Shown here: positions 1 to 64,000 of the stretch, piece after piece
How positions within the stretch are numbered: the first letter of the stretch is position 1
How the letters are laid out: each line of letters begins with the position of its first letter
From: a virus
Virus record (IMG/VR): IMGVR_UViG_3300031576_000032
Coordinates: 6,188-70,187 of that record
DNA length: 64,000 nucleotides
Strand: one strand, 5' to 3'
The notes under the pieces: generated by a model
What the model was told of the DNA's origin: nothing
Seen by the model: only the letters and a program-made list of their open reading frames with translations
The model's database searches: none
Program-made: the position numbers and the translations under genes

Positions 1-1587
1 CGATAACGCCCCGTCGCGGGTCGGAAACGGTCCCCCGAACGCCCGGGACAGGTCCCAATCGGAAGGCTCCCATTCTTCGAACCTCCGACGCCGTCCTAGG
101 ATCGTCTTTACCCATCCGCGCTCGTTAGCTCGGTCCGACGCGACCCGTAGCGTGTTCCGGGCGAATGGGAACGCGGCGTAGTATTTGTCGAGGAACCCTT
201 GGGCCTCATCGACCGGGAGCTTCAGTTGCGCTGCGGTTTTCTTCGTTCCCATCCCGTAGATCACCCCGAAGTTAATCGTCTTCGCTTTCTGCCGGCCTGC
301 TTTTCCGACAAGTCCCGCACGGTCCGCGCACTGCTGATGAAAGTCGATCTTCGGGTTCTTCTGATACTCCGACCGGAACTCGGCCGCGCCTTCTCCCAAA
401 GCATAATGAGAAAAAATCCTAAATTCTGCCTGGTTGTAATCGGCCTTCCCCCAGTCGCATCCCTCTTCTGGGATAAAGATCGATCGGCACAAAGGGCCAA
501 GGACCGCATCGCGTGCCGGGATGAACTGAAGGTTTGGATGGGACGACGAGAACCGTCCCGTAACGGTCCCATACTCGTCGGACTTCATCGGGTTAAACGA
601 CCCGTGGATTCTTCCGTCGACGAGTTGCTCCTGCATCTGCCCGACAAGAAACGTCGAGATGAACTTATCGGTTCCGCGACACTCAAGGATCATCTTCGCA
701 ACGGAATGATTTACCGTCTCGAGCCACGGCTTCGTGAACGACGGGGCATCGGTTTTCGGGGTGCGTGGGTACGGTATACCCAAAGAATCGAACATCCCCC
801 CGAGCTCCCGCGCGTTCCATACGGAGATGTTTTTCCCCGCGATTGCGTCGAGCCCGGCCTTCGTCTCGACGAGTTTCTTCCGAAACGCGACGATCGAGTC
901 GTCAAGTTTCTTCGTATCGATCCGCACCCCGTTCTGCCTCATCCGAAGAACGAGAGGAAGTAGACGCGACTCAAGGTCGAATAGTTCGGTCATCCCCTCC
1001 GCCGCGAGCAACTTCTCCTGAAGAGGAAGAATCTTTAACGGAAGAAGAACGTCCTGGATCGCGTACTTCGCGACGACGGACCCAGGGAGTCGCCAGAGGT
1101 GTTTCTTCGGATCGCCCTTGTATCCCCGCCGCGCGCATTCTTGCGTTATCTCATCCTCGGCCTTCGACTCGCCCTCGAGGTACCGAACCGAGATATCCCC
1201 GAGGTTGTAGAACCCCTGAAGATTTTCGTTCACCAAAGGTTCAGCGATCTGTACATCCGCCCACGGGCCAACGATTTTCACTCCGGCCTTCTCGAGGTAG
1301 TCAAAATCGTAGAGAAGGTTCGCGCCGACTTTCCGCTGCGACTTCCGACCGAGTTCACGGCCGAGCCACTTGAGGACTTTTTTCGGGTCGAGGTTCTCGC
1401 CGTCCTCGTGTCGGATCGGGTAGTAGTTTGAGAACCCGTCGTCGGTCGCTACCGCGACGCCTGCGATATACCCATCGCGATACGTCCCCGGACCTTTCGC
1501 TACGAGGTCGTCGTCTCGCGTCTCGATGTCCACCGCGATTAATTTTGCAGACGATAAATCGGGAAACAGGTTATCGACCTTCTTCAA
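1..1587 (-). CDS. polA: DNA polymerase family A with 3'-5' exonuclease domain (3' end beyond window edge)
   Basis: Hand translation (not in ORF track): TTG at 1587 overlaps the upstream TGA; MKKVDNLFPDLSSAKLIAVDIETRD (Exo I), TVTGRFSSSHPNLQ, motif A DYNQAEFRIFSHY, motif B RQKAKTINFGVIYGMG. Confidence 0.93.
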   Translation of the reverse strand, partial: MKKVDNLFPDLSSAKLIAVDIETRDDDLVAKGPGTYRDGYIAGVAVATDDGFSNYYPIRHEDGENLDPKKVLKWLGRELGRKSQRKVGANLLYDFDYLEKAGVKIVGPWADVQIAEPLVNENLQGFYNLGDISVRYLEGESKAEDEITQECARRGYKGDPKKHLWRLPGSVVAKYAIQDVLLPLKILPLQEKLLAAEGMTELFDLESRLLPLVLRMRQNGVRIDTKKLDDSIVAFRKKLVETKAGLDAIAGKNISVWNARELGGMFDSLGIPYPRTPKTDAPSFTKPWLETVNHSVAKMILECRGTDKFISTFLVGQMQEQLVDGRIHGSFNPMKSDEYGTVTGRFSSSHPNLQFIPARDAVLGPLCRSIFIPEEGCDWGKADYNQAEFRIFSHYALGEGAAEFRSEYQKNPKIDFHQQCADRAGLVGKAGRQKAKTINFGVIYGMGTKKTAAQLKLPVDEAQGFLDKYYAAFPFARNTLRVASDRANERGWVKTILGRRRRFEEWEPSDWDLSRAFGGPFPTRDGALS

Positions 1588-2069
1588 CGATCATCGCCTT
1601 CTTTTGATTCATCCTCGATCGTCCAGGGGATACCAAGCGATGTGAACAACTCCTTCGACCTCTTCGACTTTTGATAGTCGATCTCCGCGTGGACGGCGAC
1701 GATCCCAACGTTAACGAGAAGCTTCGCGCAGTCGTAGCACGGGAACGCGGTGCAGTACACTTCGGCCCCGTCGATTGGCGGACCGTGCCGCGCGGATTGC
1801 GCGACCGCGTTCGCTTCGGCGTGGACGGTCCGGACACAGTGAGCAGTTTCTTTATACACGATCTGATCGGAGATAGTTGCTCGTTGTTCTATTTCGTGTC
1901 CGACGTCGTCGCAATGAGGCGCCTTCGACGGGGACCCCGAGAATCCAGTCGCAAGGACTCGTCCGTCGCGGACGAGTATCGCACCTTTTTTCCCTCGGTT
2001 ACACGTCGACCGATCCATCACCGCCCGGACGATCGAAAAGTAATATTCCTTCCGCGTCGACCGATTCAA
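1584..2069 (-). CDS. dCMP deaminase (cytidine/deoxycytidylate deaminase family)
   Basis: RSTCNR..GAILVRDGRVLATG, HAEANA and PCYDC Zn motifs; probable TTG start at 2069 overlapping the upstream stop (TTGA); ORF-track N-terminal extension is likely spurious. Confidence 0.9.
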   Translation of the reverse strand: MNRSTRKEYYFSIVRAVMDRSTCNRGKKGAILVRDGRVLATGFSGSPSKAPHCDDVGHEIEQRATISDQIVYKETAHCVRTVHAEANAVAQSARHGPPIDGAEVYCTAFPCYDCAKLLVNVGIVAVHAEIDYQKSKRSKELFTSLGIPWTIEDESKEGDDR

Positions 2070-2794
2070 AATATGTTCCTCCCTTCGAGGTCCTTCGCGA
2101 ACGCGTGAAGCGATCCGATGAAATGGACGAACCGCGACGGCGTCGCATTGATTTCCGATGCGACGTGTTGAAGAAGCCGAGTCGTCAGGTAAACATCCGA
2201 TGCGAAGAACTTCATGAAATCGCACGACCTTTGGTTGTAGATCAATGTCAGGTTCCCGTTCCGGAGGACGAATTGGTACGATATCGAGCACGGCACCCGG
2301 TCGCGCCCGCCCCAGTTCATCATGTCTTGGTGGACGTCGTACATCGTCATAATCGCTTGCCGGGTCGTCGGACGACGTTTCAACTCGTCGATGACGTACG
2401 GAAGTTGCGCTTGCCATCTCTCTCCGTACGAGTAAGAGAACTTCCCGTCCCGAATAAACTTTCCCCATTTCCCTGAGTCGAGTTTCCAGGATTCCCCAGG
2501 ATTCAATGGTCCCCGGGGACCAGCGTTTTCCCGAGTTCCAAGGAGCCGTTCGACCTCTTCCCGTTTTGCCCATTCAACGTTCCCGTTCAGATACTTCATC
2601 ATCTGCTCAAGCCGGACGTTATCAAACGAGGCCGTCAAGGAGTAAGCGTAACCTGTCAGTTCGATCGCTCGGTACCCGGGATCGTCCCCAACGAATTTGT
2701 CTTGCACGGTCTCGGTGTGGTACCGGACACCCATTTCAAACAGGTCCCGCTCGACCTCCTTCACCATCTCGACGGGGTTCTGGTAGATCCTCAT
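2066..2794 (-). CDS. Thymidylate-synthase-fold enzyme, probably dCMP-specific (hydroxy)methyltransferase
   Basis: TRQAI, catalytic PCS, YNQRSCDF, GSLHAF; Asp (FASD) at the position of E. coli TS Asn177. Confidence 0.8.
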   Translation of the reverse strand: MRIYQNPVEMVKEVERDLFEMGVRYHTETVQDKFVGDDPGYRAIELTGYAYSLTASFDNVRLEQMMKYLNGNVEWAKREEVERLLGTRENAGPRGPLNPGESWKLDSGKWGKFIRDGKFSYSYGERWQAQLPYVIDELKRRPTTRQAIMTMYDVHQDMMNWGGRDRVPCSISYQFVLRNGNLTLIYNQRSCDFMKFFASDVYLTTRLLQHVASEINATPSRFVHFIGSLHAFAKDLEGRNIF

Positions 2795-3678
2795 CGCGTC
2801 GCCTTGTCCTTCCGGAACACGAGGATCGTCTGGTACAGCGGCGGCTTCTTCCCCGTCTTCTTCTCGTACGTGTTGAGGAACATCGTCGTTGGGTAATGTC
2901 TCAAGATCGCCGTTCCCTCGTGCGTAAGCCCGAGTTCGGTTAGGAGATCCCCGATCTTCACGTGAAGAAGAAACGGCTCGCCCTTACGCATCATATCCTT
3001 GACAGAGACGACGAACCGGCCGTTCTTCTTCATCCGGGCGATGCACTTCTGGTAAATGTCTCGGATCGCGGCCCAGTACGCGTCGTTCTCCCGAAGGAGG
3101 CCGAGGTTCGCATACCGTTTGTCGTACCTCATCTCCTTCGGTTGTTTCTTCATATCTTTTTCGGCATATCCGAAGAAGCTCTCTCGGACGTCCCCTGAGT
3201 ACGGCGGGTTGTTGACGACGAGCGAGAACCGAGGAAGATCCGCGATCACCGACTCGATCTCTCGGGCGTCTCGGTGAACGACCCGGAACTTCGCGCCATT
3301 CGAGACCGCGGCGGCGCGGGCGAGGTTCGCTTCGACGACGTCGAAGAACTCGATCTCACACCCCGCCGCGTTCCGGCCCATCCGGAGCGCCTCGACGGGA
3401 GTCGTTCCCGCCCCGACCATCGGATCGAGGACCCAGTCGTTCTTTTTCGTAAACGTCTGGATCGCCCACCGAGCGACATGGAGCGGCGTCTTCGCCGGAT
3501 GCTTCTTTTCGATCGGATCGTAAAACGATTTCCTCTCGAGCCGGGAGTAGTTCCGTCCGTCAGGACGAATCAGCTCCCCGAGAAACGGCTTCGAGTATTT
3601 GCTAACGCCGACGTAGTCCGTCGGCATATTCGGTCCGGCGTTCAATAACTGGACCGGTTCGATCTCGTTCTTGTCCAT
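2791..3678 (-). CDS. N4-cytosine/N6-adenine type DNA methyltransferase-like protein
   Basis: HPAKTP, SAM-binding VLDPMVGAGTT, catalytic NNPPY. Confidence 0.8.
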   Translation of the reverse strand: MDKNEIEPVQLLNAGPNMPTDYVGVSKYSKPFLGELIRPDGRNYSRLERKSFYDPIEKKHPAKTPLHVARWAIQTFTKKNDWVLDPMVGAGTTPVEALRMGRNAAGCEIEFFDVVEANLARAAAVSNGAKFRVVHRDAREIESVIADLPRFSLVVNNPPYSGDVRESFFGYAEKDMKKQPKEMRYDKRYANLGLLRENDAYWAAIRDIYQKCIARMKKNGRFVVSVKDMMRKGEPFLLHVKIGDLLTELGLTHEGTAILRHYPTTMFLNTYEKKTGKKPPLYQTILVFRKDKATR

Positions 3679-3690
3679 CCGCTCCCTCCC

Positions 3691-5211
3691 TTAAAAGTTC
3701 GACAACACCTTTCCCGACGGGACCGACGGGACCGACGGGACCGACGGAACGATCGGCGCGGGTTTCACATCTCTCGGCTTCGGTTGTGGTTTCTTCGGTT
3801 CAGCCGGAACTGGCGGAGTCTCCAGGGGGACCTTTCTCGGTCGTCCCCGGCCGCGCTTAGGAATCGACTGGAACTCCGCGACGGACACCGCGGCGCGTTC
3901 GACCTTCGGCCTCCGTTCTTTCTTCGGCTTAGGCGGTTTGTACGTCGGATCGATCGCGTTATCCCAACGCGTCAAGTCCTCGGGTTCGACTCTCATCGGC
4001 AGGTGGCACCGAAATAGCATCGTGCACTCTTCGCACGCTTTCGGTTGATTCGAGTACCCGACGTTTTCGCAGTACCACTGTTTCGCGTCGTCGACATATC
4101 GGTCGGGCGGCAAAAATCGATGTCCCGACGACTCGAACTTCACACCGTTGATATGAGCGGCGATCTGTTTTGCGATGTACGCGTTGAACTGGACGGGCAT
4201 CGCTTTCCCCGTCTGCTTTACGATCGTCGCATCTTTCGTGTGGTTCCATTCGCCTTTCTCGTTCAGGATCGTCCCGTAGAAGATGAAGTCGTCGGGGAAC
4301 CCCTGGATTCTCGCGCGCTCGCGGATCGTATACGGAAGGCACCGCTCCCCGTGGATCGCCGGAGCGCCCCCGGTTAGGACCGCCGCGTGCCCGTCCCAGT
4401 GATTCCGGTATGTCCCGATCCGTTTCTTGTAGGACCCGTCTGCCGTCTGGTACGGAAGGACCGTCCCGGGACGGCCGTCCTTAAAGAACTTCTGGACCTC
4501 GCGCCACGTCGCCTTCTCCCCGCGTTTCGAAAAATGCATCGCTCGGTCACATCGTCCATCGAGGACGTGAGGGTCATGATTCGGAATCGAATGGCTCCCC
4601 TTCTTTTGGGGATCGGGGAGATCCCCGATAAGAGTCTGGACCGTTTCCTTGTTGTCATACTCCCCGGGCCGAAACGCGAACTTCTCCTTCTTCAGCGCCC
4701 CGATCAGGAAGAACCGCTTTCGAAACCGTTGGACGTTTCCGTAATGAAAGTTCGACACCCACTCAGGGAACAGATCGTACTCCGGAAGAAGCGACGCATA
4801 CTTCTCCATCGAGAACGCGATGAACGATTTCGGAAGATCGTCCATCACGAAAAACCTCGGCTTCACCCGCGCGACGAGATCGACGAACAAAGGAATGTCC
4901 CCGGGGTCGTCGCCACGGTTCGAATTCATTCCATCGAGTTGCGAAAAGTTCCCGCACTCTGGGTGTCCGAAAGCAACGTCGATCGTCGGTAACGCCGGGG
5001 CCTCCTCGATCGAATGGACAAAGAACGCCCCCGGGAAGTTCTCAAGAAACGTATTCTTCCCGTCCTTGTCTTTCTTGTGGTAGTACTTCCGCCACTCGAT
5101 ATTTCCGAGGACCTCGAAACCCCCCATCCGCGCTCCGACTAACATTGAACCGATCCCGCACGTTAACCCAACCGCCTTCAACTTCTCAATACTCGGCGGT
5201 TTCCTCGGCAT
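3691..5211 (-). CDS. Atypical C5-cytosine DNA methyltransferase-fold enzyme
   Basis: Motif I GLTCGIGS, IV GHPECGNFS, VI MDDLP (normally ENV), VIII QRFRKRFFLIG, IX RERARIQGFPD, X QTGKAMPV (normally GNA/GNS); Cys cluster and AT-hook in C-terminal tail. Confidence 0.8.
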   Translation of the reverse strand: MPRKPPSIEKLKAVGLTCGIGSMLVGARMGGFEVLGNIEWRKYYHKKDKDGKNTFLENFPGAFFVHSIEEAPALPTIDVAFGHPECGNFSQLDGMNSNRGDDPGDIPLFVDLVARVKPRFFVMDDLPKSFIAFSMEKYASLLPEYDLFPEWVSNFHYGNVQRFRKRFFLIGALKKEKFAFRPGEYDNKETVQTLIGDLPDPQKKGSHSIPNHDPHVLDGRCDRAMHFSKRGEKATWREVQKFFKDGRPGTVLPYQTADGSYKKRIGTYRNHWDGHAAVLTGGAPAIHGERCLPYTIRERARIQGFPDDFIFYGTILNEKGEWNHTKDATIVKQTGKAMPVQFNAYIAKQIAAHINGVKFESSGHRFLPPDRYVDDAKQWYCENVGYSNQPKACEECTMLFRCHLPMRVEPEDLTRWDNAIDPTYKPPKPKKERRPKVERAAVSVAEFQSIPKRGRGRPRKVPLETPPVPAEPKKPQPKPRDVKPAPIVPSVPSVPSVPSGKVLSNF

Positions 5212-5855
5212 TAGTACTCGCTCCGTTGCCGGAACCTATTGACTTCGGACTTCTTGAAGTACAACTCGAACACGGCATCCGCAGACATCCCGACGGTCCA
5301 AGACAGAAGACCAAGTCGCCCGACTGACTGGACGACGAGATCCTCAAACTTGTCTACGTCGGTTGAAACGTGCGACTGTTTCCACGGTTTATTCTTCAAG
5401 CAGTTCATCGCGAGGCCGAGGGTTTCGACGACCTTCCACGCAGAAAACATCACGACCGTTTCGCTATCCAACCCGGTATTTTTCCCCGGAATAATGATAT
5501 CGAGACGATCTTTTCCGAGGTTATCGTCGACAACGTCGGCCGGGCCGAGTCCGATCTCGATCACGAGTTCGACGAGAAAATGCCAGGCGTCGGCGACTTC
5601 CTCCTTACAGTGGACGGGATCAGCCATCGACTCAATCGCTTCGGCGAGTTCCTCAGTTACTCGCCAGGCCAGATCTTTCAGGAAGTATTGGCATTTCGGG
5701 TCGTCGATATGAAACGTCGCGGGTAGAATCCCCCGACCGATCCCGGCTTTTCCCTCGATCTCGCTGTACTTCTTCGACAATTCCCGCTGCCGGTCGAAAA
5801 TCATCTCGAGCCGGTCGCCTGTCGGCTCGGGGGCGGTCGCGTCGTTCACGTTCAT
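5211..5855 (-). CDS. Dimeric all-alpha NTP pyrophosphatase (dUTPase/dCTPase/MazG-like)
   Basis: EELAEA..EEVADAWHF acidic motifs, KNKPWK, C-terminal YFKKSEVNRFRQRSEY; ATG at 5855 overlaps upstream stop (ATGA). Confidence 0.8.
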   Translation of the reverse strand: MNVNDATAPEPTGDRLEMIFDRQRELSKKYSEIEGKAGIGRGILPATFHIDDPKCQYFLKDLAWRVTEELAEAIESMADPVHCKEEVADAWHFLVELVIEIGLGPADVVDDNLGKDRLDIIIPGKNTGLDSETVVMFSAWKVVETLGLAMNCLKNKPWKQSHVSTDVDKFEDLVVQSVGRLGLLSWTVGMSADAVFELYFKKSEVNRFRQRSEY

Positions 5856-7219
5856 GTCGCGTAGGCCTTTCTGAAGGCGTCGATACACGCCATTCGCCAC
5901 TCGATCTTCTTCTCCCCCCTGGACCCTTCGATCTTCAGGGGAACCTTCTCACGATGTAGAATAGAAAGTGGAACGATGTCCGCGAACGCTTCCTTCAATA
6001 CTTCTTTGTGTTTCCTGCGTTCCCACGGGAGCGCGAGCGCGTAGTTCACGATCGGAAGGGCGAGGAACGGGCACCGGAGTTCGACCATCGAGAACATCAT
6101 CGTCCGGTCAAGCCGGGGGAGGTGGTAGTGGATCAACTCGTGAAACACGTCGGACTTTTGCGAGTCATACTCGGCCGTGCGACGGTATCCTCCGAACAAC
6201 TCGTCGGCCCCGTCCCCGGAAAGGACGACGTCAACCCCGGATTCTCGAACGGCCTTTCCTAGGTCGATTTGGGCCATCACCGAGCCGAGATCGACGGGGC
6301 ACTGGTGGATTTGAACCGCGACTTCTTTTTCGATCTCGACTGGTCGGTTGATCGCGATCATCTCGATTTCGCTTCCGGGGAACCGAAAGTCCAGATGTTT
6401 TAGGAAGTCGGCTTCGTCGTTCTCAACATGAAAGACTTTGAAGTCGGTCCGGACCTTCTTCATCATCTCGAAAACGATCGTTGAGTCGAGTCCGCCGGAA
6501 AGAAGAACCCCGACCGGAACATCCGACACCATTCGATTTCGGACAGACTCCTCGACGGCCGCACGAAGGTCCGTTCCAGTTGGGTATAACCCAAGTCCAT
6601 ACTGGTACGATTCCTTAAGCCGTCCGAACTCATCGTAGACTAGGATCGATCCAGGCGCAATCGAATGGATCTCGTTCCAGGGAGTCGACCGATCGTAACA
6701 ATATCCGAACCGCGCGACCCCGCCGAGGTACGTTTCGTTCAACGTCGACGGCCCGGCCTCGAGCAAAGGATCGATCTCGGACGATATCGCAAGCGCCGGA
6801 AGCGTTCGGTAGTAAAGCGGCTTCTTCGCGAGCGGATCGGTCACGACCGTAACGGTCTTCTTCGACGTGTCAATGAATACAAACGACCAGAACCCGTCGA
6901 ACCCGGCAAGACATTTCGGTCCAAACTTCTCCCACATCGCGAGGACGACGGCGAGGTCGTTCTTCGCCGCCGGGTCATACTTTCGGAAGTTGAACACTTC
7001 CCCGACCATCAACCCATACAGGTTCTTCGTACCGTGACGCATCGGCTGGTCGAACGTCTCGCTCAGCCCTTGAATCGGGAGCCGGGCGTGCGAGACGTAT
7101 ACGAGACCCGGTTGGAAGAACCTCGCGGTCGTCGTCCGTTTCCCCCGGTGCTCCAACTTTGCGGCCATCCTTTCGATGACGGATTTGTCTTTCCCAAAAT
7201 AGACGTTAATCCCGCACAT
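5852..7219 (-). CDS. Asparagine synthetase B-like glutamine-dependent amidotransferase / amide ligase
   Basis: N-terminal MCGI (Ntn Cys), HARLPIQG, GEVFNF, PP-loop LLSGGLDS, SGDGADELFGGY. Confidence 0.92.
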   Translation of the reverse strand: MCGINVYFGKDKSVIERMAAKLEHRGKRTTTARFFQPGLVYVSHARLPIQGLSETFDQPMRHGTKNLYGLMVGEVFNFRKYDPAAKNDLAVVLAMWEKFGPKCLAGFDGFWSFVFIDTSKKTVTVVTDPLAKKPLYYRTLPALAISSEIDPLLEAGPSTLNETYLGGVARFGYCYDRSTPWNEIHSIAPGSILVYDEFGRLKESYQYGLGLYPTGTDLRAAVEESVRNRMVSDVPVGVLLSGGLDSTIVFEMMKKVRTDFKVFHVENDEADFLKHLDFRFPGSEIEMIAINRPVEIEKEVAVQIHQCPVDLGSVMAQIDLGKAVRESGVDVVLSGDGADELFGGYRRTAEYDSQKSDVFHELIHYHLPRLDRTMMFSMVELRCPFLALPIVNYALALPWERRKHKEVLKEAFADIVPLSILHREKVPLKIEGSRGEKKIEWRMACIDAFRKAYAT

Positions 7220-7694
7220 AACCCAGAACCGTCATCCCTCTCCTCTTCAGGTTCTCGATCACGACGTCATATCTCATCGCGATTCGGACGATCTTATCCG
7301 ACACGACTTGAACGTGATTGTCTGGTTTGTAGCCTTTTTCGGACGACAGCCGCGCAAGCTTCTCACGAGCGTGAGCAATTAACGTATCGACCGACGGCCG
7401 GCAGTACACGACGAAGAACCCTTTCTCAACGAACCGCCGGGCCGTGTCGTCGATCTCTGATTGCTCGACAAGAAGTCCGTTCCGGACGACCGATCCGTAC
7501 ACTTGTTCGGAGATGAACGACGCCCGGTCAAGGACTTTCCCGTACCCCCGGAACTGCGTCGCGAACCGACCACGAAGGTCCTCCGCGTCCTTAGGCGGAC
7601 CTCCGGCGTGGATAATCTCGAGCCCGTGCTTACCGGCGAGGATCTTCGCGATAGTTGATTTCCCGGCCCCGTCGGGGCCTTCGATTATGATCAA
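7206..7694 (-). CDS. Deoxynucleoside monophosphate kinase (thymidylate-kinase-like)
   Basis: MIIIEGPDGAGKST P-loop, LDR motif. Confidence 0.82.
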   Translation of the reverse strand: MIIIEGPDGAGKSTIAKILAGKHGLEIIHAGGPPKDAEDLRGRFATQFRGYGKVLDRASFISEQVYGSVVRNGLLVEQSEIDDTARRFVEKGFFVVYCRPSVDTLIAHAREKLARLSSEKGYKPDNHVQVVSDKIVRIAMRYDVVIENLKRRGMTVLGYVRD

Positions 7695-7764
7695 TAGTTT
7701 CTCCTTCCTTCAGTATCCGGGGGGCCGGCCCTTCGCAACTCGACCGGCCCCCGATCCGGACGCG

Positions 7765-8589
7765 TTAGTCGACGCGGGTGTACTTCCCGGACTCCTTGTC
7801 CCACGTCGTGTTGAGGTACTTGTCGCCCTTCGAACGCTTCTTCGTCCGAAGAATCGACATCGCCGTGTGGACGTTCGCCTCGTCCCAACCCGTCAACTTG
7901 CAAAGTTCCTCCCGCGTCCCGGTCTTCCGCGTCTTGAAGAAGTCACGGATCATCTGATACCGCGACGGCCCGCCCTCTTTCACCGCGGTTTTCTTCGCGG
8001 CCGGAACCGACTTCGTCGCAGCTTCCTTAGACTTCTTTCTGTTCGCCTTCTTCTCGTCTCCCATTTCATCTCCTTCGCCGGATTTCTCCAACGTGTGTGG
8101 GCCGCGGGTCCCTGCAACCGCGATCCGTGCGCCAAGGCTATCCGACTTTCCAGGGAAAATCTTTTTGCAATCAAAGCAGTAACACTGAATCAACGGAAAC
8201 GTCGATGTCGGAACCCGAGCGGCGGTGTTTTTCCCATCGCAGTCGGGACACGGAACCTTTCCCTTGTGATGAACGAACTTCTCGACTCGATTCGACGTCA
8301 CCTTTTCCGACGGGGGAGCCGCGACGCGCGACTCGTTTCCTTTCTCGGTCAACGAGTACATGAACCGTTTCCCGTCGACGTTCTTCTCCTCCGCCTTAAG
8401 AAACCCGAGCGCGACGAGAATCCGGACCTCGTCCCAGACCTTGTCCGAGTTCGTCGAGATTTCTTCCATCACGGTCGCGACGACTTCGTCAATCCGGACC
8501 TCGCCTTTTCTTGGGAGCACCCTAAGGATCGCGTCGCGAAGCGTCCGACGTTCGGGGCCGATGTCTACTGGCTTAACGGGTTCATCCAT
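7765..8589 (-). CDS. Putative DNA-binding protein: N-terminal winged-helix-like region, CxxC/CxxC Zn ribbon, C-terminal domain paralogous to 28935-29321 and 31901-32263
   Basis: GFLKAEE..MYSLTEKG wing-like segment; CPDC..CFDC; GWDEANVHTAMSILR..RSKG matches GFDEANVRVAFGIMR..RSKG; GGAGG upstream. Confidence 0.6.
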   Translation of the reverse strand: MDEPVKPVDIGPERRTLRDAILRVLPRKGEVRIDEVVATVMEEISTNSDKVWDEVRILVALGFLKAEEKNVDGKRFMYSLTEKGNESRVAAPPSEKVTSNRVEKFVHHKGKVPCPDCDGKNTAARVPTSTFPLIQCYCFDCKKIFPGKSDSLGARIAVAGTRGPHTLEKSGEGDEMGDEKKANRKKSKEAATKSVPAAKKTAVKEGGPSRYQMIRDFFKTRKTGTREELCKLTGWDEANVHTAMSILRTKKRSKGDKYLNTTWDKESGKYTRVD

Positions 8590-8654
8590 CGCATCCTCCT
8601 CGATTCCGGAATCCGCCGAAGAAATCCCCGGCCGGTTCCCGATCGCGCCGACGT

Positions 8655-8684
8655 ATCGTAACGGCTATAGTCGCCAAGTGTAAA
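8655..8684 (-). promoter_or_regulatory. Sigma70-like promoter for the DNA-modification/polymerase operon
   Basis: TTTACA-N18-TACGAT on minus strand in intergenic space; same motif recurs at other intergenic sites. Confidence 0.65.
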
Positions 8685-8710
8685 CATCTTTTTCGGATCT
8701 CGACGAATCT

Positions 8711-10171
8711 TTATATTCCATAGTATCTATCCGATTGCGCAGACATCAGGAAAAGGTTTTCCCGCGCCCGCGTCGCCCCGACGTAGAATACACGGGCCTC
8801 GGCGTCGGGGTTTCGGATACATCCCTCTTCCGTCCTAGCCGTTTGATCGACCGTTAAAAGTACGTTATCTGCTTCTCCTCCCTTAACGCCATGGATCGTA
8901 TCGACATGAATCCTCGGCCTCGTCGTGATCCGCTCCCCGCGCCTAAGGATCGCGACGTAGTACGCGCGCTTTCGCGCCGACATCCCATCGAACGCCTCGT
9001 GCCAGATCCTCGGAGCACGCTCCTGAGTAAAGTCTTCGATCCGGTACATCTTCGCATCGTCGACAGACTTGATCGGCCGTCCGAGGGCCTTCGCGACCTT
9101 GTCCGCGTCCGCGCCCCCGACGTGCTCGCCTTTACGGAGTCCTTCGTAAGACCGGATCGTTCGGATATCCTCGACCGACACCGAAGACCCGTCCCGTGTA
9201 GAGTATGGTACCCCCTGGTATTCGCATTCTTCTTCCAGGGGGGATAAGAAGCACCGGTTCCGCGCGAGAAGGTACCACGATCCAGTTGTTAGGTCGACTT
9301 GGCTCGGCGACGCGACGCGCTCAACTCGGCCGTCGGCGTCGCGTTCTTTCCACTTCTTGTCGTACCGTTTCCCGATCCGAGATGCGATTTCGTTCGCTAT
9401 TTTCGCGACGGATCGAGGGACGCGGCGGGACTCAGGAAGAACTTGTAGATCGTCGACGCCGATTGAAAGAAACTGTGCGACGTCCGCGCCCGACCATTCA
9501 TAGATCGCCTGGTCGTCGTCGCCTGCGAAGTAAATCCGTTTCGCGTTTCGGAACGCAACGAATACGACTTTCCATTGCGCGGCGGTAAGGTCCTGCGCTT
9601 CGTCGACGATCGCGACGTCGACGTCTAAGGGATCGTCCTTCCCCGAGAATATCGAAAGCATATCAGCGAAGTCGACGAGCGAATGTGCCTCTTTGTATTT
9701 GTCTAGTGTTTCTTTGAACTGGAGAAGTTCGTACCACGGGACGGGGTCGACGGTCGCCTCCCACGTCTCACGGAGCGATCGGCCCGTCGATCGGGCAAGG
9801 TTCTCGAGAAACAACATCCGGTCCCCGGCGAGCGCAATATCCCCAGCTTCGGACTCAAGATTCCCCGAAATCCGAATCCCGAGAAGCCGACCGATCGCCC
9901 AGATATGGGGCCTACCTAGTACTCTATTTCGAGACAGACCGAGCGCCTGGAAACATGTCGAATGAATCGTCCGGAAGTACGGGAGATCGTTATCGACAAG
10001 GGACAAGTCCTTCTTCGCCCGGTCCCGGGCCTCGGTTACTGCTTTCTTCGTGAACGAAACGAACGCAATCCGGTCCGGGTCCGTCCCGTCTCGGATCTCG
10101 CGCCGGGCGACGTCGATCAATGCGTGCGTCTTTCCCGCGCCGGGACCTCCGAGAATCAACGTCCGCTTCAT
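8711..10171 (-). CDS. UvrD/Rep-like SF1 helicase
   Basis: GGPGAGKT Walker A, SFTKKA, IVDEAQD, GDDDQAIYEWSGA, TIHGVKGGEADNV, YVGATRAR; ATG at 10171. Confidence 0.92.
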   Translation of the reverse strand: MKRTLILGGPGAGKTHALIDVARREIRDGTDPDRIAFVSFTKKAVTEARDRAKKDLSLVDNDLPYFRTIHSTCFQALGLSRNRVLGRPHIWAIGRLLGIRISGNLESEAGDIALAGDRMLFLENLARSTGRSLRETWEATVDPVPWYELLQFKETLDKYKEAHSLVDFADMLSIFSGKDDPLDVDVAIVDEAQDLTAAQWKVVFVAFRNAKRIYFAGDDDQAIYEWSGADVAQFLSIGVDDLQVLPESRRVPRSVAKIANEIASRIGKRYDKKWKERDADGRVERVASPSQVDLTTGSWYLLARNRCFLSPLEEECEYQGVPYSTRDGSSVSVEDIRTIRSYEGLRKGEHVGGADADKVAKALGRPIKSVDDAKMYRIEDFTQERAPRIWHEAFDGMSARKRAYYVAILRRGERITTRPRIHVDTIHGVKGGEADNVLLTVDQTARTEEGCIRNPDAEARVFYVGATRARENLFLMSAQSDRYYGI

Positions 10172-10530
10172 TTTCTCGACTGCCTCGCCCCACAACCACA
10201 CGATCGACGAACAAGTATTTGTGGCCGGGTGTAACGCTTCGACTTTCCGCAGTCGCACGACACGATCCAGAGGGGAGGATATTTGTCCCCGTCCCGGCCG
10301 ACGACGACAAGTTTCCCGAACCGTTTCCCTACGATATCCTTCATTTTCCTTCGGCCCTTATGCGTTTCGGAGTCGCGCCGATCGACCCCCATAATCGACA
10401 GGATCTTGTTGACCGTCGAGTGGGAGATCTTGAATTCGATCGCGATCTTTCGGAGGCTAAGGCCGTTCTCGTACATCTTTCGCATCCTCGGCCCGACCTT
10501 CGAGTAATCGAGAATCCGGTTCCTCCCCAT
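10168..10530 (-). CDS. HTH protein with the N-terminal module of an HNH/AP2-type homing endonuclease; no nuclease domain
   Basis: MYENGLSLRKIAIEFKISHSTV helix-turn-helix; DIVGKRFGKLVV..WIVSCDCG..SCGC then stop. Confidence 0.6.
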   Translation of the reverse strand: MGRNRILDYSKVGPRMRKMYENGLSLRKIAIEFKISHSTVNKILSIMGVDRRDSETHKGRRKMKDIVGKRFGKLVVVGRDGDKYPPLWIVSCDCGKSKRYTRPQILVRRSCGCGARQSRK

Positions 10531-10531
10531 T

Positions 10532-12043
10532 TTAGAAGTCCTCCTTCTTTTCGATCGGGGGCACCCCGAACGGTTCATCTTGCTTCGCCGGGGCCGGTAT
10601 CCCCCAACACCGGACAAATCGACCGTTCACTTTGAACGCCGACGTTTTCGCTTTCGCTTTAACGAGATAGTTCCACGCGTCTCGTGGATGCACCCGAAGT
10701 TTTCGTTTTTCCATGAATGATAATAGGTCGCTCGACCGGAAGTACACGAATCCGTCTTCCTGGAACGGCATCCCCCTGAGAAGATCGGACTTTTCCTTCG
10801 CCGGGGCGCGGTCGACGCAGAACTGTTCCATCATAAATAGAAACTGCCCCGCCGTACTCGCGTCGTCTGGGGCGTGGACTTCCTCGACTTTTTCGAGAAG
10901 CCCCCCGATGATATCGTCCCACGATTCTCGCTTTATTCGTCGTTGCATCTGGTTCGTCTGTTCGACAACGACGTTCACGAACTTGGTCTGGCTCATAAGG
11001 ATTTCGACCTCCCCGAGCCGGACCCGTTTCCCATTGACGTTGATGATCCAAGTCGGCGGGTCTGTAAGGATCTTCGTTAGCCCGTCGAGCGACACGCCGG
11101 GGTCGGTCGACGATCCTGAAATCCCGAACTTCCGCCGGACACACATCGCCCGGTTGCACACCTCAACGATCGGTGAGTCCTTGCACGTGTAAAGGTATTC
11201 CTTCCGACTTAGCGATTTTATCGTCGCTTCAACTTCGGTCCCGGGGAGCGGGGGCTTCATATACTTCCGGTTCAATTCTCCGAGTTTCTCTTGCCATGCG
11301 TCCCCATACCTCTTTTTGCAATATACGCCGAGGTTGAATAACGCTTTGTTTCTTGACCCCTCCGGAAACCCGACTTTTGCGAGATGCTGTAAGCATGGGG
11401 GGCCGCTTTCAAGGTCCGGGTCTTCCGGAACCTTTATCCTCGCGAATGCCTCGACTGTCGTCGCCTTCTCGTCGGCGTAGTCGAGGAACGCGTCCGGCGG
11501 TAGCGGTTCCCCGCCCCGAATCGCATACCGAGTCGTCTCAGCCCCGCCGAAGTACGGCATATTGATCCACGATCCGCAATCATCGTCGCCCGCGAGTTCG
11601 GCCTGTTTCGGGAATATCTCGCTCGACATATACCCGAGGACGACGGCGAACTCCGCAAGCCGGTCCCGGACAAACCCCGCCGGGGCCGGTTCGGAGAAGA
11701 ATAGGTAAAGGTGCGCCCCCTTTGATTTCGTTTGGCAAGGTACCAGGGGGAACCTGGCTTCGACGATTTTCTTCTCTAAGGCCGAAAGGTCTAAGTCGTA
11801 CACGTCAATGTCGATCGCGCCGAATATGCACGTTCCGTCGTCTCGAATAGGAACGATCCCGATTCCTTTCTTTCCCTCAAGATGCGATTCCCAGTGTTTC
11901 GCCGTTGCCTTCTCTTTAATCGTTTGCGCTCGTCCCCCGAGCTTTCCCCGTTTTCCTTCTTTTTTCGTCCCGACGAGATAAGTCCCGTGAGCCCTTTCGA
12001 GCCCACGGAACCTCTCGTAGAAACGATCCGCGATCCCCGCCAC
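10532..12043 (-). CDS. Primase (AEP/prim-pol type with C-terminal PriCT-like domain)
   Basis: GAIDIDVYD, TKSKGAHLYLF, PPCLQ, GSRNKALFNLG; replication-module context. Confidence 0.8.
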   Translation of the reverse strand: MAGIADRFYERFRGLERAHGTYLVGTKKEGKRGKLGGRAQTIKEKATAKHWESHLEGKKGIGIVPIRDDGTCIFGAIDIDVYDLDLSALEKKIVEARFPLVPCQTKSKGAHLYLFFSEPAPAGFVRDRLAEFAVVLGYMSSEIFPKQAELAGDDDCGSWINMPYFGGAETTRYAIRGGEPLPPDAFLDYADEKATTVEAFARIKVPEDPDLESGPPCLQHLAKVGFPEGSRNKALFNLGVYCKKRYGDAWQEKLGELNRKYMKPPLPGTEVEATIKSLSRKEYLYTCKDSPIVEVCNRAMCVRRKFGISGSSTDPGVSLDGLTKILTDPPTWIINVNGKRVRLGEVEILMSQTKFVNVVVEQTNQMQRRIKRESWDDIIGGLLEKVEEVHAPDDASTAGQFLFMMEQFCVDRAPAKEKSDLLRGMPFQEDGFVYFRSSDLLSFMEKRKLRVHPRDAWNYLVKAKAKTSAFKVNGRFVRCWGIPAPAKQDEPFGVPPIEKKEDF

Positions 12044-12055
12044 GGGCCGCAGAAC

Positions 12056-12874
12056 CTAGAACTTATCGGCGTGAACCACTTCTTGCGTATCCGTGGCCTC
12101 GTCGACCCGAATCCGCCCGCCCCGCGCAAGAGCCTGAAGCGCCCGGGCTTCCGCCACGACCGCCTCGTCGCCCTTCCCGAGGACCCGTTCCTTTTCGATC
12201 TTGACGCCGTGCCAGGACCCCTTATCGTTCGACTCGGCGACCGTCGTGATCCGCCACGCGTGCGCGAACGTCGGCGGGCAGAACGGCTTCCCATTCTTCC
12301 CTTCGAACCGAATCATTGACATCGCCGTCACCCAGTTCCGGGACTTCTTGATCTGGGTCGATGTAAGCGAAAGAACGATATTCCGCCGCCCGTCAGGGGT
12401 CAACTGAATGCAGTAGTGGTACCTCGTATCCGCGAGGTAGTTGTCCCCCTTCTGAAACCGCCCCGAATCGTCCCGCTCCAAATCGGCGAGGTTGATCTCA
12501 TCGGGCCGGTACGATCCCTTGAATCCCCCGCCGTCGTCGCGCTGACCCCATTCGACGTATTTCCTCTCGAAGTGTACCGGAACGAGAACGACGCCTTTCT
12601 TTCCGTCGTACACTTCCCCCGTCGCCCCGTTCAGGAAGTCCCCGGCCGACGCGCCCTTGATGTACTTGTCCGAGTCGCGGTCGACCTGGGGCGACATCTT
12701 CTGGAGAAGCGTCAAAAACGGCTGGGCGTAACAATCCTGATCCGCCCCTTCGAGCCCCGCGCCCGCGTCGCGCTCGAACGACAACACGTCCGTCGACGGG
12801 ACGCCCTTATCTGCTGCCTTCGAAACCGCCCTCGAGTCGTTTTTCGGAGACGGCTTCTTCGCTGCCTGGGCCAT
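12056..12874 (-). CDS. Conserved phage replication protein, probable ssDNA-binding protein
   Basis: PFLTLLQKMSPQV..YVEW..GGGFKG..STQIKKSRNW..NDKGSW pattern; position next to primase; function inferred. Confidence 0.5.
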   Translation of the reverse strand: MAQAAKKPSPKNDSRAVSKAADKGVPSTDVLSFERDAGAGLEGADQDCYAQPFLTLLQKMSPQVDRDSDKYIKGASAGDFLNGATGEVYDGKKGVVLVPVHFERKYVEWGQRDDGGGFKGSYRPDEINLADLERDDSGRFQKGDNYLADTRYHYCIQLTPDGRRNIVLSLTSTQIKKSRNWVTAMSMIRFEGKNGKPFCPPTFAHAWRITTVAESNDKGSWHGVKIEKERVLGKGDEAVVAEARALQALARGGRIRVDEATDTQEVVHADKF

Positions 12875-12897
12875 GTTTCTTTCTCCTTTTGTTTGGG

Positions 12898-13461
12898 TTA
12901 CTTCTTCGGCTGCGTGATGATCGATTCGTCGTACTGAAACACCCCGAGGAGTTCCATCGGGAGGACCGTCCCGTCCGCAAGTTGCTCACGAACGAACGCC
13001 GATAGCGTCTGCCCGTGGACGGACTCTTTCCGGTCGTGAACGATCCCTTTCTTCTCGAGTTCCTTGTCAAGGATCTTCGCGGCGGACTCTTCCCCGCGAC
13101 CGAACTTCGCGACGACCTCCATCTTGATTAGCGACCCGTGGCCGTTCTTCCGGAGCCAGGCGAACGCTTTTTCCTTCCGGTCCTCGGAAATTGACGCCTT
13201 AACCGTTTTCTTGATGTCGATCTTCGCCCCGTTCTTCAGGGTAAACGAGTCGACCCCGGCCTCGAACATCAACGACGGAAGGACCTCCGTCCGGATAATC
13301 CGGAGCACCGCGTTTGCCTCGTCGAGCTTCTCCGACAGCGTCGAGACTTCGTCCTCGGCCGCGAGCTGCGCAACGGCGATCGTCGCAAGTCGCCCGAGGA
13401 GTTCTTCTGTCACCCCGACCGACCGATCTTCTTCGAAGTCGAGTGCGGACTTCTTCGCCAT
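12898..13461 (-). CDS. Conserved phage hypothetical protein (replication module)
   Basis: AFAWLRKNGHGSLIK and VHGQTLSAFVREQ; GGGGA RBS before ATG 13461. Confidence 0.6.
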   Translation of the reverse strand: MAKKSALDFEEDRSVGVTEELLGRLATIAVAQLAAEDEVSTLSEKLDEANAVLRIIRTEVLPSLMFEAGVDSFTLKNGAKIDIKKTVKASISEDRKEKAFAWLRKNGHGSLIKMEVVAKFGRGEESAAKILDKELEKKGIVHDRKESVHGQTLSAFVREQLADGTVLPMELLGVFQYDESIITQPKK

Positions 13462-13463
13462 AG

Positions 13464-14276
13464 TTATTTCCCCTTTCCAATCGCTTCTCGAGCGATCCGT
13501 TTCGTGTCCGGCGCGAAGTCGGTCTTCGGCCCGGCGACCCATTCAAGCCACCCCTGGTCCTCCTTAACGACGACCGAAAGAAGTTTCCCGTTGTGTTTTC
13601 CGAACCCAACGACGGTTTCCCCTGCGCCGTTTTTCTTAAACTTCCCGTCGACGTCAACCCGGTCCGACGGAAACATCTCGGCAATCGACCGAGGGATCAG
13701 GGGGATATCGGGGTAAGCTTTCAGTTGTCCCCGAAGAACCTCAAGTGTCGCCCGCGCGTCATCAATCGCCGAGTGGGTCTTCCCTGGATATTCGGGGCCG
13801 ACGTACCGCGCGTGAGCGGCTTCGAGAGTCCTCGGCTCGCGCGTCCGGAAAATCGTGAATGCGTCGATAAACCGAGTCGCCGCAGCCCAGTCGTGGAACC
13901 ACTCGGAGTGCCCGATCCGCCGGTATTCGGCCGATAGCACCGGGATATCGAATGAAATCAGGTTGTACCCGACGACGTCGGCTCCAGACACGAGGTCGGT
14001 TAAGTCCGCGGCGACGTCGACGAACCTCGGAAGGTCCCGAATATCGTCGTCGGAAATCCCATGAGCTTTCGTCGCGCCCGGTTCAATCGGCACCATTGGA
14101 TCGATGCGTTGGCAGAATTCGATCGGGTCGCCGTTAGGAAAGATCCCATAGATTCCAATTTCGACGATCCGCGCGTCCCAAGGCCGCGCCGACGTCGTCT
14201 CGAGATCAAGCGATAAAAGCGGCCGATCGAGGACGAACGGCCACGGATTCTCGGGTTTCGGTTTCCGGGGGGTCAC
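13464..14276 (-). CDS. DEDDh 3'-5' exonuclease (DnaQ/exonuclease X-like)
   Basis: SLDLETT, GYNLISFDIPVL, HSAIDDA, C-terminal FGKHNGK; GTG start. Confidence 0.88.
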   Translation of the reverse strand: MTPRKPKPENPWPFVLDRPLLSLDLETTSARPWDARIVEIGIYGIFPNGDPIEFCQRIDPMVPIEPGATKAHGISDDDIRDLPRFVDVAADLTDLVSGADVVGYNLISFDIPVLSAEYRRIGHSEWFHDWAAATRFIDAFTIFRTREPRTLEAAHARYVGPEYPGKTHSAIDDARATLEVLRGQLKAYPDIPLIPRSIAEMFPSDRVDVDGKFKKNGAGETVVGFGKHNGKLLSVVVKEDQGWLEWVAGPKTDFAPDTKRIAREAIGKGK

Positions 14277-14383
14277 ATGTTCCTCGCGGCGAGCGCGACG
14301 ACGATCGCGGCGGCAACGGTGAACACGACCCACCACTTATCTTCATCGACGCGACGAACGAGAAGCCGGAACTTCTTTTTCAC
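14273..14383 (-). CDS. 36-aa single-TM peptide (below ORF-track cutoff)
   Basis: MKKKFRLLVRRVDEDKWWVVFTVAAAIVVALAARNM; GTGA overlaps at both ends. Confidence 0.5.
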   Translation of the reverse strand: MKKKFRLLVRRVDEDKWWVVFTVAAAIVVALAARNM

Positions 14384-14538
14384 TGGTGGCTCCCACTCGA
14401 GACGATAAGAACGAGGTTCTCTCTTCCCGAGAAATTCTGGATTACGACGTCGATGACCTTTCCGTTTGACGTAGTTACTTCCAGGTCGTCGTTGAGTTCT
14501 TCCTTCTCGAGAAGCTTCTTGAAATCTCGGAGCCTCAT
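14380..14538 (-). CDS. Small hypothetical protein
   Basis: GGAGG RBS and ATG just downstream of a promoter. Confidence 0.55.
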   Translation of the reverse strand: MRLRDFKKLLEKEELNDDLEVTTSNGKVIDVVIQNFSGRENLVLIVSSGSHQ

Positions 14539-14572
14539 CGTTTTCCTCCTTATCCCGTTATCTCCGAATCGG

Positions 14573-14602
14573 ATCGTACGATCTTTCGACCGCACCTGTA
14601 AA
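14573..14602 (-). promoter_or_regulatory. Sigma70-like promoter for replication genes
   Basis: TTTACA-N18-TACGAT. Confidence 0.65.
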
Positions 14603-14640
14603 CATCTATTTTACATAACGGCTTTTCCTACTATAATTGG

Positions 14641-14931
14641 TCACTTCTCTCCCGCCCTGATCTTGTCGGCTATGGCGCGGATTTCCGCAGCTAACCCTGG
14701 AACCGTCTCCCACCAATAGGTAGGCACTGCATCAATGTCAGTCGGATCGTATTGGTCTACCACCTTCGCCGCCATTTCCAGCCCTTCGATCCGCGCGGCA
14801 TCGATGGCGGCGATTGCAACAGCGACGCAGATGTCGCACTCGGCTGCGACTGGTCGATTGTGTTCGTGCGCAGCGATAGAGGCGATTATCAAGCGCGCTT
14901 TCTCCTTCGCCCACTTGCTCGGCTCGCTCAT
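14641..14931 (-). CDS. Hypothetical protein
   Basis: ATGA-coupled ORF in small-gene array. Confidence 0.55.
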   Translation of the reverse strand: MSEPSKWAKEKARLIIASIAAHEHNRPVAAECDICVAVAIAAIDAARIEGLEMAAKVVDQYDPTDIDAVPTYWWETVPGLAAEIRAIADKIRAGEK

Positions 14932-15206
14932 CTCTCGACCTCGATTCCGTGGCGGGAGAGGATTTTAAGCATCGATTCGAGCGTGTTCTTGTAGATCGCC
15001 TCACGCAATTCGACGGCGGCGCTCGCTGGTAGCGCGCGAGGCGCGCGGATGTTCCAGATATAGACAGGCCAGCGTGCGTTTTTTGCAAGGCCAAGGCAGC
15101 CGCACCACGGGCGCACGAAACCGTTGTTCAGGTACGGCATCCCGCCGCAAAACGGACAGCCCAAAACTTGCGGCGCATCCGCCTTCAGATCGCTCGGCTC
15201 GGTCAT
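14928..15206 (-). CDS. Lar-like (restriction alleviation) Zn-ribbon protein
   Basis: GCPFCGG..WCGC..WNIRA pattern typical of Lar-family proteins. Confidence 0.5.
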   Translation of the reverse strand: MTEPSDLKADAPQVLGCPFCGGMPYLNNGFVRPWCGCLGLAKNARWPVYIWNIRAPRALPASAAVELREAIYKNTLESMLKILSRHGIEVER

Positions 15207-15451
15207 GTTTGGAGGCTCTTGAGTATGTCCATGCGCTCCTTCTCGACCTTTTTTAGATCGATACCGAAGAATCGCGCTAGTATCGATTCGCGCGAATCTA
15301 AGATCGGATCGGGCCAGGTCCGATTCTTCCCGTACGCGGCGAGTACGATACCCTGCTCGTCTAGCCATTCCAAAAACTCGCCGATTAGTTGTGAGCGCGG
15401 CGCCGCCTCACTAAGCCGCTCACACTCTGGGTACTTGCTCGGCTTGGTCAT
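15203..15451 (-). CDS. Hypothetical protein
   Basis: GGAG RBS, ATGA coupling; SQLIGEFLEWL..LARFFGIDLKKVEKE. Confidence 0.6.
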   Translation of the reverse strand: MTKPSKYPECERLSEAAPRSQLIGEFLEWLDEQGIVLAAYGKNRTWPDPILDSRESILARFFGIDLKKVEKERMDILKSLQT

Positions 15452-15720
15452 GTTGTCTCCTTTCTGGCGGCCAACCAGTCGCGCGCCTCGTTGATGTAGC
15501 ATCCTGGTCCATGCTCAGCGTGCGATTCCTCGGCTGTCTCGACGACGCCAGAGAGAATACGGATCGCTTCGTTCAAGTCCTCCATCGCCTCCCGGTCCAC
15601 GGTGAGGATGGTGTCGGCGATAATGGAGCGCCTCCTGTCTGCGGCCGTCTCCTCCGGCCACTCAAACTTGCTGACAACGCTCGCGGCAATCTCCATCGCC
15701 CGCTCTCTACTCAGCGGCAT
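15448..15720 (-). CDS. Hypothetical protein
   Basis: Coupled ORF in array. Confidence 0.5.
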   Translation of the reverse strand: MPLSRERAMEIAASVVSKFEWPEETAADRRRSIIADTILTVDREAMEDLNEAIRILSGVVETAEESHAEHGPGCYINEARDWLAARKETT

Positions 15721-15931
15721 TTCTGGCCTTTCGCACAAACTCTAGCAGGCCTTCCTCGTTGTTCCGCCATGAGTCCCACCATTCGATCACACACATCGCC
15801 CCGGCCTCAGTCTTGGCGCGGCACACGGCCTTCATTTCGGCGATGATCGCCGCACGGCGCGGGTCGAGCCGGTCGCTCGCGACCGGATCGTCTGGACACA
15901 AACGCGAGTAGAGTTTCAGGTACTTGCTCAC
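15707..15931 (-). CDS. Hypothetical protein
   Basis: GAGG RBS, GTG start. Confidence 0.5.
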   Translation of the reverse strand: MSKYLKLYSRLCPDDPVASDRLDPRRAAIIAEMKAVCRAKTEAGAMCVIEWWDSWRNNEEGLLEFVRKARNAAE

Positions 15932-16240
15932 TTACCTCTTTCCTTATTCTTACAGATGGACACCACTTCGACCGTCTCCATGCGCATCGTGCGTCGTCGA
16001 ATCTTCCGGCGAGGGCGGCTCACTTGGGTTTGGCCTCGGCTGCGACGCGCTCTTGCTCCCGCGCCGCCGCGACGAATCCGAAACCGCCAGCCCGTAGAGC
16101 CTTCTTCTGCTTGAACGGAACCCATCGCTCCCACTCGACGACGCCGTTGACAAGAACGCGGTACTGAACGCCAGCTTCGCGAACGTCCGTTGTCATCGTG
16201 ACGCCATGATCCGTGCGTTCTACGATCCGCCTCGCCCGGC

Positions 16241-16618
16241 TCACTTGTGGTCGCTCGGCGGTTGGGGGCCAAGTAACACGCGCATCCGTTCCAGCAACTC
16301 GACAATGCGCTCGCACTTGTCCTCCGACAGGCGTCCCGACTTCACGAGCGCCGATAGCCACTGACCGCACTCGTCTAGCATCTTCTCGGCCTCCATCCCT
16401 CTCTCCGCCGACTCGATCAGCGCAGCGGCGGAGTTGTGGAGCGAGACGGCGCAATCAGCGTCCTCGATCCGATCGAACATGTCGATAAGCCTTTCATTCG
16501 AGTAGATCGTGCGCCCAACCTTACGACCAATGCGACGCTCGCCGTCAGTCCCAGCCTTCAGCTTCGCCTTGAGATCGGCGAGGAGGGTTAGGAAGGATTG
16601 GTTTGTGGTGCTAGTCAT
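16241..16618 (-). CDS. Hypothetical protein
   Basis: ATGA coupling; RIGRKVGRTIY motif. Confidence 0.55.
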   Translation of the reverse strand: MTSTTNQSFLTLLADLKAKLKAGTDGERRIGRKVGRTIYSNERLIDMFDRIEDADCAVSLHNSAAALIESAERGMEAEKMLDECGQWLSALVKSGRLSEDKCERIVELLERMRVLLGPQPPSDHK

Positions 16619-16860
16619 CGTGTCACATCCTTCCCATCTCGCCCAGTTATCTCGACCCATCCTCTTCTCCCTTCCAGGAAGTCTTTGTCGTTCGCGTTAA
16701 CAACAAGAACACTCCCGATCTCAAGACTAGTCTCAATGTGGAAATGGTCTTTCCCGTGTAATTCCGAAGGACTCCACACTTCGACGTTCTCAGAGATATG
16801 CCCAACCGATTCATCACCGACAAACTGAAAGGATCGAAATACCAGGGAAACCGCTTTCAT
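16615..16860 (-). CDS. Hypothetical protein
   Basis: ATGA coupling at both ends. Confidence 0.5.
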   Translation of the reverse strand: MKAVSLVFRSFQFVGDESVGHISENVEVWSPSELHGKDHFHIETSLEIGSVLVVNANDKDFLEGRRGWVEITGRDGKDVTR

Positions 16861-17021
16861 CTTCCGCTTCCAACTTCCATCGCAATATAGGAGAGAAAGA
16901 ATAGAACTGAAGCTTTCCAAGCACGGTCTTCCTGAAAAATTAACCAAACACCAAAACAAAAGGAACCTGCTAACCCATGAATGACGAACGATAAATCGAG
17001 AATAAATCGGGGAGAAATCAT
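16857..17021 (-). CDS. Small two-TM membrane protein
   Basis: Two hydrophobic stretches; ATGA overlap with helicase stop. Confidence 0.5.
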   Translation of the reverse strand: MISPRFILDLSFVIHGLAGSFCFGVWLIFQEDRAWKASVLFFLSYIAMEVGSGR

Positions 17022-18508
17022 GGCTTCATCACCGCGTCCGCTAGCGACTTCGCCCCGAGAAGAACGTCTCGGATTCTTTCGTCGACCGTCCCGGCGCACT
17101 CGAGATCGACGTACGTCACGGAATGCTTCGTCCCGATCCGGTGCGCGCGGTCCTCGGACTGATACCGCTGCTCGTAGCTGAACGTGTTCGAGTAATAGAA
17201 CACCGTCTCCGCCGCGGTTAGGGTGACGCCGATTCCGGATTGTTGTTGCCCGACGAGGAACCGGACGCGGACGTCTTCCTGGAACGCCTGAACGTTGAAG
17301 TCTCGTTTATCCCCTACAATCCCTCCATGAAGTTCGACAACGGCCTCGCTTCCAAACTTCTCTTTAAGCCCGACCGTTATCGCTTCAATCTCCGTCCGGA
17401 ACCGAGCCCAGATAATCGCTTTCCCGGGATAGTCCTCAGATACAAGATCGATCAGCGCGTCAAGTTTCGGGTTTCCCCCTGGAACGGGCTTAACTTCGAT
17501 CTTTCCAGGGGTATACGCGACTTCGATCGCGTCGAGATCGACTTCGCCTTCTTGGATCGTGACGGTCGCCGGGACGAACCCTCCGAGAATTTGCTGGCAC
17601 CGAAGGAGCCGGACGATTTGAAGGTTAGCAAGAACTTCGAACGAGTCGAAGACGATTTCCCCGTCCTTCATAAGGTCGGCGTACATCTTCTTCTGTTCCG
17701 GCGTCATCTCAACGGCGACCCGTTGGTAGATCTTGTCGGGGATATCGAGACATTCGGCTTTCGTTTTCCGGTAAGAGTGATTCTGAATCTTCGACTTCAG
17801 TTCGTCGAGGCGGACGTACTTAACGAGTTCCTCGTAGGCTCTCGAAGCGCCCGCGGCCCGCGTGTACTGTTTCTCGAACACTCCGTACTGGTGTTTGAAC
17901 CCGTAGAACGACGTAAAACCGAGCACCGACGGGTCTAGGAATCGAAACTGAGCGAACAAGTCAAACGGCGTCTGCGTAACCGGGGTCCCGGTCATCGCGC
18001 GCCGGAACTTCGCGCGCTTCCCTAATAGGATCACCCGGCGCGTACGCTGCGACGTCGGGTTTTTGATTCGGCTCGACTCGTCGACGACCATCAGCGACTT
18101 TCGCTCGAGGAGGAACTTCTCGGCGGCGTCGAACGCTTGGCCCCGGTTTGAAAACGCTTCGACATTAATACAGAATATCGCGAGGTCCTTCGACTTTAGG
18201 AGTTCTTTCCAAGCCTTCCGCCAACGGTCCGTTTTCGCTTTCCCGGGGTCCCACTCGAGAACTTTGTAATCGCACCCAAGATGAATAGGGATCTCGACCC
18301 GGGGCCAGTTCCGATACACGACTTTCGGCGCGACGACGAGGACCCCATCGATACGGCCGGCAGCGAATAGAAGCCCGGCGGTGTCTAGAGCGATCTTCGT
18401 TTTACCGAGACCTTGTTCGAGAAAAATCCCGAACGCCTTTCGATCCCACGAAAGGTTTAAGCACTCGGTTTGATGGTCGTAGGATTTCGTTTTCTGTTTG
18501 TATTTCAC
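17018..18508 (-). CDS. SNF2-family (SF2) helicase
   Basis: EQGLGKT, VVDESSRIKN, MTGTPV, GIGVTLTAA, QSEDRAHRIG. Confidence 0.93.
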   Translation of the reverse strand: MKYKQKTKSYDHQTECLNLSWDRKAFGIFLEQGLGKTKIALDTAGLLFAAGRIDGVLVVAPKVVYRNWPRVEIPIHLGCDYKVLEWDPGKAKTDRWRKAWKELLKSKDLAIFCINVEAFSNRGQAFDAAEKFLLERKSLMVVDESSRIKNPTSQRTRRVILLGKRAKFRRAMTGTPVTQTPFDLFAQFRFLDPSVLGFTSFYGFKHQYGVFEKQYTRAAGASRAYEELVKYVRLDELKSKIQNHSYRKTKAECLDIPDKIYQRVAVEMTPEQKKMYADLMKDGEIVFDSFEVLANLQIVRLLRCQQILGGFVPATVTIQEGEVDLDAIEVAYTPGKIEVKPVPGGNPKLDALIDLVSEDYPGKAIIWARFRTEIEAITVGLKEKFGSEAVVELHGGIVGDKRDFNVQAFQEDVRVRFLVGQQQSGIGVTLTAAETVFYYSNTFSYEQRYQSEDRAHRIGTKHSVTYVDLECAGTVDERIRDVLLGAKSLADAVMKP

Positions 18509-19866
18509 GTCGCCCCTTTCGCGGACGAACGGAAGTTTACACCACCGCCGCGTCTTTGTAAACTCTTTTTTACGAATCGGAGGACGGAAGCGACCGCGCG
18601 CCCGGCGTTCCGACCGAACCGCGCCGCGGCTTCGTCCGCGCCCCGCGTTTCTGCGGGCCTCGTGCGGCCGAAGCCGGGGGGTCGCGGGTCCGAACGCGGC
18701 CGGAACCGGGAGGCCAGGGGGGAATTACGGACTACCCCCTGGCGACTCCGGTCGTCGACCGCGCCGACTCGAAACTCGGGGGGATCGACTCTTACCTTTA
18801 TCGTCGGCGTCGGGCTTCCCTGTTCATCAAGAAACGAAACAAGCGCGTGGCCGATTCGAAGGACGGAGATTTCGGTCGCTGGGTCTAGGCTCTTCCCGCG
18901 CGGCATCGTATCGGCCGCAGCCTTAATCGCGCGCCAATCTTTAGGCGTCGCGGCCCGCATCGCATGTTGTACCCGCGAACCAAGCTGCCCGAGAACGACG
19001 GACGGTAAGTCGCTTGGCGACTGAGTACAGAACCAGACGCCGACAGACTTCGACCGGATGATTCTTACGATTCGTCCTATCCGATCGACGAGCGGTCTCG
19101 GCGCGTCTTCAAATAGGAGATATGCTTCATCAATAAACATCGCGAGTTTAGGAATCGCGAGGTCCCCGACTTCAGGGAGATTCTCGTACAAGTCCGAAAG
19201 AATCCACGTCATCACCGTCGCGTATACCCGAGCGTTCTTTACGAGGTTGTCCGCGACGAGGACCGTAACGAACCCTTGCTCGTCATCGGTCTGTAGAAAT
19301 AGGTCGTCCCGCGCGATCGACTTCGGTCCGAAAATCAATCCGCCGCCATCGGCTTCAAACGTAGCGATTGACCTTCGGATCGCAGCAACCGTCGCGCTCG
19401 ATACGAGACCGTGATCGATCGAGACAGACTTCCGTTCCTCGTCGACAGACCGAAGGACTTCTTGTACGTCCTTCAACGTATCGAAAGGGAGGTTTTCGTC
19501 GGCGGCGTACCGAAACGCGACGCCGAGAACGTCGGCTTGAACGCCCGTGACGCCGATCGTGCGGGCGAACAACCCCGCCCCGAACCGGCGGACCGGCACC
19601 CGGAACGGATGGCCGCGCTTACCTTCGGGGTCCCAAAACACAGTCGGTAACGGTCGCGCACCGGAGCAAACTCCGGCAACGTCGCCCTTTACATCGGGAA
19701 CAAACGTCGGGACTCCGGCCCGCGACAATCCTTCGACGAGACGCATCATCGAAACGGTCTTCCCCGCGCCCGTAGCGCCAGCGATTAACCCGTGCCGGTT
19801 CGCGCGGGCCAGGGGGAGCGACGCTTCGGTTCCCTTATCGTCGCGGCCGAGGACGATATACGTCAT
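18505..19866 (-). CDS. HerA/FtsK-superfamily ATPase, DUF853 (YjgR-like)
   Basis: NRHGLIAGATGAGKT, DVKGDVAG, FIDEAYLLF, RSKSVGVWFCTQSPSDLP..LGQLGSRVQHAMRA. Confidence 0.88.
   Translation of the reverse strand: MTYIVLGRDDKGTEASLPLARANRHGLIAGATGAGKTVSMMRLVEGLSRAGVPTFVPDVKGDVAGVCSGARPLPTVFWDPEGKRGHPFRVPVRRFGAGLFARTIGVTGVQADVLGVAFRYAADENLPFDTLKDVQEVLRSVDEERKSVSIDHGLVSSATVAAIRRSIATFEADGGGLIFGPKSIARDDLFLQTDDEQGFVTVLVADNLVKNARVYATVMTWILSDLYENLPEVGDLAIPKLAMFIDEAYLLFEDAPRPLVDRIGRIVRIIRSKSVGVWFCTQSPSDLPSVVLGQLGSRVQHAMRAATPKDWRAIKAAADTMPRGKSLDPATEISVLRIGHALVSFLDEQGSPTPTIKVRVDPPEFRVGAVDDRSRQGVVRNSPLASRFRPRSDPRPPGFGRTRPAETRGADEAAARFGRNAGRAVASVLRFVKKSLQRRGGGVNFRSSAKGAT
18534..18562 (-). promoter_or_regulatory. 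Sigma70-like promoter upstream of SNF2 helicase
   Basis: TTTACA-N17-TAAACT. Confidence 0.55.
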
Positions 19867-20015
19867 TCTCCGTCCTTGAGGGAAGTCCCAATTATCCCCA
19901 TTCCGGTGAAGATCGCGATGACCCCGACCGCGCCCCGACGGCCCGGAGCGGCAAGAAAAACGCCCGATAACAGGAACCCGACTCCGATTATAAACAAGAC
20001 GGTCGACTTTCTCAT
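19863..20015 (-). CDS. Small two-TM membrane protein
   Basis: MRKSTVLFIIGVGFLLSGVFLA..VGVIAIFTGMGII. Confidence 0.55.
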   Translation of the reverse strand: MRKSTVLFIIGVGFLLSGVFLAAPGRRGAVGVIAIFTGMGIIGTSLKDGE

Positions 20016-20019
20016 CGGA

Positions 20020-20226
20020 TCACCTCGCGTACGGAATCGGGTTGAACTCCGGAAACATAATTCGAGCGATCGGTTCGGAGAGTTTTTCCCCTTCTTGAAG
20101 GACCGGAAGAAATTCAGCATCATGATTGTATCCTGGAACCGCATCGATGTACGCGGACCATTTTCCTTCGATTCGAGTCGTCGCGACGGCGAGGACGCGC
20201 ATCGCAAACGCCCGCTTCAGGATCAT
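20020..20226 (-). CDS. Hypothetical protein
   Basis: WSAYIDAVPG..GEKLSE..ARIMFP; fits gene array. Confidence 0.55.
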   Translation of the reverse strand: MILKRAFAMRVLAVATTRIEGKWSAYIDAVPGYNHDAEFLPVLQEGEKLSEPIARIMFPEFNPIPYAR

Positions 20227-20309
20227 CGGGGACTAAGGAACGTCGAACGGCTTTCCGTGTTCCGGAAAATGTTCCGTCGCCCAATCCGGCCACTCGTTTC
20301 TCGGAAGAG

Positions 20310-20582
20310 TCATTCGGGGTCCGGTCCTGGATCGCCTACGGCATCGATCGCTTTGTCTCGGCATTGGTCGACGAACCGCGTGACCCATTTCTCCCACTCG
20401 GAGGACGTTGTCGGATCGACGTCGGTCTTTCCGAACAAGCCCTCCTGGAACGTGTTGATCGCTTCGACTGCGGCTTCTTCGGCTTCGTCCGCGGCTTCTT
20501 CTTGACGCTTCGACAGTTCCGGGGGAGGTTGATTGTCGTAGGCCTTCTGAGCTCGGGCGAAACTCGAGTCATAGTCGCTCAT
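20310..20582 (-). CDS. Acidic hypothetical protein
   Basis: GGAGG RBS; FARAQKAYDNQPPPE. Confidence 0.6.
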   Translation of the reverse strand: MSDYDSSFARAQKAYDNQPPPELSKRQEEAADEAEEAAVEAINTFQEGLFGKTDVDPTTSSEWEKWVTRFVDQCRDKAIDAVGDPGPDPE

Positions 20583-20625
20583 CTCTCCTCCTTTGTTAAC
20601 TTCGCCGCATCGAATCCGAGCTCGC

Positions 20626-21348
20626 TCACGCTCGACTCGGACTCGATGCCTCAATCCCCCGACGGATTGGAATCTGCCGGCCTTCGACGACGCCCGCTTC
20701 GAACGCGGGAGAATGTCGGGGGGTTCCGGCTGACCTTCCGGTTCTCGTTGCGCCGAACAACTCTCTTACAGCGACGTCGAGCTCTTTCCCGGTCGTAACG
20801 ACTAACGCTCGAGAGTTTGCGGTCGCGGTCGGCTCCGTCTTGGCATCGAACTCGTCAGTGAGGCGCTTCGCGACAGCGAACATCGCGCCCATTAGGAACG
20901 CCGACGACTCTTTCCCCGACGCCCCGAATCCTTTGTCTTTACAGTATTCCCTCATCAACCTCTCGATTTCCCTCGAGAGATACGCATACAGATACTTAAC
21001 GGCCTCGACGTTCGATGGCTTCCCGATCAGGTAGACGTCGGCGGTCGATTCGACGTACACGCACCTCGCGAAGTTCGTCCGCACGACGACGTTCATCAAC
21101 TTCCGCCGCCACGAGATGTTTCCCTGATACTTCCCGAGGGAGAACTTATCTTTCTCGTATGCCTCAGGGTCCAGGGAAGAAACCTGAGACATTTCGAGGT
21201 TATGGGCGAAGAGGAGTTCTTGAGCCTTCGCGGCGGCAGACGCAGCTTCCTCGGCGGTCGCGCCGTTTCCCTCGGCTGCTAAGTTCAACAGCTTACGGAT
21301 TTTGTTGATCACCTTCTCAGAATCAGAATGCACGCGGGGAGGAGTCAT
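20626..21348 (-). CDS. DUF2786-family protein
   Basis: KVINKIRKLLNLA..ATAEEAASAAAKAQELL N-terminal signature. Confidence 0.75.
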   Translation of the reverse strand: MTPPRVHSDSEKVINKIRKLLNLAAEGNGATAEEAASAAAKAQELLFAHNLEMSQVSSLDPEAYEKDKFSLGKYQGNISWRRKLMNVVVRTNFARCVYVESTADVYLIGKPSNVEAVKYLYAYLSREIERLMREYCKDKGFGASGKESSAFLMGAMFAVAKRLTDEFDAKTEPTATANSRALVVTTGKELDVAVRELFGATRTGRSAGTPRHSPAFEAGVVEGRQIPIRRGIEASSPSRA

Positions 21349-21542
21349 TTCTTCTTAGCCTTAGCTTCCTTCCGGTTGAGCCGATCGACGGCGCGATCGA
21401 CACGCTCGACGAGATCGTCAAGCCCCCGCGCGGGGAACGACGTCCTCTCCTGGACCGTCGCGAGGACCTCCCGGAGGTACCGGAGTTCCGACGGCTTAAG
21501 GACGAGGAAACCCTGGAATTCTTCGGCGGGTTCCCTAGACAT
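21345..21542 (-). CDS. Hypothetical protein
   Basis: Coupled ORF. Confidence 0.5.
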   Translation of the reverse strand: MSREPAEEFQGFLVLKPSELRYLREVLATVQERTSFPARGLDDLVERVDRAVDRLNRKEAKAKKK

Positions 21543-22098
21543 GGTAGTCGACCGTAACGAGCCAGCCGTCCGTGATCCCCCGGTCGGAGAGGAACTTCTT
21601 CACCGGGACCGACTTTAACTTCCCCGTTTCCTCATGCTCAGCGAACCCGGGACCTATAATTGTATAGCATTCGAGGTCGTCGGGTACGGTTTCCAGGGGG
21701 GCGACGTCCCCCTCGAACCTACGCCACTGGCTCGGCCACTTCGTCCTTCGGCCGGGGCCTAAAGGGCCATGGACCCAGGACTTCTTCTCTTGATCGTACG
21801 TCCCGCATCCGTTGCACGTGTATGTTGGAGTCGACTTCAGACTATTGATTCCGACATCGTCTCGACGGAAACCGGTCCCGGCGCACAAATCACACGTCTC
21901 GATATTCTCGGGATCGGTTTGTGGATTATAGGACGGGTCGTGCTTTCCTGTCCAGCGTCCGCCGATCTGCCACCAGTCGAAGAACCCTCGGGGATTTTCC
22001 TCTTCCTCCCCCTCCTTGTACGGAGCCATCGCCTCGGAGACAGCCTTGTCGAGATGGGCCGGTTTTTCGTGAAACCACACCTCCGCGTGGAAATGCAC
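21535..22098 (-). CDS. Hypothetical protein with CxxCxGxG Zn motifs
   Basis: FDWWQIGGRW, CDLCAGTG, CNGCG, LVTVDYH. Confidence 0.65.
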   Translation of the reverse strand: MHFHAEVWFHEKPAHLDKAVSEAMAPYKEGEEEENPRGFFDWWQIGGRWTGKHDPSYNPQTDPENIETCDLCAGTGFRRDDVGINSLKSTPTYTCNGCGTYDQEKKSWVHGPLGPGRRTKWPSQWRRFEGDVAPLETVPDDLECYTIIGPGFAEHEETGKLKSVPVKKFLSDRGITDGWLVTVDYHV

Positions 22099-22101
22099 GG
22101 C

Positions 22102-22281
22102 CTAGGCTTTCCGATAGACGTTCATTCCGAGGACCGATCCGGCCGGGTCTTCGAGCCGGACGTTTCCTTCAGTCGATGCGACGATAATCGACTTCCCGCT
22201 CGACGACGCGCCGAACGTCTTCGAAAGGTCGACCGTGATCGTGAGGATATTTCCGGAGACTTTCGTTTCGATGTTCTTCAT
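22102..22281 (-). CDS. 59-aa small beta-rich protein (below ORF-track cutoff)
   Basis: MKNIETKVSGNILTITVDLSKTFGASSSGKSIIVASTEGN..; GGAGG RBS. Confidence 0.7.
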   Translation of the reverse strand: MKNIETKVSGNILTITVDLSKTFGASSSGKSIIVASTEGNVRLEDPAGSVLGMNVYRKA

Positions 22282-22466
22282 GGAGAATCCTCCCTTTTCG
22301 ATGGACGGAAAAATAGAAGCCGCTTCACTTTATCCTTTCCCGAAGGTTTTATCCGACCCCAAGGAAAACTCTGGACCTAATCTCCTACCAGTACCGGAGT
22401 TAGGCGCGGCCTCGTTATTTTGCGGTTCCACCAGCGTTTCCGGCACCGCGCTTGACCGACCCGTTT

Positions 22467-22496
22467 ATCGTACGATCTCCTGTTCCGCATTGTAAA
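22467..22496 (-). promoter_or_regulatory. Sigma70-like promoter
   Basis: TTTACA-N18-TACGAT. Confidence 0.65.
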
Positions 22497-22519
22497 TATC
22501 TTTATTCGGCTCGCGGCGA

Positions 22520-22945
22520 CTAATTATCGCCGTCGTCTTCTTCGTCTTCTTCGTCTTCTTCCCCCGGATCGGGGCTAGGGTTCTCGATTAGCCAGTCGAT
22601 CGCCGCGCACGCGGCTTCGGCCCGTTCTTCAGGGGAATCGGCGTTCTTGTACGCTTGTTCGATGTGCATCGGCCAAGAAGCCGTGAAGAACAACCGATTG
22701 GACTGTCCCTCGGTCAGGTCGAGGATATCACGAGCAAGGCTCGGGGTTTCCCCTCCGAAGTCCCTCGTGAATTCCCCTTCGTCAAGGATACACGCGAGAC
22801 CCGCGATACAAGCGGCTGTTCCGCATGGAGGGCGATCGGTGAGGACGGAGATTTTGCTGGCGTCGATGAACCATTCCTCCATCTGAAGTTTTCTTGGCTC
22901 TTCCCGGATTGCTTTTTGGATCGCGCGGAGCTTCGTGACGTTCAT
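22520..22945 (-). CDS. Hypothetical protein with acidic tail
   Basis: CGTAACIAG motif; C-terminal EEDEEDEEDD. Confidence 0.65.
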   Translation of the reverse strand: MNVTKLRAIQKAIREEPRKLQMEEWFIDASKISVLTDRPPCGTAACIAGLACILDEGEFTRDFGGETPSLARDILDLTEGQSNRLFFTASWPMHIEQAYKNADSPEERAEAACAAIDWLIENPSPDPGEEDEEDEEDDGDN

Positions 22946-23151
22946 TGATTCCCCCCTTCTGGGCGGCGGACCCGAGACCAGTGAACGAGAAACTCAAAAC
23001 CGAGGGCCTTGTCGAGGACCTCGATTGAGTTCGATTCTTTCGGTTGGAGCAAGACAACCGTCCCGGCGAGCCAAGACCGGCCGTCAAACGCTTCGACTTC
23101 ATCGCCGACGTTGAACTTCGGCGTCGGATGTTTGATGACCTTTGTTCTCAT
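22942..23151 (-). CDS. Small SH3/Tudor-like protein
   Basis: FNVGDEVEA..WLAGTV..VHWSRVR. Confidence 0.55.
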   Translation of the reverse strand: MRTKVIKHPTPKFNVGDEVEAFDGRSWLAGTVVLLQPKESNSIEVLDKALGFEFLVHWSRVRRPEGGNQ

Positions 23152-23333
23152 CCTTCGTTTCCTCCTCGTTTATGAAGTTTTCGGTTTAGCTTCTTGGATA
23201 GCGCGCGAGCGGTCGACGCGTAGGGAAAGACATTTTCGACTTCTTTCTTGTCGCTAGTGAGTTCGGAGTAACAAGCGACTTCCCAACACCGGGGGCCGAG
23301 CCGAGTAACGCGGTATACGAACCACGGCTTCAC
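23148..23333 (-). CDS. Hypothetical protein
   Basis: GTGA/ATGA coupled, GGAGG RBS. Confidence 0.5.
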   Translation of the reverse strand: MKPWFVYRVTRLGPRCWEVACYSELTSDKKEVENVFPYASTARALSKKLNRKLHKRGGNEG

Positions 23334-23593
23334 CCGGTCCTCCTTCCTAGGTCGCTTCGGCCGGTCGATTCAGCTATCGTGACGTCGAATTGTTGATCGT
23401 CGATTCGGACGCGGAACCAAGCGACTTCGTCTCGCGTTCCGAAAATGATTGCTATTTCTGAAGCATCGATCTCGATACCTAACGATATCGTGCTCGATGC
23501 CGATTCGGGAACTCCGCTTCGGCAAAGTTCGGCGACAACGAAAGATGACACTGGACCTTTCGGAGGGGGACCGGCGAAGTCCATTTTCTTCAT
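23330..23593 (-). CDS. Hypothetical protein
   Basis: Coupled ORF; start uncertain (23593 or 23659). Confidence 0.45.
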   Translation of the reverse strand: MKKMDFAGPPPKGPVSSFVVAELCRSGVPESASSTISLGIEIDASEIAIIFGTRDEVAWFRVRIDDQQFDVTIAESTGRSDLGRRTG

Positions 23594-23655
23594 TGTTTTG
23601 CCCCTTTGCTTCCTTCCTCGCTTCGCGAGGACGGGCGAGGACGATTTCGCATCGC

Positions 23656-23886
23656 TCAATCGTCCTCGCCCGAGTCCGGAGCGCCGAGGTCACGCGGTTC
23701 GGTGTGGTCGAGAAGAGTTGAAAGGAGGTGATCGTAGTCGGAGGACCGACAGGCTTCCATCACCACGTCGATTTCTTCCTCCGTCCAGCCTTCTCGACGG
23801 GCCTGCTTCGTGAACGCGCCCATAAGAAAGAACGCGTTCCCGTCGAGGCCGACTAGGTCGAGGTTTACCTTCTTGTTGACGATCAT
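23656..23886 (-). CDS. Conserved small hypothetical protein
   Basis: LVGLDGNAFFLMG..ARREGW..SSDYDHLL; GGAGG RBS. Confidence 0.7.
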   Translation of the reverse strand: MIVNKKVNLDLVGLDGNAFFLMGAFTKQARREGWTEEEIDVVMEACRSSDYDHLLSTLLDHTEPRDLGAPDSGEDD

Positions 23887-24077
23887 TGATCCTCCTGTCC
23901 GTGCCCCTCGTTCACAATCGCGTCGGCGTCTGCCGGCTCGATCTCTTCTTCATCATCACCAACGACCCTCCAACCTTCGTCGCCGAAGAAGGATCTCGCG
24001 GCGTACTCAGCTAGGAGCGGCGTCGAGAACGTCCCCGCTATGATTGGTGCTCCGTTCTCGTCGATGACGTAGTACAT
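23883..24077 (-). CDS. Acidic hypothetical protein
   Basis: GGAG RBS, coupled. Confidence 0.55.
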   Translation of the reverse strand: MYYVIDENGAPIIAGTFSTPLLAEYAARSFFGDEGWRVVGDDEEEIEPADADAIVNEGHGQEDQ

Positions 24078-24340
24078 CAGTCTCTCCTTTCTCGGTCAAC
24101 AACGAAGAGAAAATCTTCCTCTTCGTTGTCGACCGAGTCGCGGGGGCCGTCGCCCGCGTTCCTAGCGCGTTCCGACGGGGCCACACGCCGATTCTCGGCC
24201 GGGTCAATGGGTCGCGCGGGGCGACGGACGCCCGCCGACGATAGCGCGTGCGATGGGCATTCGAGTAACAACTCCGCGTGCGGGTACCAGCGGCAACCAC
24301 AACGATGGATCTTGAACAACGACGAATCCAGGGGTTTCAT
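24077..24340 (-). CDS. Hypothetical protein
   Basis: TAATG/TGATG coupling; HRCGC. Confidence 0.45.
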   Translation of the reverse strand: MKPLDSSLFKIHRCGCRWYPHAELLLECPSHALSSAGVRRPARPIDPAENRRVAPSERARNAGDGPRDSVDNEEEDFLFVVDRERRD

Positions 24341-24555
24341 TAGTTCACGACCCTTTCGATTAGGTACCTTTTTCCTCCTCGGACGAGCCACCGAGACCCG
24401 CGCCAGAGGTTGATCGCCTCGGCCCAATCGTATCTTGCGAACGAGATCTTCTTGAACCTTCGGCCGTTTCGGAGAACCCCTGTCACTTCATACTTGTCTC
24501 CTTTTTCTTGGGTCCAGGCGGTTCTGGATCTTGAGCGAGAGATAGGAGACGTCAC
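24340..24555 (-). CDS. Basic hypothetical protein
   Basis: YEVTGVLRNGRRFK..AINLWRGSRW; start uncertain. Confidence 0.5.
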   Translation of the reverse strand: MTSPISRSRSRTAWTQEKGDKYEVTGVLRNGRRFKKISFARYDWAEAINLWRGSRWLVRGGKRYLIERVVN

Positions 24556-24752
24556 TACTTCGACCTCGACCCCGACCCCGACCCCGACTTCGACCCCGAC
24601 CCCGACCACGACTTCGACCCCGACCACGACTTCGACCCCGACCACGACTTCGACCCCGACCACGACTCCGACCACGACTTCGACTCCGACTTCGACTCCG
24701 ACCACGACTTCGACTCCGACTTCGACCCTATCAGAGCGACCGCGGGGGTCAT
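24555..24752 (-). CDS. 65-aa Ser-X repeat peptide (SKSWSG)n
   Basis: ATGA overlap with upstream gene; encoded by a hexamer tandem repeat. Confidence 0.55.
   Translation of the reverse strand: MTPAVALIGSKSESKSWSESKSESKSWSESWSGSKSWSGSKSWSGSKSWSGSGSKSGSGSGSRSK
24556..24728. repeat. Tandem array of CGACNN hexamers with 18-bp higher-order unit (CGACCACGACTTCGACCC)
   Basis: Directly visible; about 28 hexamers. Confidence 0.9.
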
Positions 24753-25078
24753 TTCTGGGCTTTCGGAAGCGTTCCCTTCCACTCGAACGAGTCCGTGGCG
24801 CACGAGACGTTCAGGAACGCGCGACCGATCGGCTCGACTTCGGACACGGTACCATTCTCGACGGTTTGCGCATACCGGCCGCTATCGGCGATCCATGCGG
24901 CATCGTCGAGGGTCAACCAGTCCCCATCGATCGCTACAACTCGGCCGGTCAGGTGATATGTGACCGTCCGCCAGAAGTAAGCCTTCCCGATCTCGAACGG
25001 ATGGCGCCTGGATCCAGGAATCGGAACCGAGGAACCTTCGAGGATTTCGAGAAGGGCGCGGAGTTGTTTTGTATCCAT
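24749..25078 (-). CDS. Small beta-barrel (Sm/SH3-like) hypothetical protein
   Basis: FEIGKAYFWRTVTYHLTGRV..LDDAAWIADSGR..EVEP. Confidence 0.65.
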   Translation of the reverse strand: MDTKQLRALLEILEGSSVPIPGSRRHPFEIGKAYFWRTVTYHLTGRVVAIDGDWLTLDDAAWIADSGRYAQTVENGTVSEVEPIGRAFLNVSCATDSFEWKGTLPKAQK

Positions 25079-25101
25079 TTAGCTTTTCCTTTCGTTAAGG
25101 T

Positions 25102-25428
25102 TTAGTAGTCCTCGCCCGGGAAAGAATCTGACATGCAATCGTTATATGCGAGCTCGATGAGTTCGATGATCCAGGGGAAATCGAGGGTATTCTCGCCGTC
25201 CTCAATCGAGGCGGCGAACCCTAGGATCGAGGAGAAATCGCCGGAGTTCACCGACACCCAGTCCTCGACGTCTTCTCTTGTGATCTTGCTGTCTCCGCGG
25301 CCTTCGCGGTCGCGGATGTTCTCGATATCGCATTTGTCGAGGACCTTTTCCATTGCGGCCCTCGCGCCGTACGGCATCCAGATACCGCCGACGATCCAAA
25401 CGCACGATTTTCCGACAACGTATTTCAC
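25102..25428 (-). CDS. Acidic hypothetical protein
   Basis: GAGG RBS, GTGA coupling. Confidence 0.55.
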   Translation of the reverse strand: MKYVVGKSCVWIVGGIWMPYGARAAMEKVLDKCDIENIRDREGRGDSKITREDVEDWVSVNSGDFSSILGFAASIEDGENTLDFPWIIELIELAYNDCMSDSFPGEDY

Positions 25429-25760
25429 GTTTGTCCTCTTTCCTGTGTCGCTTCGAGCCGAGCGACGACGGAGTCATCGGACTCGGTCGAGTTTTCGGCC
25501 CCTCCCCCCAACGGACGATTCCGGGTTCCTTTCAAGAACGCGGACTCGTCCGGCACCCAGACCCAGGCGCGGACGTATGCGCCGCCGTCGGAACGGGAGA
25601 CGACCTCTGTGTCATCGAACGCGTAGTCTTCAACTTCGACTTCTCCGTTGCGATGGTACTCGTCGGCGGCGGCGGAAATGTATTGTTCGTTGGTTGGATT
25701 CGGAAAGACCGATTTTGCTACGGACATTGGGTCTTCGCTTGGGTCAATTGTCGTTGTCAT
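25425..25760 (-). CDS. Acidic hypothetical protein
   Basis: GEVEVED..VVS..GAYVRAWVWV. Confidence 0.6.
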   Translation of the reverse strand: MTTTIDPSEDPMSVAKSVFPNPTNEQYISAAADEYHRNGEVEVEDYAFDDTEVVSRSDGGAYVRAWVWVPDESAFLKGTRNRPLGGGAENSTESDDSVVARLEATQERGQT

Positions 25761-26122
25761 CGTTCTCCCTTCCAAAGATTAAGAGCGTTTTTTGCTAAGC
25801 CTACCGCTTCTCGTTCTTTATTATTACAAGGAAGAGATATTACACGGAGGAGTTTTTCCAATACTTTTGCCATAACTCCGGCCGCGTTGACTGAACGGAG
25901 GATTAAGTCAGCGTTTTTCTCCCCTCTGCCCCTGTCGATCGGAAGAACGGCGACACGCCCAGAATTTACCGACTCCCCATGCGCTACGTCGGCAGGAGTT
26001 AAGACGTTCTTTGCCCCGCAATTCGGGCACGGGGGGTTTCTTGGGTTACGCTTCGTCGCCGCGCGGAGGGCCGAACGGCCTCCGGGGTCGGCGAAGTCAG
26101 ATCGGTCGTCGTCATCGAACAT
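25757..26122 (-). CDS. Hypothetical protein with CPNC motif
   Basis: GGAG RBS; RNPPCPNCGAKNVLTPAD. Confidence 0.55.
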   Translation of the reverse strand: MFDDDDRSDFADPGGRSALRAATKRNPRNPPCPNCGAKNVLTPADVAHGESVNSGRVAVLPIDRGRGEKNADLILRSVNAAGVMAKVLEKLLRVISLPCNNKEREAVGLAKNALNLWKGER

Positions 26123-26180
26123 CAAATATCTCCTTCTAGATCCGGGGGCCAGGGAGAATCGGGTTCGCAAGGAGGGTCAA

Positions 26181-26357
26181 TCATCGAAGTTCCTCGGGTT
26201 TAGAAATAGATTTTGTTTTGACCAGGATATCGTCATACTCGGAGTTTGTCTGGCCCTCGGCGACGTATTGATTCGCCAGGCGCCCGGCCTCTTTAGCGGA
26301 CGCCGCCTCGACGATAATCGTGATATCGACCGCCCAGGTTTTCTTTTTCTCGGTCAT
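26181..26357 (-). CDS. 58-aa hypothetical protein
   Basis: Hand translation MTEKKKTWAVDITIIVEAASAKEAG..; ATGA coupling. Confidence 0.5.
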   Translation of the reverse strand: MTEKKKTWAVDITIIVEAASAKEAGRLANQYVAEGQTNSEYDDILVKTKSISKPEELR

Positions 26358-26581
26358 TGTGGCTCGATCTCGACGGAGGTGTCAGGACCGAACGCTTCGA
26401 TCCAGCCATCTGGGGTAGGAATCATATAACCCCCTTCCTCTTGCCTGCAGATGATTTCGATCGCGTCGGCGTTCAAGACAACTTTTCTTCCTATGGCGTC
26501 GCGGACTTTCGCGATTCGACGAAGGATTTCTTCGAGCCCATATTTTTCGATCAAGAGATCGATTTTTTGGGCGGAGGTCAT
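26354..26581 (-). CDS. Hypothetical protein flanked by direct repeats
   Basis: ATGA coupling. Confidence 0.55.
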   Translation of the reverse strand: MTSAQKIDLLIEKYGLEEILRRIAKVRDAIGRKVVLNADAIEIICRQEEGGYMIPTPDGWIEAFGPDTSVEIEPQ

Positions 26582-26973
26582 TGTGGCTCGATCCTGACGG
26601 AACGGTAGTCGGCGAAGACGGCGGGGCCGTCGAGGACCTCGGTCCGGAGCCGATCGACTAGCAAATGGATGTCGTCATCGTCGTCTGGTTCCAGGGGAGC
26701 ATACTCGGGATCGTCCGAGACGCAGTCCCCCCGGTCGCATTCGATGATTTCGGCGTAGGGGTTCTCGTCGCAGCCGAGGTTCAAATCAAGGTACCCGGCG
26801 CGGGCGAGCTTCGCTTTCCTCGTGTGGCCGAGTTCGTGGAGGTTTGCGAGGTCGTCGACAGCCTCGCGGTACGAACCCAATTTCTCGGAGTAGTTCGGTA
26901 TGCATCCTCGAAGCCCGGCGATTGCATGATAGTGCCGGGTCCGCGGAGCGGCCGTGATCGAAGCGTGCATCAT
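26578..26973 (-). CDS. Hypothetical early protein
   Basis: GGAGG RBS; first gene after promoter 27041-27070. Confidence 0.6.
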   Translation of the reverse strand: MMHASITAAPRTRHYHAIAGLRGCIPNYSEKLGSYREAVDDLANLHELGHTRKAKLARAGYLDLNLGCDENPYAEIIECDRGDCVSDDPEYAPLEPDDDDDIHLLVDRLRTEVLDGPAVFADYRSVRIEPQ

Positions 26974-27040
26974 ATCCTCCGTTGGTTTCGATCCGGGGGA
27001 CGCGCGAGGTTTTCTCGAGCCGTTCCCGATCGACCCCCGG

Positions 27041-27070
27041 ATCGTAACACCTATATATCGCTCTTGTAAA
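27041..27070 (-). promoter_or_regulatory. Sigma70-like early promoter
   Basis: TTTACA-N18-TACGAT. Confidence 0.7.
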
Positions 27071-27296
27071 TCCTTATTATCGGCCGATTCGATGAGTTTC
27101 GAAAATAAGTTTTGATGTTTTTGGGAGGGCAAAAGGGGCTAGTGGTAAGGAAGTTACCAGGGAAGCAAGCGAAAACGGCTGTGAAGAATGAGATTCTGGG
27201 GGAAGAGTTGGCACGGGAACGGATTTGGGTTAAGGAAGAAGGTGTCCTTATAAAGGGACGCAGATTCGGGAGGTTTTTGGGTTATCTACAAAGTCG

Positions 27297-27619
27297 GCAT
27301 CACATGCATCGGACGTTCTCATTAAAGTCGTTCTTCCGATGCCGCGGTAAGGTATTGCCAGGGTGGACGTTACGGATTTTGGCATCACATGGCATCGGGT
27401 CGGTTGGTTCGTCCGATGCTTACCAAAGCCGTAAAAACAAACGACTTAGAGGTCGAAAACTTACCACTGCCCCTTATATACAGTTTTTTTCAAGATTGAT
27501 TTTGAAACCAATTTCTGCACCTCTAGGACCGATGCATGTGATGCTTTCGTTTACCTGTAACGACTTAGATGGCATCACATCGGCTTCATATGGTACGTCT
27601 CATGTGATGCATGTGATGC
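27297..27619. repeat. Six copies of GCATCACAT in mixed orientation; candidate origin or packaging-protein binding sites
   Basis: Plus copies at 27297, 27382, 27572; minus copies at 27536, 27602, 27611; non-coding region between divergent units. Confidence 0.75.
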
Positions 27620-27828
27620 CTTACCCCTCCTGCGATATAGACCAAAAGAAAGAATGAAACGAAGTTGGCTCCAGCCTCCTTATAAGGAAGTGGTAAGAAA
27701 TTGGGCGGTTCTCCCTGTAGAGGAGTATATGGCTAGAAGGGCGTTCTTTCCCCTGGTTTATGGGAGGGCTATCATTTGGTTGTAAGAGCATGGATCGAGA
27801 AGCCAGAACCTGTATAATGAATTTTGAT

Positions 27829-28455
27829 ATGCGAAAGCCTACTGGAAAGCCGGTTGGGGGGGCCAACAATGTAGCTACGTTGGATAGGCCTGATGTGAGA
27901 ACCAGGAAGCCAGGAGCGGTGCGCGATCGCGTGAACGCGGGGTTCAAGTTCCCTGGAGGTTGGCGTCCCGGCATCGACGAACCTGCCGTGACATTGAAGA
28001 AAGCGATTTCCTTCCTGTCCTCCCTTCATGATAACGGGGGAATCGTTGATCGGGCTTGTAGAGAAGCTGGAATAACGAGGACCGCGGCTTATAGGTATCG
28101 AGACGAGGACCCAGAGTTCACTGCTGCTTGGGACAAGTGCGTTGATCGAGGGATCGACGTCCTCGAGGATGAATGCAAGAACCGTGCGCTGAACGGTGTC
28201 GCGGAGCCCGTGTTTTATCAGGGAGTTATCTGCGGTCACGTCCAGAGATACTCGGATGGGATGTTGATGAAGCTCCTGGCTGCTCATCGCGCAAAATATC
28301 GTGACCGCTCCGAGATCTCCGGCCCAAACGGTGGCCCGATTGCGATGGCTATCCAGATGTATATTCCCGAGAACAAGCGCGACCCGCTTCTCGAGGTTGA
28401 AATCGAGGAACAAAATCGCGTAATCTCGGACCGCGAACAAAATTCGCAAGAATAA
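27829..28455 (+). CDS. terS: Terminase small subunit
   Basis: HTH ACREAGITRTAAYRYR..DPEFTAAWD; EPVFYQG..RYSDGMLMKLL; EISGPNGGPI; start uncertain. Confidence 0.8.
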   Translation: MRKPTGKPVGGANNVATLDRPDVRTRKPGAVRDRVNAGFKFPGGWRPGIDEPAVTLKKAISFLSSLHDNGGIVDRACREAGITRTAAYRYRDEDPEFTAAWDKCVDRGIDVLEDECKNRALNGVAEPVFYQGVICGHVQRYSDGMLMKLLAAHRAKYRDRSEISGPNGGPIAMAIQMYIPENKRDPLLEVEIEEQNRVISDREQNSQE

Positions 28456-28577
28456 TCCCCTAGAAATCCTGCGCATATCTCCGCTGGCAGATGGCTTTTC
28501 TCTAGGTTCTAGGCTAGATCTCTGGGGTCCTACGAGGTTTTCGAGTACTGTTAGCGCTCGGTCCAAGGCCTAAGAAA

Positions 28578-28609
28578 AAGCCCGTTGGGTATATATACCC
28601 AACGGGCTT
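28578..28609. terminator. Intrinsic terminator between convergent terS and early genes
   Basis: Perfect palindrome AAGCCCGTTGGGTATATATACCCAACGGGCTT with A-tract on the left. Confidence 0.75.
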
Positions 28610-28614
28610 CGTGG

Positions 28615-28869
28615 TTATCGGCCGTTCCTACCGTGGTCGTAGGCCGCGTGGTCGATGAATCGGGCGAGGTTGTTAAGCGCGACGATCGCGGCTTCGACGT
28701 CCCACTCCGCGGTGTTCCGAGCGAGGATGTTGTAGATGAACTCGAGGTTGTCCCGAGCGATCTTGGGGTTAGAGAGGTTCTTGATCTCAACATTTTCGGC
28801 GTTTTGGATCATCGTGTCGATCTCGGCGATCGTTTCGTAGTATTCGGTTTCGGTTTTCCTGGACTTCAT
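28615..28869 (-). CDS. Hypothetical early protein
   Basis: AAGGAG RBS, ATG. Confidence 0.65.
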   Translation of the reverse strand: MKSRKTETEYYETIAEIDTMIQNAENVEIKNLSNPKIARDNLEFIYNILARNTAEWDVEAAIVALNNLARFIDHAAYDHGRNGR

Positions 28870-28934
28870 CTTTTCTCCTTAGGAAAGAAGGAACGCGGAC
28901 CGAGAATCCTCGGCCCGCGTTTTGGTTTGCTTTG

Positions 28935-29321
28935 CTACGCGTTTACCGTCGCGAGATCCTTGACGTCGGCGACGACGACTCCGTCTTCGACGAGTGTCCA
29001 CGTCTTCGTCGACCGGTCGTAGGTCGTCGCGACGAACGCTTCGCCCTTCGACCTCATCTTGTTGCGCATGATTCCAAATGCGACCCGGACGTTTGCTTCG
29101 TCGAACCCTGAAGCCTTGACCGCGTCGGCGAGGGTGAGGGACTTCCGCTCCCGGATCGCGGCGCGGAGGCGTCCGTACTTCGTGACGCGGGGCGGCTTTG
29201 GAACCTTTGGGGCCTTCGCCTTAGACTCCGTCGTCGGCGCGTTGGCCGTGATGTTGGCGCTCGCGTCGCGTCCGGAGACGCCGCGGGCGATCTTCCTTAC
29301 TTTGGCCTTGTGCTTCGACAT
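28935..29321 (-). CDS. Basic winged-helix-like early protein, paralogue of 31901-32263
   Basis: 48/67 identical residues to 31901-32263 in the core (hand alignment); own promoter. Confidence 0.75.
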   Translation of the reverse strand: MSKHKAKVRKIARGVSGRDASANITANAPTTESKAKAPKVPKPPRVTKYGRLRAAIRERKSLTLADAVKASGFDEANVRVAFGIMRNKMRSKGEAFVATTYDRSTKTWTLVEDGVVVADVKDLATVNA

Positions 29322-29394
29322 TTTTGAATCCTTCGTTCTCGGCCTCGGTCCGCGTCGGGGAGTTTCCTCGACCGCGTCCGATCCGAACAAAAGA

Positions 29395-29452
29395 ATAATA
29401 CCATCTCCGATACCGCTTTGTAAATACCTATTTTACGACTAATGAAAATAAG
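29395..29452 (-). promoter_or_regulatory. Early promoter with conserved upstream box
   Basis: TTTACA-N18-TATTAT plus CTAATGAAAATAAG box (also at 30455 and 31070). Confidence 0.7.
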
Positions 29453-29617
29453 AATTGCGGGGCAGCGCTCCGAGGAGGCCTAGGGAAAGGCTTAGGAATC
29501 CTGCGCATGTTGCGCTAGGCCGGAGGCGCTCGGACCGAGTACTGTTAGCGCTCAGACCGAGCGACGTGGGAGATGCAACAAAGAACTCCCGGCCGGTTAG
29601 GGCTGAGGGTTCGTTGG

Positions 29618-29938
29618 TTAAAGGTATTTTTCGAAGTCGACGGGTTCGTTGATCGTTGTGAAGATTGATTGGATCAACCAATTTGTTCGCGATTCGACTT
29701 CGATGATGTGGACCGTGCTGTTGTGGTCGTCGTTAGGGAACGGTGCGTCGAGGTTCTCGTGAGTGTTGATGAACTCCGCGATTTTTTCGAGCGCCGCGTT
29801 AGAGTACTCGAGGAGCCCGGTGATGACTTCGTTGCCTTTGTCGATTCGGTCGTCGTAGATATCGACGATTCCTTCGGCGGTGCCGAATGCGTAGTTCATG
29901 ATTTTGTTTTGGAGTTCCCGACGTTGTTCGTTAGTCAT
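29618..29938 (-). CDS. Acidic hypothetical early protein
   Basis: AACGGAGGAAACAACGATG leader identical to that of the next gene. Confidence 0.7.
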   Translation of the reverse strand: MTNEQRRELQNKIMNYAFGTAEGIVDIYDDRIDKGNEVITGLLEYSNAALEKIAEFINTHENLDAPFPNDDHNSTVHIIEVESRTNWLIQSIFTTINEPVDFEKYL

Positions 29939-30007
29939 CGTTGTTTCCTCCGTTCGGCCCTAACCGGCCGATTCATTACTCGGCCGGTTAGGGCCGAGGG
30001 TTTTGGG

Positions 30008-30343
30008 TTAAGCTGAAAGCGCGAGCGCGACGATTGTCGTTAGGATCGCGCGGTATCGGATTTTCCAAATCTCCATTCTAAGCCCGTCGTGCGCGTGGTC
30101 GAAGTCGATATCGGCCGCGCCGACGAACTCGTAGAAAGTTCTCCCGTTGATTGAGTGTTCGACGATCCGAGGAAATTGATCCAAGAACGAAGCGACCCGT
30201 TCGAGATCCGGAATCGAAAGATGTTTTGTAACTTCGTTGATCGGGTGATCGTCGTCGGCTTCGCAAAACTCAGGATTTAGCGACGATCCGATTTTCCAAA
30301 TTGCGTTCCACCGAAGCCGTTTGGTTTCGTCGTTAGGTTCCAT
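30008..30343 (-). CDS. Hypothetical early protein
   Basis: AACGGAGGAAACAACGATG leader. Confidence 0.7.
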   Translation of the reverse strand: MEPNDETKRLRWNAIWKIGSSLNPEFCEADDDHPINEVTKHLSIPDLERVASFLDQFPRIVEHSINGRTFYEFVGAADIDFDHAHDGLRMEIWKIRYRAILTTIVALALSA

Positions 30344-30411
30344 CGTTGTTTCCTCCGTTGACCCGTTCCCGTCGTCCGGTATATCCCGGAGCGGACGGAC
30401 CGATCGGTAAA

Positions 30412-30468
30412 ATCGTACGATCTTTTGCGATCTTTGTAAATACTAAAGACGGCACTAATGAAAATAAG
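30412..30468 (-). promoter_or_regulatory. Early promoter with conserved upstream box
   Basis: TTTACA-N17-TACGAT plus CTAATGAAAATAAG. Confidence 0.7.
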
Positions 30469-30673
30469 AATTGCGAGGCTATTTTCCGAGGTAGATGAGG
30501 CCTCAAAAAAGGTCTGGGAAAACTGCGCAATGGAGGTAGAAGAGATCGCTTGTGGCGTAGCCTGTTAGCGCTAATCGGCGTGGGGCGGGAGAGACCACAA
30601 AAAGACCCCGTCCGTTTTCGGGCGGGGTCCGTAGTTTCTATCGGGGCGGCGCGTTCGTTTCGAAGTCCCAAAT

Positions 30674-30958
30674 CTACCGTTCCGGTTCGAGACCAAACGC
30701 GGTTCGGATTAGGTCGCTTCGCCGTTGGAGTTCTTCGAGCGCCTCGGAATCGTTATCGTCGGCGCGTTCCGCAAGAAGATCGTTCGTCGTTTCCGGAACC
30801 GAGGCGGCTACGGAGATTACCCGGTCCCGTTCGAGGGTCTCGGGGAAATCGTCGTGACCTAATCCGAGATTCCCGAACCCGATCCGAGCACCGCAAATAA
30901 AATCGGCGATCCGATCGAGGGCCCTATTGAGTTCTTCGTCGTTTTCGTCGTAGATCAT
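30674..30958 (-). CDS. Acidic hypothetical early protein
   Basis: AAGGGGG RBS; own promoter and downstream hairpin. Confidence 0.7.
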   Translation of the reverse strand: MIYDENDEELNRALDRIADFICGARIGFGNLGLGHDDFPETLERDRVISVAASVPETTNDLLAERADDNDSEALEELQRRSDLIRTAFGLEPER

Positions 30959-31026
30959 CGTTGCCCCCTTCGTAGATCCGGTTTCGGTTCGTCGGTCGTT
31001 CCGAAGACACCGTACCGATCGGAATA

Positions 31027-31083
31027 ACGATACGACGTTTAGTCATCTTTGTAAATACTAAAGATCGCGCTAATGAAAATAAG
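31027..31083 (-). promoter_or_regulatory. Early promoter with conserved upstream box
   Basis: TTTACA-N17-TATCGT plus CTAATGAAAATAAG. Confidence 0.6.
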
Positions 31084-31094
31084 TATTGGGGGGC

Positions 31095-31314
31095 TGCGCA
31101 AGGTCTTCTAGGAATGAACGGAGGAATCTCCGTAGGTAGGAAAGCGTACTAAATTGCGCTGAATGAACTGCGCAATCTCCGTAGGTAGGGAGCGGAGAGA
31201 ACTGCGCAATTAGGCCTAAAATAGATCGCAAAAAACTGCGCAAAAGATTGCGCAAATAGGTAGCGAAGGGAGAAGAGAAAGTTGCGCAGGAAGGAGAGCG
31301 AAAGAAATTGCGCA
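31095..31314. repeat. Cluster of seven TGCGCA palindromes plus AATCTCCGTAGGTAGG direct repeat
   Basis: TGCGCA at 31095, 31169, 31203, 31237, 31249, 31283, 31309. Confidence 0.85.
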
Positions 31315-31549
31315 ATGAGCGCTAGAATGAGCGAAGGCGAGCCGGGGGGAGCGGAGCGCGCGCCGAGGCCGACGGAGCGAAGCGTTGCGGGAGGACGTGC
31401 CGAGGCGAGGCGAGGCGAGGCGAGCGGATGCGTGGAATGGGCGATGGAGCGCGGTAGGCCGAGGTTTAGGGGGTGCGGATCGGCCCCCGATATTCCGGGG
31501 GCCGATACCGCCCGACGGGGGCCGATCGGCCCCCGTCGTTCCGTCCCGT

Positions 31550-31768
31550 TTACCGGTCGCCGGGCGTTCGGATCGTCCGGGCGAACCGATCGTATTCCCG
31601 CCCCGTCCGAACGTCGAAAAACCGTCCGTCGCGGATCGCGATCGTCGCGTCCGAATCGTCGTCGTCGTTCGCGTCCACCGTCGGAATCGCGAACGTCGTT
31701 CCGGCGAATAAATCGCCGAACGCGATTCCGTCGTCGTCGTACCGCGCACCCCCGTTATTTCGTTCCAC
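31550..31768 (-). CDS. 72-aa acidic early protein in the AG/CT-free island
   Basis: GGGGG RBS, GTG start, TAA stop, followed by hairpin ACGGGGGCCGATCGGCCCCCGT. Confidence 0.6.
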   Translation of the reverse strand: MERNNGGARYDDDGIAFGDLFAGTTFAIPTVDANDDDDSDATIAIRDGRFFDVRTGREYDRFARTIRTPGDR

Positions 31769-31900
31769 CGTATAACCCCCGGATCGGCGGATCGGCGCGG
31801 GGGGAATCCCCGCCGTCGTCCCCGGTCCCCCGATCGTCCGACGCGCGGGCGATCGGGGGACCGTCCCGCCCCGTACGGGGCGGGATCGGTCGCGTTCGGG

Positions 31901-32263
31901 TTATCGGACGATCGCGTCCGCCGGTTCGGTCGAATCGACCGATTCGATACCGTCCGCGTCGCGGACGATCGTATACGTTTTCGTCGCGCGGTCGTACGTC
32001 GTCGCGACGTAATTCGCGCCGCGCGACCGAACCGGATTCCGTAAAATCGCGAACGCGACGCGGACGTTATTCGCGTCGAACCCGGACGCGACGATCGCGT
32101 CCGCGATCGTAATCGAACCCCGTTCCCGGATCGCCGCGCGTAACCGTCCGTATTTCGTCGCCCGGATCGGTCGTTCCGCCGCGTTCGCGTTTTCGTTCGC
32201 GACGACCGAATCCGCCGCGTTTCCCGTCGTCCCCGCCCCGTCGTTCCGTTTCGTTTTCGACAC
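31901..32263 (-). CDS. Winged-helix-like early protein, recoded paralogue of 28935-29321
   Basis: Clear paralogy; GGGGGA RBS, GTG start, TAA stop, downstream hairpin TCCCGCCCCGTACGGGGCGGGA. Confidence 0.8.
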   Translation of the reverse strand: MSKTKRNDGAGTTGNAADSVVANENANAAERPIRATKYGRLRAAIRERGSITIADAIVASGFDANNVRVAFAILRNPVRSRGANYVATTYDRATKTYTIVRDADGIESVDSTEPADAIVR

Positions 32264-32331
32264 CGGATTATCCCCCGTCCGATCCCGTCGCGTCGGGGTG
32301 GATTCCCCGCCCGCGCGTTCCGAACGACCGA

Positions 32332-32394
32332 ATTATACGATATTCCGCGTCGGGTGTAAACGTAAATCGTATCGGTTTCGGCCCCCGGTGTAAA
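32332..32394 (-). promoter_or_regulatory. Two tandem near-consensus sigma70 promoters
   Basis: TTTACA-N17-TATAAT (32360-32332) and TTTACA-N17-TACGAT (32394-32366). Confidence 0.8.
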
Positions 32395-32617
32395 ATAATC
32401 GGAACGTCCGTATACCGTTTCGATCCGGGGACACCCCCGGCGATCCCGTCGCGTCGTTTCGGCGGGCCGGTGCCCGTCCGACGGTTTCCGACGCGCGCGG
32501 AACGGCGGCAAGCGCCTCGGAAGAATTTCTAGGTTCCTGGATCCAGAGTCTCTATAGCTATTCCCATCTTCCTCGTTTACATTTTTCCCCAATCCGTGGT
32601 ACACGTTTAATCCACAC

Positions 32618-34051
32618 ATGCCTCTCACAACCGCAACAAAACTCCCCCCACGCCAATCCCAACATCCAACTCAGTTAGAAATCCGCCCCCAACCCGGCCC
32701 ACAAGAAGCTTTCCTGGCTACGTCCGCCGACATCGCTATATATGGCGGCGCGGCCGGGGCGGGCAAAACGTGGGCCTTGCTGATGGAACCGTTAAGACAT
32801 TTCCATCGAAAAGGCTTCGGCGCAGTCTTCTTCCGCCGCACGTCCCCCCAAATCACGGTCGAGGGCGGAATCTGGGACACCTCGGAAAAATTGTATCCCC
32901 TGGTCGGCGGTGTCCCGAAGTCAACCCTCGAATGGAACTTCCCAAGCGGCGTCACCTTCAGCATGTATCACATGGAACACGAGAAAGACCGTTTCAACTT
33001 CGACTCTAGCCAAATCCCGTTCATAGGATTCGACCAGCTCGAATCGTTCACGAAGAAACAGTTCTTCTACATGCTGTCTCGAAATCGTAGCACCTGTGGC
33101 GTCCGGCCTTACATACGCGGAACGTGTAACCCGGACCCCGATTCATTCCTTCGTCCTCTCCTGGAATGGTGGCTCGATAACGACACGGGCCTTCCGATTC
33201 TTTCCCGGTCCGGCATCCTTCGATGGATGGTCGTTCGTGACGACGTCGCTCATTGGGGTTTTTCGAAGGATGAGATGATGTCTCGTTTCGAAAATTCCCG
33301 GCCGTTGTCGTTCACGTTTATTCCAGGGAAACTTCAAGACAATCCGATCCTTATGGAAGAGGACCCGGATTACCTTGCGAAATTGGAAGCTCTTCTCCCT
33401 GTAGAAAAGCAGAGACTGTTGTATGGAAACTGGAACGCCCGCGAAACGGCCGGGACATTCTTCCGGAGAGAGTGGCTTGACGGAAAGTTCGTCGAGCCGC
33501 GCGACGTCCCAAAACAGTTCGATGCCGTCGCCCGGTACTGGGACCGCGCCGCGACAGCCGAGGAACGAGGAAAACGGAAGAAGGGTTCGGCGACCGCTAG
33601 CGTAAAAATCGGGCGGACCGGGAAAATAGGTTCGGCGGACGTCAAATTCTATGTCCTCGACGTTACGAACTTCTGGAAAGACCCGCAGGGTGTCCGCGCC
33701 GCGATTAAGGTAACGGCCGAAACCGACGGGCACGCCGTTACGCAATGGGCGGAGCAGGACCCGGGGCAAGCCGGAAAGTTCGAAGCGGAGGATCTCGTCC
33801 GAATCCTTATCGGACTCGGATTCTCTGCGAGAGCAAATAATGTTCGCGAATCGAAGGGGACGAGGTATAAGGTATTCGCCGACGCGGCCCAAGCGGGGAT
33901 GGTGTACGTAGTCAAAGCCCCATGGAACGAGCCGTGGATACGGCAACAAGAGAACTTCGACGGGACCGACGCGTGTAAGTCGGACATGGCCGACTCGACG
34001 TCCGGGGCGATTTTCGCAGTCGGAAAAACTAAGCGGTCGGGAACGTGGTAG
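32618..34051 (+). CDS. terL: Terminase large subunit
   Basis: PQPGPQEAF..YGGAAGAGKT, IGFDQLE Walker B variant, GTCNP, RYWDRAA, EQDPGQAGK, DMADS nuclease motif. Confidence 0.95.
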   Translation: MPLTTATKLPPRQSQHPTQLEIRPQPGPQEAFLATSADIAIYGGAAGAGKTWALLMEPLRHFHRKGFGAVFFRRTSPQITVEGGIWDTSEKLYPLVGGVPKSTLEWNFPSGVTFSMYHMEHEKDRFNFDSSQIPFIGFDQLESFTKKQFFYMLSRNRSTCGVRPYIRGTCNPDPDSFLRPLLEWWLDNDTGLPILSRSGILRWMVVRDDVAHWGFSKDEMMSRFENSRPLSFTFIPGKLQDNPILMEEDPDYLAKLEALLPVEKQRLLYGNWNARETAGTFFRREWLDGKFVEPRDVPKQFDAVARYWDRAATAEERGKRKKGSATASVKIGRTGKIGSADVKFYVLDVTNFWKDPQGVRAAIKVTAETDGHAVTQWAEQDPGQAGKFEAEDLVRILIGLGFSARANNVRESKGTRYKVFADAAQAGMVYVVKAPWNEPWIRQQENFDGTDACKSDMADSTSGAIFAVGKTKRSGTW

Positions 34052-34121
34052 CCGAAGGCTACTTCGTTACCGACCGGGCATGACGAGCGAAGCGAGTCAG
34101 GCAGGCGGCCGGAGGTAGGAA

Positions 34122-35636
34122 ATGCCTCGAGGAAAAACGAAGGAAGTCGTAAACGCCGTATCGACGAAGGACGGCGTCCGTGTCGAGTCCGGCGGACGGC
34201 TTACGAAACGCGAAGCGAAAGCGATGATCGTCGCGATGGACGCGTTTGGCCGGATGGAAGTCGCGCGGCGGATCGGGAAGTCGTACGACGGAGCGCGCGA
34301 CGAGTACGAGGCTCTTGGTTATCCTCCAGCTCTAGAATTCCGTGACTTTCGCGAGCGGTATAAGCGCGGCGATATCTCAAAAGCAATCATTGATGCGCCC
34401 GCGCGAGCGTCGTGGGAGAAGCCGCCGGGAATCGTTGAACGCGACCTTCCGCCGGGGCACAAGAAGACGATTTTCGAGAAGCAAGTCGAACTCTTGTCCC
34501 AACGGTTGAAGCTCCCGTCGTACTTTTCGCGGGCAGATCGGATGGCGTCACTCGGACGGTTCTCCGGGATCTTCCTTGGTTTCGACAAAAAGGGCGGTCC
34601 CCCTGGAATGCCGGTCGCGACGAAAACGAATCGCGACCTTCTGTATGTGATGCCGTACACCGAAGGCGATCTCAAAATCTCGACTTACGTTGAGAACACC
34701 GGAGACGCGCGGTACGCGCTCCCTTTAATGTACCGGATCGCGAAACGGAATCCGAACGGCGCACCTTCGCCATTTACAGTTCATTGGTCTCGGATTATCC
34801 ACATCGTCGAAGACCGATTCGAGGACGAGTCCGAAGGGACGCCGAAACTTGAGGCCCCCTGGAATCGGTTGATGGACATTGATAAGGTCCTTGGGGCGTC
34901 GGCGGAAGGATTTTGGCGGGCGGGTTTTCCGGGTTACGCGTTCAAAGCTGACGCCGACAGCGAATTTGGGGCGCAGGATAAGGCGGACCTCGAGGACCAA
35001 ATCCTACGATACATGCACGGTTTCCAGCGGTATCTCAGAACAAAAGGGATCACGGTCGAGGGGATGCAACAGCAGATCGCCGACCCGACGAATATCGTCT
35101 CGACAGAGATGAATATGGTCGCGGGGTCGGTTCGGATTCCGAAACGAATCATGATGGGGTCCGAGCGGGGCGAGATGTCGTCGAAGCAGGATGATGAACA
35201 CTGGAACGATATCATCGGCGAACGGCAACTCGAGTTTTGTGAACCGGAAATCGTCCGCCAGTTCTGGGATCGGATGATCGACTACCGGGTAGTAAGGAAG
35301 CCGTCGACGGGGGAATACGATGTCGTCTGGCCCGATCGTTCGGTTGTTTCGGAATCCGATGCCGCAAACGTCGGCGTTCGTAGGTCTGTCGCGCTCCGGA
35401 ACTATATCGAAGGTGGGATCTCGCGCGTGATGCCGGCGAAGACGTTCATGGCGATCGTGATGGGTCTTGCGAAAGGACAGATCGATTCGGTCGAGATCGA
35501 AGCCGAGAAGATTCTTGCGGACCACAACGCCGCGGCCGACGAACCGAAGGCCCCGGCCGTCGGGGGATCGGTTCCCCCTGGAGGACGTCCGGAGAACCAG
35601 GGAAACAAAGAAGTCAAAAAGCTAGAAGGGAGCTAG
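34122..35636 (+). CDS. Portal protein (DUF1073-like)
   Basis: Follows terL; RYKRGDISKAIIDAP, VHWSRIIH, IPKRIMMGSERGEMSS..D. Confidence 0.85.
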   Translation: MPRGKTKEVVNAVSTKDGVRVESGGRLTKREAKAMIVAMDAFGRMEVARRIGKSYDGARDEYEALGYPPALEFRDFRERYKRGDISKAIIDAPARASWEKPPGIVERDLPPGHKKTIFEKQVELLSQRLKLPSYFSRADRMASLGRFSGIFLGFDKKGGPPGMPVATKTNRDLLYVMPYTEGDLKISTYVENTGDARYALPLMYRIAKRNPNGAPSPFTVHWSRIIHIVEDRFEDESEGTPKLEAPWNRLMDIDKVLGASAEGFWRAGFPGYAFKADADSEFGAQDKADLEDQILRYMHGFQRYLRTKGITVEGMQQQIADPTNIVSTEMNMVAGSVRIPKRIMMGSERGEMSSKQDDEHWNDIIGERQLEFCEPEIVRQFWDRMIDYRVVRKPSTGEYDVVWPDRSVVSESDAANVGVRRSVALRNYIEGGISRVMPAKTFMAIVMGLAKGQIDSVEIEAEKILADHNAAADEPKAPAVGGSVPPGGRPENQGNKEVKKLEGS

Positions 35637-35639
35637 AAA

Positions 35640-36047
35640 ATGGCAACAGCGCTTTACGGAAAGGGCCGCGAGGGATTCCTCGACGGCTCGATCGACTGGG
35701 ACACGAACACGATCAAGGCGGTCCTGATCGATGCGGCGGATTACACGGTGTCGATCGACGTCCACGACAACCTCGACGACATCCCAGGCGCGGCCCGCGT
35801 CGCCACGTCGTCGGCGCTCTCTGGAAAGACCGTGACGCTCGGCGTCGCGGACGCGGACGACGTCACGTTCTCTGCGGTCTCGGGCGATCAGTGCGAGGCA
35901 CTCGTGCTCTACAAGGACACTGGCACGGAGTCGACATCGCGATTGATCGCGTACATCGACAACGCGACGGGGCTCCCCGTTACTCCGAGCGGCGGAGACA
36001 TCATCGTCGCGTGGGACAACGGCGCGAACAAGATTTTCAAGCTGTAG
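35640..36047 (+). CDS. Virion structural protein
   Basis: IDWDTNTIKAVL..DADDVTF..LIAYID..PSGGDIIVAW pattern. Confidence 0.65.
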   Translation: MATALYGKGREGFLDGSIDWDTNTIKAVLIDAADYTVSIDVHDNLDDIPGAARVATSSALSGKTVTLGVADADDVTFSAVSGDQCEALVLYKDTGTESTSRLIAYIDNATGLPVTPSGGDIIVAWDNGANKIFKL

Positions 36048-36060
36048 GACCGAGGCGATA

Positions 36061-36219
36061 ATGGCTTCCACACCGTTCATTGCGAACCTCCTGAGAGAAG
36101 ATTTGCTCTGGGGTACGGTTGTATCGATCCTCGGTGTCGGATTGTTTTACTTAGTCCTTCGGTACGTTGATCCGTGGATCGATTCAAAATGGCGCAAGAA
36201 GAATGGGCTGAGGCCGTAG
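36061..36219 (+). CDS. 52-aa single-TM peptide
   Basis: GAGG RBS; LLWGTVVSILGVGLFYLVL. Confidence 0.45.
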   Translation: MASTPFIANLLREDLLWGTVVSILGVGLFYLVLRYVDPWIDSKWRKKNGLRP

Positions 36220-38289
36220 TTGTCTTGGGGTAGCGCCGGATCAATCGGTGTCGGGAATAGCAAGGCGTCGGGGACGACCCTTGTCCTGACGACGACCGCG
36301 ACGGCCGAGGCCGGGAACGTCGTGTTCCTGGTCATCGCTTCGGACAACGTCGCGACGGCCGACGGGAATACATCCGAAGTTTCCTCGATCGCCGATTCCG
36401 CAGGCGGGAACACGTGGACGAAGGCGCGCGAGTTCTGTAACGCGCAGGGTGCCGCGAACGCCGGGACGACTCTCTCGTTCTGGTACTCGAAACTTGTCAA
36501 CCAGATCGCCAGCGGCGGGACGATCACTGTCACGTTCGCGAACACGATCACGGCGAAGGCGATTTCGGCTCAAGAGTTCACCATGGCCTCGGGGTCGCTG
36601 ATCAGTATTGTTGACGCGGCGGATCTACCGAACGACGTTCTAGACGTTGGGTCGATGACGACTGCGACGCTCCCGTCAAACGAGTATCTGTTCTTCCGGG
36701 CGATTGCTGGCGAGACGACGACGGCGATCGCATTCACGCCGACGACGAACTTCACGGAAGTCACGCGTGGCCAGATGACGGGCGGGCTCCCGGCATCGAA
36801 TCAGTCAGCGTTCGGCGAGTTCCGGATCGTCACCTCGACGGCGCAGACGAGCAATCCGACGACGATCATTGGGGACTACGCGTCGTCGTTTGTTGTGTTC
36901 AAGGAACTCGTCGTCCAGAATCTTTCCGGCGCGAGTGGGATCGCGACTGGCGAGGCAGTCGGCGCGGAGAAGGTCAACCATTCGCTCCCGTCTGGCGGCG
37001 GGATCGCATCGGCGTTTGCGGTTGGCATTGCTACAATTTCGCTTGGGGTCTCGTTGGTTGGTGGTCTCGCGAGCGCGGAGGCATTCGGATCGGCGTCGGT
37101 CAAACGCTTGCTTTCTGTGGCTGGCGGAATCGTTTCGGCTGAATTGTTCGGGGCCGGGTCGCTCGGCGGATTCCTTGTTAGCGCTGGCGGGATCGCGTCG
37201 GGCGAGGCGTTCAGTGTCGTGGCCGTTGGAAAGGTGCCGACGTTCGTTGCGGCTGGGTCGGTCGCCTCGTCGAGCAGCGGCGGGAACGTCTTCCCGAGCC
37301 TTCCGGCTGGGTTTGCGGCTGGGCACTATCACGTTTGCGTCGTCGGGAAAAACGCAACGACGAACGCGCCGACTATGTTTTCGCCGGATTGGGATGTTCT
37401 CCTACCCCATACGATCGTATCAGGAGCCGGAGGCACGATCGCGCTCTCGATCTTCGGGCGCAGGGCGCAGGCCGGGGACGTCGTGCCGACGGTGTTCTAC
37501 GCTGGGACAAATGCAATCATCGCGAGGATCGCCGGGTACCATGGCGTTGCCCTCGCGGCTACGATCGCAGCCGAGGTCGTCGGCACTCCGCAGGGGAACG
37601 CGAGTGTTGATACGACTCTGACGTGTCCGCCGATCGTGACTTTGACGGACTTCGATCGCGTCCTGCTTGTCGGAGCGGCAGCGAACGGCGGGAACTTCAC
37701 TGGATACTCCGGAGTACCGCCGCCGGTAGAGAGAATTGATTCTGGGATCGGTGCCCAGGCGGCAATCGTAGTCGCCGATTTTTTTAAGACGCCTGCTGGT
37801 AGCACGAGCGCGCAAGACTCCACGATAACGATTCCGCCCCTCGGGAACGCGCGGATCGGCGTACAGATCGCGCTTCGTCCGCCGACGAACGTGGCGACTT
37901 CGGGCGCTGGTGGAATTGGGTCATCGGAGGCGTTCGGCGTCGCGTCGATCGGTATCAGGGCGCCCGGTGCCGGTGCAATCGCGACCGGAGAGGCGCTCGG
38001 AGTTGCATCGGTCAAGACGAGACTCAACGACGCCGGTGGAATCGTATCGGCCGAAGCGTTCGGGTCGGCTAGCGTGAATGGGACGCTCGGCCCATCATCG
38101 ATTCTATCCGCCGAGGTGTTTGGTGTTGCAAGTATTTCGCAACGGGGGTTTAATGTTGGTGGAATTGAATCGGCTGAAGTGTTCGGAAAACCACTAATCT
38201 ATGTTGGACCACTAGTTGCACCGGTTGAGCGAAGTGAAATTGTTCGTGGGGAAAATCGGTTTATCCCAGTTATTGACGGGTCTATCTAA
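36220..38289 (+). CDS. Large virion protein (head fibre/decoration-like) with GGIxSxEAFG repeats
   Basis: Ala/Gly/Ser/Thr-rich beta domains separated by ten ~22-aa repeats; late operon. Confidence 0.6.
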   Translation: MSWGSAGSIGVGNSKASGTTLVLTTTATAEAGNVVFLVIASDNVATADGNTSEVSSIADSAGGNTWTKAREFCNAQGAANAGTTLSFWYSKLVNQIASGGTITVTFANTITAKAISAQEFTMASGSLISIVDAADLPNDVLDVGSMTTATLPSNEYLFFRAIAGETTTAIAFTPTTNFTEVTRGQMTGGLPASNQSAFGEFRIVTSTAQTSNPTTIIGDYASSFVVFKELVVQNLSGASGIATGEAVGAEKVNHSLPSGGGIASAFAVGIATISLGVSLVGGLASAEAFGSASVKRLLSVAGGIVSAELFGAGSLGGFLVSAGGIASGEAFSVVAVGKVPTFVAAGSVASSSSGGNVFPSLPAGFAAGHYHVCVVGKNATTNAPTMFSPDWDVLLPHTIVSGAGGTIALSIFGRRAQAGDVVPTVFYAGTNAIIARIAGYHGVALAATIAAEVVGTPQGNASVDTTLTCPPIVTLTDFDRVLLVGAAANGGNFTGYSGVPPPVERIDSGIGAQAAIVVADFFKTPAGSTSAQDSTITIPPLGNARIGVQIALRPPTNVATSGAGGIGSSEAFGVASIGIRAPGAGAIATGEALGVASVKTRLNDAGGIVSAEAFGSASVNGTLGPSSILSAEVFGVASISQRGFNVGGIESAEVFGKPLIYVGPLVAPVERSEIVRGENRFIPVIDGSI

Positions 38290-39347
38290 TGGCGATCACG
38301 ACGGTTGTCTTTGGACCGAACGATCTGGATGGGGCCAACACGATCGTCTCAGGCGCAGCACCGCGAGTCGCGAGGACCGGCGGCGTCGGGAAGTTCTTCC
38401 CGACAGAGACAAAAGAGTACCGCTCGAACATCGCGGTCCCGGAGGACATTCTTGAGGCGTACCCGGCGTGGCATAATGAGGGTCCATCGATCGCGTACGT
38501 TGGCGTCGCATACAAAGTGGGCGCAGTCGAGAAGCGTTGGCGGACAATGCTCCGGTTTATCCTTCGAGCCGTCACGATTGACCGATCGTCTATTGTTTCT
38601 GGCGTCGCGCCGGCGGTTTCGTCTTGGCAGTGGGTCGTTGGCGCGAGGTTAATATGGTACGCGGGCGATCCGGCGGCGAACGATCTCGATGCGGTCCCGA
38701 TCACGATCAACGAGTCTGACCTAGAGATTCGTGTCGGGCGCGGACTGTACGATCTGGCTACGGTTCCGACGAAGGAGGGTCCGTTCGGATACCCAGCGCC
38801 AACCGGGACTGAACACAAGGACGATCAACTTGCGGAGACATACGATGGTGCGCCAGTATTCGGCTCGGTTGAGGGAACTCTTGGATGGGGCTTGTGGGCG
38901 CTTCCAACGCGGACCGAGAAAACGCTTGTCTTGTCCCAGTCCGCGATCGACGCGCTCCTTAAAACGATTTCGGGGGACGCCGATTCGTATATTGATTTCG
39001 GGTTCATCGCGCTTTCCGGAGAGGAAGCGGCCGTTGGGTCGACGAACGTTGTCAACTTTAAGCGGGAGATCGCTGCATGGGATCCACATCCACCGCGATT
39101 TGAAATCGACTTCAACCTTCCGGTAACGTTAAGTAGCGCTGGGACGATCGCGTCTACTGAAAGTATTGGGTCGGCAGTTGTAAATCATGGACTATCAGAA
39201 TCGGGGGCGATCGGGTCCTTTGAGAATTTTGGTTCGGGGGTTGTCTTATCGGATAATTCGCACGTCGACCCCCGTCCGTCGAGAAAAGCTCGAGTAGCAA
39301 AAGACCTTAGGATTACTCGGGTCAGAAGGAGGCGGACAATTGGCTGA
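38289..39347 (+). CDS. Virion-associated protein
   Basis: TAATG coupling; two copies of the same repeat near the C-terminus. Confidence 0.55.
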   Translation: MAITTVVFGPNDLDGANTIVSGAAPRVARTGGVGKFFPTETKEYRSNIAVPEDILEAYPAWHNEGPSIAYVGVAYKVGAVEKRWRTMLRFILRAVTIDRSSIVSGVAPAVSSWQWVVGARLIWYAGDPAANDLDAVPITINESDLEIRVGRGLYDLATVPTKEGPFGYPAPTGTEHKDDQLAETYDGAPVFGSVEGTLGWGLWALPTRTEKTLVLSQSAIDALLKTISGDADSYIDFGFIALSGEEAAVGSTNVVNFKREIAAWDPHPPRFEIDFNLPVTLSSAGTIASTESIGSAVVNHGLSESGAIGSFENFGSGVVLSDNSHVDPRPSRKARVAKDLRITRVRRRRTIG

Positions 39348-39651
39348 CGTAAATCGGACTTTCGATAAGGACCCGGATGCGGTCCTCGACTACGGGTTTG
39401 ACTGGAACCCGAGCGATCTTCCTGATGATGACCTTCCGTACCTTGTTGCCGGGGAGATAATCATTTCGAGTTCGTGGGAAGCAAACGACGCCGGAGTCGT
39501 GATCGATATTGATACGTTCTCGGACACGGTTACGACTGTGTGGCTTAGTGGTGGAACTGTCGGGGAAACGTACACACTGACGAATCACATTGAAACGTCC
39601 GCCGGACGGGAAGACGACCGGTCATTTGACGTTATCGTAAAAGAGAGATAA
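39340..39651 (+). CDS. Fibre-adaptor-like small structural protein
   Basis: KDPDAVLDYGFDW..VWLSGGTVGETY..T.AGREDDRS. Confidence 0.7.
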   Translation: MADVNRTFDKDPDAVLDYGFDWNPSDLPDDDLPYLVAGEIIISSSWEANDAGVVIDIDTFSDTVTTVWLSGGTVGETYTLTNHIETSAGREDDRSFDVIVKER

Positions 39652-39708
39652 AAAGTGGTATCTCCCCTATCATCGGAAGGGGTAAGGTCTTCGAAAGAAG
39701 GAGAATAG

Positions 39709-41496
39709 ATGCCTTTCGGTAACGAGCACTCGTGCCAGTTGAACGATCCGAAAAAGTATGCAAAGATCCGCCGGAAGAAGGGTATCGGCGGCGGGCCGGA
39801 CGTGTTGATTGGGATTACGAACGACGGAAAGCCCGAAGCGCAGTCACTCCGATTTCCGAAGTCTCGGTTTACGGAAGCCGAGGCCCGGAAGAAGTCCCTC
39901 GGGGCCGGGGTGTTCGAAGCTGCGACCGCGAACGCGGTCGTCACGATGGAGTCTGCCGGGGCGGTCCGGAGGGAGAAGAAGGCCGGGAAGGATTATATTG
40001 TCGCGCCCGTCGTGATGATCGTCGAAGGCGTCCACAAGGGAAACGGCGGGGCGCTTTTCTACTCAGCGGCGGAGTTGAAGAAGTCCGTCTCGAACGCCGA
40101 TGGGATTCCCTTGTTCGTTCAACATCCTCGGGACCAATGGGGAAACTACACGTCGGCGAAAGACTCGACTGTAAATGGTGAGAAGCTCGTCGGATTTGTC
40201 TCGGCTCCGTCGTTCAATGATGATGGAGCGAAGATGCCGGCTGAGATCTGGGCGGAGGAAGAGAAACTCAAGGCTGTGTCCCCCGAGTCATTCGAGGCGA
40301 TCCTCGAGGGGATGCCGCTGAATGTGTCGACGGGGGTATACCCGTATGACGCCGATATGGTCCCGGGTGTCTGGCAAGGAGAGCAGTACCTTTCCTCCCT
40401 CTCCAATATCCAGTGGGACCATCTTGCTCTTCTCCCGGGAAAACAGGGTGCTTGTTCGTGGGACGATGGGTGTGGGGTCCGGGCGAACGAAGAACTCCTC
40501 GGGAACGATGAGCCGAGAGCGTGGGCCAAGATCGAGTCGGTCCTGAAGGAGAACAGGGTCGGGATTCTTCGAATCGGGGAGGTTCTTACCCCCCTGGAGA
40601 ACGAGGACTCGATCGAGGATAAGCTCGACGGGGTCCGGACGGCGGTGTATGCGCTTGATTCCGTGTCGTGGATTCATTATGTTCGGGAGACATACAAGGG
40701 ATTTGTCGTGTACGGGGCGTGTCCAAAACCCGAGGCGTATGGTTCGAAGGGGCAGAAATCAAAGACGTTCAAACGGAGGTACTCGATCGACGCCGATGGG
40801 AACGTGACGCTTGCGGCTGAGGTCGTAGAAGTTGAGATGAAGGTCACGTACGTCCCGGTCGGGACGGCCAACGAAGAAAAACAGGAGGAAAAGAAAATGG
40901 ACAAGGACAAGCTGGTCCAGGCCCTGATCGATTGCGCGAAGACGCCGTTCGTCGAAACGCATCGTGCGGGGTTGATGGCAATGGATGTTCCGGCGCTTCA
41001 AGCACTTGAGGTGAAGGAACCTTGCGAAGCGGACAAGAAGGCTGAGGCCGACAAGATCGCGAACGAGAAGATCGAGGCCGACAAGAAGGCCGCGCTCGTG
41101 AACGAGAAGAAGGATGATGAAGGAAAGCCTCGGAAGCCGAAGCGTCGGTCGATCGAGGAGTATCTCGAAGATGCGCCGCCTGAAGTCGTACGGATCGTGA
41201 ACGAATCGTTGTCTCGTGAGAAGGCCGAAAAGGAGTCCCTCGTTGAAAAGATCCTTGCGAACCAGGGAGACCTTGACGAGGACGATCTTGGCGACAACGA
41301 TTTCTTGGAGAAAGAACTCGTCGCGATGGACGTTCGGACACTTCGGAAGATCGCGAACGTCCGATCGACCGACGATGATTTTGGTGGGCGATCGGGTCCG
41401 GTCGGAAACGCTCGAGAGAAATTGAAGGCTCCGAACGCCCCGATTCCGTTTCCAAGAAAGAAGGCCGCGTCGTCTGGTGGGGACGACGAGGACTAG
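39709..41496 (+). CDS. Prohead protease (DUF2213-like) with C-terminal scaffold
   Basis: APVVMIVEGV, VSTG, DHLALLPGKQGACSWDDGCG; charged coiled-coil C-terminus. Confidence 0.8.
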   Translation: MPFGNEHSCQLNDPKKYAKIRRKKGIGGGPDVLIGITNDGKPEAQSLRFPKSRFTEAEARKKSLGAGVFEAATANAVVTMESAGAVRREKKAGKDYIVAPVVMIVEGVHKGNGGALFYSAAELKKSVSNADGIPLFVQHPRDQWGNYTSAKDSTVNGEKLVGFVSAPSFNDDGAKMPAEIWAEEEKLKAVSPESFEAILEGMPLNVSTGVYPYDADMVPGVWQGEQYLSSLSNIQWDHLALLPGKQGACSWDDGCGVRANEELLGNDEPRAWAKIESVLKENRVGILRIGEVLTPLENEDSIEDKLDGVRTAVYALDSVSWIHYVRETYKGFVVYGACPKPEAYGSKGQKSKTFKRRYSIDADGNVTLAAEVVEVEMKVTYVPVGTANEEKQEEKKMDKDKLVQALIDCAKTPFVETHRAGLMAMDVPALQALEVKEPCEADKKAEADKIANEKIEADKKAALVNEKKDDEGKPRKPKRRSIEEYLEDAPPEVVRIVNESLSREKAEKESLVEKILANQGDLDEDDLGDNDFLEKELVAMDVRTLRKIANVRSTDDDFGGRSGPVGNAREKLKAPNAPIPFPRKKAASSGGDDED

Positions 41497-41571
41497 GACC
41501 GGGATCTATCCCGGAACGATTCAAACCGAGAACTATAACGGTCCTTACGGGCCTTTGAAGGAGGATAGGAA

Positions 41572-42024
41572 ATGACGTCCATTGCATCGGTTCGCCCGCA
41601 TAAGGTGGCTCTCCAAGTGTATGGGGAGCACATCATCGGGACAACGAAGTCGACGGCGGTTGCGATTACCCCTGGGCATCTTCTGGAATTGACTTCGTCG
41701 GGGACGGTCCAGAAGCATTCGTCGAATGGCGCGGCGGCAATCGTTCGGCTTGCGATCCAGAAGCCGGGTGAGGGCGCGCTCGAAACGGCGTATTCGGCGA
41801 GCGATATGGTCGATCACCAGGTGTTTCGGTCGGGGGACGAGGTGTATGTCCTCCTGAAGGACGGAGCAAACGCAGTGATCGGGGATAAGCTCGTGTCGAA
41901 CGCTGATGGGACGTTTGATGTTCTCGCGTCGACTGAAGTTGGACTTCTCGAAGCGATCGAAGCGAAGAACCTGACGGCTTCGGCGAATACGACGGCAGAC
42001 CGGATCATGGCGAGGGTTCTCTAA
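41572..42024 (+). CDS. Head decoration/cement protein
   Basis: AITPGHLLE..GDKLVSNADG; immediately before major capsid gene. Confidence 0.7.
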   Translation: MTSIASVRPHKVALQVYGEHIIGTTKSTAVAITPGHLLELTSSGTVQKHSSNGAAAIVRLAIQKPGEGALETAYSASDMVDHQVFRSGDEVYVLLKDGANAVIGDKLVSNADGTFDVLASTEVGLLEAIEAKNLTASANTTADRIMARVL

Positions 42025-42094
42025 GACCCCCGAAGGGCAGATGGCGTAGATACGGCCCTTCGGCGGCACGCCGGGGCGAAAAAGGAGATTTAAG

Positions 42095-43105
42095 ATGGCT
42101 CGAAAGGGTGGTGGCGGTAAGGCGGTTCTCGCAGACGCGAAGGGACTGTTTAACGGTCCTGGCGGCGGGACGATGGTCAAGCAACTTCTTGCGAATGACA
42201 TGGATTTCGACAAGATCCGTGTTAACACATCGACTCTCCGGTATGACGAGCAAAAGGAGCTTGACGAAAAGCTTCTTGAGATCTCTAGGTTTGAACTCGG
42301 CGCGGTCCCGGCGATTCTTGCGGCGGGGCTTCGGTACGATTTCGATGGGATGTCGGCGACGATCCTTCAGTATGAGGATATGTCCGACATCACGGACGCC
42401 GAACTCGGGATGTCTCCGCTTGGTCGGGGGAAGACGGACAACCCCGAATTCACGCAGAAGATCCTGCCCCTCCCGTTCATGTTCAAGAACTTCTTCATCG
42501 ATGCCCGGAAGCTTCGGATGTCGAGGAAGCTCGGCCAGCCTCTTGACACGACGGGCGTGGCGCTTGCGACTCGGAAGGTGATGGAACTCGCTGAAGACAT
42601 CCTCGTCAACGGGTCGAGTGGATATCCGTTTGGTGGGGGGAATATCTACGGAATCATCGATCACCCGAACGTCAACGCGGTGTCGCTTGGGACGTCGTGG
42701 GCGACGGATACCGGAGAAAACGTCATTGCGGATGTTCTGTCGGCGATTCAGGCGTCGGTTAACGTGAAGCACGGGGGTCCGTTCGAGCTTTGGATTCCCA
42801 GGAACTTCCGATCGGCGATGTCGAAGGACTATTCGACTGCGAAGGGCGACAACACGATCCGGCAGAGGATCCTTGATATCGACGAGATCAAGGCGGTTCG
42901 TACAATCAACGCGATGCCGTCGAGCAAGGTCGCGCTCGTCGAGATGCGCGAAGAGACGATCCGGATGGTGATGGGTCTTCAGCCGCGAGTCGTCGAATGG
43001 GACACCGAGGGCGGGCTCGGCCTTAACTTCAAGGTTCTCGGGATTATGGTTCCGCAAATTCGCGCGGACCAGGATGGGAACTGCGGGATCACGATCATCT
43101 CGTAA
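42095..43105 (+). CDS. Major capsid protein (HK97 fold, linocin/encapsulin-like family)
   Basis: LPLPFMFKNFFIDARKL..LDTTG..A.RKVME..E; YGIIDHPN; position and size. Confidence 0.85.
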   Translation: MARKGGGGKAVLADAKGLFNGPGGGTMVKQLLANDMDFDKIRVNTSTLRYDEQKELDEKLLEISRFELGAVPAILAAGLRYDFDGMSATILQYEDMSDITDAELGMSPLGRGKTDNPEFTQKILPLPFMFKNFFIDARKLRMSRKLGQPLDTTGVALATRKVMELAEDILVNGSSGYPFGGGNIYGIIDHPNVNAVSLGTSWATDTGENVIADVLSAIQASVNVKHGGPFELWIPRNFRSAMSKDYSTAKGDNTIRQRILDIDEIKAVRTINAMPSSKVALVEMREETIRMVMGLQPRVVEWDTEGGLGLNFKVLGIMVPQIRADQDGNCGITIIS

Positions 43106-43127
43106 CGATCAACGAACGGCGGGAATC

Positions 43128-43162
43128 GGGACCCGGGGGAGTTTCCTCCGGGTCCTATCTTA
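43128..43162 (+). terminator. Putative terminator after capsid gene
   Basis: GGACCCGGGGG-AGTTT-CCTCCGGGTCC hairpin; weak T-tract. Confidence 0.45.
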
Positions 43163-43207
43163 GGTTCCGTTAACGGAAGGCAAAAAACCTTCGACTGGAG
43201 GCGAGAG

Positions 43208-43534
43208 ATGAGGCGAAAGGTCGATCCGATCCGGACGTGGAGGAAGAAGCCGGGGTTCGGTCCATACTTGTACAAGAAGGACGGCGAGCTCGTCGAGGTT
43301 AAGACTGGAGAGACTCTTGAGTGTTCGAAGATGGCCCTCGGGACGTACGTTGAACGATTCGACCTCGCTGACGAGGACGAAACGGTCGAGGAGCCGTCGC
43401 GGTACGTGTCCGTTCCCCGGAAGGACGAGTCCGGGTTCGATGTCGTCGATCGCGAGACGGGTCGGCCAGTGAATGAAGCTCCGATGACCGAGGACGAAGC
43501 GAAGGAGTTTCTGGAGAAGTACGAGGAAGATTAG
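43208..43534 (+). CDS. Hypothetical late protein
   Basis: GGAGG RBS. Confidence 0.6.
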   Translation: MRRKVDPIRTWRKKPGFGPYLYKKDGELVEVKTGETLECSKMALGTYVERFDLADEDETVEEPSRYVSVPRKDESGFDVVDRETGRPVNEAPMTEDEAKEFLEKYEED

Positions 43535-43536
43535 TT

Positions 43537-44217
43537 GTGCCAGCGACGCGTCTCGAGAGAGTCCTTGGTCCGGGAGGGAAGCGAGCGACCCTCGTTTCGT
43601 CTCACAAGGCGTGGATCGTTCCGCGAATCTGGCCCGAGTCGACTGTCGCGATCCTCGGCGGGGGGCCGTCGCTTCCGTCGGCTGAGGATCTCAAGAAGAT
43701 TCCGCTTTCATGGAAGACGATCGCGGTCAACATGGCGTTTCGGTCCGCGCCATTCTCTGACGTTTTGTTCTACGGAGATCCCCATTTCCCGTCGATCACT
43801 CGTGCGACGGACGGCCCGACGATCGACGATTTCGCGGGGCTCGTTGTCACGCGCGTCGCTCCGGGAGATGGGAGCGCGATGTTCGTCGCGTGGGAGTCGG
43901 GGATCGATGGGATATCGAAAGATCCGACGCGACTTCGATGGAACCGATCGAGCGGCGCGTGCGCGATCGGACTCGCGCGGCATTTCGGCGCGAAGAGGAT
44001 TGTCCTTTTTGGGTTCGACATGCGAATCGTCGACGGGAGGAAGAACTTCCATTCGTGGTATGGACGCGATTTGAAGAATCCATTCGAACAAATGCTCGAA
44101 CCGTTCGGCGCGATTGAACGAGACCTTCACGAGGAACAGATCGAGTGCATTAACGCGACGCCGGGTTCTGCGATTCGATCACTCCCGATTGTTGACCCGG
44201 TGAGCCTCTTCGTATGA
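43537..44217 (+). CDS. DUF115/MptE-like Rossmannoid protein (glycosyltransferase-associated)
   Basis: VAILGGGPSL, IAVN, SSGACAI, GAKRIVLFGFDM, INATP. Confidence 0.7.
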   Translation: MPATRLERVLGPGGKRATLVSSHKAWIVPRIWPESTVAILGGGPSLPSAEDLKKIPLSWKTIAVNMAFRSAPFSDVLFYGDPHFPSITRATDGPTIDDFAGLVVTRVAPGDGSAMFVAWESGIDGISKDPTRLRWNRSSGACAIGLARHFGAKRIVLFGFDMRIVDGRKNFHSWYGRDLKNPFEQMLEPFGAIERDLHEEQIECINATPGSAIRSLPIVDPVSLFV

Positions 44218-44870
44218 ACGTCGTCTGCGTCCTGAAATCGGGCGGGGACTATGACGTCGGCGACGTCGAGAACTTGTCCCGGCAGATCCGGAAGAACTTG
44301 GACGTCGGCGCGATCTTCTGTTTGACCGACGTCCCGTTCGACATCTCAAGGTTCGAGAAGACGGGGATCGTTGTCGTGCGACTCAAATCAACGTGGCCCG
44401 GATGGTGGGCGAAGATGGAACTGTTTTCGATCCCCGGGCCGGTCCTTTACTTCGACCTCGACACGGTGATCGTTAGCGACCTTGCCCCCCTGGTGACGGC
44501 GATCGATGCGATTGGTCGCGACCGGATTTTAATGCTCCGGAACTTCTACGACCCGTCTCCGGGTTCCGGAATCATGGGATGGAACGGAGATTTCTCGTCG
44601 ATGTTCCGGCAATTTCAGGCTGCGGTCGAGACCGGGGACTTTTTGAAGCGGGGCGATCGGTGGACGTTTACTCACGACGGGAAAACGTACCCGGGGGATC
44701 AAAACTGGATCGCGGCGCGGCTTTCCGAGTCGAAGAGGGTCCCAGTGTTTGCCCAAGACGTAGTCGACGGGATCGTTAGCTACAAAGTCGGGTCTGTCGA
44801 AAAGAACGGGCTTCCTCCTGGAGCGCGGATCGTTGTGTTTCATGGGAAACCCCCCGGCCGTGGGAATTGA
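44214..44870 (+). CDS. Glycosyltransferase (GT-A, GT8-like)
   Basis: VCVLKSGGDY, GWWAKMELF, LYFDLDTVI (DxD), GDQNWI, IVVFHGKP. Confidence 0.8.
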   Translation: MNVVCVLKSGGDYDVGDVENLSRQIRKNLDVGAIFCLTDVPFDISRFEKTGIVVVRLKSTWPGWWAKMELFSIPGPVLYFDLDTVIVSDLAPLVTAIDAIGRDRILMLRNFYDPSPGSGIMGWNGDFSSMFRQFQAAVETGDFLKRGDRWTFTHDGKTYPGDQNWIAARLSESKRVPVFAQDVVDGIVSYKVGSVEKNGLPPGARIVVFHGKPPGRGN

Positions 44871-44892
44871 ATCCGGTTCCAGTGTGGATAAC

Positions 44893-45687
44893 ATGACGCC
44901 GCTTTGGTTTTTCTGGGGTCAGAAGCGAATGTCGTTCTTGCGGTACATGACGCTCCGTAGCGCGTGCGATGTTCACGCCGATGTGCGGATTATTGTTCGC
45001 GATGAGGAGCTTCGGCCAGCCGTGAAGTGGGTAGAGTCTCAGGACTTCATGAACAATGACGATGGTGCCGACTGGATGGCGGAGGCGATGAAACTGCCAA
45101 TCAGGGTCCACGATCTCCGTGAGATCGCGCCCGTGCTATCCGACCTTCGGGCGCCAGACGTCCAGACGAGCGACCTGCTCGCTTGGTGGATCCTCGCGAC
45201 GATCGGCGGAACGGTCTGCGATATGGACATCGTGTTCCTGAAGCCGCTCCCGGAGATTATCGAGAACGTTGAGGTCGCGCGTTGGGAGCGCGATGTCCAC
45301 CGATATGATTACCTTCCGATCGGATACATTCAGGGTCGACCACACGACAAGTGGCGTGACGCGTATGCGAAGGCGCTTGCGGCATATGATCCGAACGTGT
45401 ACCAGTCGTGCGGTGGCGAAAACCTCAAGCCGTGGCCGGAGGCCCGACTAAGCCCGTTCGTCGTGTACCCTTGGGCCGGGGCGGTCTACCGGCAGATCCT
45501 GGACTATTGCTTCAAGACGACTCACTGGCCGCCACTACCCGTCGCGTGCGTTGGGGTCCACTGGTACGGCGGTGCGTGGCAATCTGAGAACGCGCGGATC
45601 AACGGGCCGGACGACCTTGAAGCGGGTGCCGTCTCGTGGGCGATCAAGACCGTCCTCGCCGGTTCAGAAGTGGTGGTGCCGCGATGA
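44893..45687 (+). CDS. Glycosyltransferase (DxD, GT32-like)
   Basis: WFFWG..YMTLRS, SDLLAWWILATIGGTVCDMDIVFLKP, GVHWYGG. Confidence 0.75.
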   Translation: MTPLWFFWGQKRMSFLRYMTLRSACDVHADVRIIVRDEELRPAVKWVESQDFMNNDDGADWMAEAMKLPIRVHDLREIAPVLSDLRAPDVQTSDLLAWWILATIGGTVCDMDIVFLKPLPEIIENVEVARWERDVHRYDYLPIGYIQGRPHDKWRDAYAKALAAYDPNVYQSCGGENLKPWPEARLSPFVVYPWAGAVYRQILDYCFKTTHWPPLPVACVGVHWYGGAWQSENARINGPDDLEAGAVSWAIKTVLAGSEVVVPR

Positions 45688-46466
45688 GAGTCTCCGTCGT
45701 TAACTTCTGCTCGACGGCACTTGAGATGCTCAAGTTTTCCACCGAGTCGCTTCTTGAGAACGCGGGGACTGGCGATTTTGATTATCTCGTCGTGACGTGG
45801 AATCCCAGCCCAGAGGTCGAGGCTTGGCTCGATGCGCAGCCATCGATTTATCGCGCTCGGTACCAGACGGACAACTCGTTTGACTATGTTCCGAATCTCC
45901 GGAAGATGATGAGCTATGGGTTCAGCGAGGGCTATCAACTCAACGACTACGTCGTCATCGTGAACACGGACATGGCATTCGGCGAGTGTTGGCTTGAGAA
46001 TCTCGCCCGCCGCGCCGATGAGGACGTGATTCCCAATTCGGTCCACGTTACTCCAGTCGAGTCACCGTTCGTCGTCGTCGCAAATTTCGGCATCCCGACG
46101 CGCGAGACGTTCGATATGGCGCGCTGGGAAAAACTTCACGACAAGCTCCTCACTTCGGCAAAGAATGATGCCATCGCGCGTGGTTTGGACATGGTCCAGA
46201 CACCCGAGGATCGTGGCGGCGACTGGCGGTCGTGTGCGACGATGCCGTATGTCCTTCATAGGAAATGGTGGGAGCGGTTCGGCCCCTGGGAACCGAACCT
46301 CGATGGGCAGAAGGAAGCACCAGATCGGAGGTTCTTTGGTCGATGCCACGACGGTGGGGCGAAGTTCGTTCTCTGCTTGGATTCGATCTGTTATCATCAT
46401 GAAGCAGTAGAGCGACGCGGGTCGTGTCGGCCGATCGGGGTCGAGTCGATGAAAGCGGGGTTGTAG
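45684..46466 (+). CDS. Glycosyltransferase-like protein (GT2-like)
   Basis: YVVIVNTDMAF..WLENL, WERFGPW, PDRRFF, ICYH. Confidence 0.65.
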   Translation: MRVSVVNFCSTALEMLKFSTESLLENAGTGDFDYLVVTWNPSPEVEAWLDAQPSIYRARYQTDNSFDYVPNLRKMMSYGFSEGYQLNDYVVIVNTDMAFGECWLENLARRADEDVIPNSVHVTPVESPFVVVANFGIPTRETFDMARWEKLHDKLLTSAKNDAIARGLDMVQTPEDRGGDWRSCATMPYVLHRKWWERFGPWEPNLDGQKEAPDRRFFGRCHDGGAKFVLCLDSICYHHEAVERRGSCRPIGVESMKAGL

Positions 46467-47128
46467 TGGACTGGGGAACGGCGGAGATGGAATCGTTTTG
46501 GTCGAAGATGCATTCTCGGAACGACGGACCCGCGCTTACGGGATCTTCACTCGTGAGCGTTCGTGATACCCCCGGGCTTGGTACTGTTCCAATTCCGGGA
46601 ATCCATATGTTGGAGATCGGGGTCGGGCTCGGTCGGGCCACGAAGGAGATTCATGACCTTGGAGTCGTCGTCGATACGCTTGATATCTGCAATGAAGCGC
46701 TCGACCGAGTCGTCGACTTTACGCGGGCTCGATATCTTCATCGGGACATCGAGAATCTTTCCGTCGATGAATATGATCTCGCGGTGTCGCTCCTCGTCAC
46801 GCAGCATATGAGCGATCGTGATATCCTTTGGCAGTTCCCCCGCGTGTTCCGGTCCTTGAACCAAAAGGGCCGATTCGTCGTTCAGTGGGCGGGGTCGCGA
46901 ATTGACGGGGAAAACGACAATCACGGGACGGTCCTCGGGGAATACGGTCCGGTTGATGGGATCACTCCGGTCGGGATGATCTCGGGCCGTATGGTTAGGA
47001 GCGAATCGCATGCGACTTCCCTGATCGAGCGGTCAGGGGGAAAGGTGCTCGAGATCCGGGGCCGCCGCGAGTTTCCAGAGTTTAAGTCGTGCTGGTTCGT
47101 AACCGAATGTAGGAAAGTTGATGGCTAG
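46466..47128 (+). CDS. Class I SAM-dependent methyltransferase
   Basis: LEIGVGLGR, LDIC, YDLAVSLLVTQH, LNQKGRF. Confidence 0.82.
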   Translation: MDWGTAEMESFWSKMHSRNDGPALTGSSLVSVRDTPGLGTVPIPGIHMLEIGVGLGRATKEIHDLGVVVDTLDICNEALDRVVDFTRARYLHRDIENLSVDEYDLAVSLLVTQHMSDRDILWQFPRVFRSLNQKGRFVVQWAGSRIDGENDNHGTVLGEYGPVDGITPVGMISGRMVRSESHATSLIERSGGKVLEIRGRREFPEFKSCWFVTECRKVDG

Positions 47129-47846
47129 GGCGACTCTCTTGATCGTGGCGCGGAATCGCGCCCAGCAGTTCGCAGTCGCTATGTTGACGATCTGGAATCG
47201 GAAGTATAAGGACATCGACATCCTCGTCGTTGATGATGGATCTTTTGACGACACGCCGAGGATCACTAGGGATTTTAGCGACGTGATCACCAGGTACCAT
47301 CGGATCGATCGACCAGGGGGGTATCGTCGGAATCCAGCGGAGGTCCTTAATATCGGGCACGCGCTTTCTGAGACGGACGTTGTGATCGAGCAGGGAGCCG
47401 AAGTCTGTCATCTTACGGACTGCGTTACTCCTTTACTTGAGGGGTGTTCGTCTGGGACCGTCGTCCTAGCAAGAGTCTACAATGGACGAACGGAAGACCT
47501 CGACCGAGTGGAGTCGGCGCTACGGGCCGGAAAACTTCTTCCGTCGGTCCGGGATCATGTTCCTTCAAGTGTTCGAACGGATGGCGACCGGTGGCCCGTT
47601 CCTCGAGTCGACGTGCACGCGACCAGCGGGATCGGGGTCGATCTTTATTGTGGGGAGGAAAGAGCCGTTCCGTTCCTGTTTCTTGGGGCGAGCCATGGGG
47701 ACGATTTCTCCGCGGTCGGCGGGTATGACGAGAAGCTTTCTGGCCGGAACGATGAGGACCTTGCGAACCGGCTTCTCGGCCGTGGCGTCCGGTTCGTCTT
47801 CTCGAACCAAGCGATCGCGTTTCATCTTCTTCATGGAAAGTCTTAG
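47121..47846 (+). CDS. Glycosyltransferase family 2
   Basis: ILVVDDGSFDDT, VGGYDE, EDLANRL, AFHLLH. Confidence 0.85.
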   Translation: MARATLLIVARNRAQQFAVAMLTIWNRKYKDIDILVVDDGSFDDTPRITRDFSDVITRYHRIDRPGGYRRNPAEVLNIGHALSETDVVIEQGAEVCHLTDCVTPLLEGCSSGTVVLARVYNGRTEDLDRVESALRAGKLLPSVRDHVPSSVRTDGDRWPVPRVDVHATSGIGVDLYCGEERAVPFLFLGASHGDDFSAVGGYDEKLSGRNDEDLANRLLGRGVRFVFSNQAIAFHLLHGKS

Positions 47847-47848
47847 CG

Positions 47849-48133
47849 ATGGTTGAACCGGTATACGACTTCATTTGCTCGATCGGGGAGCTGATCGACA
47901 AGCTTTCGATTGAGAACATCAAGTGTTATGATGCGAACACAAGAGCGATTGCTGAAAGGAAGAAGACTGACCCGAGTGCGACGGTGATCGCCGATTGTGA
48001 AGGACAGGCCCGATCGTCGGGGGAACAGCGGGTCCGGCTTAAGAACGAAATAAATAGGCGACTCGCCGAAGCTATTGAGCGTGGTAAGATAAGGCACGCG
48101 GCGGAGACGCGGACATATCGGAGGGAATCGTAA
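47849..48133 (+). CDS. Small helical protein
   Basis: SIGELIDKLSIENIK..RVRLKNEIN. Confidence 0.65.
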   Translation: MVEPVYDFICSIGELIDKLSIENIKCYDANTRAIAERKKTDPSATVIADCEGQARSSGEQRVRLKNEINRRLAEAIERGKIRHAAETRTYRRES

Positions 48134-48141
48134 GGAGACCG

Positions 48142-49122
48142 ATGGTTGAGATTGTTAAAGATGCGGTTCATCGAATCGAGTCTTACTCGGTCGCTGGCTT
48201 GTTCCCCGCGAAACTCCTTCAGGGGGAGACTCTCCGTAAAGGCCGGATCGTCCCTCGGCACGTCCAGATTTATCTTACGAACGCGTGCAATCTCGATTGC
48301 TCGTTCTGCTCGTGTGCGGACCGGAAACTTACGGAGCGGATTCCCCCCGACGAGATCGAGAAAATCCTTCCGATGCTCGCGAGCTTGGGGACGGAGGCGA
48401 TTACGCTGTCGGGCGGCGGAGAACCGTCGCTTCATCCGGCGTTCAATCGCGTAATCGACCTCGCGCATGCGCACGGGATACGGGTTGGACTCGTCAGCCA
48501 CGGGGGGCTTCTTTGGAAGCGGCTCGAGTCAAAGAACTTGACGTGGGCACGAATCTCACGATCCGATGTGATGGACCAGTCTGGGGATTACTTCTCGAAC
48601 CTGTCCGGCGTTGTTCGGAAGTTCTCGAATACGGACTGGGCGTTTAGCTATGTTCTGATGTCCGAACCGATCTGGGATAAGATGCGTGAAGCCGTTCGGT
48701 TCGCTGGGGAGCATGGATTCAAACACGTTCGGATCGTGTCGGATCTCCTCGACCTTCCTAACGTTCCGTCTATGGACGAGGTGAAGTTCCAACTCGCGGG
48801 CGTCCCCGGAGAAGAGATCGTCATCTACCAGGGAAGGAAAGGATACACGGTCGGGCGGGAGAAGTGTCTGATCAGTCTCTTGAAGCCGGTGATCGCGGCA
48901 GACGGTCGGTTGTTCCCTTGCTGCGGGGCGCAGTACGCGCTCCCTGAGTCGAAACGAGACACCGTCGATGAAATGTGTATGGGCCGATGGGAAGACATGC
49001 CGCGGATTTGGGGAGATCAGGCAAACTTCAACGGATCGGCGTGCGTCCGTTGTTACTATGATGGCTACAATCAGGCGCTTGACTATATGACGATGCCTCT
49101 TGCGCATAAGGAGTTCGTCTAG
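48142..49122 (+). CDS. Radical SAM enzyme with SPASM/twitch-like C-terminal Cys cluster
   Basis: CNLDCSFC (CxxxCxxC), SGGGEPSLHP, C..IAADGRLFPCC..CVRC. Confidence 0.9.
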   Translation: MVEIVKDAVHRIESYSVAGLFPAKLLQGETLRKGRIVPRHVQIYLTNACNLDCSFCSCADRKLTERIPPDEIEKILPMLASLGTEAITLSGGGEPSLHPAFNRVIDLAHAHGIRVGLVSHGGLLWKRLESKNLTWARISRSDVMDQSGDYFSNLSGVVRKFSNTDWAFSYVLMSEPIWDKMREAVRFAGEHGFKHVRIVSDLLDLPNVPSMDEVKFQLAGVPGEEIVIYQGRKGYTVGREKCLISLLKPVIAADGRLFPCCGAQYALPESKRDTVDEMCMGRWEDMPRIWGDQANFNGSACVRCYYDGYNQALDYMTMPLAHKEFV

Positions 49123-49493
49123 TGGCTCGTGTTAGTAACGATTTCGTCAAATCCTTGATCGATACGGGACTTACAGAAGATCAAGTAACTCCTTTTCTTC
49201 TGACAGCAAGTATCGTCGTGACCGAGAATATGATTACGCTTCCGGATGGGACTTCGACAGGGTACTCGGAAGACCGACTTGCGATGATTGAAGCGTGGCT
49301 CGCGGCGCATTACATCTCCGTTCGTGATTCTCGGGTAAGGGAAGAAACGACGGGGGCGATTGGGGGCGGCGCAACAAGCGCGACGTATGACGTCCTTCGG
49401 TACTTCGACCAGGCGAAGATGCTCGATCCCCTTGGTATCCTTTCGGCGATCGCGAAAACGAAAGGGTCGGCCGAGGTGTGGACGATCGCGTGA
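49122..49493 (+). CDS. Head-tail adaptor
   Basis: IEAWLAAHY..AKMLDPLG; neck position. Confidence 0.65.
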   Translation: MARVSNDFVKSLIDTGLTEDQVTPFLLTASIVVTENMITLPDGTSTGYSEDRLAMIEAWLAAHYISVRDSRVREETTGAIGGGATSATYDVLRYFDQAKMLDPLGILSAIAKTKGSAEVWTIA

Positions 49494-49870
49494 GTCACGG
49501 CCGGTCAACGCGATTCATAGCGACACTCCGGGAGAAAGCGGTATACTGGGGGTCGCCGGTCATGACGGGGTCGGGCGGGACGACATACGCGGACCCGGTC
49601 GAGGTGAAGTGTCTTTGGGAGGACGCGATGCAACTCGTCGACGATATGAAGGGTCGGGAGGTCCAGTCGTCTTCGACCGTGTACGTCGACCGGGCGCTTG
49701 TCCCTGAGGGGCAGATCGTCAAGGGCCGTCTTCGCGACTTCACGGACGAGCAAAAGGCCGATCCTCTTGGGGCTGCCTGGCCGGTTGCGCTTAGGCCGAA
49801 GAAGGTCATCAAGGCGGGGTCGTACCCCTGGCTTCATGGGCCGGGGACGGTGAACCAAGTATGGCTCTAA
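49490..49870 (+). CDS. Head closure protein
   Basis: AVYW..YADPVEVKCLWED..GREVQSSSTVY. Confidence 0.65.
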   Translation: MSHGRSTRFIATLREKAVYWGSPVMTGSGGTTYADPVEVKCLWEDAMQLVDDMKGREVQSSSTVYVDRALVPEGQIVKGRLRDFTDEQKADPLGAAWPVALRPKKVIKAGSYPWLHGPGTVNQVWL

Positions 49871-50292
49871 AGGGCGGGTCACGCGGGCCGGTCAATCCGG
49901 TCAGCATTGAGGAGATGCTTCAGAACCTTCGTCGGGAAGTTCATTGGATCAAGGAGGCGTCCGAAAATGCCCTTGACGTTGTTGTTCATAAGATCGGGGT
50001 CCGAAGCCAGGAACTCGTTCCTGTTGCGACGGGACATCTTAAGTCGACGTTCGGGACTCGGACGTTCCGAAACCGGCAGAATGAAGTCACGGTTATTTTG
50101 TATTACACCGCTGACTACGCTTTGTGGGTCCATGAGATCAACGCCCATCACGCTTCGCCGACGCAGTGGAAGTATCTTCAGACTGCGATCGACGAGTACC
50201 GTGGGGAGATAATGCAAGACCTTGCCGCGTCGGTCAGGGCGAACCGTTCGGGGGCGGGGATCGCAGGGGCGGTCGTCGGAGCCGGAGTTTGA
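49861..50292 (+). CDS. HK97 gp10-like neck protein
   Basis: SQELVPVATGHLKS, YALWVHE, WKYLQ. Confidence 0.75.
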   Translation: MALKGGSRGPVNPVSIEEMLQNLRREVHWIKEASENALDVVVHKIGVRSQELVPVATGHLKSTFGTRTFRNRQNEVTVILYYTADYALWVHEINAHHASPTQWKYLQTAIDEYRGEIMQDLAASVRANRSGAGIAGAVVGAGV

Positions 50293-50675
50293 ACGCGGTC
50301 AGCGAGGACGTTACGACGATCCTCGATGCCGTGTCGCCGCTCGTGTTCGGCGAGGACCTTTTCTTCGGCCGGCAGCCGACGTCTCCGGACAAATGCCTTT
50401 TCGTTAGTTCGTCGGGGGGCGTTTCTCCAGAGACGCAGTTCAATTGGCAGCGACCGACGTTTCAGATTCTTGCTCGTGGGGACCGGGGGGACTACAAATC
50501 GGCTGTCGACATTTTGAACGTTGCCCGGGCCGCGCTTCATGCGATCACTAACATGGCCGTCGGGTCGACGCGGTATATTGGGATCTATGTTCGCGGGGAC
50601 ATGATCGATCTCGCCCACGACGAGGAAGATCGCCCGCTCGTTGCTTTGAATTTTCAGGCCCACAGGACAGGATAG
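50289..50675 (+). CDS. Tail terminator
   Basis: PTFQILARG..Y, DEEDRP..NF; directly before tail tube. Confidence 0.7.
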   Translation: MNAVSEDVTTILDAVSPLVFGEDLFFGRQPTSPDKCLFVSSSGGVSPETQFNWQRPTFQILARGDRGDYKSAVDILNVARAALHAITNMAVGSTRYIGIYVRGDMIDLAHDEEDRPLVALNFQAHRTG

Positions 50676-50693
50676 GGAAAGGGGGAACAATCG

Positions 50694-51116
50694 ATGGCTG
50701 AATCCATTGGGATTGTTGGGATTGGATTTCTTCTCCAGATGGAGACCGGAACGCCGGGGACTTATGCGAATATCGGCGAGGTCCGATCGGTCAAGGGTCC
50801 CGACGAGACGTTCGACCTCGTCGACTTTACTCATTCGCTTTCTCCGAACGGGAGGAAGGAATGGAAGCCCGGTCTTCTTGACGGGGGCTCGCTCGTCGCG
50901 GACTTCAACTACACGCTCGATGCATACAACACGCTTCGGGACGTCGCGCGGAACCGGACGAAGAAGAACTTCCAGCTCGTCCTTCCGGACACGGGCCTGA
51001 CGACGCTTACGATGCCCGGATACATCACGGGGCTTCCCCTAAACACGCCGACGCCAGATCGTGTCAGCATGGAACTGACAATCAAAATCGTTGGGGACAT
51101 TACGCTCACGTCGTAA
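50694..51116 (+). CDS. Tail tube (major tail) protein
   Basis: IGEVRSVKGP..VDFTH..KEWKPGLLDGG. Confidence 0.8.
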   Translation: MAESIGIVGIGFLLQMETGTPGTYANIGEVRSVKGPDETFDLVDFTHSLSPNGRKEWKPGLLDGGSLVADFNYTLDAYNTLRDVARNRTKKNFQLVLPDTGLTTLTMPGYITGLPLNTPTPDRVSMELTIKIVGDITLTS

Positions 51117-51136
51117 ACGCGCGGCGAAAGCCGTAG

Positions 51137-51571
51137 ATGGAGGGGCCGTTGGAGATTCTTTCTGGGGAAAGGTTGAAACTGTCGGGTCGTGGAGAACCGT
51201 TTGAGTCGAATACTCTTGGTGGAACGGTTCTCCTTCGAGCAGTCTCTGGAAGAGCACGGCAGTCGATCGAGGATGTGTTCGTTGGGGTTTCGAAGGAGAA
51301 GTTCAAGGCGACCGAGTTCTACGCGATGGGGACGTTCTACGGTCTCGTCGACGAGGCCGGGAGCCGGGTGTTTTCGTCGATCGACGAAGTTCTTGACACG
51401 GTCGACGGGCACGTGATTCATGAACTCGGGGCCGAGGTGATGAAGCGGAGTAAAATGTCCGTCGAAGAATCGGAGAAGACGGAAAAAAACTCCGACAGCG
51501 CCCCGACCGGCGATTCTACTTCCGGCTCTGCCTTGCTCTCGGGGGAAGGTTCGCACATCCCGACGAGTTAG
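51137..51571 (+). CDS. Tail assembly chaperone (G-like)
   Basis: Between tube and tape measure; contains EKNS at slippery site. Confidence 0.75.
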   Translation: MEGPLEILSGERLKLSGRGEPFESNTLGGTVLLRAVSGRARQSIEDVFVGVSKEKFKATEFYAMGTFYGLVDEAGSRVFSSIDEVLDTVDGHVIHELGAEVMKRSKMSVEESEKTEKNSDSAPTGDSTSGSALLSGEGSHIPTS

Positions 51572-51921
51572 TCGAGGCGCTTGACGCAGGACAGATTGAA
51601 GACTGGTTCCGGTTCGATGCGGTCGAGGGGCCGATTGGGATAACCGGGGACAGTTGGCGGACGGCCCAGGTTCTCGCGATGTTGTTCAATGCAAACCGGG
51701 GCGAGAATCAGGACCCGATGAAGGCTGTTGACTTTATGCCCGAAGTCTACCGGAATGTGGGTCGGGGTCAACAGCAGACGCCCGAAGAAGCGAAGACGAT
51801 GGTCCTCGCGATAGCGGCGGCGGGCGGGTTTAATGTAATCGAGAAGAAGCGTACCGAGGAGGAGACACGATGCCTGGTGCAAGCGTTAGCCTCGGCACCC
51901 TCGTCGCAGACCTCACCCTAA
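51484..51921 (+). CDS. -1 programmed frameshift extension of tail chaperone (GT-like)
   Basis: Slippery heptamer A AAA AAC at 51484-51490; -1 frame open to 51921 (LRQRPDRRFYFRLCLALG..DFMP). Confidence 0.85.
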   Translation, partial: KKLRQRPDRRFYFRLCLALGGRFAHPDELVEALDAGQIEDWFRFDAVEGPIGITGDSWRTAQVLAMLFNANRGENQDPMKAVDFMPEVYRNVGRGQQQTPEEAKTMVLAIAAAGGFNVIEKKRTEEETRCLVQALASAPSSQTSP

Positions 51922-54548
51922 ACACAGAGCGCCTCGAGTCGGGCGTCGCGAAAGCGACCCAACTCCTCGGTGGGCTGAACGCAACCCTCGAGAGAGTCGT
52001 CCAGCAACTGGCCGGACTCCAAGCAAGTCTAAATCAGGTAACTGCTCAACTCGGGACTCTCAATACAAACCTTGCGGGTGCGGGCCGTCAGCTCGTGAAC
52101 CTTGGGACCGGGGCGCAACAAGCATCCGCGCAGATGAACGTCCTGAACCAGGGGAACATTGTCGCGTCGAGTGGCGTCGTAAACCTCGGAAATGTCACGA
52201 ATAACGCGACGACAGTCGTCCGGAACTTCGGGACCGCGGCACAGCAAGCGGCGCACGGAATGAATTTGTTCGGGATCCAACTCGGACAAATGGCGACTCG
52301 TCTTGTTCGATCACTCGTCGTTGCCGGGACGATCTTCGCCGTGTTTAAGTTGATCACGACTTTGACCAATGCGATAAAAAGTTCCATCCAGGCCGGGGCT
52401 GAGTTCGAGAAAATGATGGCTTCGGCTTCTGTAATCCTTCGGGCGACGGCCGACGAATCTCGGCAGATGGCCGACGCTGCGAAGAAGATGGGCGAGACTA
52501 CAGTGTTTTCGGCTATTAAGGCCGCCGAGGGTTTCCGGATTCTTGCTCAGGCCGGACTCACCGCTCGGGAGTCGATTATCGCCTTACCCCAGGTCGTTGA
52601 TTTTGCGGTCGCAGCGAACTATGACCTTGCCGAGGCGACCCAAATCGCGATCACCGCGCTCCGAGCGATGGAACTTCCTGTCGAGCAGGTGTCTCGGGTG
52701 ACGGATGCGCTAACTGCTGCGGCAACTCTCTCAACAATTTCGATCAAAGATATCTCCGAGGCGTTTACTCACTCGGTTGCGATCGCTCATGCATTCGGTT
52801 ACTCGGTCGAGGAGCTTTCAGCGTTGATCGCGATCCTCGGCGAGTCGGGAATCCGCGGGTCGCTCGCGGGGACCCAGCTCGCGCGAGCGATCCAAAAGGC
52901 GAATGAGGCCGCGGTCCAGTTTAAGCTTCCGAGCGCGGATCTTATTGACGTCCTTATCGAGCTCCAGGCTCGTGGGGCGACGTCGGCCGATATTATGAAG
53001 TTGTTCGGGGAACGTGGTGGTAAAGCCGCGATCGAGATTGCTAAGGCGACTACTGCGACCCGGGAACTTCAGGAAAAAGTTGGATCGATGTCCGGGGAGA
53101 CAAAACGTCAAGCGGATGTGATCAACAACACTCTTTCGGCAGCGTGGGTTCGGTTGGGGAACATTATCCAGGTTGCAGGGATCGAGGCGTTCGAGAAATA
53201 CAAAGACAAGGTTCGGTCAACGATTGATGATGCTGCGACCTGGTTCCAAAAGCATCAGAAGGATATCGTTGGTCTGATCGATGTTACGGTTCGGTTCTTG
53301 GATACCCTCGTTAGAGTTCTTGGACTGTTAGGGAGTGTGTTCACTGCCGTTGTTGGTCCGATCGCCCGGGTAATAGAGAAGATCACCGAAGCGACGGATA
53401 AGCTTGACAAGTTCCTGGTTAGCGATAGCAAGTGGGATAAGATCTTTGGGCCAATCGTCGGAACCCCTGGTGAGTTCGGCCGGAACACAAAGGTGACGGT
53501 TCCGGGGTCGACCGTCCATCAGCCGAAACCAGTTATCCCTCGATTCTTGACCAGCGACGAGGACGACGGCGTTAAGAAAGCGATCGACACTGCAAAGCGG
53601 CTTCTCGACGCCCAAGTCCGCGCAAACGAGGAGGTTTTGAAATCGGATGTCGCGACGGCTCGCGAGCGCGAAGCTGCGTGGGAGGGATACGCGAAGTTCC
53701 GGGCGCAGCAGATCGAAGCGATCCGGAAGGCCGACGTCGATGCGGGCGTCGATATGGAAACCGCGTCGCGCCGAGCGCGAGTCGCGCTCGGTGAAATGGC
53801 GCAGATGCATGACAAGATCTTTAATGAGGACCCAGCGAAGGCCGCGAAGAAAATCCTCGACGCAAACATAAAAGCGTATGAGGAAATCCTTAAGTCCGGG
53901 ACTCTTACGATCGATCAACTGACGAATGTCTGGGACACGTTCTCGAAGATGCGAGTCGAGCAAATCGAGGCCGAGGCCGAGGCATACATTGAAGCGAACG
54001 GAGCAACTTTTGCGGCGACCGAAGCCGCCGCATTACAACTTCAGATGCGGTTTGACGAACTTCATAAGATGCACCAGAAAGTGTTCGCCGACGCCGATCC
54101 CGTGAACCAGTGGATCGAACGAACGAACAAGGAGTTCGGGACGATGATCGACGGGATCGAAAAGGGATTCTCGTCGGTGTTCGAACAGATGATGACAGAG
54201 GGAATCGCGAAGATTCAACCGTTTAAGCAAGCCTGGCTCGCCGTGATTCGTGAGATCGCGAACGAAGTCTCCCGTATGTTTGTCCAGGGCGCGATTCGCC
54301 GGATCGCGGGGGCCGTTCTTCCTGGATCGGACCTTCCGCTTCCCGGCGGCGGTCGCGCTCCGGGGGACGGATTCACAACGGGGTCAGACTTCGGTGTTGG
54401 GAAACAGGGGGGAACATTGACCGGCGGGGGGATTGGAAAGGTCGAGATGCATATTCACACTCCCGACGTCGTGTCGTTCCGCGCGTCCCAGTCTCAAATC
54501 ATGGCCGAGGCGGCAACGCGAATGTCGATGGCTCGGAGGAACATGTAA
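51870..54548 (+). CDS. Tape measure protein (TP901-like core)
   Basis: 892 aa Ala-rich helical; TVFSAIKAAEGFRILAQAG, GIRGSLAGTQL. Confidence 0.92.
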   Translation: MPGASVSLGTLVADLTLNTERLESGVAKATQLLGGLNATLERVVQQLAGLQASLNQVTAQLGTLNTNLAGAGRQLVNLGTGAQQASAQMNVLNQGNIVASSGVVNLGNVTNNATTVVRNFGTAAQQAAHGMNLFGIQLGQMATRLVRSLVVAGTIFAVFKLITTLTNAIKSSIQAGAEFEKMMASASVILRATADESRQMADAAKKMGETTVFSAIKAAEGFRILAQAGLTARESIIALPQVVDFAVAANYDLAEATQIAITALRAMELPVEQVSRVTDALTAAATLSTISIKDISEAFTHSVAIAHAFGYSVEELSALIAILGESGIRGSLAGTQLARAIQKANEAAVQFKLPSADLIDVLIELQARGATSADIMKLFGERGGKAAIEIAKATTATRELQEKVGSMSGETKRQADVINNTLSAAWVRLGNIIQVAGIEAFEKYKDKVRSTIDDAATWFQKHQKDIVGLIDVTVRFLDTLVRVLGLLGSVFTAVVGPIARVIEKITEATDKLDKFLVSDSKWDKIFGPIVGTPGEFGRNTKVTVPGSTVHQPKPVIPRFLTSDEDDGVKKAIDTAKRLLDAQVRANEEVLKSDVATAREREAAWEGYAKFRAQQIEAIRKADVDAGVDMETASRRARVALGEMAQMHDKIFNEDPAKAAKKILDANIKAYEEILKSGTLTIDQLTNVWDTFSKMRVEQIEAEAEAYIEANGATFAATEAAALQLQMRFDELHKMHQKVFADADPVNQWIERTNKEFGTMIDGIEKGFSSVFEQMMTEGIAKIQPFKQAWLAVIREIANEVSRMFVQGAIRRIAGAVLPGSDLPLPGGGRAPGDGFTTGSDFGVGKQGGTLTGGGIGKVEMHIHTPDVVSFRASQSQIMAEAATRMSMARRNM

Positions 54549-55166
54549 ATGGCAGACGATTTCGACGACGTCCGGTTTCCGGAAGAGATCAGCTTCGGTT
54601 CGTCCGGCGGTCCGATGTTTAGCACCGACGTCGTTAGGATGTCGTCCGGATTCGAGCAGCGGAACGTCAATTGGTCGTACCCCCTGGAGAGGTGGAACGT
54701 CGCGTGGGGCGTTAAGTCCCCCGAAGATCTCGCGCTTCTCGTCGCGTTCTTCTACGCTCGGCAGGGCCGGGCGCGTGGGTTCCGGTTCAAGAACCAGGAC
54801 GACTACTTCGCGACGCTGTCCGAAATCGGAATTGGAGACTCGGTTGAAGTCTTGTTTCAACTCGTCAAGAACTACACGTCCGGACCGCGGACGTTCGCGA
54901 GGAAGATTTCGAGGCCGGTCGCGACGACAGTTGACATATTCGTTGACGCAGTCCTCCAGACGGAGAACGTCGACTACACGGTCGACTATGACACAGGGAT
55001 TGTCTTGTTCGCGTCGGCGTCGATCCCTCCGAACAACGATGTAATTACAGCATCCTTCGAGTTCGATATCCCGATGAGGTTCGATACGGACGAACTTCCG
55101 GCAAATCTCGTGACGTACGAAGCCCGGGCTGCGAACGTCACGTTAGTCGAGATGAGAGTCCCGTAA
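54549..55166 (+). CDS. Distal tail protein, DUF2460 (GTA-like)
   Basis: FDDVRFP..GGPMFSTDV..SGFEQRNVNW..FFYARQGRARGFRFK..FDIPMRFDTD. Confidence 0.88.
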   Translation: MADDFDDVRFPEEISFGSSGGPMFSTDVVRMSSGFEQRNVNWSYPLERWNVAWGVKSPEDLALLVAFFYARQGRARGFRFKNQDDYFATLSEIGIGDSVEVLFQLVKNYTSGPRTFARKISRPVATTVDIFVDAVLQTENVDYTVDYDTGIVLFASASIPPNNDVITASFEFDIPMRFDTDELPANLVTYEARAANVTLVEMRVP

Positions 55167-56035
55167 TGAAAACCGTTTCCGCCGCACTGTCGACCCATCT
55201 CGCCCAGACGTTAACGACGATCGCGACGTGCTGGAGGATCCTTCGGCTCGACGGAGAGATCTTCCGGTTCACTGATCACGACGTAAACGTCGTGATCGAG
55301 GACGAAACGTATGAGGCGTCGTCGGGATTTCTCCCTTCGGCGATGTCCCAAAACCGGTCGCTCGCCCCTGCGAATATGGAAGCAGTCGCGTTTCTGTCTT
55401 CGACAAAGATAGTCGAGGCCGACCTCGTCGCTGGGTTGTTCGACTACGCACTCGTAGACGTGTTCCAGGTGAACTACGAAGACGTTTCGATGGGCGTCCT
55501 TTGGCTTGCCAGAGGGTTCCGGCTCGGGGAAGTTGAAATCCGGGATAACTCGGCGAAGGTTGAGATTCGTGGGAAAGCCCAGAATCTCGCTCAGAACTTC
55601 ATTGAAGTGTATACCCCTGGATGCCGGGCGGTGTTCGGTGATGCTCGTTGCACGGTCGACATCGAGGGGTTGAACTACTTTCACGACGGGGCCGTAACGA
55701 CCGCGACGAGTCGACGCGAGTTCATTGATACGTCGATCGCTCAATCGAACGATGTGTTTCGGTTCGGAAAACTGACGTGGCTAACAGGACTGAATACCGG
55801 GTTCTCGATGGAAGTCAAAAAGTATGATCCGGGAACGGACACCGTTTTTCTTTTCCTTTCGATGCCGTACGTGATTCAGGTCGGCGACACGTACCACATG
55901 CAGTTCGGGTGTACGCACGATTTATCGCCGACGACTGGATGCAAGTTCTACGACAACGTCGTTAACTTTCGCGGAGAACCGTATGTCCCAGGTCCCGATC
56001 GGGTCCTCAACGTCGCAATCCCTCCCGAAGCGTAA
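55166..56035 (+). CDS. Baseplate hub protein, DUF2163 (GTA-like)
   Basis: CWRI.RLDG..FTDHD, CRAVFGDARC, GC..C..NVVNFRGEPYVPG. Confidence 0.88.
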   Translation: MKTVSAALSTHLAQTLTTIATCWRILRLDGEIFRFTDHDVNVVIEDETYEASSGFLPSAMSQNRSLAPANMEAVAFLSSTKIVEADLVAGLFDYALVDVFQVNYEDVSMGVLWLARGFRLGEVEIRDNSAKVEIRGKAQNLAQNFIEVYTPGCRAVFGDARCTVDIEGLNYFHDGAVTTATSRREFIDTSIAQSNDVFRFGKLTWLTGLNTGFSMEVKKYDPGTDTVFLFLSMPYVIQVGDTYHMQFGCTHDLSPTTGCKFYDNVVNFRGEPYVPGPDRVLNVAIPPEA

Positions 56036-56441
56036 CTTAGATCCGATCCGATCTGCGATCGTCGCTGAAGTTCGGTCGTTAATCGGTGTTCCATTTCTCC
56101 ATAAGGGGCGGACCCGTAATGGGATCGACTGCGTCGGGGTAATCAAGGCCGCGATAGAGGCCGGCCTAGGCCCGCAACCGGACTTCGACGATTATCCGCT
56201 CGTTCCGGCGTCGGTGGCCGTATTCGCGGCCTTGTCGGACCGCGCTGACCGGGTCCTTAAGGAGAACGCCCTCCCTGGAGACATCGTCGTCATGACGGTC
56301 GACGGGAAGTCGGCGCACGTCGGGATTCAGACAGACCGGGGCGTTGTTCACGCGACGCGGATTACGAAGCGCGTGACTGAAGATCGGTATGGGTTCCCCG
56401 TCGCGTTCTACCGGTTCCGGGGGGTTCCGGCATGTCCCTAA
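55983..56441 (+). CDS. NlpC/P60 peptidase (tail-associated)
   Basis: GVPFLHKGR..GIDCVGV, PGDIV, HVGI, VHA; start uncertain. Confidence 0.85.
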   Translation: MSQVPIGSSTSQSLPKRNLDPIRSAIVAEVRSLIGVPFLHKGRTRNGIDCVGVIKAAIEAGLGPQPDFDDYPLVPASVAVFAALSDRADRVLKENALPGDIVVMTVDGKSAHVGIQTDRGVVHATRITKRVTEDRYGFPVAFYRFRGVPACP

Positions 56442-58831
56442 GTACGACTCTAACGATCGTCGGGGGCGTCGCTGGATACTATCTGTCAGGTGGGCTTTGG
56501 TCGTTCGCGATGTATGGCGCTTGGATCGGCGGGACGGCCGGGCAGATTATTTCCGGGATGACGACCGACGCAACAAAAACGTACGGCCCTCAACTCGAGA
56601 ACCTTCATATCCAGACATCGACGTACGGAACAGCGGTCCCCGAAGTGTTTGGCGTGATGAGGATCGCCGGGAACGTAGTCTGGGCTCCTGACTTAATCGA
56701 GACGACGGTTCAGGAAACAGCGACTACGATCGGATATCGGTACTACGCGCATTTCGCGGTTGGTCTCTGCCGCGGGCCGATGGAGACGATTCTCCGGATC
56801 TGGGCCGACACAAAACTTATCTACAGTGTTCGACAAGCGAACGATGAAATCGTCGCGATTCCCGGCCTTAGTTTCCGGTTCTACTCGGGGACCGAAACTC
56901 AGGAACCGGACTCATTGATCGAGATGTTCGAGGACGCGGGATCGGTCCCCGCGCACCGCGGAATGGCATACATTGTGTTCGAGTCGTTCCCCTTGGAGGC
57001 GTTCGGAAACCGGATACCAAACATTAACGTCGAGATCGCACAAGCGTCGACCGATGACAACGCGTTCGTCGAGATTACTGGGGTCGACGCATCGAATACC
57101 GTCACCGAGAACGTCGGGCAGTACCCGAGCGGGGCGTTTCTTGCGATTGTTGGGACGGATCAAATCTGGCAAAAGATCGACATCGCGGCGTCGGCCGTCG
57201 TCACGACCCGCGATAACTCATATCAGGGAATCCCCGACGCAAGCGACTTCGACATCGGATTGAACGACAGGATTTACACAACGGAAGAGTTCGACGGGAC
57301 TCAATCAACGCTCGCGATCTTAAGGTCGGACTTGTTTCAGTTTGAGGAAGCAAGTTGGCAGATCCTTAAGCCAGCGAAGGTCCGCGTCGCCCGGGAGATG
57401 TCAGAACCGTTCCTCGCGACAATCGACACGGCCGGGACGAAGCTTTCGGTTACGAGGTACCGTCCGTCTGAACCGGCCGGGTCGGAGATTTATCTGTACG
57501 ACGTCGAATACACCGACGCAACGCTTCCGTCGGGGACCGAATGGAAGGATGTAACGTGGGTCGATGAGGGAACGACGTTCTCGCTTGCGTTTGCCGTATC
57601 GAGCGACGACAGCGCTCCGGGGACGACGTACCTCAAGGTAATCCAGCCTTCTGTCACGATCTCGGACCTTACCGAGACCGACTACAATATCACGTCGCGG
57701 ATCAAGCACGGGGTCCGGGTCCTGTATGACTCGTACACGAACCAGATCGCCGTCGGGTCGGACGACTACGATGGTCTTGGTGGGTCTGCGATCGCGCTAT
57801 TCGATGGAACGACTCGGGCGTGGATCGCAACGATTACCGGAGAGTCGACTCGGTCCCCGTCCCCGAAGGCCGCATGGCAGCGTGGATCGGTCGGTGGGGT
57901 CCTCTGGCTCATCCGGGCGGCGGACTCGACTATCGTCGCGATCGACCTCGTCGACCGAACCGCAACGGAGTATGCGACGGCGACCGGGTTCGGGGGTTGG
58001 AGCGGCGGGAACCTTTACTCTCCTGAAACGAAGTCAATCGTCGCGGCCGTCGACGGGGCCGGGGAACCGTGGATCAAAACTCTTCTCGGGAGGAAAACCC
58101 CGCTTTCGGTTTCTCTGGATGAAGTCGTGTCGACGCTTTGCGAACGGGTCGGGCTCGTTCCGATCGATGACTTCGACGTATTCCCGTTGGAGTATGACGT
58201 CGTCCGAGGATATATCATCAACGACCGGATGCCGGCTCGGGATGCGATCCGGCCTTTGATGGACGCGTTTTTCTTCGACGGGGTTGACTCGGACGGGGTG
58301 ATTAAGTTCGTTAAGCGGGGGACGGGGTCGGTTGTCGATATCCCTGAACAAGACCTTGACGCACAACCTGAGGGGTCGACTTCCGGACAACGGCTTGTAT
58401 CAACCCGTGCCGAAGAGTCGTCTCTTCCAAGGGTCGTCAATATTCAATACTCGGACCGCGACACCGACTACAATGTTGGAACACAAACCGAGCAACGGGC
58501 CGTCGGAAACTCGGGGGGAATTCTCACGGTGAACCTCCCGATGTGTCTCACCGCCGATGAAGCGAAACAGATCGCGGTCAAAACACTTGGTCTCGTTTGG
58601 GAAAGCCGGGTTCGGCAAGAGTTCGCCGTTCCCCGAAAGTATGTTATTCTCGATCCGTCGGATGTCGTGACGATCGTTGAATCAAACGCAAGTCACGTTA
58701 TTCGGATCGATGAAGTTAAGAATTCGGGGGGAGTCCTGAGAATAACTGGAGTAAACGAAGATGCGGACCTTTACCTTTCCGATGCAAACGGGGTCCCGCT
58801 TCCGCCTACGGGATCGGGGGTCGGGGTGTAA
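56432..58831 (+). CDS. Tail tip/central fibre protein 1 (GTA megatron-like, phage-tail_3 domain)
   Basis: STYGTAVPEVFGVMRIAGNVVW, PAHRGMAYIVF..FGNRIP, ARDAIRPLMDAFFFD. Confidence 0.85.
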   Translation: MSLSTTLTIVGGVAGYYLSGGLWSFAMYGAWIGGTAGQIISGMTTDATKTYGPQLENLHIQTSTYGTAVPEVFGVMRIAGNVVWAPDLIETTVQETATTIGYRYYAHFAVGLCRGPMETILRIWADTKLIYSVRQANDEIVAIPGLSFRFYSGTETQEPDSLIEMFEDAGSVPAHRGMAYIVFESFPLEAFGNRIPNINVEIAQASTDDNAFVEITGVDASNTVTENVGQYPSGAFLAIVGTDQIWQKIDIAASAVVTTRDNSYQGIPDASDFDIGLNDRIYTTEEFDGTQSTLAILRSDLFQFEEASWQILKPAKVRVAREMSEPFLATIDTAGTKLSVTRYRPSEPAGSEIYLYDVEYTDATLPSGTEWKDVTWVDEGTTFSLAFAVSSDDSAPGTTYLKVIQPSVTISDLTETDYNITSRIKHGVRVLYDSYTNQIAVGSDDYDGLGGSAIALFDGTTRAWIATITGESTRSPSPKAAWQRGSVGGVLWLIRAADSTIVAIDLVDRTATEYATATGFGGWSGGNLYSPETKSIVAAVDGAGEPWIKTLLGRKTPLSVSLDEVVSTLCERVGLVPIDDFDVFPLEYDVVRGYIINDRMPARDAIRPLMDAFFFDGVDSDGVIKFVKRGTGSVVDIPEQDLDAQPEGSTSGQRLVSTRAEESSLPRVVNIQYSDRDTDYNVGTQTEQRAVGNSGGILTVNLPMCLTADEAKQIAVKTLGLVWESRVRQEFAVPRKYVILDPSDVVTIVESNASHVIRIDEVKNSGGVLRITGVNEDADLYLSDANGVPLPPTGSGVGV

Positions 58832-58857
58832 ATGCGGAAGGTGAGAGAGGCGTAGGG

Positions 58858-61800
58858 ATGTCGCTGACGACTGCGCTAACTGTCGTTGGGTTCGGCGTCG
58901 GGCTCCCGTTCGCATCGGCCTGGTCTTATGCTCCTTGGGTCGGCGCGTGGGCGGGCGGGACAATCGGCGCGACGATTGAGGCTGCAACAAGAAGCAAGGA
59001 CCGCGCCCGTGGCCCGTTGATCGAAACGATCCGGACACAGGTGTCGACTTACGGTGTTCCGATAAACCGGGCCTATGGGTCCGTCCGCGTTGCGGGAAAC
59101 GTAATTTGGGCCGGGGAACCGAAGCTCGTTGTCGTTCAAGACCCGGTCCTAGGCGCATTCGGTGTTGACGCGGAAGCGGACCCCCCGACGATCGAACAAC
59201 GGTTTATCCAAGATTTCGCGATCGGATTTTGCAAAGGCCCGATCGACGGCGTCCCGCGCGTTTGGATTGCTGACAAACTCGTGTCGGATTGGCGAATCCC
59301 CGCGACGATAACTGAGACGACTACAATTCCGAGGATCGTGAATCAGTTGTTCACGATGCACCTTTACCTCGGTGATGAGACTCAGGTTCCGAACGCGTTC
59401 ATGGACTTCTTCGAGTCGGGCGGGGATCAACCGGCATATCGGGGCCTTGTTTATGCTCTATTCACTGGGTTCGATTTGTCGAAGTACGGGAACCGAATCC
59501 CGAAAATCGAGATCGAAACCGCTCAACATCTCGCGACGATAACTGATGCATTCGGGACGGTGTTCCCCGCGAGCGCGCCGACGGTTCTTCTTGAGGACGG
59601 AACCCCCCAACAGGTCGAACCAACGATACGTCCGTGGAACGGGGAGATGTACTACTCGGACCTGATCTCGATCCATCCAAATGGAAAAGATATAATCATT
59701 GCGCTTCCAGATGTCTCCGGAGTAATCGATGGGTCGATGTTTGGCGGAGGATGGCTTCGGTACGATATTGAGACTTTAGAGCGGAGAGCAACTGCATATT
59801 ACCCGTTCTACACAATCGGGGAGGCCTCCTATGGGAGTCTTACTCAGTGGTGTGACTTCGACATCGATGAAGACGGGAATATCTACACGGGACAGGCCGT
59901 CAACTCGATTCATAGTGAAGACCTAACCGATCCACGAACGGGATATACTGTTAAACTCGATGGACTTGATTTCTCAATTCTTGAGACCGGAGGGACATTC
60001 GCGCTCGTTCGAAACTACCGTGTCTGTAAGAACAAAGCAATTCCGTTTCTCGCGGGAATCGCAGGGATCAGCTGGGGATTCGACACAACGCCCCCTTATT
60101 CGGTGAACGGAAACGGAATCGTCGGAACACAATGGAACATCGGACCCGGAGGGGACGACGACCCAATCCGAGACCAAATATTGATCTACACACGATCGGA
60201 CGTAGCTCACATAAACACGATCTATAACACAGCGAGTGAAATCGTTGCGATGATTCCGTCGGGGACCGACGCACTTCGGTTCTATTCGATCGCATGGGAC
60301 CATGGAACGGGCGTTCTTTGGGCGGTGATGGGAGCCGGGTGCTACGACGTCTTCGGGTCGGGTCCAAACACCGGCCCCGGAGACACGATCCTTCTTCGAA
60401 TACGAAATCCCCAATCGAGCAGTGATATTGAAATCACTGCTTGGAATCTTGTGGGGATCGAGTCCGGCCGGTTCCTCGCATACGATTCGCCGAACCGTCA
60501 AATCGTCGTCGGAACCGAGTTCGGCGGCGCGGGGCTTAACGAATACGAAATCTGGGCGTATGATGAAGACACACTCGAACTCCGAGGAAACCTTCTGAAT
60601 CTCGGCCCGCAGTTCTTTGGTTACACCTATGCTCAGGGTAATGCCCCGGGGTCCCCCTGGAAAAGCGGGGTTCATGGCGGGTTTATGTATTTCATTCATC
60701 TTAACGGGACGACTTCTCGGGTTGACCTAACGAGTTTTGAGGTTCGAGAGTACTACCACTTTACCGACCAGGATCCTCCTTTAACCCTCGGAAACGGAGT
60801 GTTTCCATATGTCTATCTTCCGTCTCGAAACGCGATCTTCACTGGAGGACCGTTCGGAGTTTGGAGGATCGCTCGGCTCGATTTGCAGACAGGAGTTCCG
60901 CCAACGATCGAGTCGATTGTCTCGGATATCGCGACGTCGTGCAATATCCCAGACACCCGGTTCTCGTTCTCGGTGACAGTTCTTGTTCGGAATACCGCCC
61001 AGCCAGCTCCATATAGTACGATCAATGATCCGGACTTCCCGGGGGCGACGGATCACTGTAGAAGTCTGTTTGCAGGATCAACCACGTCATTCACATGGGC
61101 CATCGCCGCGAACTCCTATGAACAAGGGTGGCGCGTCGGGGGGGACTTTCCGACGGCGTTTGGGATACCAGCCACTTCATATTGGCCGGGGGGAATTTAC
61201 AAGATCAAATTGTTTCCGAACTTCTCGTTCCAGACAGTTGACGTCCGGATTCGTCGGGTTGTGTTCTATCGGGTCGACAGGGCGACGGCAGAAATTAAGG
61301 CAAAGTTTTCCTCGGAACTTTTAGACCTTCCTCATATTCAACCGCCTCCTGGAGACGGAAATGTTCCGTATATCATAACCGTCGCTTGGGTCGACGGGAC
61401 GCAGAATCCGGTTAATGCTGAGGCAGATGATTTTATTGGAATGATGATCCTTGTCGAGAATGTGTCTGGAACATCTAAGAATATTCGATTCACGATCAGC
61501 CCTGGAATCGAGATTCAGTTCGTCGGGCTCGGAATCGAGGCAACGAATTTAACCGAGCCGGTCCGCGGATACCTCGTCAATTCGATCATGACCGGCCGCG
61601 ACGCGATCCAGCCGTTGATGGACGCATTCTTTTTCGATGGGGTTGAGACCGAGGGAAAACTAAAGTTTCCGTACCGGGGAGGAGCACCGGTCACGATTCC
61701 GGGCGTTCCAGCGACAATTCTTATTGGACCTGCTGCCTTCTATCTTGAGTCTACTCCTGAATCTGGGTTTGGGTCTTTAACCCCCCCTATCGGCGGAGAC

Positions 61801-62796
61801 ATAATCGACGGGAAGTTCCGGTTGTCAAACGGTCCATCCGGAAGTGGGTCATCGTCTTGGACGGTCAGTTCTTTTTACACTAACGGGAATAAAACTGAGA
61901 CGCGTGTTCATATCTATCCAATTCCACTTGGGGTTGTCGATTGGCCCGCTGGAACGTACACAATCCGAATCAACATTCTAGTTCCGTCTATATCTAATCC
62001 GGACGAAGTCTATTTTCAAGAGATCAAACTTCTTCGGCTTAGAGCAAATGGACAGATTCGTGCGAGTAGTTCGAGCGGATTTTTCGATAACTATGATATA
62101 TCTAATCCTGGAATGAAATCTCTAGAAATGGTTTTTGGTGGGGTAAACCCCTCCGGCCGGCTTGCTACTGATGTTTTTGCAATTGCTTTCAACGTCATAA
62201 ATCTGGGAGCCGGTTCTGTTTCCTTCTCGTACGAAACTGGGGCCATTGTTGGTTCCCGTCAGGACACCCCGCTCAAAAGAGATACGGGGATTCCCCTAGC
62301 ATCTTTAACCCCTGCTCCCAAAGCAAATCTTGGAGCTTCTCTCGACGGCGCGACTCTCCTCGAGCGATACGTCTCGACGATACAGGGGTATCAAGAAGTC
62401 CCCCGAGCCGTTGAAGTAATCTGTCCCGATCCGGACGCCGAGTACCGAATCCAGACGCAACGGGAAGAACGAGCGGATTTCGTCGTCGGTAGCGAAATCG
62501 CAACCGCACGGATTCCGGTCGTTCTTTCCGTCGACGAAGCGAAACAAGTCGCGGTCAAATCCCTCGGGATACTATGGGAAGAACGAACGAAGTCCGCGAT
62601 CGATATCCCCAGGCCGTACGGGGTAGTCGACCCGTGTGACGTCCTAGAAATCGTCGAGGACGGCGTCACGCACCGGGTCCGGGTCGATCGGATCGAACGG
62701 AAAGGCGGAATCGTTTCAGCTCAGGTAACAGACGAAGATGTCGGTCTTTACACGTCTGATGCTTTAGGGGTTCCCCTACCCCCGGGACCGGGGTAG
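58858..62796 (+). CDS. Tail tip/central fibre protein 2, paralogue of the preceding gene with large insertions
   Basis: STYGVPINRAYGSVRVAGNVIW, PAYRGLVY..YGNRIP, GRDAIQPLMDAFFFD; similar C-terminus. Confidence 0.85.
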   Translation: MSLTTALTVVGFGVGLPFASAWSYAPWVGAWAGGTIGATIEAATRSKDRARGPLIETIRTQVSTYGVPINRAYGSVRVAGNVIWAGEPKLVVVQDPVLGAFGVDAEADPPTIEQRFIQDFAIGFCKGPIDGVPRVWIADKLVSDWRIPATITETTTIPRIVNQLFTMHLYLGDETQVPNAFMDFFESGGDQPAYRGLVYALFTGFDLSKYGNRIPKIEIETAQHLATITDAFGTVFPASAPTVLLEDGTPQQVEPTIRPWNGEMYYSDLISIHPNGKDIIIALPDVSGVIDGSMFGGGWLRYDIETLERRATAYYPFYTIGEASYGSLTQWCDFDIDEDGNIYTGQAVNSIHSEDLTDPRTGYTVKLDGLDFSILETGGTFALVRNYRVCKNKAIPFLAGIAGISWGFDTTPPYSVNGNGIVGTQWNIGPGGDDDPIRDQILIYTRSDVAHINTIYNTASEIVAMIPSGTDALRFYSIAWDHGTGVLWAVMGAGCYDVFGSGPNTGPGDTILLRIRNPQSSSDIEITAWNLVGIESGRFLAYDSPNRQIVVGTEFGGAGLNEYEIWAYDEDTLELRGNLLNLGPQFFGYTYAQGNAPGSPWKSGVHGGFMYFIHLNGTTSRVDLTSFEVREYYHFTDQDPPLTLGNGVFPYVYLPSRNAIFTGGPFGVWRIARLDLQTGVPPTIESIVSDIATSCNIPDTRFSFSVTVLVRNTAQPAPYSTINDPDFPGATDHCRSLFAGSTTSFTWAIAANSYEQGWRVGGDFPTAFGIPATSYWPGGIYKIKLFPNFSFQTVDVRIRRVVFYRVDRATAEIKAKFSSELLDLPHIQPPPGDGNVPYIITVAWVDGTQNPVNAEADDFIGMMILVENVSGTSKNIRFTISPGIEIQFVGLGIEATNLTEPVRGYLVNSIMTGRDAIQPLMDAFFFDGVETEGKLKFPYRGGAPVTIPGVPATILIGPAAFYLESTPESGFGSLTPPIGGDIIDGKFRLSNGPSGSGSSSWTVSSFYTNGNKTETRVHIYPIPLGVVDWPAGTYTIRINILVPSISNPDEVYFQEIKLLRLRANGQIRASSSSGFFDNYDISNPGMKSLEMVFGGVNPSGRLATDVFAIAFNVINLGAGSVSFSYETGAIVGSRQDTPLKRDTGIPLASLTPAPKANLGASLDGATLLERYVSTIQGYQEVPRAVEVICPDPDAEYRIQTQREERADFVVGSEIATARIPVVLSVDEAKQVAVKSLGILWEERTKSAIDIPRPYGVVDPCDVLEIVEDGVTHRVRVDRIERKGGIVSAQVTDEDVGLYTSDALGVPLPPGPG

Positions 62797-62959
62797 AATT
62801 TCGTCATGGGCTTCCTAACGATCGTCCAGCGCGCGATGCTCCTTCAATGGCTCGTGCGATGAGCGGCACACTCTCCAATGGCGGTCTAAAGCGCGCGGTC
62901 CAATCTGTGCTGGTTATGGTCGTCTTGGTGACGATGAAGACCTACTTCGTGGAGGCCGT

Positions 62960-63410
62960 ATGAGCGAGCGGATCGTCTCGCGTGGATCGCTCGGGTGGAT
63001 CATCTGGTGTGCGTCGCTCGACATGCTCGTGAAGGCGTTCTGCCTGGCGACCGGCGGGGAGCAGCGGACCGTGGCGCTGGCACCCGATCGTGGACTTCCA
63101 CGGCGGCGCATACGAAGCGGCCGTCGGTCTTACCCTAGCCGCAGGACTGGCGATCATCGCGCTGACGCACGGGGGCCTCAAGTCTCCGATCGGAGTCGCC
63201 ATGTCACTCTACCAGCAAGCGTTGCTACTGATGTCTGGTTGGTCCGCCTGGTCGTGCATCGTCTCGTCATCCTACGCGGACATGGTGATCCGGCCGTGGC
63301 GGTTCATCCTCGCGGACCAGGCGCTCATGGTAATCTTCGCGCTGTTCCACGGAATCGCGGTCTTCGAGTCGTTCATCTTCCGCCCCCGAAAGAAGGTGCA
63401 GGTTGCATGA
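62960..63410 (+). CDS. Multi-TM membrane protein, apparently frameshifted near 63083
   Basis: Hydrophobic N-terminus in the 62960 frame continues sensibly only in the 63090-63410 frame. Confidence 0.45.
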
Positions 63411-63771
63411 AGCATTCGCGCCGCACGGCATGTGCCTACTCTGGCGCGCGGACATCATCGCGCTACGGGTCGCAGCCGACGCAGCGATATCGCTTTCGTA
63501 CAAATTTATCCCGATCGCCCTCGTCATCCTCTACCGGCAGGGCATCCTCGGGCAATTCTTCCGGCCCTATTTCCCGCTGTTCGCGGCGTTTATCACACTC
63601 TGCGGCATGACGCACGACTTCGACATCGTGACAACGTGGAATCCGGTCTACTGGGCGGATGTGGCCGTCAGGATGGCGTGCGGCGCTGTGTCGCTCGCGA
63701 CCACGGCTGTGCTATGGCGCGGAGTCTTGAGGCAACTTGGGAGGGCGCATGGCGAACAACGGGAACGGTGA
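63403..63771 (+). CDS. Stand-alone ethylene-receptor-type three-TM sensor domain
   Basis: PHGMCLLW..ADAAISLSYKFIP..LFAAFITLCGMTH..W.PVYW..VSLAT matches the ETR1-type pattern (D, Y, IP, CxxxH). Confidence 0.75.
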   Translation: MHEAFAPHGMCLLWRADIIALRVAADAAISLSYKFIPIALVILYRQGILGQFFRPYFPLFAAFITLCGMTHDFDIVTTWNPVYWADVAVRMACGAVSLATTAVLWRGVLRQLGRAHGEQRER

Positions 63772-64000
63772 TGGGCAGGCGAACAAGATCCTGTGGTGGA
63801 TGCTCGCCGCCGCGTTCGTCGGCGTGCAGTTCTTCGGTGGCCTCGTCCTAAAAAACATCATGGACCAGGTCGCGGTCGTGCGGACCGCGCAGGAGAGTGT
63901 GCAGCAGGTGAAGATCGACCTGGCGAAGATTCAGGCCGCCCAAGATGGGATCAAGGAAGACCTGGCGGACACGCGGGCCGACATCCGCGAGATCAACGGC
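63749..64000 (+). CDS. Single-TM plus coiled-coil protein, possible holin/lysis accessory (partial)
   Basis: GGAGG RBS; KILWWMLAAAFVGVQFFGGLVL then heptad pattern; runs off window. Confidence 0.5.
   Translation, partial: MANNGNGDGQANKILWWMLAAAFVGVQFFGGLVLKNIMDQVAVVRTAQESVQQVKIDLAKIQAAQDGIKEDLADTRADIREING

Follow-up and report, generated by a model that had tools for sequence, protein, structure and literature searches.

The operon described here appears to be a cassette for cytosine hypermodification with two arms, one working on nucleotides and the other on DNA, in which a 5-substituted dC would be made before replication with the help of an amidotransferase step; we put the probability of this reading at about 60%. 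Cytosine in the DNA of the phage that carries it is most likely replaced by an undescribed, nitrogen-bearing modified cytosine. The observations that point this way are the gene content, the active-site residues, a conserved gene order and a nested co-occurrence of the genes, and hundreds of further uncultured phages carry the same set of putative enzymes.

Organization of the Cassette

The DNA studied covers positions 6,188–70,187 of the IMG/VR record IMGVR_UViG_3300031576_000032, from an uncultured phage, and this 64,000-nt stretch is referred to as the window. Positions 1–7694 form a single overlapping operon on the minus strand, with the following genes in order:

7206..7694, minus strand: P-loop dNMP kinase, 162 aa (PHROG 761 "thymidylate kinase," 1.2e-11)
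5852..7219, minus strand: AsnB-like glutamine-dependent amidotransferase, 455 aa (Pfam Asn_synthase 1.6e-40, GATase_6, GATase_7)
5211..5900, minus strand: all-alpha NTP pyrophosphatase (NTP-PPase), dUTPase_2/MazG type (Pfam dUTPase_2 4.6e-06; PHROG 12184 nucleotide pyrophosphohydrolase 7.6e-26)
3691..5211, minus strand: C5-cytosine methyltransferase (C5-MTase) homolog, 506 aa (Pfam DNA_methylase 1.1e-16)
2791..3678, minus strand: exocyclic-amine (NPPY) methyltransferase, 295 aa (Pfam N6_N4_Mtase 1.6e-19)
2066..2794, minus strand: dCMP-type thymidylate synthase (TS) homolog, 242 aa (Pfam Thymidylat_synt 6e-15)
1584..2069, minus strand: dCMP deaminase (Pfam dCMP_cyt_deam_1 2.9e-17; PHROG 174 dCMP deaminase 4.8e-36)
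1..1587, minus strand: family A DNA polymerase (PolA) with 3'-5' exonuclease domain (Pfam DNA_pol_A 1.9e-48)

Stop and start codons overlap between the kinase and AsnB-like genes (by 14 nt), the NTP-PPase and C5-MTase genes, the NPPY methyltransferase and TS genes, the TS and dCMP deaminase genes, and the dCMP deaminase and PolA genes. As read from the sequence, the dCMP deaminase starts with a TTG at 2069, which shares nucleotides with the TS stop (TTTGA) and is preceded by a GGGAGGA ribosome-binding site, and the true start of the NTP-PPase may lie downstream of 5900. The window holds the N-terminal 529 aa of PolA, the ORF of which runs on beyond the window edge to contig position 5849. A sequence-only reading had placed a dNMP kinase, an NTP pyrophosphatase, a dCMP deaminase and the phage polymerase together, and two MTase-fold enzymes and an amidotransferase alongside the TS homolog; Pfam and PHROG matches located the former four in the operon, and N6_N4_Mtase, DNA_methylase and Asn_synthase/GATase genes are likewise present.

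A dCMP-Type Thymidylate Synthase Homolog

The TS homolog was aligned with E. coli (Ec) ThyA and T4 gp42, using sequences from annotated records. The peptide QRSCDFMKFFASD, from which an Asp at the position of Ec Asn177 had been read, corresponds to residues 188–200, and the alignment bears this out, with Asp200 (codon 2195–2197) matching Ec Asn177 and T4 Asp179. Asp192 matches Ec Asp169, Cys169 matches Ec Cys146, and Arg166 matches Ec Leu143 and T4 Asp145; phmmer alignments to solved TS chains gave the same register. In addition, the His of Ec147 is replaced by Ser, and the protein lacks the C-terminal end of TS. All 70 AsnB-adjacent TS ORFs share with the window's own the residues Asp (Ec177), Asp (Ec169) and Arg (Ec143), and because of this invariance we regard the Asp at Ec177 as no chance substitution.

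That an Asp at this position determines dCMP specificity, as had also been claimed, is stated in passages of PMC13326640 and PMC8670742. According to the former, N177D confers dCMP preference, products other than methyl go together with a residue at 143 that is not hydrophobic, and D169N marks the 5-hydroxy-dCMP synthases. Since Asp169 is retained, the TS homolog is without the 5-hydroxy-dCMP synthase signature. Its best solved relative is the phage HY126 dCMP hydroxylase (9iqu/9iqc, E 2e-11), the chain of which has Asn at the position of Asp192; T4 dCH follows at E 2e-5, and the NCBIfam TS equivalogs score 19–58 bits, far below their cut-offs of 108–427. Based on these residues, the TS homolog is probably a dCMP C5-hydroxymethylase, but its product is uncertain, because Ec143 is Arg and not the Asp/Glu of T4-type hydroxymethylases.

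Amidotransferase, Kinase and Pyrophosphatase

The AsnB-like protein combines an Ntn glutaminase domain, with N-terminal Cys (MCGI), and a PP-loop (SGGLDS) AMP-forming domain. It matches PHROG 16728, where function is unassigned, and scores 213.8 bits on TIGR01536 (NCBIfam), under the asparagine-synthase cut-off of 267.1. Its family is a large one of viruses, represented by 394 IMG/VR stretches, with no cultured-phage relative above 26% identity and only 25.6% identity to the enzyme of Streptomyces phage TurkishDelight. In our reading of the AsnB alignment, Asp336, Asp339 and Glu340 match the acidic cluster of human ASNS (Glu364, Asp367, and Glu368), described in part of PMC6748925 as binding the aspartate amino group. 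Because this ASNS-type cluster is retained, the substrate could possibly be an amino-acid-like or other carboxylate. To our knowledge, carboxylates and not alcohols are the adenylation targets of AsnB-family enzymes.

The P-loop dNMP kinase is a candidate kinase for modified dCMP; besides PHROG 761 it weakly matches (d)CMP kinase and dTMP kinase, and an equivalent lies at the same place in loci L003, L004 and further loci. The NTP-PPase is a candidate dCTPase from its sequence; over its last 27 aa it shares 41% identity with the C-terminal end of the T4 gp56 dCTPase (pairwise E 2e-4).

Two Methyltransferase-Fold Proteins

The C5-MTase homolog bears Cys86 in "GHPECG," Asp124 in "FVMDDLP" and Lys336 (codon 4204–4206) in "GKAMP," and thus has non-canonical motifs IV, VI, and X (HPEC for PCQ, D(D/N)L for ENV, and Lys for the motif X Asn), together with a region rich in Cys and a basic tail rich in Pro and Lys. 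These motifs are unchanged across 16 relatives, and the motif X Lys is present in 46/46 covered homologs of a 48-locus survey. The AF2 model (pLDDT 85.5) has the C5-MTase fold, with target-normalized TM of 0.66–0.69 to M.HaeIII, M.HhaI, and 8yf3, and Lys336 aligns to Asn in "GNAVP" of M.HaeIII and to Arg in "GRAVPP" of the CmoX-like TurkishDelight gp123. The sequence-only reading had argued that a C5-MTase would be redundant on cytosines already blocked at C5, so that the set might make a multi-step base, and this argument gains support from the non-canonical motifs and from the co-occurrence with AsnB and TS.

In the NPPY methyltransferase the motif order is permuted, with HPAKTP followed by an FxGxG-like "LDPMVGAGTT" and then the catalytic NPPY, and its PDB relatives are DNA N6-A and N4-C MTases. 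NPPY is retained in PolA-type relatives, and marine relatives have SNPY, GTPY or GPPY. In L003/L015 and in L004/L006, each pair being one contig, the N6N4-MTase is fused to the C5-MTase homolog. The two MTase-like proteins have pI values of 9.4 and 9.6, in contrast to the acidic AsnB-like family (median 5.7), which as weak evidence fits an AsnB-like enzyme acting on a small molecule and MTase-like enzymes acting on DNA.

Distribution of the Gene Set

The surveys were limited to the best-scoring loci, and on the TS and C5-MTase sides the motifs under study themselves supplied the patterns used for retrieval. On the AsnB side, the best 80 of 394 IMG/VR relatives were accompanied by TS in 66, dCMP deaminase in 60, an N6N4-MTase-like gene in 28, a C5-MTase-like gene in 14, NTP-PPase in 13, and kinase in 10. 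Nine of the 14 TS-less loci among these 80 have the AsnB-like gene about 230 nt or less from a contig end, and five AsnB-like loci with full flanks (L017–L020, L067) have no TS homolog nearby. Where both genes are present, the TS end lies at −19 to +2 nt from the AsnB start in 49/66 loci. Among the 48 best-scoring Lys-type C5-MTase loci, AsnB is found in 45 and TS in 42. The 80 best-scoring TS-side loci contain NTP-PPase in 60, PolA in 54 (after the cassette), and dCMP deaminase in 47, and the layout of kinase, NTP-PPase, dCMP-type TS, dCMP deaminase and polymerase, earlier taken as usual for making a modified dNTP, is thus conserved. The co-occurrence is nested: TS, then AsnB, then the Lys-type C5-MTase.

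The TS-AsnB pairing occurs in two unrelated phage types, namely PolA phages like that of the window and marine T4-like phages carrying PolB, UvsX, a gp41-like helicase and ThyX. It is also present in a complete 157-kb genome (G002), in which PF00145, PF01555, and CmoA were not found. CmoA (TIGR00740) was found neither in the window's own genome nor in any of the 34 records with a Lys-type enzyme, 13 of them at least 90% complete. A sister clade of the C5-MTase homolog, the motif X residue of which is Arg or Lys, adjoins TS without AsnB.

Proposed Pathway and Known Systems

In the following scheme, we infer all substrates and products, the sequence in which the steps occur, and how complete dC replacement is. 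The all-alpha NTP-PPase would convert dCTP to dCMP, and the TS homolog would put a one-carbon unit on C5 of dCMP, most likely by hydroxymethylation from methylene-tetrahydrofolate as with T4 gp42. Using ATP and glutamine-derived ammonia, the AsnB-like enzyme would turn the product into a nitrogen-bearing derivative, our best guess being 5-aminomethyl-dCMP formed via an activated 5-CH2-O-AMP; alternatively, it might make an amide on a putative carboxylate. The dNMP kinase and host enzymes would then make the triphosphate for incorporation by the phage PolA, and the dCMP deaminase would supply dUMP for dTMP synthesis, as in T4. At the DNA level, the basic C5-MTase homolog and the NPPY methyltransferase might add further groups to the new base or to remaining bases. 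However, if C5 replacement of dC were full, a Cys-dependent C5 transferase would be left without its normal substrate.

The T4 hydroxymethyl-dC pathway consists of gp56 dCTPase, gp42 dCMP hydroxymethylase, gp1 dNMP kinase and the cd dCMP deaminase. Shared with T4 are a dCMP-type TS homolog that has Asp at Ec177 and is shortened at its C-terminal end, an all-alpha NTP-PPase (here with a gp56-like C-terminus), and a dNMP kinase and dCMP deaminase beside the polymerase. Unlike T4, the window has Arg and not Asp at Ec143, a TS homolog that matches gp42 at E 2e-5 only, and an AsnB-like amidotransferase with two MTase-fold proteins; no recognizable glucosyltransferase was found in the cassette. The 5-hydroxy-dCMP synthases described in part of PMC13326640 (RB69 gp48, DLP3 gp80, and HY126 AfhB, PDB 9iqu/9iqc) are likewise dCMP-type with Asp at Ec177, but the window TS and all 70 relatives have Cys-Asp at Ec168–169, without D169N, where 9iqu has Gln-Asn.

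As far as described in passages of PMC8989533 and PMC13229309, thymidine hypermodification (5hmdU, kinase, amine transfer) offers a similar logic, with a TS-made hydroxymethyl handle, ATP activation, and a nitrogen nucleophile that replaces or extends it. Glutamine amidotransferases are among the associated genes in both sources, and belong to the 5hmU hypermodification machinery in PMC13229309. Here, by contrast, the base would be cytosine and not uracil, the P-loop 5-HMUDK and aGPT-Pplase were not detected, and ATP would be used by a PP-loop domain fused to a glutaminase. The CmoA-CmoX-CmoY system of Synechococcus phage S-B43 (PDB 8YF3; PMC12783734, in part) and the TurkishDelight type also pair a C5-MTase homolog with an asparagine-synthetase homolog and carry a basic residue in motif X, at the position that discriminates between cofactors. 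Yet that residue is Lys here and not Arg, HPEC stands in place of SPPC and D(D/N)L in place of ENV, a CmoA gene was not found, the amidotransferase is tied to the TS homolog and not to the transferase, and the enzyme families have only remote kinship.

Alternative Explanations

Two independent systems, a T4-like route that makes 5hm-dC (or 5m-dC) before replication and a CmoX/CmoY-type DNA-level pathway, might instead lie side by side, with the Lys-type C5-MTase making 5-carboxymethylcytosine from host carboxy-SAM and the AsnB-like enzyme amidating it, with ammonia from glutamine, to 5-carbamoylmethylcytosine. Lys336 occupies the position of SpCmoX Arg350 and M.HhaI Asn304, and, in the portions of PMC12783734 drawn on here, the SpCmoX Arg is the residue that binds the carboxymethyl group, Cx-SAM is accepted as a cofactor by the engineered variant M.MpeI N374K, host CmoA is enough for SpCmoX in E. 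coli, and a putative ligase cluster with a glutamine-amidase domain is described. The TurkishDelight order (methyltransferase with SPPC and motif X Arg, glutamine amidotransferase, methyltransferase) and the presence of AsnB beside the Lys-type enzyme in 45/48 best-scoring loci are also consistent with this. Nevertheless, we consider it unlikely: CmoA was not found in this genome or in any of the 34 Lys-type records, motifs IV and VI deviate from SPPC and ENV, 8yf3 is a weak sequence match (E 6e-4) and 37th by fold, and the AsnB-like protein is distant from the TurkishDelight enzyme (25.6% identity). Further, the C5-MTase homolog is found in just 14 of the best 80 AsnB loci and not in the complete genome G002, and its sister clade adjoins TS without AsnB.

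Somewhat less probable again than two systems, as compared with a single hypermodification cassette, is ordinary gene content, that is, a plain dCMP hydroxymethylase or methylase (T4- or XP12-like), anti-restriction orphan MTases and an auxiliary metabolic asparagine synthetase. Every protein does fall in a large known superfamily (Pfam), the NPPY of the N6N4 MTase is canonical, the AsnB-like protein keeps its catalytic motifs, and T4 is annotated with hmC plus a Dam methylase. However, the AsnB-TS link is translationally coupled across unrelated phage lineages, the AsnB-like protein scores under the curated asparagine-synthase cut-off, and the C5-MTase homolog invariantly deviates from PCQ, ENV, and GN, is tied to AsnB and TS, and is fused to the N6N4-MTase in some relatives. 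It is very improbable that the TS homolog is a true thymidylate synthase making dTMP from the dUMP of the adjacent dCMP deaminase, even though Pfam and PHROG label it "thymidylate synthase" and the deaminase gene lies directly downstream, given Asp for Asn at Ec177, Ser for His at Ec147, the missing C-terminus and the low equivalog scores (19–58 bits against 108–427); moreover, marine relatives also carry ThyX.

Gene Content and Organization of the Cassette

The source record is an IMG/VR virus of 70,187 bp with an estimated completeness of 82%, and the window has a GC content of ~57% and encodes no tRNAs. Transcription is leftward from position 1 to ~26,000, where the replication genes lie, and terminase, portal, capsid, and tail genes are found in the remainder. 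Eight genes run together on the minus strand at 1–7694, with stops and starts that overlap or almost abut, and Pfam and PHROGs back every assignment, bearing out the operon with kinase, pyrophosphatase, dCMP deaminase, and polymerase that had been proposed from the sequence alone.

Genes of the cassette, assigned with Pfam and PHROGs
7206–7694, minus strand, dNMP kinase
5852–7219, minus strand, AsnB-like amidotransferase
5211–5900, minus strand, dUTPase_2/MazG-type NTP pyrophosphatase
3691–5211, minus strand, C5-methyltransferase (C5-MTase) homolog
2791–3678, minus strand, N6/N4 methyltransferase
2066–2794, minus strand, thymidylate synthase (TS) homolog
1584–2069, minus strand, dCMP deaminase, with a TTG start inside the TS stop
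1–1587, minus strand, family A DNA polymerase (PolA), the gene extending upstream of the window

The amidotransferase and both methyltransferase-fold enzymes named in the sequence-only reading thus all lie inside the cassette, and its interpretation, in which a pre-replicative pyrimidine modification coexists with DNA-level enzymes, is supported by our sequence comparisons. The remaining 6.2 kb of the contig, which lie upstream of the window, yielded no further modification genes. The general kind of system is known, namely phage pre-replicative pyrimidine modification based on a TS homolog and followed by tailoring, and the gene combination and enzyme variants of this cassette are not known from the literature searched. 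These observations are confirmed at the gene level, and the chemistry is putative throughout.

A dCMP-Type Thymidylate Synthase Homolog

The TS homolog, which matches PF00303 (E 6e-15), was aligned with E. coli ThyA and T4 gp42 using sequences from annotated records. Cys169 falls on the catalytic Cys146 of ThyA, and Arg189-Ser190 on the dNMP-binding Arg-Ser at 166–167, whereas the C-terminal ~45 residues of ThyA are missing. The peptide on which the dCMP assignment had originally been based corresponds to residues 188–200 and does place Asp at the Asn177 position of ThyA; this Asp200 aligns with Asp179 of T4 and is Asp in 70 of 70 relatives. The N177D change results in a preference for dCMP (PMC13326640), and positions 177 and 147, the latter His in ThyA and Ser170 here, are the most discriminating ones in metagenomes (PMC8670742).

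A canonical ThyA is rejected, given Asp200 in place of Asn and a best NCBIfam TS score of 57.9 bits (cut-off, 174.55). A 5-hydroxy-dCMP synthase is rejected as well, since D169N is the mark of these flavin-dependent enzymes (PMC13326640) and the Asp is kept here (Asp192). The closest solved relative by sequence, 9iqu/9iqc (E 2e-11), is named in the fold library as the dCMP hydroxylase of phage HY126; however, the 9iqu chain has Gln-Asn at the columns where the window protein has Cys-Asp, and on this difference we read the TS homolog as a putative dCMP-specific, folate-type enzyme. At position 143, the residue correlates with the product: bulky hydrophobic side chains go with methyl groups, Asp or Glu with hydroxymethyl groups (PMC13326640). 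The corresponding Arg166 (Leu in ThyA, Asp in T4) is polar and non-hydrophobic, and the acidic residue of a hydroxymethylase is absent from this position in the window and in 70 of 70 relatives, all of which have Arg. Since Arg differs from the signature known for position 143, we can only infer the product, which is probably 5-hydroxymethyl-dCMP.

The closest relatives in culture are phages of Clostridium perfringens, e.g., CPAS-15 (37% identity), where a gene labeled "colanic acid biosynthesis glycosyltransferase WcaC" (7208–7957 of the surveyed locus L002) adjoins the TS homolog. The label might be taken as support for a hydroxyl handle. However, PHROGs places the gene in phrog_34294, a family without assigned function, and IMG/VR relatives of this family model confidently (pLDDT 90.2) as a divergent TS fold, with 9iqu, MilA, and the T4 dCMP hydroxymethylase as top fold matches, so the glycosyltransferase argument is void. 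The phrog_34294 proteins, in CPAS-15 as in an IMG/VR locus (L126, 5240–6004) and its relatives, have an invariant Cys and lie directly beside a dCMP-type TS homolog, and these loci therefore carry a tandem pair of TS-fold genes.

Nested Gene Sets in Two Phage Lineages

A gene-neighborhood survey, which the sequence-only reading had named as a check, was run from three sides. AsnB-like genes are present in at least 394 IMG/VR stretches, and the best 80 of these were searched by tblastn with the window proteins. The TS homolog was found in 66 of the 80 and dCMP deaminase in 60, followed by the N6/N4-MTase-like gene (28/80), the C5-MTase homolog (14/80), the pyrophosphatase and PolA (13/80 each), and the kinase (10/80). 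The TS homolog is missing from 14 loci; in nine of these the AsnB-like gene sits at the edge of its contig, and the other five (L017–L020 and L067) are true exceptions. Of the 66 loci carrying both genes, 49 have a spacing of −19 to +2 nt between the TS end and the AsnB start.

Two architectures were found from this side: the window type in PolA phages versus a TS-AsnB-dCMP deaminase order in marine T4-like phages, which also carry PolB, UvsX, a gp41-like helicase, S21, and ThyX. The module thus occurs in two unrelated phage lineages, and a collection of 50,697 phage records holds no cultured representative of it. The marine architecture includes one complete genome (L063; 157 kb, with terminal repeats), in which PF00145, PF01555, and the carboxy-SAM synthase CmoA were all not found. 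At 3861–11553 of this genome, TS-AsnB is flanked by KdsA-like, KdsB-like, phosphomannomutase, cytidylyltransferase-like, and UDP-glucose/GDP-mannose dehydrogenase genes; such acidic-sugar genes (KdsA-like, KdsB-like, and the dehydrogenase) stand beside TS-AsnB in part of the marine lineage. In loci related to L063, the genes for ribosomal protein S21 and ThyX are close by.

Searching from the TS side (best 80 of at least 561 relatives in IMG/VR) returned the pyrophosphatase in 60 of 80 loci, PolA in 54, dCMP deaminase in 47, the kinase and the C5-MTase homolog in 22 each, AsnB in 20, and the N6/N4 methyltransferase in six. The slot between pyrophosphatase and TS is occupied in these loci by one of three genes, encoding the C5-MTase homolog, a phrog_34294 protein, or a phrog_13667 protein. 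From the C5-MTase side, 48 loci were surveyed, with AsnB in 45 and TS in 42; each of the three lacking AsnB breaks off right beside the gene, and motif X has Lys in 46 of the 46 loci covering it. The gene sets are nested, the TS homolog being the most widespread, the AsnB-like gene occurring within its range, and the Lys-type transferase within that of the AsnB-like gene.

Re-Tooled and Typical Methyltransferases

The C5-MTase homolog matches PF00145, and its model (pLDDT 85.5) has target-normalized TM scores of 0.66–0.69 to M.HaeIII, M.HhaI, and SpCmoX, the DNA cytosine C5-carboxymethyltransferase of Synechococcus phage S-B43 (PDB 8yf3). Canonical C5-MTases carry PCQ in motif IV, ENV in motif VI, and GN(A/S)V in motif X, a consensus that M.HaeIII displays in our profile alignment. 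All three motifs are changed here, invariantly so in 16 aligned relatives: motif IV is GHPECG, with the Cys kept (invariant as H-P-x-C-G), motif VI is D(D/N)L, and motif X is GKxMP. We therefore reject a canonical DNA C5-cytosine methyltransferase, although the fold and the Pfam match are those of the family. The top match in the phage collection, among the matches listed, has 27% identity.

The Lys of motif X, Lys336, aligns with the Asn of GNAVP in M.HaeIII (profile alignment) and with the Arg of a CmoX-like methyltransferase of Streptomyces phage TurkishDelight (BLAST), whose motifs are SPPC, ENV, and GRAVPP. It occupies the position of SpCmoX R350 and M.HhaI N304 and is basic but not Arg; Arg is present in a sister clade that stands beside TS without AsnB, where an HPKCG motif is paired with Arg in motif X and HP(S/K)CG with Lys. 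In CmoX, R350 binds the carboxymethyl moiety of carboxy-SAM, and the engineered M.MpeI N374K takes carboxy-SAM as cofactor (PMC12783734), so Lys336 is a real lead that points towards a non-methyl donor. The rest of the CmoX profile does not fit, as SPPC is missing (GHPECG), similarity to 8yf3 is weak (E 6e-4), and no phage-encoded CmoA, which typically accompanies CmoX, was found; SPPC plus Arg350, as demanded in the CmoX study (PMC12783734), would exclude the whole clade of the window protein. CmoA (TIGR00740) is absent from the window's genome, where a host CmoA may take its place, from 34 of 34 records carrying the Lys-type enzyme (13 of them at least 90% complete), and from five marine records. 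The Methyltransf_25 protein of the window (46424–47128) was considered and is not CmoA-like by NCBIfam.

At its C terminus (last 100 residues, 3691–4000), the C5-MTase homolog has a Pro/Lys-rich tail with an AT-hook-like GRGRPRK stretch and PSV repeats, which follows a four-Cys region shared across the family; the tail is missing in most relatives. In one relative (L082, 10956–13118, on the same contig as L214), an insertion of ~300 aa immediately precedes the catalytic Cys (HPE | C...N | CGNFS) and brings the length to 720 aa. The insertion resembles an intein whose middle part is homing-endonuclease-like.

The adjacent gene at 2791–3678 (PF01555, 1.6e-19) encodes a putative N6-adenine/N4-cytosine DNA methyltransferase, with an AdoMet-binding FxGxG-type motif (LDPMVGAGTT) and the catalytic motif NNPPY. 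A C5-MTase homolog and an NPPY/GPPY amino-methyltransferase form a single fused ORF on two related contigs (L003, identical to L015, 5413–8004, 863 aa; L004, identical to L006, 5749–8004, 751 aa), which links both enzymes functionally.

The AsnB-Like Amidotransferase and a Possible Pathway

The AsnB-like protein combines an N-terminal Cys glutaminase domain with a PP-loop, AMP-forming domain and has the motifs SGGxDS and GxGxDExFGGY. A true glutamine-hydrolysing asparagine synthetase (B) is rejected because the curated equivalog cut-offs were not reached (TIGR01536, 213.8 against 267.1 bits; PRK09431, 160.7 against 499). The family is large, its proteins measure ~450 aa, and almost all of them come from metagenomes (6604 matches at E ≤ 1e-10 among 7999 candidates scored), and the best match in the phage collection has 25.6% identity.

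The nucleotide-level arm of the cassette repeats the logic of T4, and the pyrophosphatase has a C-terminal motif in common with T4 gp56 (pairwise E 2e-4 over 27 residues). Since the AsnB-like gene is coupled to the TS homolog and not to a DNA methyltransferase, and since its family is acidic (median pI 5.7) whereas the two methyltransferase-fold proteins are basic (9.4 and 9.6), we place the amidotransferase at the nucleotide level, where it may act on the TS product, while the two methyltransferase-fold proteins would act on DNA. A predicted complex of the TS homolog and the AsnB-like protein scored 0.00, which we count neither for nor against binding. Given that a glutaminase and an adenylating domain are joined in one protein, the simplest matching chemistry would be that the 5-hydroxymethyl oxygen is activated and swapped for ammonia, giving 5-aminomethyl-dCMP. 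Such a route would parallel the kinase-plus-amine logic of thymidine hypermodification, with which glutamine amidotransferases are listed among the associated genes (PMC13229309; PMC8989533).

Alternatively, the substrate of the AsnB-like enzyme might be a carboxylate. Asparagine synthetase binds the amino group of its substrate through an acidic cluster (PMC6748925). This cluster is kept in the alignment of the AsnB-like protein, and a carboxylate substrate is therefore possible. To our knowledge, adenylation of an alcohol, as the aminomethyl route would need, has no precedent within the AsnB family. In the part of the marine lineage with acidic-sugar genes, amidation of a sugar acid is another alternative, given the KdsA-like, KdsB-like, and dehydrogenase genes that flank TS-AsnB there.

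Extending the 5-aminomethyl-dCMP route to the whole cassette, we hypothesize, at a probability of only about 0.15, that it makes a cytosine-based DNA counterpart of the xm5U bases of tRNA. The TS homolog and the AsnB-like enzyme would generate 5-aminomethyl-dCMP before replication, and the Lys-type C5-MTase homolog would then alkylate, in DNA, the side-chain nitrogen and no longer C5, with a methyl or carboxymethyl group, yielding 5-(methyl- or carboxymethyl-)aminomethylcytosine; the NPPY enzyme, where present, would put on another methyl. Under this hypothesis the nested distribution of TS, AsnB, and Lys-type transferase would mirror the order of the pathway, and in the AsnB-less sister clade the transferase would place its alkyl group on the 5hmC oxygen.

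In the cited papers, pre-replicative cytosine pathways lead to hydroxymethyl, hydroxyl, or methyl end groups, which are then glycosylated or carbamoylated. Beyond these, the module, which is common among uncultured viruses, brings in an amidotransferase that depends on ATP and glutamine, together with a re-tooled C5-methyltransferase fold. The literature that we searched contained no link of an asparagine-synthetase homolog to a TS homolog in phage DNA modification, named neither aminomethyl- nor carbamoylmethyl-cytosine under any of six spellings, and offered nothing beyond passing mentions on DUF1599/amidotransferase. Hypermodifications of phage DNA determine which restriction and CRISPR defenses work, and they are a source of enzymes for epigenetic sequencing. 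Should the product prove to be a new nitrogen-bearing cytosine, it would be a new natural DNA base, made through a new reaction for either the asparagine-synthetase family or the C5-MTase fold, and a likely blind spot of sequencing-based virome surveys.

Other Features of the Window

Directly upstream of the cassette lies a gene (7765–8589, minus strand) for a protein of 274 aa that matches a winged helix weakly and may be a regulator or DNA-binding partner; it keeps this position in four related loci (L003, L004, L014, and L070). The replication module has adjacent SNF2-family helicase and HerA-like ATPase genes (17018–19866, minus strand), together with a UvrD-like helicase (8711–10258) and an AEP primase (10532–12043). 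Seven ORFs form a block within the structural module (43537–49122, plus strand), with capsid and tail-terminator genes on either side. Among them are a weak MptE-like match, the Methyltransf_25 protein, a glycosyltransferase of family 2, and a radical SAM protein, and the block may serve virion glycosylation or represent a second modification set.

What the first reader, a model, noticed from the sequence alone, without database searches (positions are those of the whole stretch)
3691..7219. C5-MTase with natural motif X Asn>Lys next to an asparagine-synthetase-like ligase: candidate carboxymethyl/carboxamidomethyl-cytosine pathway
Seen: motif X reads QTGKAMPV instead of GNA/GNS, motif IV is PEC rather than PPC, and motif VI is DDL rather than ENV. 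An AsnB-like enzyme lies two genes upstream in the same translationally coupled operon. Established: the engineered Asn>Lys change in M.MpeI (N374K) and E. coli Dcm (N436K) lets C5-MTases use carboxy-SAM to make 5-carboxymethylcytosine, and AsnB enzymes amidate carboxylates using ATP and glutamine. From memory, a phage carboxymethylation-then-amidation route (CmoX/CmoY) has been reported, so novelty may lie in this variant. Inference: 5-carboxymethyl-C then amidation. No CmoA-like carboxy-SAM synthase is visible here, and the ENV>DDL change could mean a different base or chemistry.
Basis: partly seen in the sequence, partly recalled or inferred. Interest (0 to 1): 0.85.

Follow-up and report, generated by a model that had tools for sequence, protein, structure and literature searches.

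The report
Lysine-type cytosine transferase in phage cassette
An uncultured phage carries a cytosine-methyltransferase look-alike with an unusual lysine beside an asparagine-synthetase-like enzyme, both part of a widespread, untested gene set that probably builds a new modified cytosine for the phage DNA.

Summary
The gene at 3691-5211 (-) has a C5-methyltransferase fold but reads GHPECG, DDL and QTGKAMP in motifs IV, VI and X. Its Lys336 aligns with E. coli Dcm N436 and with Arg350 of the phage carboxymethyltransferase CmoX. A glutamine-dependent AsnB-like ligase lies two genes upstream in a translationally coupled operon.

The proposed carboxy-SAM route is only partly supported.
- No CmoA was found in this contig, in 10 related contigs (5 of them 92-100% complete) or in 96 related loci. 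The same searches found the validated phage CmoA.
- The Lys/Arg-type enzyme always travels with a thymidylate-synthase homologue. This homologue has Asp at N177 (the dCMP type), keeps D169 and has an invariant Arg at L143. That signature matches no tested class (PMC13326640).
- An NTP pyrophosphatase, a dNMP kinase and a dCMP deaminase recur with them in many, not all, of these loci.

Most likely this is an uncharacterised cassette for hypermodifying cytosine at C5, with the transferase and the amide ligase as its late steps. The donor of the side chain is unknown, and host carboxy-SAM is not excluded. The scan has noted this cassette before in other genomes.

The parts
7206..7694 (-). P-loop dNMP kinase-like gene, first gene of the cassette
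   Evidence: N-terminal P-loop with weak hits to cytidylate, thymidylate and dNK kinases. PHROG 761 thymidylate kinase E 1.2e-11. Overlaps the AsnB-like start by 14 nt. Inferred role: phosphorylates the modified dNMP.
5852..7219 (-). Glutamine-dependent AsnB-like amide ligase (455 aa)
   Evidence: Pfam Asn_synthase 1.6e-40, GATase_6/7. TIGR01536 scores 213.8 bits, below its 267.1 cut-off. Cys2 (MCGI) and PP-loop SGGLDS at residue 241. PDB: E. coli AsnB 7.2e-22. 25.8% identical to TurkishDelight gp124. Shares only the PP-loop with SpCmoY.
5211..5855 (-). All-alpha NTP pyrophosphatase (dUTPase_2/MazG-like)
   Evidence: Pfam dUTPase_2 4.6e-6. PHROG 12184 nucleotide pyrophosphohydrolase 7.6e-26. 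The likely start is the ATG at 5855, overlapping the AsnB-like stop as ATGA; the ORF listing gives a GTG at 5900. A dCTPase role is inferred, not shown.
3691..5211 (-). C5-MTase-fold, Lys-type cytosine transferase (506 aa)
   Evidence: PF00145 1.1e-16. TIGR00675 scores 43.5 bits, below its 100.65 cut-off. The family has 98 representatives at E<=1e-30.
4951..4968 (-). Motif IV GHPECG: catalytic Cys86 preceded by Glu85 (canonical Pro) and followed by Gly87 (canonical Gln)
   Evidence: Inteins in homologues sit exactly between E85 and C86.
4834..4842 (-). Motif VI DDL in place of ENV
4195..4215 (-). Motif X QTGKAMP; the Lys336 codon is at 4204-4206
   Evidence: K336 aligns with Dcm N436 and with SpCmoX R350.
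4006..4071 (-). C-terminal four-Cys cluster (C381, C393, C396, C402)
   Evidence: The four Cys are invariant in 33 of 33 homologues. Coordinates. A zinc-binding role is inferred.
3832..3858 (-). AT-hook-like KRGRGRPRK in the disordered basic tail
   Evidence: pLDDT is below 50 from residue 437. Calling this string an AT hook is from recall.
2791..3678 (-). N6/N4 DNA methyltransferase (NNPPY)
   Evidence: PF01555 1.6e-19. Fused to the Lys-type transferase in several homologues (PF00145+PF01555).
2066..2794 (-). Thymidylate-synthase homologue of an untested class (N177D, D169 kept, L143R)
   Evidence: PF00303 6e-15. All NCBIfam TS equivalog models score below their cut-offs. C169, R166, D192 and D200 are invariant in 38 of 38. 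hhalign to EcThyA has probability 98%. The best folds are the HY126 dCMP hydroxylase 9iqc/9iqu, MilA and T4 dCH.
1584..2069 (-). dCMP deaminase
   Evidence: PF00383 1.3e-16. PHROG 174 6.4e-36. The TTG start overlaps the TS-like stop as TTGA.

Best explanation
Region 3691-7219 is the middle of a seven-gene, translationally coupled phage cassette that most likely makes a C5-hypermodified cytosine without phage-made carboxy-SAM.

Shown:
- the genes, their motifs and their conserved linkage;
- the absence of CmoA.

Inferred, step 1: the nucleotide-level enzymes feed a 5-substituted dCTP into phage DNA. These are the Asp-177, Arg-143 thymidylate-synthase homologue, the NTP pyrophosphatase, the dNMP kinase and the dCMP deaminase.

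Inferred, step 2: the C5-MTase-fold enzyme works on DNA at specific sequences. It keeps the Cys nucleophile, the GxG loop and the motif II acid for an adenosyl cofactor. Its pocket around C5 is rebuilt (Glu85, Gly87, Asp124-Asp125, Lys336). It installs or extends a C5 side chain whose carboxyl group is held by Lys336.

Inferred, step 3: the AsnB-like enzyme adenylates that carboxyl and amidates it with ammonia from glutamine, leaving a carboxamide.

The identity of the side chain and of its donor is open.
For: 1. The family-wide signature is conserved: HPECG, MDDLP and TGK-MP are invariant in 33 of 33 homologues.

2. Linkage among the 56 viral loci of this group:
- a TS-like gene is present in 52;
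- an AsnB-like gene is present in 39;
- the genes stay adjacent in rearranged orders (L039, L040, L045, L047, L049).

3. The TS-like gene carries Asp at N177 in every locus and in 38 of 38 aligned sequences. It is not simply the phage's dTMP synthase:
- L075 also has ThyX;
- L041 also has a trimeric dUTPase;
- its L143R, D169, N177D signature fits none of the methyl, hydroxymethyl or hydroxyl classes (sections 24 and 28 of PMC13326640).

4. In loci without AsnB the pyrophosphatase, the transferase and the TS-like gene are directly adjacent.

5. None of the 40 loci whose transferase has ENL or ENV in motif VI has a TS-like or AsnB-like hit. These 40 include the six with canonical PPCQ or PC[QT], ENV and GNAVP motifs.

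6. No CmoA was found:
- G000;
- 5 contigs 45-85% complete;
- 5 contigs 92-100% complete, four with terminal repeats;
- 0 of 96 loci by tblastn.
Positive controls: SpCmoA is found at 2.5e-34, and 83 phage records are found with EcCmoA.

7. Action on DNA is supported by:
- fusions to an N6/N4 DNA MTase;
- a variable target-recognition region, 34-36% identity against 62-64% in the core, also lower between tandem paralogues;
- a four-Cys cluster and a basic tail.

8. The AsnB-like protein keeps Cys2 and the PP-loop at every locus where these positions could be mapped. The PP-loop mapped in all 36 AsnB-like genes, reading SGGxDS in 35 and SSGLDS in one. The N-terminus mapped in 30 of 36, with Cys2 in 29.
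Against: - No enzyme of this family has been tested, and no cultured phage carries it. The best match in 50,697 phage records is 27% identical.
- No natural C5-MTase-fold enzyme is known to work on an already 5-substituted cytosine. The in-vitro side reactions of C5-MTases on 5hmC and 5caC are recalled from memory, not checked here.
- The only documented role of a cationic residue at this motif X position is binding the carboxyl of carboxy-SAM. That favours the rival explanation.
- The linkage could partly reflect shared ancestry of related phages.
- The association between the residue before the Cys (E/D) and the presence of AsnB is concordant in 48 of 48 rows. It rests on only 2 changes on the tree and 1-2 independent pairs, so it is not significant.
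- Whether the pyrophosphatase removes dCTP, and whether dC is fully replaced, is not shown.
Confidence: 0.4

Rival explanations
1. The Lys-type transferase takes carboxy-SAM made by the host's CmoA and puts a carboxymethyl group on unmodified cytosine at specific motifs. The AsnB-like ligase then amidates it to 5-carbamoylmethylcytosine. The thymidylate-synthase kit would be a separate nucleotide-supply module.
For: - K336 aligns with CmoX R350 and Dcm N436.
- Cationic residues at this site give carboxy-SAM use in M.MpeI and M.CviPI (passages of PMC13288465), and R350 binds the carboxymethyl group in the CmoX crystal structure (PMC12783734).
- The residue after the catalytic Cys is small both here (Gly) and in CmoX (Ser), against Gln in Dcm.
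- An AsnB-type ligase is adjacent, as in S-B43 and TurkishDelight. TurkishDelight gp124 is glutamine-dependent and is the best cultured-phage match, at 25.8% identity and E 1.3e-29.
- SpCmoX alone worked in E. coli on host CmoA.
Against: - CmoA was found in 0 of 11 contigs and 0 of 96 loci. It is adjacent in both cultured CmoX clusters.
- Carboxy-SAM is reported as 400-fold rarer than SAM in E. coli.
- If the host is an alphaproteobacterium, CmoA is uncommon there: 5 of 201 sampled genomes score over the cut-off, and 8 of 201 reach the score of the validated SpCmoA. The host guess rests only on the GTA-like tail and holin genes.
- The route does not explain the strict link to the Asp-type TS homologue, nor the changes in motifs IV and VI that CmoX lacks.
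- The profile match to CmoX is distant: 23% identity, E 5.9e-8.
Confidence: 0.25
2. The transferase is an ordinary sequence-specific 5-methylcytosine methylase that protects phage DNA. The Lys would be a tolerated family quirk. The AsnB-like enzyme would serve something else, such as asparagine supply or a nucleotide or cell-wall amidation, and the neighbourhood would be just an early-gene cluster.
For: - The Pfam and fold assignments are to C5-MTases.
- Engineered K/R variants keep methyl transfer from SAM.
- The gene sits beside, and in some homologues is fused to, an ordinary N6/N4 MTase.
- The co-occurring phages share polymerase, helicase and primase genes, so synteny may be inherited.
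Against: - Five catalytic-pocket positions that are near-universal in C5-MTases are replaced and then held invariant across the family.
- The AsnB-like gene scores below the asparagine-synthase equivalog cut-off. It stays next to the transferase through gene-order changes.
- If dC is replaced at the nucleotide level, a plain C5-methylase would have no substrate.
- Loci with canonical MTases show no such partners.
Confidence: 0.15
3. The order of steps is reversed. The AsnB-like enzyme first amidates a small-molecule donor or a nucleotide. The transferase then handles an amide-bearing group, with Glu85 accepting hydrogen bonds from the amide.
For: - Within the TS-linked group the residue before the catalytic Cys is E or D in all 39 AsnB-positive rows, and also in L068 once its intein is read through.
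- It is K, S or Y in all 9 well-flanked AsnB-negative rows.
- The AsnB-like gene sits among the nucleotide-level genes, between the kinase and the pyrophosphatase.
Against: - The association amounts to 2 changes on the tree, with 1-2 independent pairs.
- I know of no precedent for an amidated SAM analogue; this is from recall.
- Five rows with short flanks were dropped before the count.
Confidence: 0.1

Closest known systems
CmoA / CmoX / CmoY of Synechococcus phage S-B43 (Yang et al., Nat Commun 2025, PMC12783734; PDB 8YF3)
   Same: - A C5-MTase fold with a cationic residue at the motif X Asn position; K336 aligns with R350.
- A small residue after the catalytic Cys.
- An adjacent PP-loop amide ligase of the asparagine-synthetase family.
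- A phage DNA-protection context.
   Different: - Lys instead of Arg.
- HPEC instead of SPPC, and DDL instead of ENV.
- Only 23% identity to SpCmoX.
- No CmoA anywhere.
- SpCmoY is 271 aa, has no glutaminase domain and ligates glycine. The ligase here is 455 aa with a Cys2 glutaminase domain and shares only the PP-loop with SpCmoY.
- This family is always linked to an Asp-type TS homologue.
- Yang et al. selected on SPPC plus R350, so by that rule this family is outside their set. I did not see their supplements.
Streptomyces phage TurkishDelight gp123-gp125 (NC_073473.1)
   Same: gp124 has the same glutaminase plus PP-loop architecture and is the best cultured-phage match of the AsnB-like protein (25.8% identity, E 1.3e-29). 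It lies next to a cationic-motif-X transferase.
   Different: - gp123 is a true CmoX relative: 37.5% identical to SpCmoX, with SPPC and GR motifs.
- gp125 is a CmoA homologue (E 6.5e-24 to EcCmoA).
- ParB-like genes are present and there is no TS homologue.
- The cluster is untested. Whether gp124 belongs to the glutamine-type ligase cluster named in the paper is my guess.
Engineered carboxymethyltransferases M.MpeI N374K and M.CviPI Y205K/R (passages of PMC13288465)
   Same: A Lys or Arg at the homologous pocket position enables use of carboxy-SAM.
   Different: These are single substitutions in otherwise canonical enzymes that still methylate with SAM. Here four more pocket positions differ.
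T4-type dCMP hydroxymethylase kit (gp42, gp56, gp1, cd) and the 5-hydroxy-dCMP synthases of RB69, DLP3 and HY126 (Lee et al., NAR 2026, PMC13326640; PDB 9iqc, 9iqu)
   Same: A TS-fold enzyme with N177D sits beside an NTP pyrophosphatase, a dNMP kinase and a dCMP deaminase. This is pre-replicative supply of a C5-modified dCTP. The best fold matches are 9iqc and 9iqu.
   Different: - Position L143 is an invariant Arg, not Asp or Glu (hydroxymethyl class) and not Leu (methyl class).
- D169 is kept, so it is not the D169N hydroxylase class.
- The follow-up enzymes are a C5-MTase look-alike and an amide ligase, not the DNA glycosyltransferases of those systems. None lies in or beside this cassette. 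The window's two glycosyltransferase-like genes lie about 40 kb away in the virion module and were not followed up.

Membership tests
DNA cytosine-C5 methyltransferase (PF00145 / TIGR00675) | Overall fold and profile match | tested here: met
   PF00145 scores 61.7 bits against a cut-off of 22. Foldseek gives prob 1.0 to M.HaeIII, M.HhaI and DNMT1. TIGR00675 scores 43.5 bits, below its 100.65 cut-off.
DNA cytosine-C5 methyltransferase (PF00145 / TIGR00675) | Motif IV Pro-Cys dipeptide with catalytic Cys | tested here: not met
   Cys86 is present and invariant, but the preceding residue is Glu85, not Pro, and the following residue is Gly, not Gln.
DNA cytosine-C5 methyltransferase (PF00145 / TIGR00675) | Motif VI Glu-Asn-Val | tested here: not met
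   Asp124-Asp125-Leu126 align with ENV of Dcm and of CmoX.
DNA cytosine-C5 methyltransferase (PF00145 / TIGR00675) | Motif X Gly-Asn | tested here: not met
   Gly335-Lys336; the Lys aligns with Dcm N436.
DNA cytosine-C5 methyltransferase (PF00145 / TIGR00675) | Cofactor loop FxGxG and motif II acid; motifs VIII and IX | tested here: inconclusive
   G19 and G21 are nearly invariant and R297, E298 and R299 invariant in A1; Q161, R164 and R166 are invariant in both A1 and A2; E39 is nearly invariant in A1 only. The stacking Phe of motif I is Thr or Cys here (TCGIGS).
CmoX (DNA cytosine C5-carboxymethyltransferase) | SPPC motif plus Arg at position 350 (the selection rule of Yang et al.) | tested here: not met
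   The motif is HPEC, and Lys aligns with R350. The charge is conserved, the residue is not.
CmoX (DNA cytosine C5-carboxymethyltransferase) | A carboxy-SAM supply (CmoA) in the same genome | tested here: not met
   0 of 11 contigs and 0 of 96 loci, with positive controls. A host supply was not testable.
CmoX (DNA cytosine C5-carboxymethyltransferase) | Carboxymethyl transfer from carboxy-SAM to DNA cytosine | not testable with these tools
   Needs an enzyme assay or nucleoside LC-MS.
CmoY / AMP-forming ligase on modified cytosine | PP-loop ATP-pyrophosphatase domain of the asparagine-synthetase family next to the transferase | tested here: met
   SGGLDS is present, and PF00733 scores 1.6e-40. 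The gene lies two genes upstream of the transferase, and an AsnB-like gene is present in 39 of 56 loci of the group.
CmoY / AMP-forming ligase on modified cytosine | Orthology to SpCmoY (glycine ligase, no glutaminase domain) | tested here: not met
   Only the PP-loop aligns (E 4e-4). SpCmoY is 271 aa, the protein here is 455 aa with a Cys2 glutaminase domain.
Asparagine synthetase B (TIGR01536 equivalog) | Score over the curated cut-off; Cys2 nucleophile; PP-loop | tested here: inconclusive
   Cys2 and the PP-loop are met. The score of 213.8 bits is below the 267.1 cut-off, and NF006949 scores 160.7 against 499. It belongs to the family but is not an asparagine-synthase equivalog.
Thymidylate-synthase superfamily, product classes of Lee et al. 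2026 | N177D, the dCMP substrate type | tested here: met
   D200 aligns with N177 and is invariant in 38 of 38.
Thymidylate-synthase superfamily, product classes of Lee et al. 2026 | L143 = Leu (methyl), Asp/Glu (hydroxymethyl), or D169N (5-hydroxyl) | tested here: not met
   R166 aligns with L143 and D192 aligns with D169. Both are invariant in 38 of 38. None of the three tested signatures applies.

The most novel reading that the evidence does not exclude
This cassette makes a cytosine derivative not yet described. A new class of thymidylate-synthase homologue (Arg at the L143 position) supplies a 5-substituted dCMP. A C5-methyltransferase-derived enzyme uses covalent Cys catalysis on that already substituted base in DNA, or transfers a carboxyl-bearing group other than carboxymethyl from an adenosyl cofactor. 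A glutamine-dependent ligase then caps the group as a carboxamide. This would be the first natural use of the C5-MTase fold on a 5-substituted cytosine, and it would not depend on carboxy-SAM.
Probability: 0.3. Interest if true: 0.9.

Novelty: new variant of a known kind. Interest (0 to 1): 0.72.

Why it matters
- Phage DNA hypermodifications defeat restriction and CRISPR defences. They have also supplied enzymes for epigenome sequencing; carboxymethyl transfer is already used that way (PMC13288465).
- This cassette is widespread in uncultured phages. The transferase family has 98 representatives at E<=1e-30, each standing for one cluster at 50% identity, and 517 homologues at E<=1e-5 among the 8000 candidates scored.
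- It has no cultured member and no test in print that my searches found.
- It joins two known ideas, a T4-like modified-dCTP kit and a CmoX/CmoY-like transferase plus ligase pair, in a way neither explains.
- Working it out would probably reveal a new DNA base, a new product class of the thymidylate-synthase fold, and a DNA-directed amide ligase that uses glutamine.

Tried and rejected
- phmmer of the whole protein and of residues 284-363 against PDB gave local alignments that stop before motif X because of a roughly 10-residue insertion. The Lys position was settled with hhalign to Dcm and with pairwise alignments instead.
- hhalign to SpCmoX also stops at residue 322.
- The class I methyltransferase at 46424-47128 was checked as a hidden CmoA and rejected. 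It has no TIGR00740 match, whereas SpCmoA scores 2.8e-33 in the same call, and BLASTP to SpCmoA gives E 0.006 over 58 residues.
- The genome-contig scan gave only 3 loci: a phage contig binned into a MAG, a short contig, and a 197-residue fragment in a 2.78-Mb alphaproteobacterial MAG contig with no cassette. No prophage host could be read from them.
- The window has no tRNA genes, so the host remains a guess.
- PADLOC gave only generic MTase models.
- The E/D-before-Cys versus AsnB covariation looked perfect but fails the test with independent pairs on the tree.
- PDB codes 9IQC, 9IQU and 9IR2 gave no relevant paper. The link came through the entry titles and a search for HY126.
- A look-up of earlier findings by sequence found nothing.
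- No complex prediction was run, because I do not claim that the proteins bind each other.

Full report
**What the window is.** The window is part of a 70,187-base IMG/VR virus record estimated 82% complete. It carries terminase, portal and tail genes and a replication module. The finding lies in a run of minus-strand genes that ends at a family A DNA polymerase gene:
- a dNMP kinase-like gene (7206-7694)
- an AsnB-like gene (5852-7219)
- a dUTPase_2/MazG-like NTP pyrophosphatase (5211-5855)
- a C5-methyltransferase-fold gene (3691-5211)
- an N6/N4 DNA methyltransferase (2791-3678)
- a thymidylate-synthase homologue (2066-2794)
- a dCMP deaminase (1584-2069)

The junctions are ATGA, TAATG or TTGA overlaps, a 14-nt overlap, or a 12-nt spacer holding GGGAGGGAG.

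**The observation.**
- The 506-residue protein matches PF00145 (E 1.1e-16). Its model (pLDDT 83.9) matches M.HaeIII, M.HhaI, DNMT1 and CmoX 8yf3 at probability 1.0.
- The motifs are TCGIGS, GHPECG, DDL, QRFRKRF, IRERARIQGF and QTGKAMP.
- A profile alignment with E. coli Dcm is colinear through all motifs. It puts K336 on N436, E85 on the Pro of the PC dipeptide, G87 on the Gln after the Cys, and DDL on ENV. Its hhalign probability is low because the template is a single sequence.
- A pairwise alignment gives the same Lys-Asn match and puts K336 on R350 of SpCmoX.
- These are family traits. HPECG, MDDLP and TGK-MP are invariant in 33 of 33 homologues. QTGKAMP is in 111 and GHPECG in 110 of the 120 best homologues.
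- The family has 98 representatives at E<=1e-30 in a library of 1.84 billion.
- No cultured phage has a close relative; the best of 10 hits is 27% identical.

**The AsnB-like protein.**
- It has Cys2, the PP-loop SGGLDS, and Pfam Asn_synthase plus GATase domains.
- Its closest solved relatives are E. coli AsnB and TsnB9.
- It scores below NCBI's asparagine-synthase cut-offs.
- It shares only the PP-loop with SpCmoY, which is 271 aa and has no glutaminase domain.
- Its best cultured-phage match is TurkishDelight gp124 (25.8% identity, E 1.3e-29). gp124 lies between a CmoX-like gene (SPPC and GR motifs, 37.5% identical to SpCmoX) and a CmoA-like gene.

**What is published.**
- Yang et al. (PMC12783734; Results read in full) showed CmoA, CmoX (SPPC, R350) and CmoY (a glycine ligase) in phage S-B43.
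- They noted an untested ligase cluster with a glutaminase domain. They found 4257 CmoA genes for 5615 CmoX.
- Their selection rule of SPPC plus R350 leaves out the family studied here.
- Passages of PMC13288465 say that a cationic side chain at M.MpeI N374, or at M.CviPI Y205, enables use of carboxy-SAM. They also say such variants still methylate with SAM, and that carboxy-SAM is 400-fold rarer than SAM in E. coli.
- 'N436K' does not occur in that text.

**Test of the carboxy-SAM idea.** The CmoA model TIGR00740 finds nothing in:
- this record;
- five related contigs 45-85% complete;
- five more that are 92-100% complete, four of them with terminal repeats.

tblastn with E. coli and S-B43 CmoA finds nothing in 96 related viral loci. 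The methods do work: the model finds SpCmoA at 2.5e-34, and EcCmoA finds 83 phage records. The window's only class I methyltransferase is not CmoA-like.

The tail and holin genes hint at an alphaproteobacterial host. In 201 sampled genomes of the class of an alphaproteobacterial MAG, 5 have CmoA over the cut-off. This host link is only an inference.

**What the transferase travels with.** I examined 96 viral loci.
- In the 56 loci whose transferase belongs to this group, a TS-like gene is present in 52 and an AsnB-like gene in 39. The four loci without a TS-like gene are short or cut at the transferase.
- The genes stay adjacent when their order changes (L039, L040, L045, L047, L049).
- The other 40 loci have ENL or ENV in motif VI. 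Six of them have canonical PPCQ or PC[QT], ENV and GNAVP motifs. None of the 40 has a TS-like or AsnB-like hit.
- In loci without AsnB, the pyrophosphatase, the transferase and the TS-like gene are directly adjacent. L075 also has ThyX, and L041 also has a trimeric dUTPase. The TS-like gene is therefore not just the phage's dTMP synthase.

**The TS homologue.**
- C169, R166, D192 and D200 are invariant in 38 of 38 sequences.
- Against E. coli ThyA (hhalign probability 98%), R166 aligns with L143, D192 with D169 and D200 with N177.
- Lee et al. (PMC13326640; sections 24 and 28 read) tie N177D to dCMP. They tie Leu at L143 to a methyl product, Asp or Glu at L143 to a hydroxymethyl product, and D169N to 5-hydroxy-dCMP.
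- The signature here (N177D, D169 kept, L143R) fits none of these classes.
- The model (pLDDT 92.4) is closest to the phage HY126 dCMP hydroxylase, then to TS, MilA and T4 dCMP hydroxymethylase.

**Further clues.**
- The transferase probably acts on DNA at specific sequences. It is fused to N6/N4 MTases in several homologues. Its middle region is the least conserved, also between tandem paralogues in L004 and L007. It carries a four-Cys cluster and a basic tail.
- Within the TS-linked group, the residue before the catalytic Cys is E or D in all 39 AsnB-positive rows. It is K, S or Y in all 9 well-flanked AsnB-negative rows. Five rows with short flanks were dropped, and L068 was misread because of an intein.
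- On the tree this association amounts to 2 changes and 1-2 independent pairs, so it is a lead and not evidence.

**Reading.** Its required donor has no genomic support, and it ignores the strongest partner, the TS homologue. My estimates are:
- 0.40 for a cassette that hypermodifies a TS-derived cytosine, with the transferase and the ligase as late steps;
- 0.25 for host carboxy-SAM;
- 0.15 for a plain methylase;
- 0.10 for the ligase acting first.

Earlier notes of this scan reached similar views on other genomes. I re-tested their main claims here. I found no paper on this family in my searches.

Noticed in passing
L068:10001-12103; L056:5923-8085; proteins P0022, P0033, P0043, P0082, P0088: Some homologues carry an intein with a homing-endonuclease-like insert. 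In L068 it sits exactly between Glu85 and the catalytic Cys86, reading SHPE, then the intein, then CGNFS. The catalytic Cys would then serve as the +1 splice residue.
   Followed up: partly
window 43537-49122 (+): Inside the virion module lies a cluster with an MptE-like protein, a DXD glycosyltransferase-like protein, a class I methyltransferase, a GT2 glycosyltransferase, DUF4254 and a radical SAM enzyme. It may glycosylate virion proteins, or it could bear on the DNA modification. It is not CmoA-like.
   Followed up: partly
window 54549-62796 (+) and L001:987-1490: The tail genes are GTA-like: DUF2460, phiJL001 Gp84 N-terminal domain, BR0599, NlpC/P60 and Phage-tail_3. A GTA-type 3TM holin is also present. 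Together they hint at an alphaproteobacterial host.
   Followed up: no
L004:4422-6799 and L007:8827-11357: Two related phages carry tandem paralogues of the Lys-type transferase. The paralogues differ most in the presumed target-recognition region.
   Followed up: partly
L115 (NC_073473.1 87421-93606): Streptomyces phage TurkishDelight has two ParB-like genes, a CmoX-like gene, a glutamine-dependent AsnB-like gene and a CmoA-like gene in a row. This is a cultured candidate for testing the glutamine-type ligase.
   Followed up: partly
window 17018-19866 (-): An SNF2-type helicase and a HerA-like ATPase lie side by side in the replication module.
   Followed up: no
L075:9288-14827: A related phage has the Asp-type TS homologue and, about 4 kb away, a ThyX, a dCMP deaminase and a Tad2-like anti-Thoeris domain protein.
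   Followed up: no
L001:2995-3522: An ECF-sigma-like gene lies in the 6 kb of the record that precede the window.
   Followed up: no

Follow-up and report, generated by a model that had tools for sequence, protein, structure and literature searches.

The leading end of phage T7, about 1 kb long, carries tandem sigma70 promoters and gene 0.3, which encodes a small acidic first product. T7 DNA is unmodified and the phage encodes its own RNA polymerase; we know of no purge of dinucleotides in T7. In T5 and BF23, the available text of PMC10644984 describes a first-step-transfer region that is terminal, enters first, and is early, and whose motif content decides nuclease sensitivity. For Synechococcus phage S-B43, the available account describes CmoX, with an arginine (R350) at the position of M.HhaI N304, as a GC-specific cytosine carboxymethyltransferase whose product is amidated by the asparagine-synthetase homologue adjoining CmoX (PMC12783734). 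According to the available parts of the respective reports, the engineered M.MpeI variant N374K gains carboxy-SAM use (PMC13288465), and some groups attached at C5 hinder transcription by bacterial RNA polymerase, probably in the initiation step (PMC4838386).

An island without AG or CT encloses one transcription unit

We analyzed a 64,000-nt stretch of DNA (the window) belonging to a phage record of 70,187 nt with overlapping ends. The preliminary description of this DNA had reported that no AG or CT occurs between an AG at 31468 and another at 32511. Both borders were recomputed exactly, giving an AG/CT-free stretch from 31470 to 32508 in a gap of 1043 nt. A check for equally long runs elsewhere turned up none: the runner-up among AG/CT gaps measures 82 nt, whether the window or the entire genome is considered. 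The log10 E of the island gap is about -41 with window-wide frequencies and -36 after correction for local base composition, which predicts about 92 AG/CT sites in the gap. The flanks are AG/CT rich, as had been claimed (13 to 18 sites per 100 nt versus an average of about 10), and the G+C content is 66% in the island and 57% in the window.

TG/CA occurs ten times inside the island, exactly at the positions previously listed and each time as CACC/GGTG; an extra CA at 32509 lies just beyond the border. Given the local composition, CT was observed 0 times versus 115.9 expected and CA 10 times versus 115.9 expected. CACC was not depleted (10 versus 12.8 expected), and CACG and CTCC were both absent (12.8 expected for each). 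CAT, CAA, and TCA do not occur either, and the reported absence of AAG, ATG, AGG, GAG, and TAG was borne out by a count of zero for each. The island keeps GAC (68), ATC (62), TAT (23), TAA (16), and GTG (10), and it tolerates GGTG while CGTG is absent. The exact rule, valid on both strands, is that CT never occurs and that CA occurs solely where CC comes next. Genome-wide, C followed by A or T (CW) is in deficit (junction O/E of 0.59 for CA and 0.72 for CT) with CACC not spared, which may be a host-like signature; as proof of a modification target, this depletion was rejected as weak. Outside the island, GGATCC, GGGCCC, GGCGCC, GCCGGC, and AACGTT are under-represented, which suggests ordinary restriction-site avoidance, and TGCGCA is over-represented.

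The island has the following anatomy.

31470 to 32508, no strand: CW-free island (no CT/AG; CA/TG only as CACC/GGTG)
32366 to 32394, minus strand: promoter P1, TTTACA-17-TACGAT, CC after the -35 box (promoter scan)
32332 to 32360, minus strand: promoter P2, TTTACA-17-TATAAT, CC after the -35 box (promoter scan)
31901 to 32263, minus strand: islA, predicted winged-helix protein of 120 aa, GTG start, TAA stop
31770 to 31900, minus strand: intergenic hairpins (z -2.5) and GGGGG ribosome-binding site of islB
31550 to 31768, minus strand: islB, orphan of 72 aa, GTG start, TAA stop
31471 to 31548, minus strand: two strong hairpins closing the operon (z -5.85)

The borders thus enclose exactly one minus-strand transcription unit made of promoters, two genes, and hairpins, with about 115 nt of DNA upstream of the tandem promoters still within the island. 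The promoter scan recovered both of the tandem sigma70 promoters that had been proposed, and the two GTG-start, TAA-stop genes, the GGGGG-type ribosome-binding sites, and the hairpins are all present. TTTACA is followed by CC in both island promoters, whereas the early and middle region has 8 further promoter-like TTTACA sites, none with CC after it. Likewise, islA and islB start with GGTG in place of ATG. The closing hairpins have no U tract and end at the left island border; they would act as the terminator. From these signals and from protein conservation, we infer that the island is probably expressed. The earlier view of a functional cassette is upheld by this anatomy together with the recoding of its proteins under the dinucleotide rule. 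We also considered the ribosome-binding regions of the island as type I-E CRISPR repeats, which we take them to resemble; Rfam gave no support, with 5 weak matches in 27000 to 32700, every one far below the gathering score.

The proteins of the island are recoded

Two paralogues of islA are encoded in the same genome.

28935 to 29321, minus strand: islA paralogue in ordinary sequence, 128 aa
7765 to 8589, minus strand: third islA-family gene, adjoining the modification cluster

The model of islA (pLDDT 82; best structural match with Z 9.7, rmsd 1.5, and 60 aligned residues) is that of a winged-helix fold protein, and family and structure searches assigned it to no named family. Its own family comprises 143 matches among cluster representatives, and in several relatives, too, a member lies beside the modification cluster. 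In the relative G002 (L166), three islA-family genes were seen. In a word-indexed search, the own-genome paralogue was the sole match of islA, with none in annotated phages or viral contigs, and the island DNA gave chance matches only in annotated phages. IslB is acidic (16 D/E and 10 K/R) and had no match in family, Atlas, or structure searches.

Internal M, W, C, H, and Q are all absent from both proteins. We defined as forced any residue or residue pair that cannot be encoded without AG, CT, TG, or CA. Forced CW steps number zero in islA and zero in islB. Thirteen other genes of the phage have 10.7 to 19.9 of them per 100 aa, and none of the 142 homologues examined in the islA family falls below 9.6 per 100 aa. 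Over the 68-residue core shared by islA and the paralogue at 28935 to 29321, 20 residues differ, 12 of them on forced positions, which make up 17 of the 68 (enrichment P = 5e-5). The replacements in islA include W to Y, M to L, and EA to AN, and the CW steps of the core fall from 31 in the paralogue to 0, while islA keeps the conserved residues and the fold of the family. When both genes were recoded synonymously with the codon usage of the phage, none of the 5,000 trials per gene was AG/CT-free, the lowest counts being 10 and 3 for the two genes. Judged from these sequences, selection has changed the proteins too, not the DNA alone. The island is real, extreme, and under selection.

The island lies near a candidate genome end

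Contig evidence came from two runs (X1 and X2) of one cave-metagenome sample. In X1, a single contig spans the whole island, and in X2 most of it is covered by several short contigs; the two sequences differ at one place, in a contig of depth 3. Contigs in two runs speak against a private assembly error. The segment is backed in both runs, if within one sample, and X1 is possibly the source of the window, so that this cover is not an independent replication. Host assignment yielded three MAG contigs, all of different taxa, and no host was inferred.

The following features surround the island.

27760 to 28455, plus strand: terminase small subunit, terS (phrog_4044, E 1.5e-29)
31027 to 31083, minus strand: early promoter beyond the island (14-nt box, 14-nt gap, TTTACA then AAG)
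31070 to 31469, no strand: non-coding, purine-skewed, AG/CT-rich repeat block to the left of the island
32618 to 34051, plus strand: terminase large subunit, terL

The island sits in a block of leftward early cassettes between terS and terL. The adjoining repeat block, with six TGCGCA at 31095 to 31309 and a CGAGG tract at 31401 to 31424, would by analogy be a candidate injection-stop or terminal signal. Beyond it, an identical 14-nt box occurs at 29439 to 29452, 30455 to 30468, and 31070 to 31083, each time 14 nt before a -35 hexamer; the further hexamers with this layout lie at 30440 and 29424. The box, a candidate activator site, is missing from both island promoters.

In X1, the contig covering 28580 to 31424 has a depth of 77 and its neighbors have 36.9 and 21.7, a ratio of about 3.5 versus the 2 expected for a simple terminal repeat. 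The contig breaks fall on a 32-nt palindrome and on the CGAGG tract. In X1, the island belongs to a 63-kb contig for which only an average depth is given; since the CGAGG tract allele shown accounts for a depth of 35 and the mean of the bin is compatible with another allele about as deep, the raised depth may enter the island. In X2, the mean depth is about 3.1 for the bins between 28.0 and 32.4 kb and drops to about 1.6 between 32.4 and 38 kb; the island contigs have depths of 3.1 to 5.7, the deepest (5.7) ending at 32516. These depths suggest that a terminal segment is over-represented and that the island borders it. They also hint at a terminal redundancy of about 27.5 to 32.5 kb, with the right end entering first and the island promoters firing inward; this stays a hint, since contigs are unable to show an end, the ratio is above 2, and X2 is shallow. 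The earlier suggestion that the island is first-injected DNA is thus plausible, with indirect support from contig depth and from the terminase genes flanking the early block.

Other observations concern this region and the rest of the genome. The 32-nt palindrome at 28578 to 28609 is perfect, and so is an 18-bp hairpin (z -7.7) at 29954 to 29997, immediately before a ribosome-binding site. Upstream of terS, 27296 to 27620 is non-coding and lower in GC, carries GCATCACATGCATC-type inverted repeats, and is a possible origin or packaging signal. Among the early genes, 18505 to 19866 encodes a HerA-like ATPase of the DUF853 type (Pfam HerA_C, E 3.6e-122) with its own promoter-like site. A late-region cluster of glycosyltransferase-like, methyltransferase, and radical SAM genes (43537 to 49122), whose products could decorate virion or DNA, follows the major capsid gene, and tandem paralogous GTA-type central tail/host-specificity proteins are encoded at 56432 to 58831 and 58858 to 62796.

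A C5-fold enzyme is the candidate writer of a proposed modification

The modification cluster spans the genes at 1584 to 7694.

1584 to 2081, minus strand: dCMP deaminase
2066 to 2794, minus strand: thymidylate-synthase homologue, Asp at the dUMP/dCMP specificity position
2791 to 3678, minus strand: N4/N6-methyltransferase-like protein
3691 to 5211, minus strand: C5-methyltransferase-fold enzyme, Lys at the motif-X Asn (carboxy-SAM position)
5211 to 5900, minus strand: dUTPase_2/MazG-like pyrophosphohydrolase
5852 to 7219, minus strand: glutamine amidotransferase plus asparagine synthetase, candidate CmoY-like amide ligase
7206 to 7694, minus strand: nucleotide-kinase-like protein (weak matches, below cut-off)

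We regard the C5-fold enzyme as the candidate writer of the avoided modification. Its model, of high confidence over about 400 residues, matches DNA C5 methyltransferases (M.HaeIII, E 3.8e-17; CmoX 8yf3, E 4.9e-15), and the catalytic Cys is present. A lysine is aligned with the Asn of the GNAVP of a canonical C5 methyltransferase, the M.HhaI N304 position. This lysine is invariant in 42/42 homologues of one alignment (A4), the pattern of the carboxy-SAM position is matched by 112/120 homologues, and every relative whose alignment reached motif X has Lys or Arg there. By analogy, the phage enzyme probably works like CmoX. The family is large (541 matches at E ≤ 1e-40) and has HPEC/MDDL where the CmoX type has SPPC/ENV, HPEC being found in 114/120 homologues. 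The clade (3691 to 5211, P0270 to P0389), marked by HPEC, MDDL, and Lys/Arg, also has four conserved C-terminal cysteines, and the relative G006 (L088) has two copies of the enzyme. Several homologues combine the C5 enzyme in one protein with an N4/N6-methyltransferase-like Pfam domain, which might supply an alternative cofactor. A cmoA gene (TIGR00740) was found neither in the genome itself nor in any of 19 relatives (0/19), and carboxy-SAM may come from the host or from a non-orthologous source.

The asparagine synthetase at 5852 to 7219 has an N-terminal MCG and an SGGLDS motif. It also occurs in G003 and in the gut phages L125 and L126 without a detectable C5 enzyme, so that the product is uncertain and the synthetase may serve the thymidylate-synthase branch. 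In that branch, the thymidylate-synthase homologue has an invariant Asp (D200) at E. coli ThyA N177, which the available text of PMC8670742 gives as the criterion for dCMP specificity; L143 and related positions were taken from that of PMC13326640. An invariant Asp in RSCD corresponds to ThyA D169, so that the protein lacks the signature of 5-hydroxy-dCMP synthases. An unusual invariant Arg is found three residues ahead of the catalytic Cys, roughly where L143 would lie, and it adds to the uncertainty about the product. The family of this homologue gave 401 matches at E ≤ 1e-30, and the Clostridium phages CP3, CPD4, and P21 match at 37%.

Related phages carry islands with another rule

We searched the recorded sequence of 37 related viruses for islands, in full or almost in full. 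A motif scan covered 148 motifs in 182 loci (3.19 Mb including overlaps); gut-phage loci L125 to L163 and metagenome terL loci L182 to L261 stood outside it and were scanned for single dinucleotides, and L001 to L080 were scanned separately. Close relatives with the same island were not found in this set. The scans of terL relatives, which were distant (about 40 to 55%, higher only on short partial matches), gave no dinucleotide islands, and those based on the portal and the asparagine synthetase gave no island either.

A different island was found in G010, a complete genome of 66.7 kb with the same cluster and the Arg variant of the C5 enzyme, a diverged copy with 38% identity. Here, 377 nt are free of CC, GG, CT, and AG (log10 E -20, runner-up -9). 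This island (L265:1462-1884) is a 179-nt tandem duplication, with 0 such steps versus 25.1 and 25.5 expected per unit; it is flanked by a RusA-like gene on one side and by terS-terL on the other, and it ends at a TTGACA promoter. At the same place upstream of terS, G012, which also has the Arg variant, shows 1 such step versus 20.7 expected over 184 nt (L276:1169-1354), in a window that was chosen by eye after the scan and that alone scores just -2.4. Both islands look non-coding, and the avoided class is C plus C or T (CY) in G010 and G012 versus CW here. The search for an island in related phages that had been proposed earlier brought up islands next to terS that follow this different rule.

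Among the relatives with the C5 enzyme that are at least 90% complete, some of whose records are near-duplicates, 1/14 has an island (G010). Fifteen relatives of the G010 terminase, chosen by terminase and not by modification genes, had no such island. Target motifs longer than dinucleotides would leave no detectable island. Several other candidates were set aside. The most similar dinucleotide profile belongs to G001, a fragment (43%) without a terL match; a CAG/CTG gap in L280 and an AG/CT gap in L378 (25% G+C) were viewed in sequence and not counted as islands, and nor were gaps of TAC, SGC, and CGW with log E of -6 to -9.

Proposed avoidance of the phage's own modification and alternatives to it

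We propose that the phage's own modification finds no target in the island, which keeps the first-entering operon unmodified, and we give this reading a probability of roughly 55%. Own cytosine modification with CA/CT as its context was one of two hypotheses in the preliminary description. It has gained a C5-fold enzyme with the telling lysine and the CY rule beside terS in G010 and G012, and the target context would be the one that the sequence pattern suggests. The rule is centered on C, holds on both strands, concerns the +1 base, and takes another form alongside a diverged enzyme, for which the simplest single cause would be that the rule equals the enzyme's target and that modification has to be kept off the DNA close to the genome end. 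In addition, the purge of a whole operon at a cost in protein suggests that what matters is whether the first-entering DNA is expressed or survives.

Late in infection, the C5 enzyme would put a bulky C5 group, probably carboxymethyl and possibly amidated by the neighboring amidotransferase, on C before A or T, sparing CACC. The operon near the first-entering end would have to be unmodified for immediate firing by the as yet untouched host sigma70 RNA polymerase; an alternative or additional purpose, equally possible, would be that modification-dependent nucleases ignore the island. Selection would have removed each target, amino-acid changes included, and the CA that -35 boxes and start codons cannot do without would have moved into the spared CACC context. 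The products of islA and islB could then allow the modified rest of the genome to be expressed or to enter, for instance via the 14-nt box at the three downstream promoters. Only in the island would the C of a -35 box escape modification, and other promoters would be licensed by the island products or used after replication. Several points speak against own modification as the cause. Eight other promoters of the same class stand in CW-containing DNA, islands are rare (1/14 near-complete enzyme-bearing relatives plus G012), and the base after C would be irrelevant if the thymidylate-synthase branch acted on every C ahead of replication. The missing cmoA, the low identity to CmoX, the occurrence of the asparagine synthetase apart from the C5 enzyme, a genome-wide CW deficit in which CACC is not spared, the non-coding look of the G010 and G012 islands, and a depth ratio above that of a simple terminal repeat weigh on the same side. 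No sigma factor was found above the cut-off in the phage.

Alternatively, the first-entering kilobase may evade a host defense that needs a WG/CW motif, such as a type I-E-like PAM, a short-motif nuclease, or a DNA-modifying toxin, and that reaches no further than this kilobase. Repeated escape would have stripped the kilobase of all such motifs, and the island products would then protect the rest in a T5-like manner. We consider this unlikely, although lethal selection of this kind could account for the changed amino acids, and islands would be rare among relatives if they depended on the host. According to the available text of PMC10644984, moreover, T5-like phages resist R-M and CRISPR unless the sites lie in the first-step-transfer region. 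The earlier hypothesis of evasion of E. coli type I-E interference is weakened. The five strong PAMs (AAG, ATG, AGG, GAG, and TAG) are all missing from the island, but GAC, ATC, TAT, TAA, and GTG remain, and these support priming or interference in E. coli according to the text of PMC6568314, whose PAM set may not be that of the phage host. Furthermore, a 3-nt PAM does not account for both the tolerance of GGTG and the absence of CGTG. The G010 and G012 islands are non-coding in appearance, and their CY rule removes GG and keeps TG, thereby departing from the WG core of E. coli PAMs. We know of no host system that targets all CW.

The phage might also avoid its own modification for the sake of packaging or end processing, the operon merely lying inside that zone; terminase recognition, cutting, terminal-repeat copying, or end joining would then need unmodified DNA. 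All three islands adjoin terminase genes, and those of G010 and G012, placed immediately before terS, would fit such a role. We nevertheless hold this to be improbable: the 1-kb zone here coincides with a whole transcription unit, two genes purged at a cost in protein exceed the needs of a pac or cos site, and the 15 relatives of the G010 terminase (selected as stated above) have no island. A local mutational process or an assembly artefact, for which the higher G+C of the island and the origin of the reads from one sample could be cited, is largely refuted and very improbable, because both runs carry the island with a single difference in a depth-3 contig, the recoded protein retains the conserved residues and fold of its family, needed CA steps persist only as CACC, and synonymous recoding never reached zero AG/CT.

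Returning to avoidance of the phage's own modification, we tentatively extend it, at somewhat less than even odds, to a general proposal. Phages of the Lys/Arg C5 clade would hard-wire an unmodifiable end window by target deletion, at the cost of five amino acids; the rule would read out the specificity of the enzyme, and islA and islB would make hypermodified DNA readable by host RNA polymerase. If true, such a phage resolves the conflict between armoring and readability on entry by sequence design alone, and selection on DNA chemistry overrides protein sequence. The predicted C5 specificities would be CW minus CACC here and CY in G010, and carboxymethyltransferases specific for neither CpG nor GpC would be useful sequencing reagents. 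Scans for motif-free islands could reveal modification motifs and genome ends generally.

Comparison with known systems

By title and abstract, and with incomplete coverage of the literature, we found no published phage region purged of whole dinucleotide classes and no published self-modification-free phage window. Even under the host-evasion reading, we found no precedent for the complete dinucleotide purge of an operon. With the leading end of T7, the island shares a length of about a kilobase and tandem sigma70 promoters. IslB resembles the product of T7 gene 0.3 in being small and acidic, but it is without a family match.

The first-step-transfer region of T5 and BF23 ends in a non-coding stop region, and here, too, a non-coding repeat block adjoins the island. 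However, that region is about 9.7 kb long and the island is 1 kb with two genes; restriction sites matter there, not whole dinucleotide classes, and the available text of PMC10644984 describes neither hypermodification nor protein recoding. The terminase of the phage studied here is of a different family from that of T5 and BF23, and two-step injection is hypothetical in our phage.

With the T4-type dCMP hydroxymethylase kit and the dCMP methylase clusters, as the available texts present them (PMC8670742, PMC13326640), the cluster shares Asp177, a pyrophosphohydrolase, a kinase, and a deaminase. Unlike 5-hydroxy-dCMP synthases, the homologue here keeps Asp169, and it has the invariant Arg at about L143.

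Compared with the available account of the CmoA-CmoX-CmoY system (PMC12783734), our phage falls outside that system by the definition given there. The search used for CmoX asked for SPPC and Arg350, and the phage enzyme has HPEC and, as in M.MpeI N374K, Lys; its identity to CmoX is 17%. The described system has cmoA, absent here and from all 19 relatives. The phage enzyme, unlike the S-B43 system, is embedded in a thymidylate-synthase/MazG/kinase/deaminase cluster, and a motif-free region is not described for S-B43 in that account. CmoX is dinucleotide-specific (GC) and post-replicative, and the target proposed here is CW. The two nevertheless share a C5 fold with a basic residue at M.HhaI N304 and an adjoining asparagine-synthetase homologue (5852 to 7219 here), and just as the same source mentions a ligase cluster with a glutamine amidase domain, the candidate ligase of our phage has an amidotransferase.
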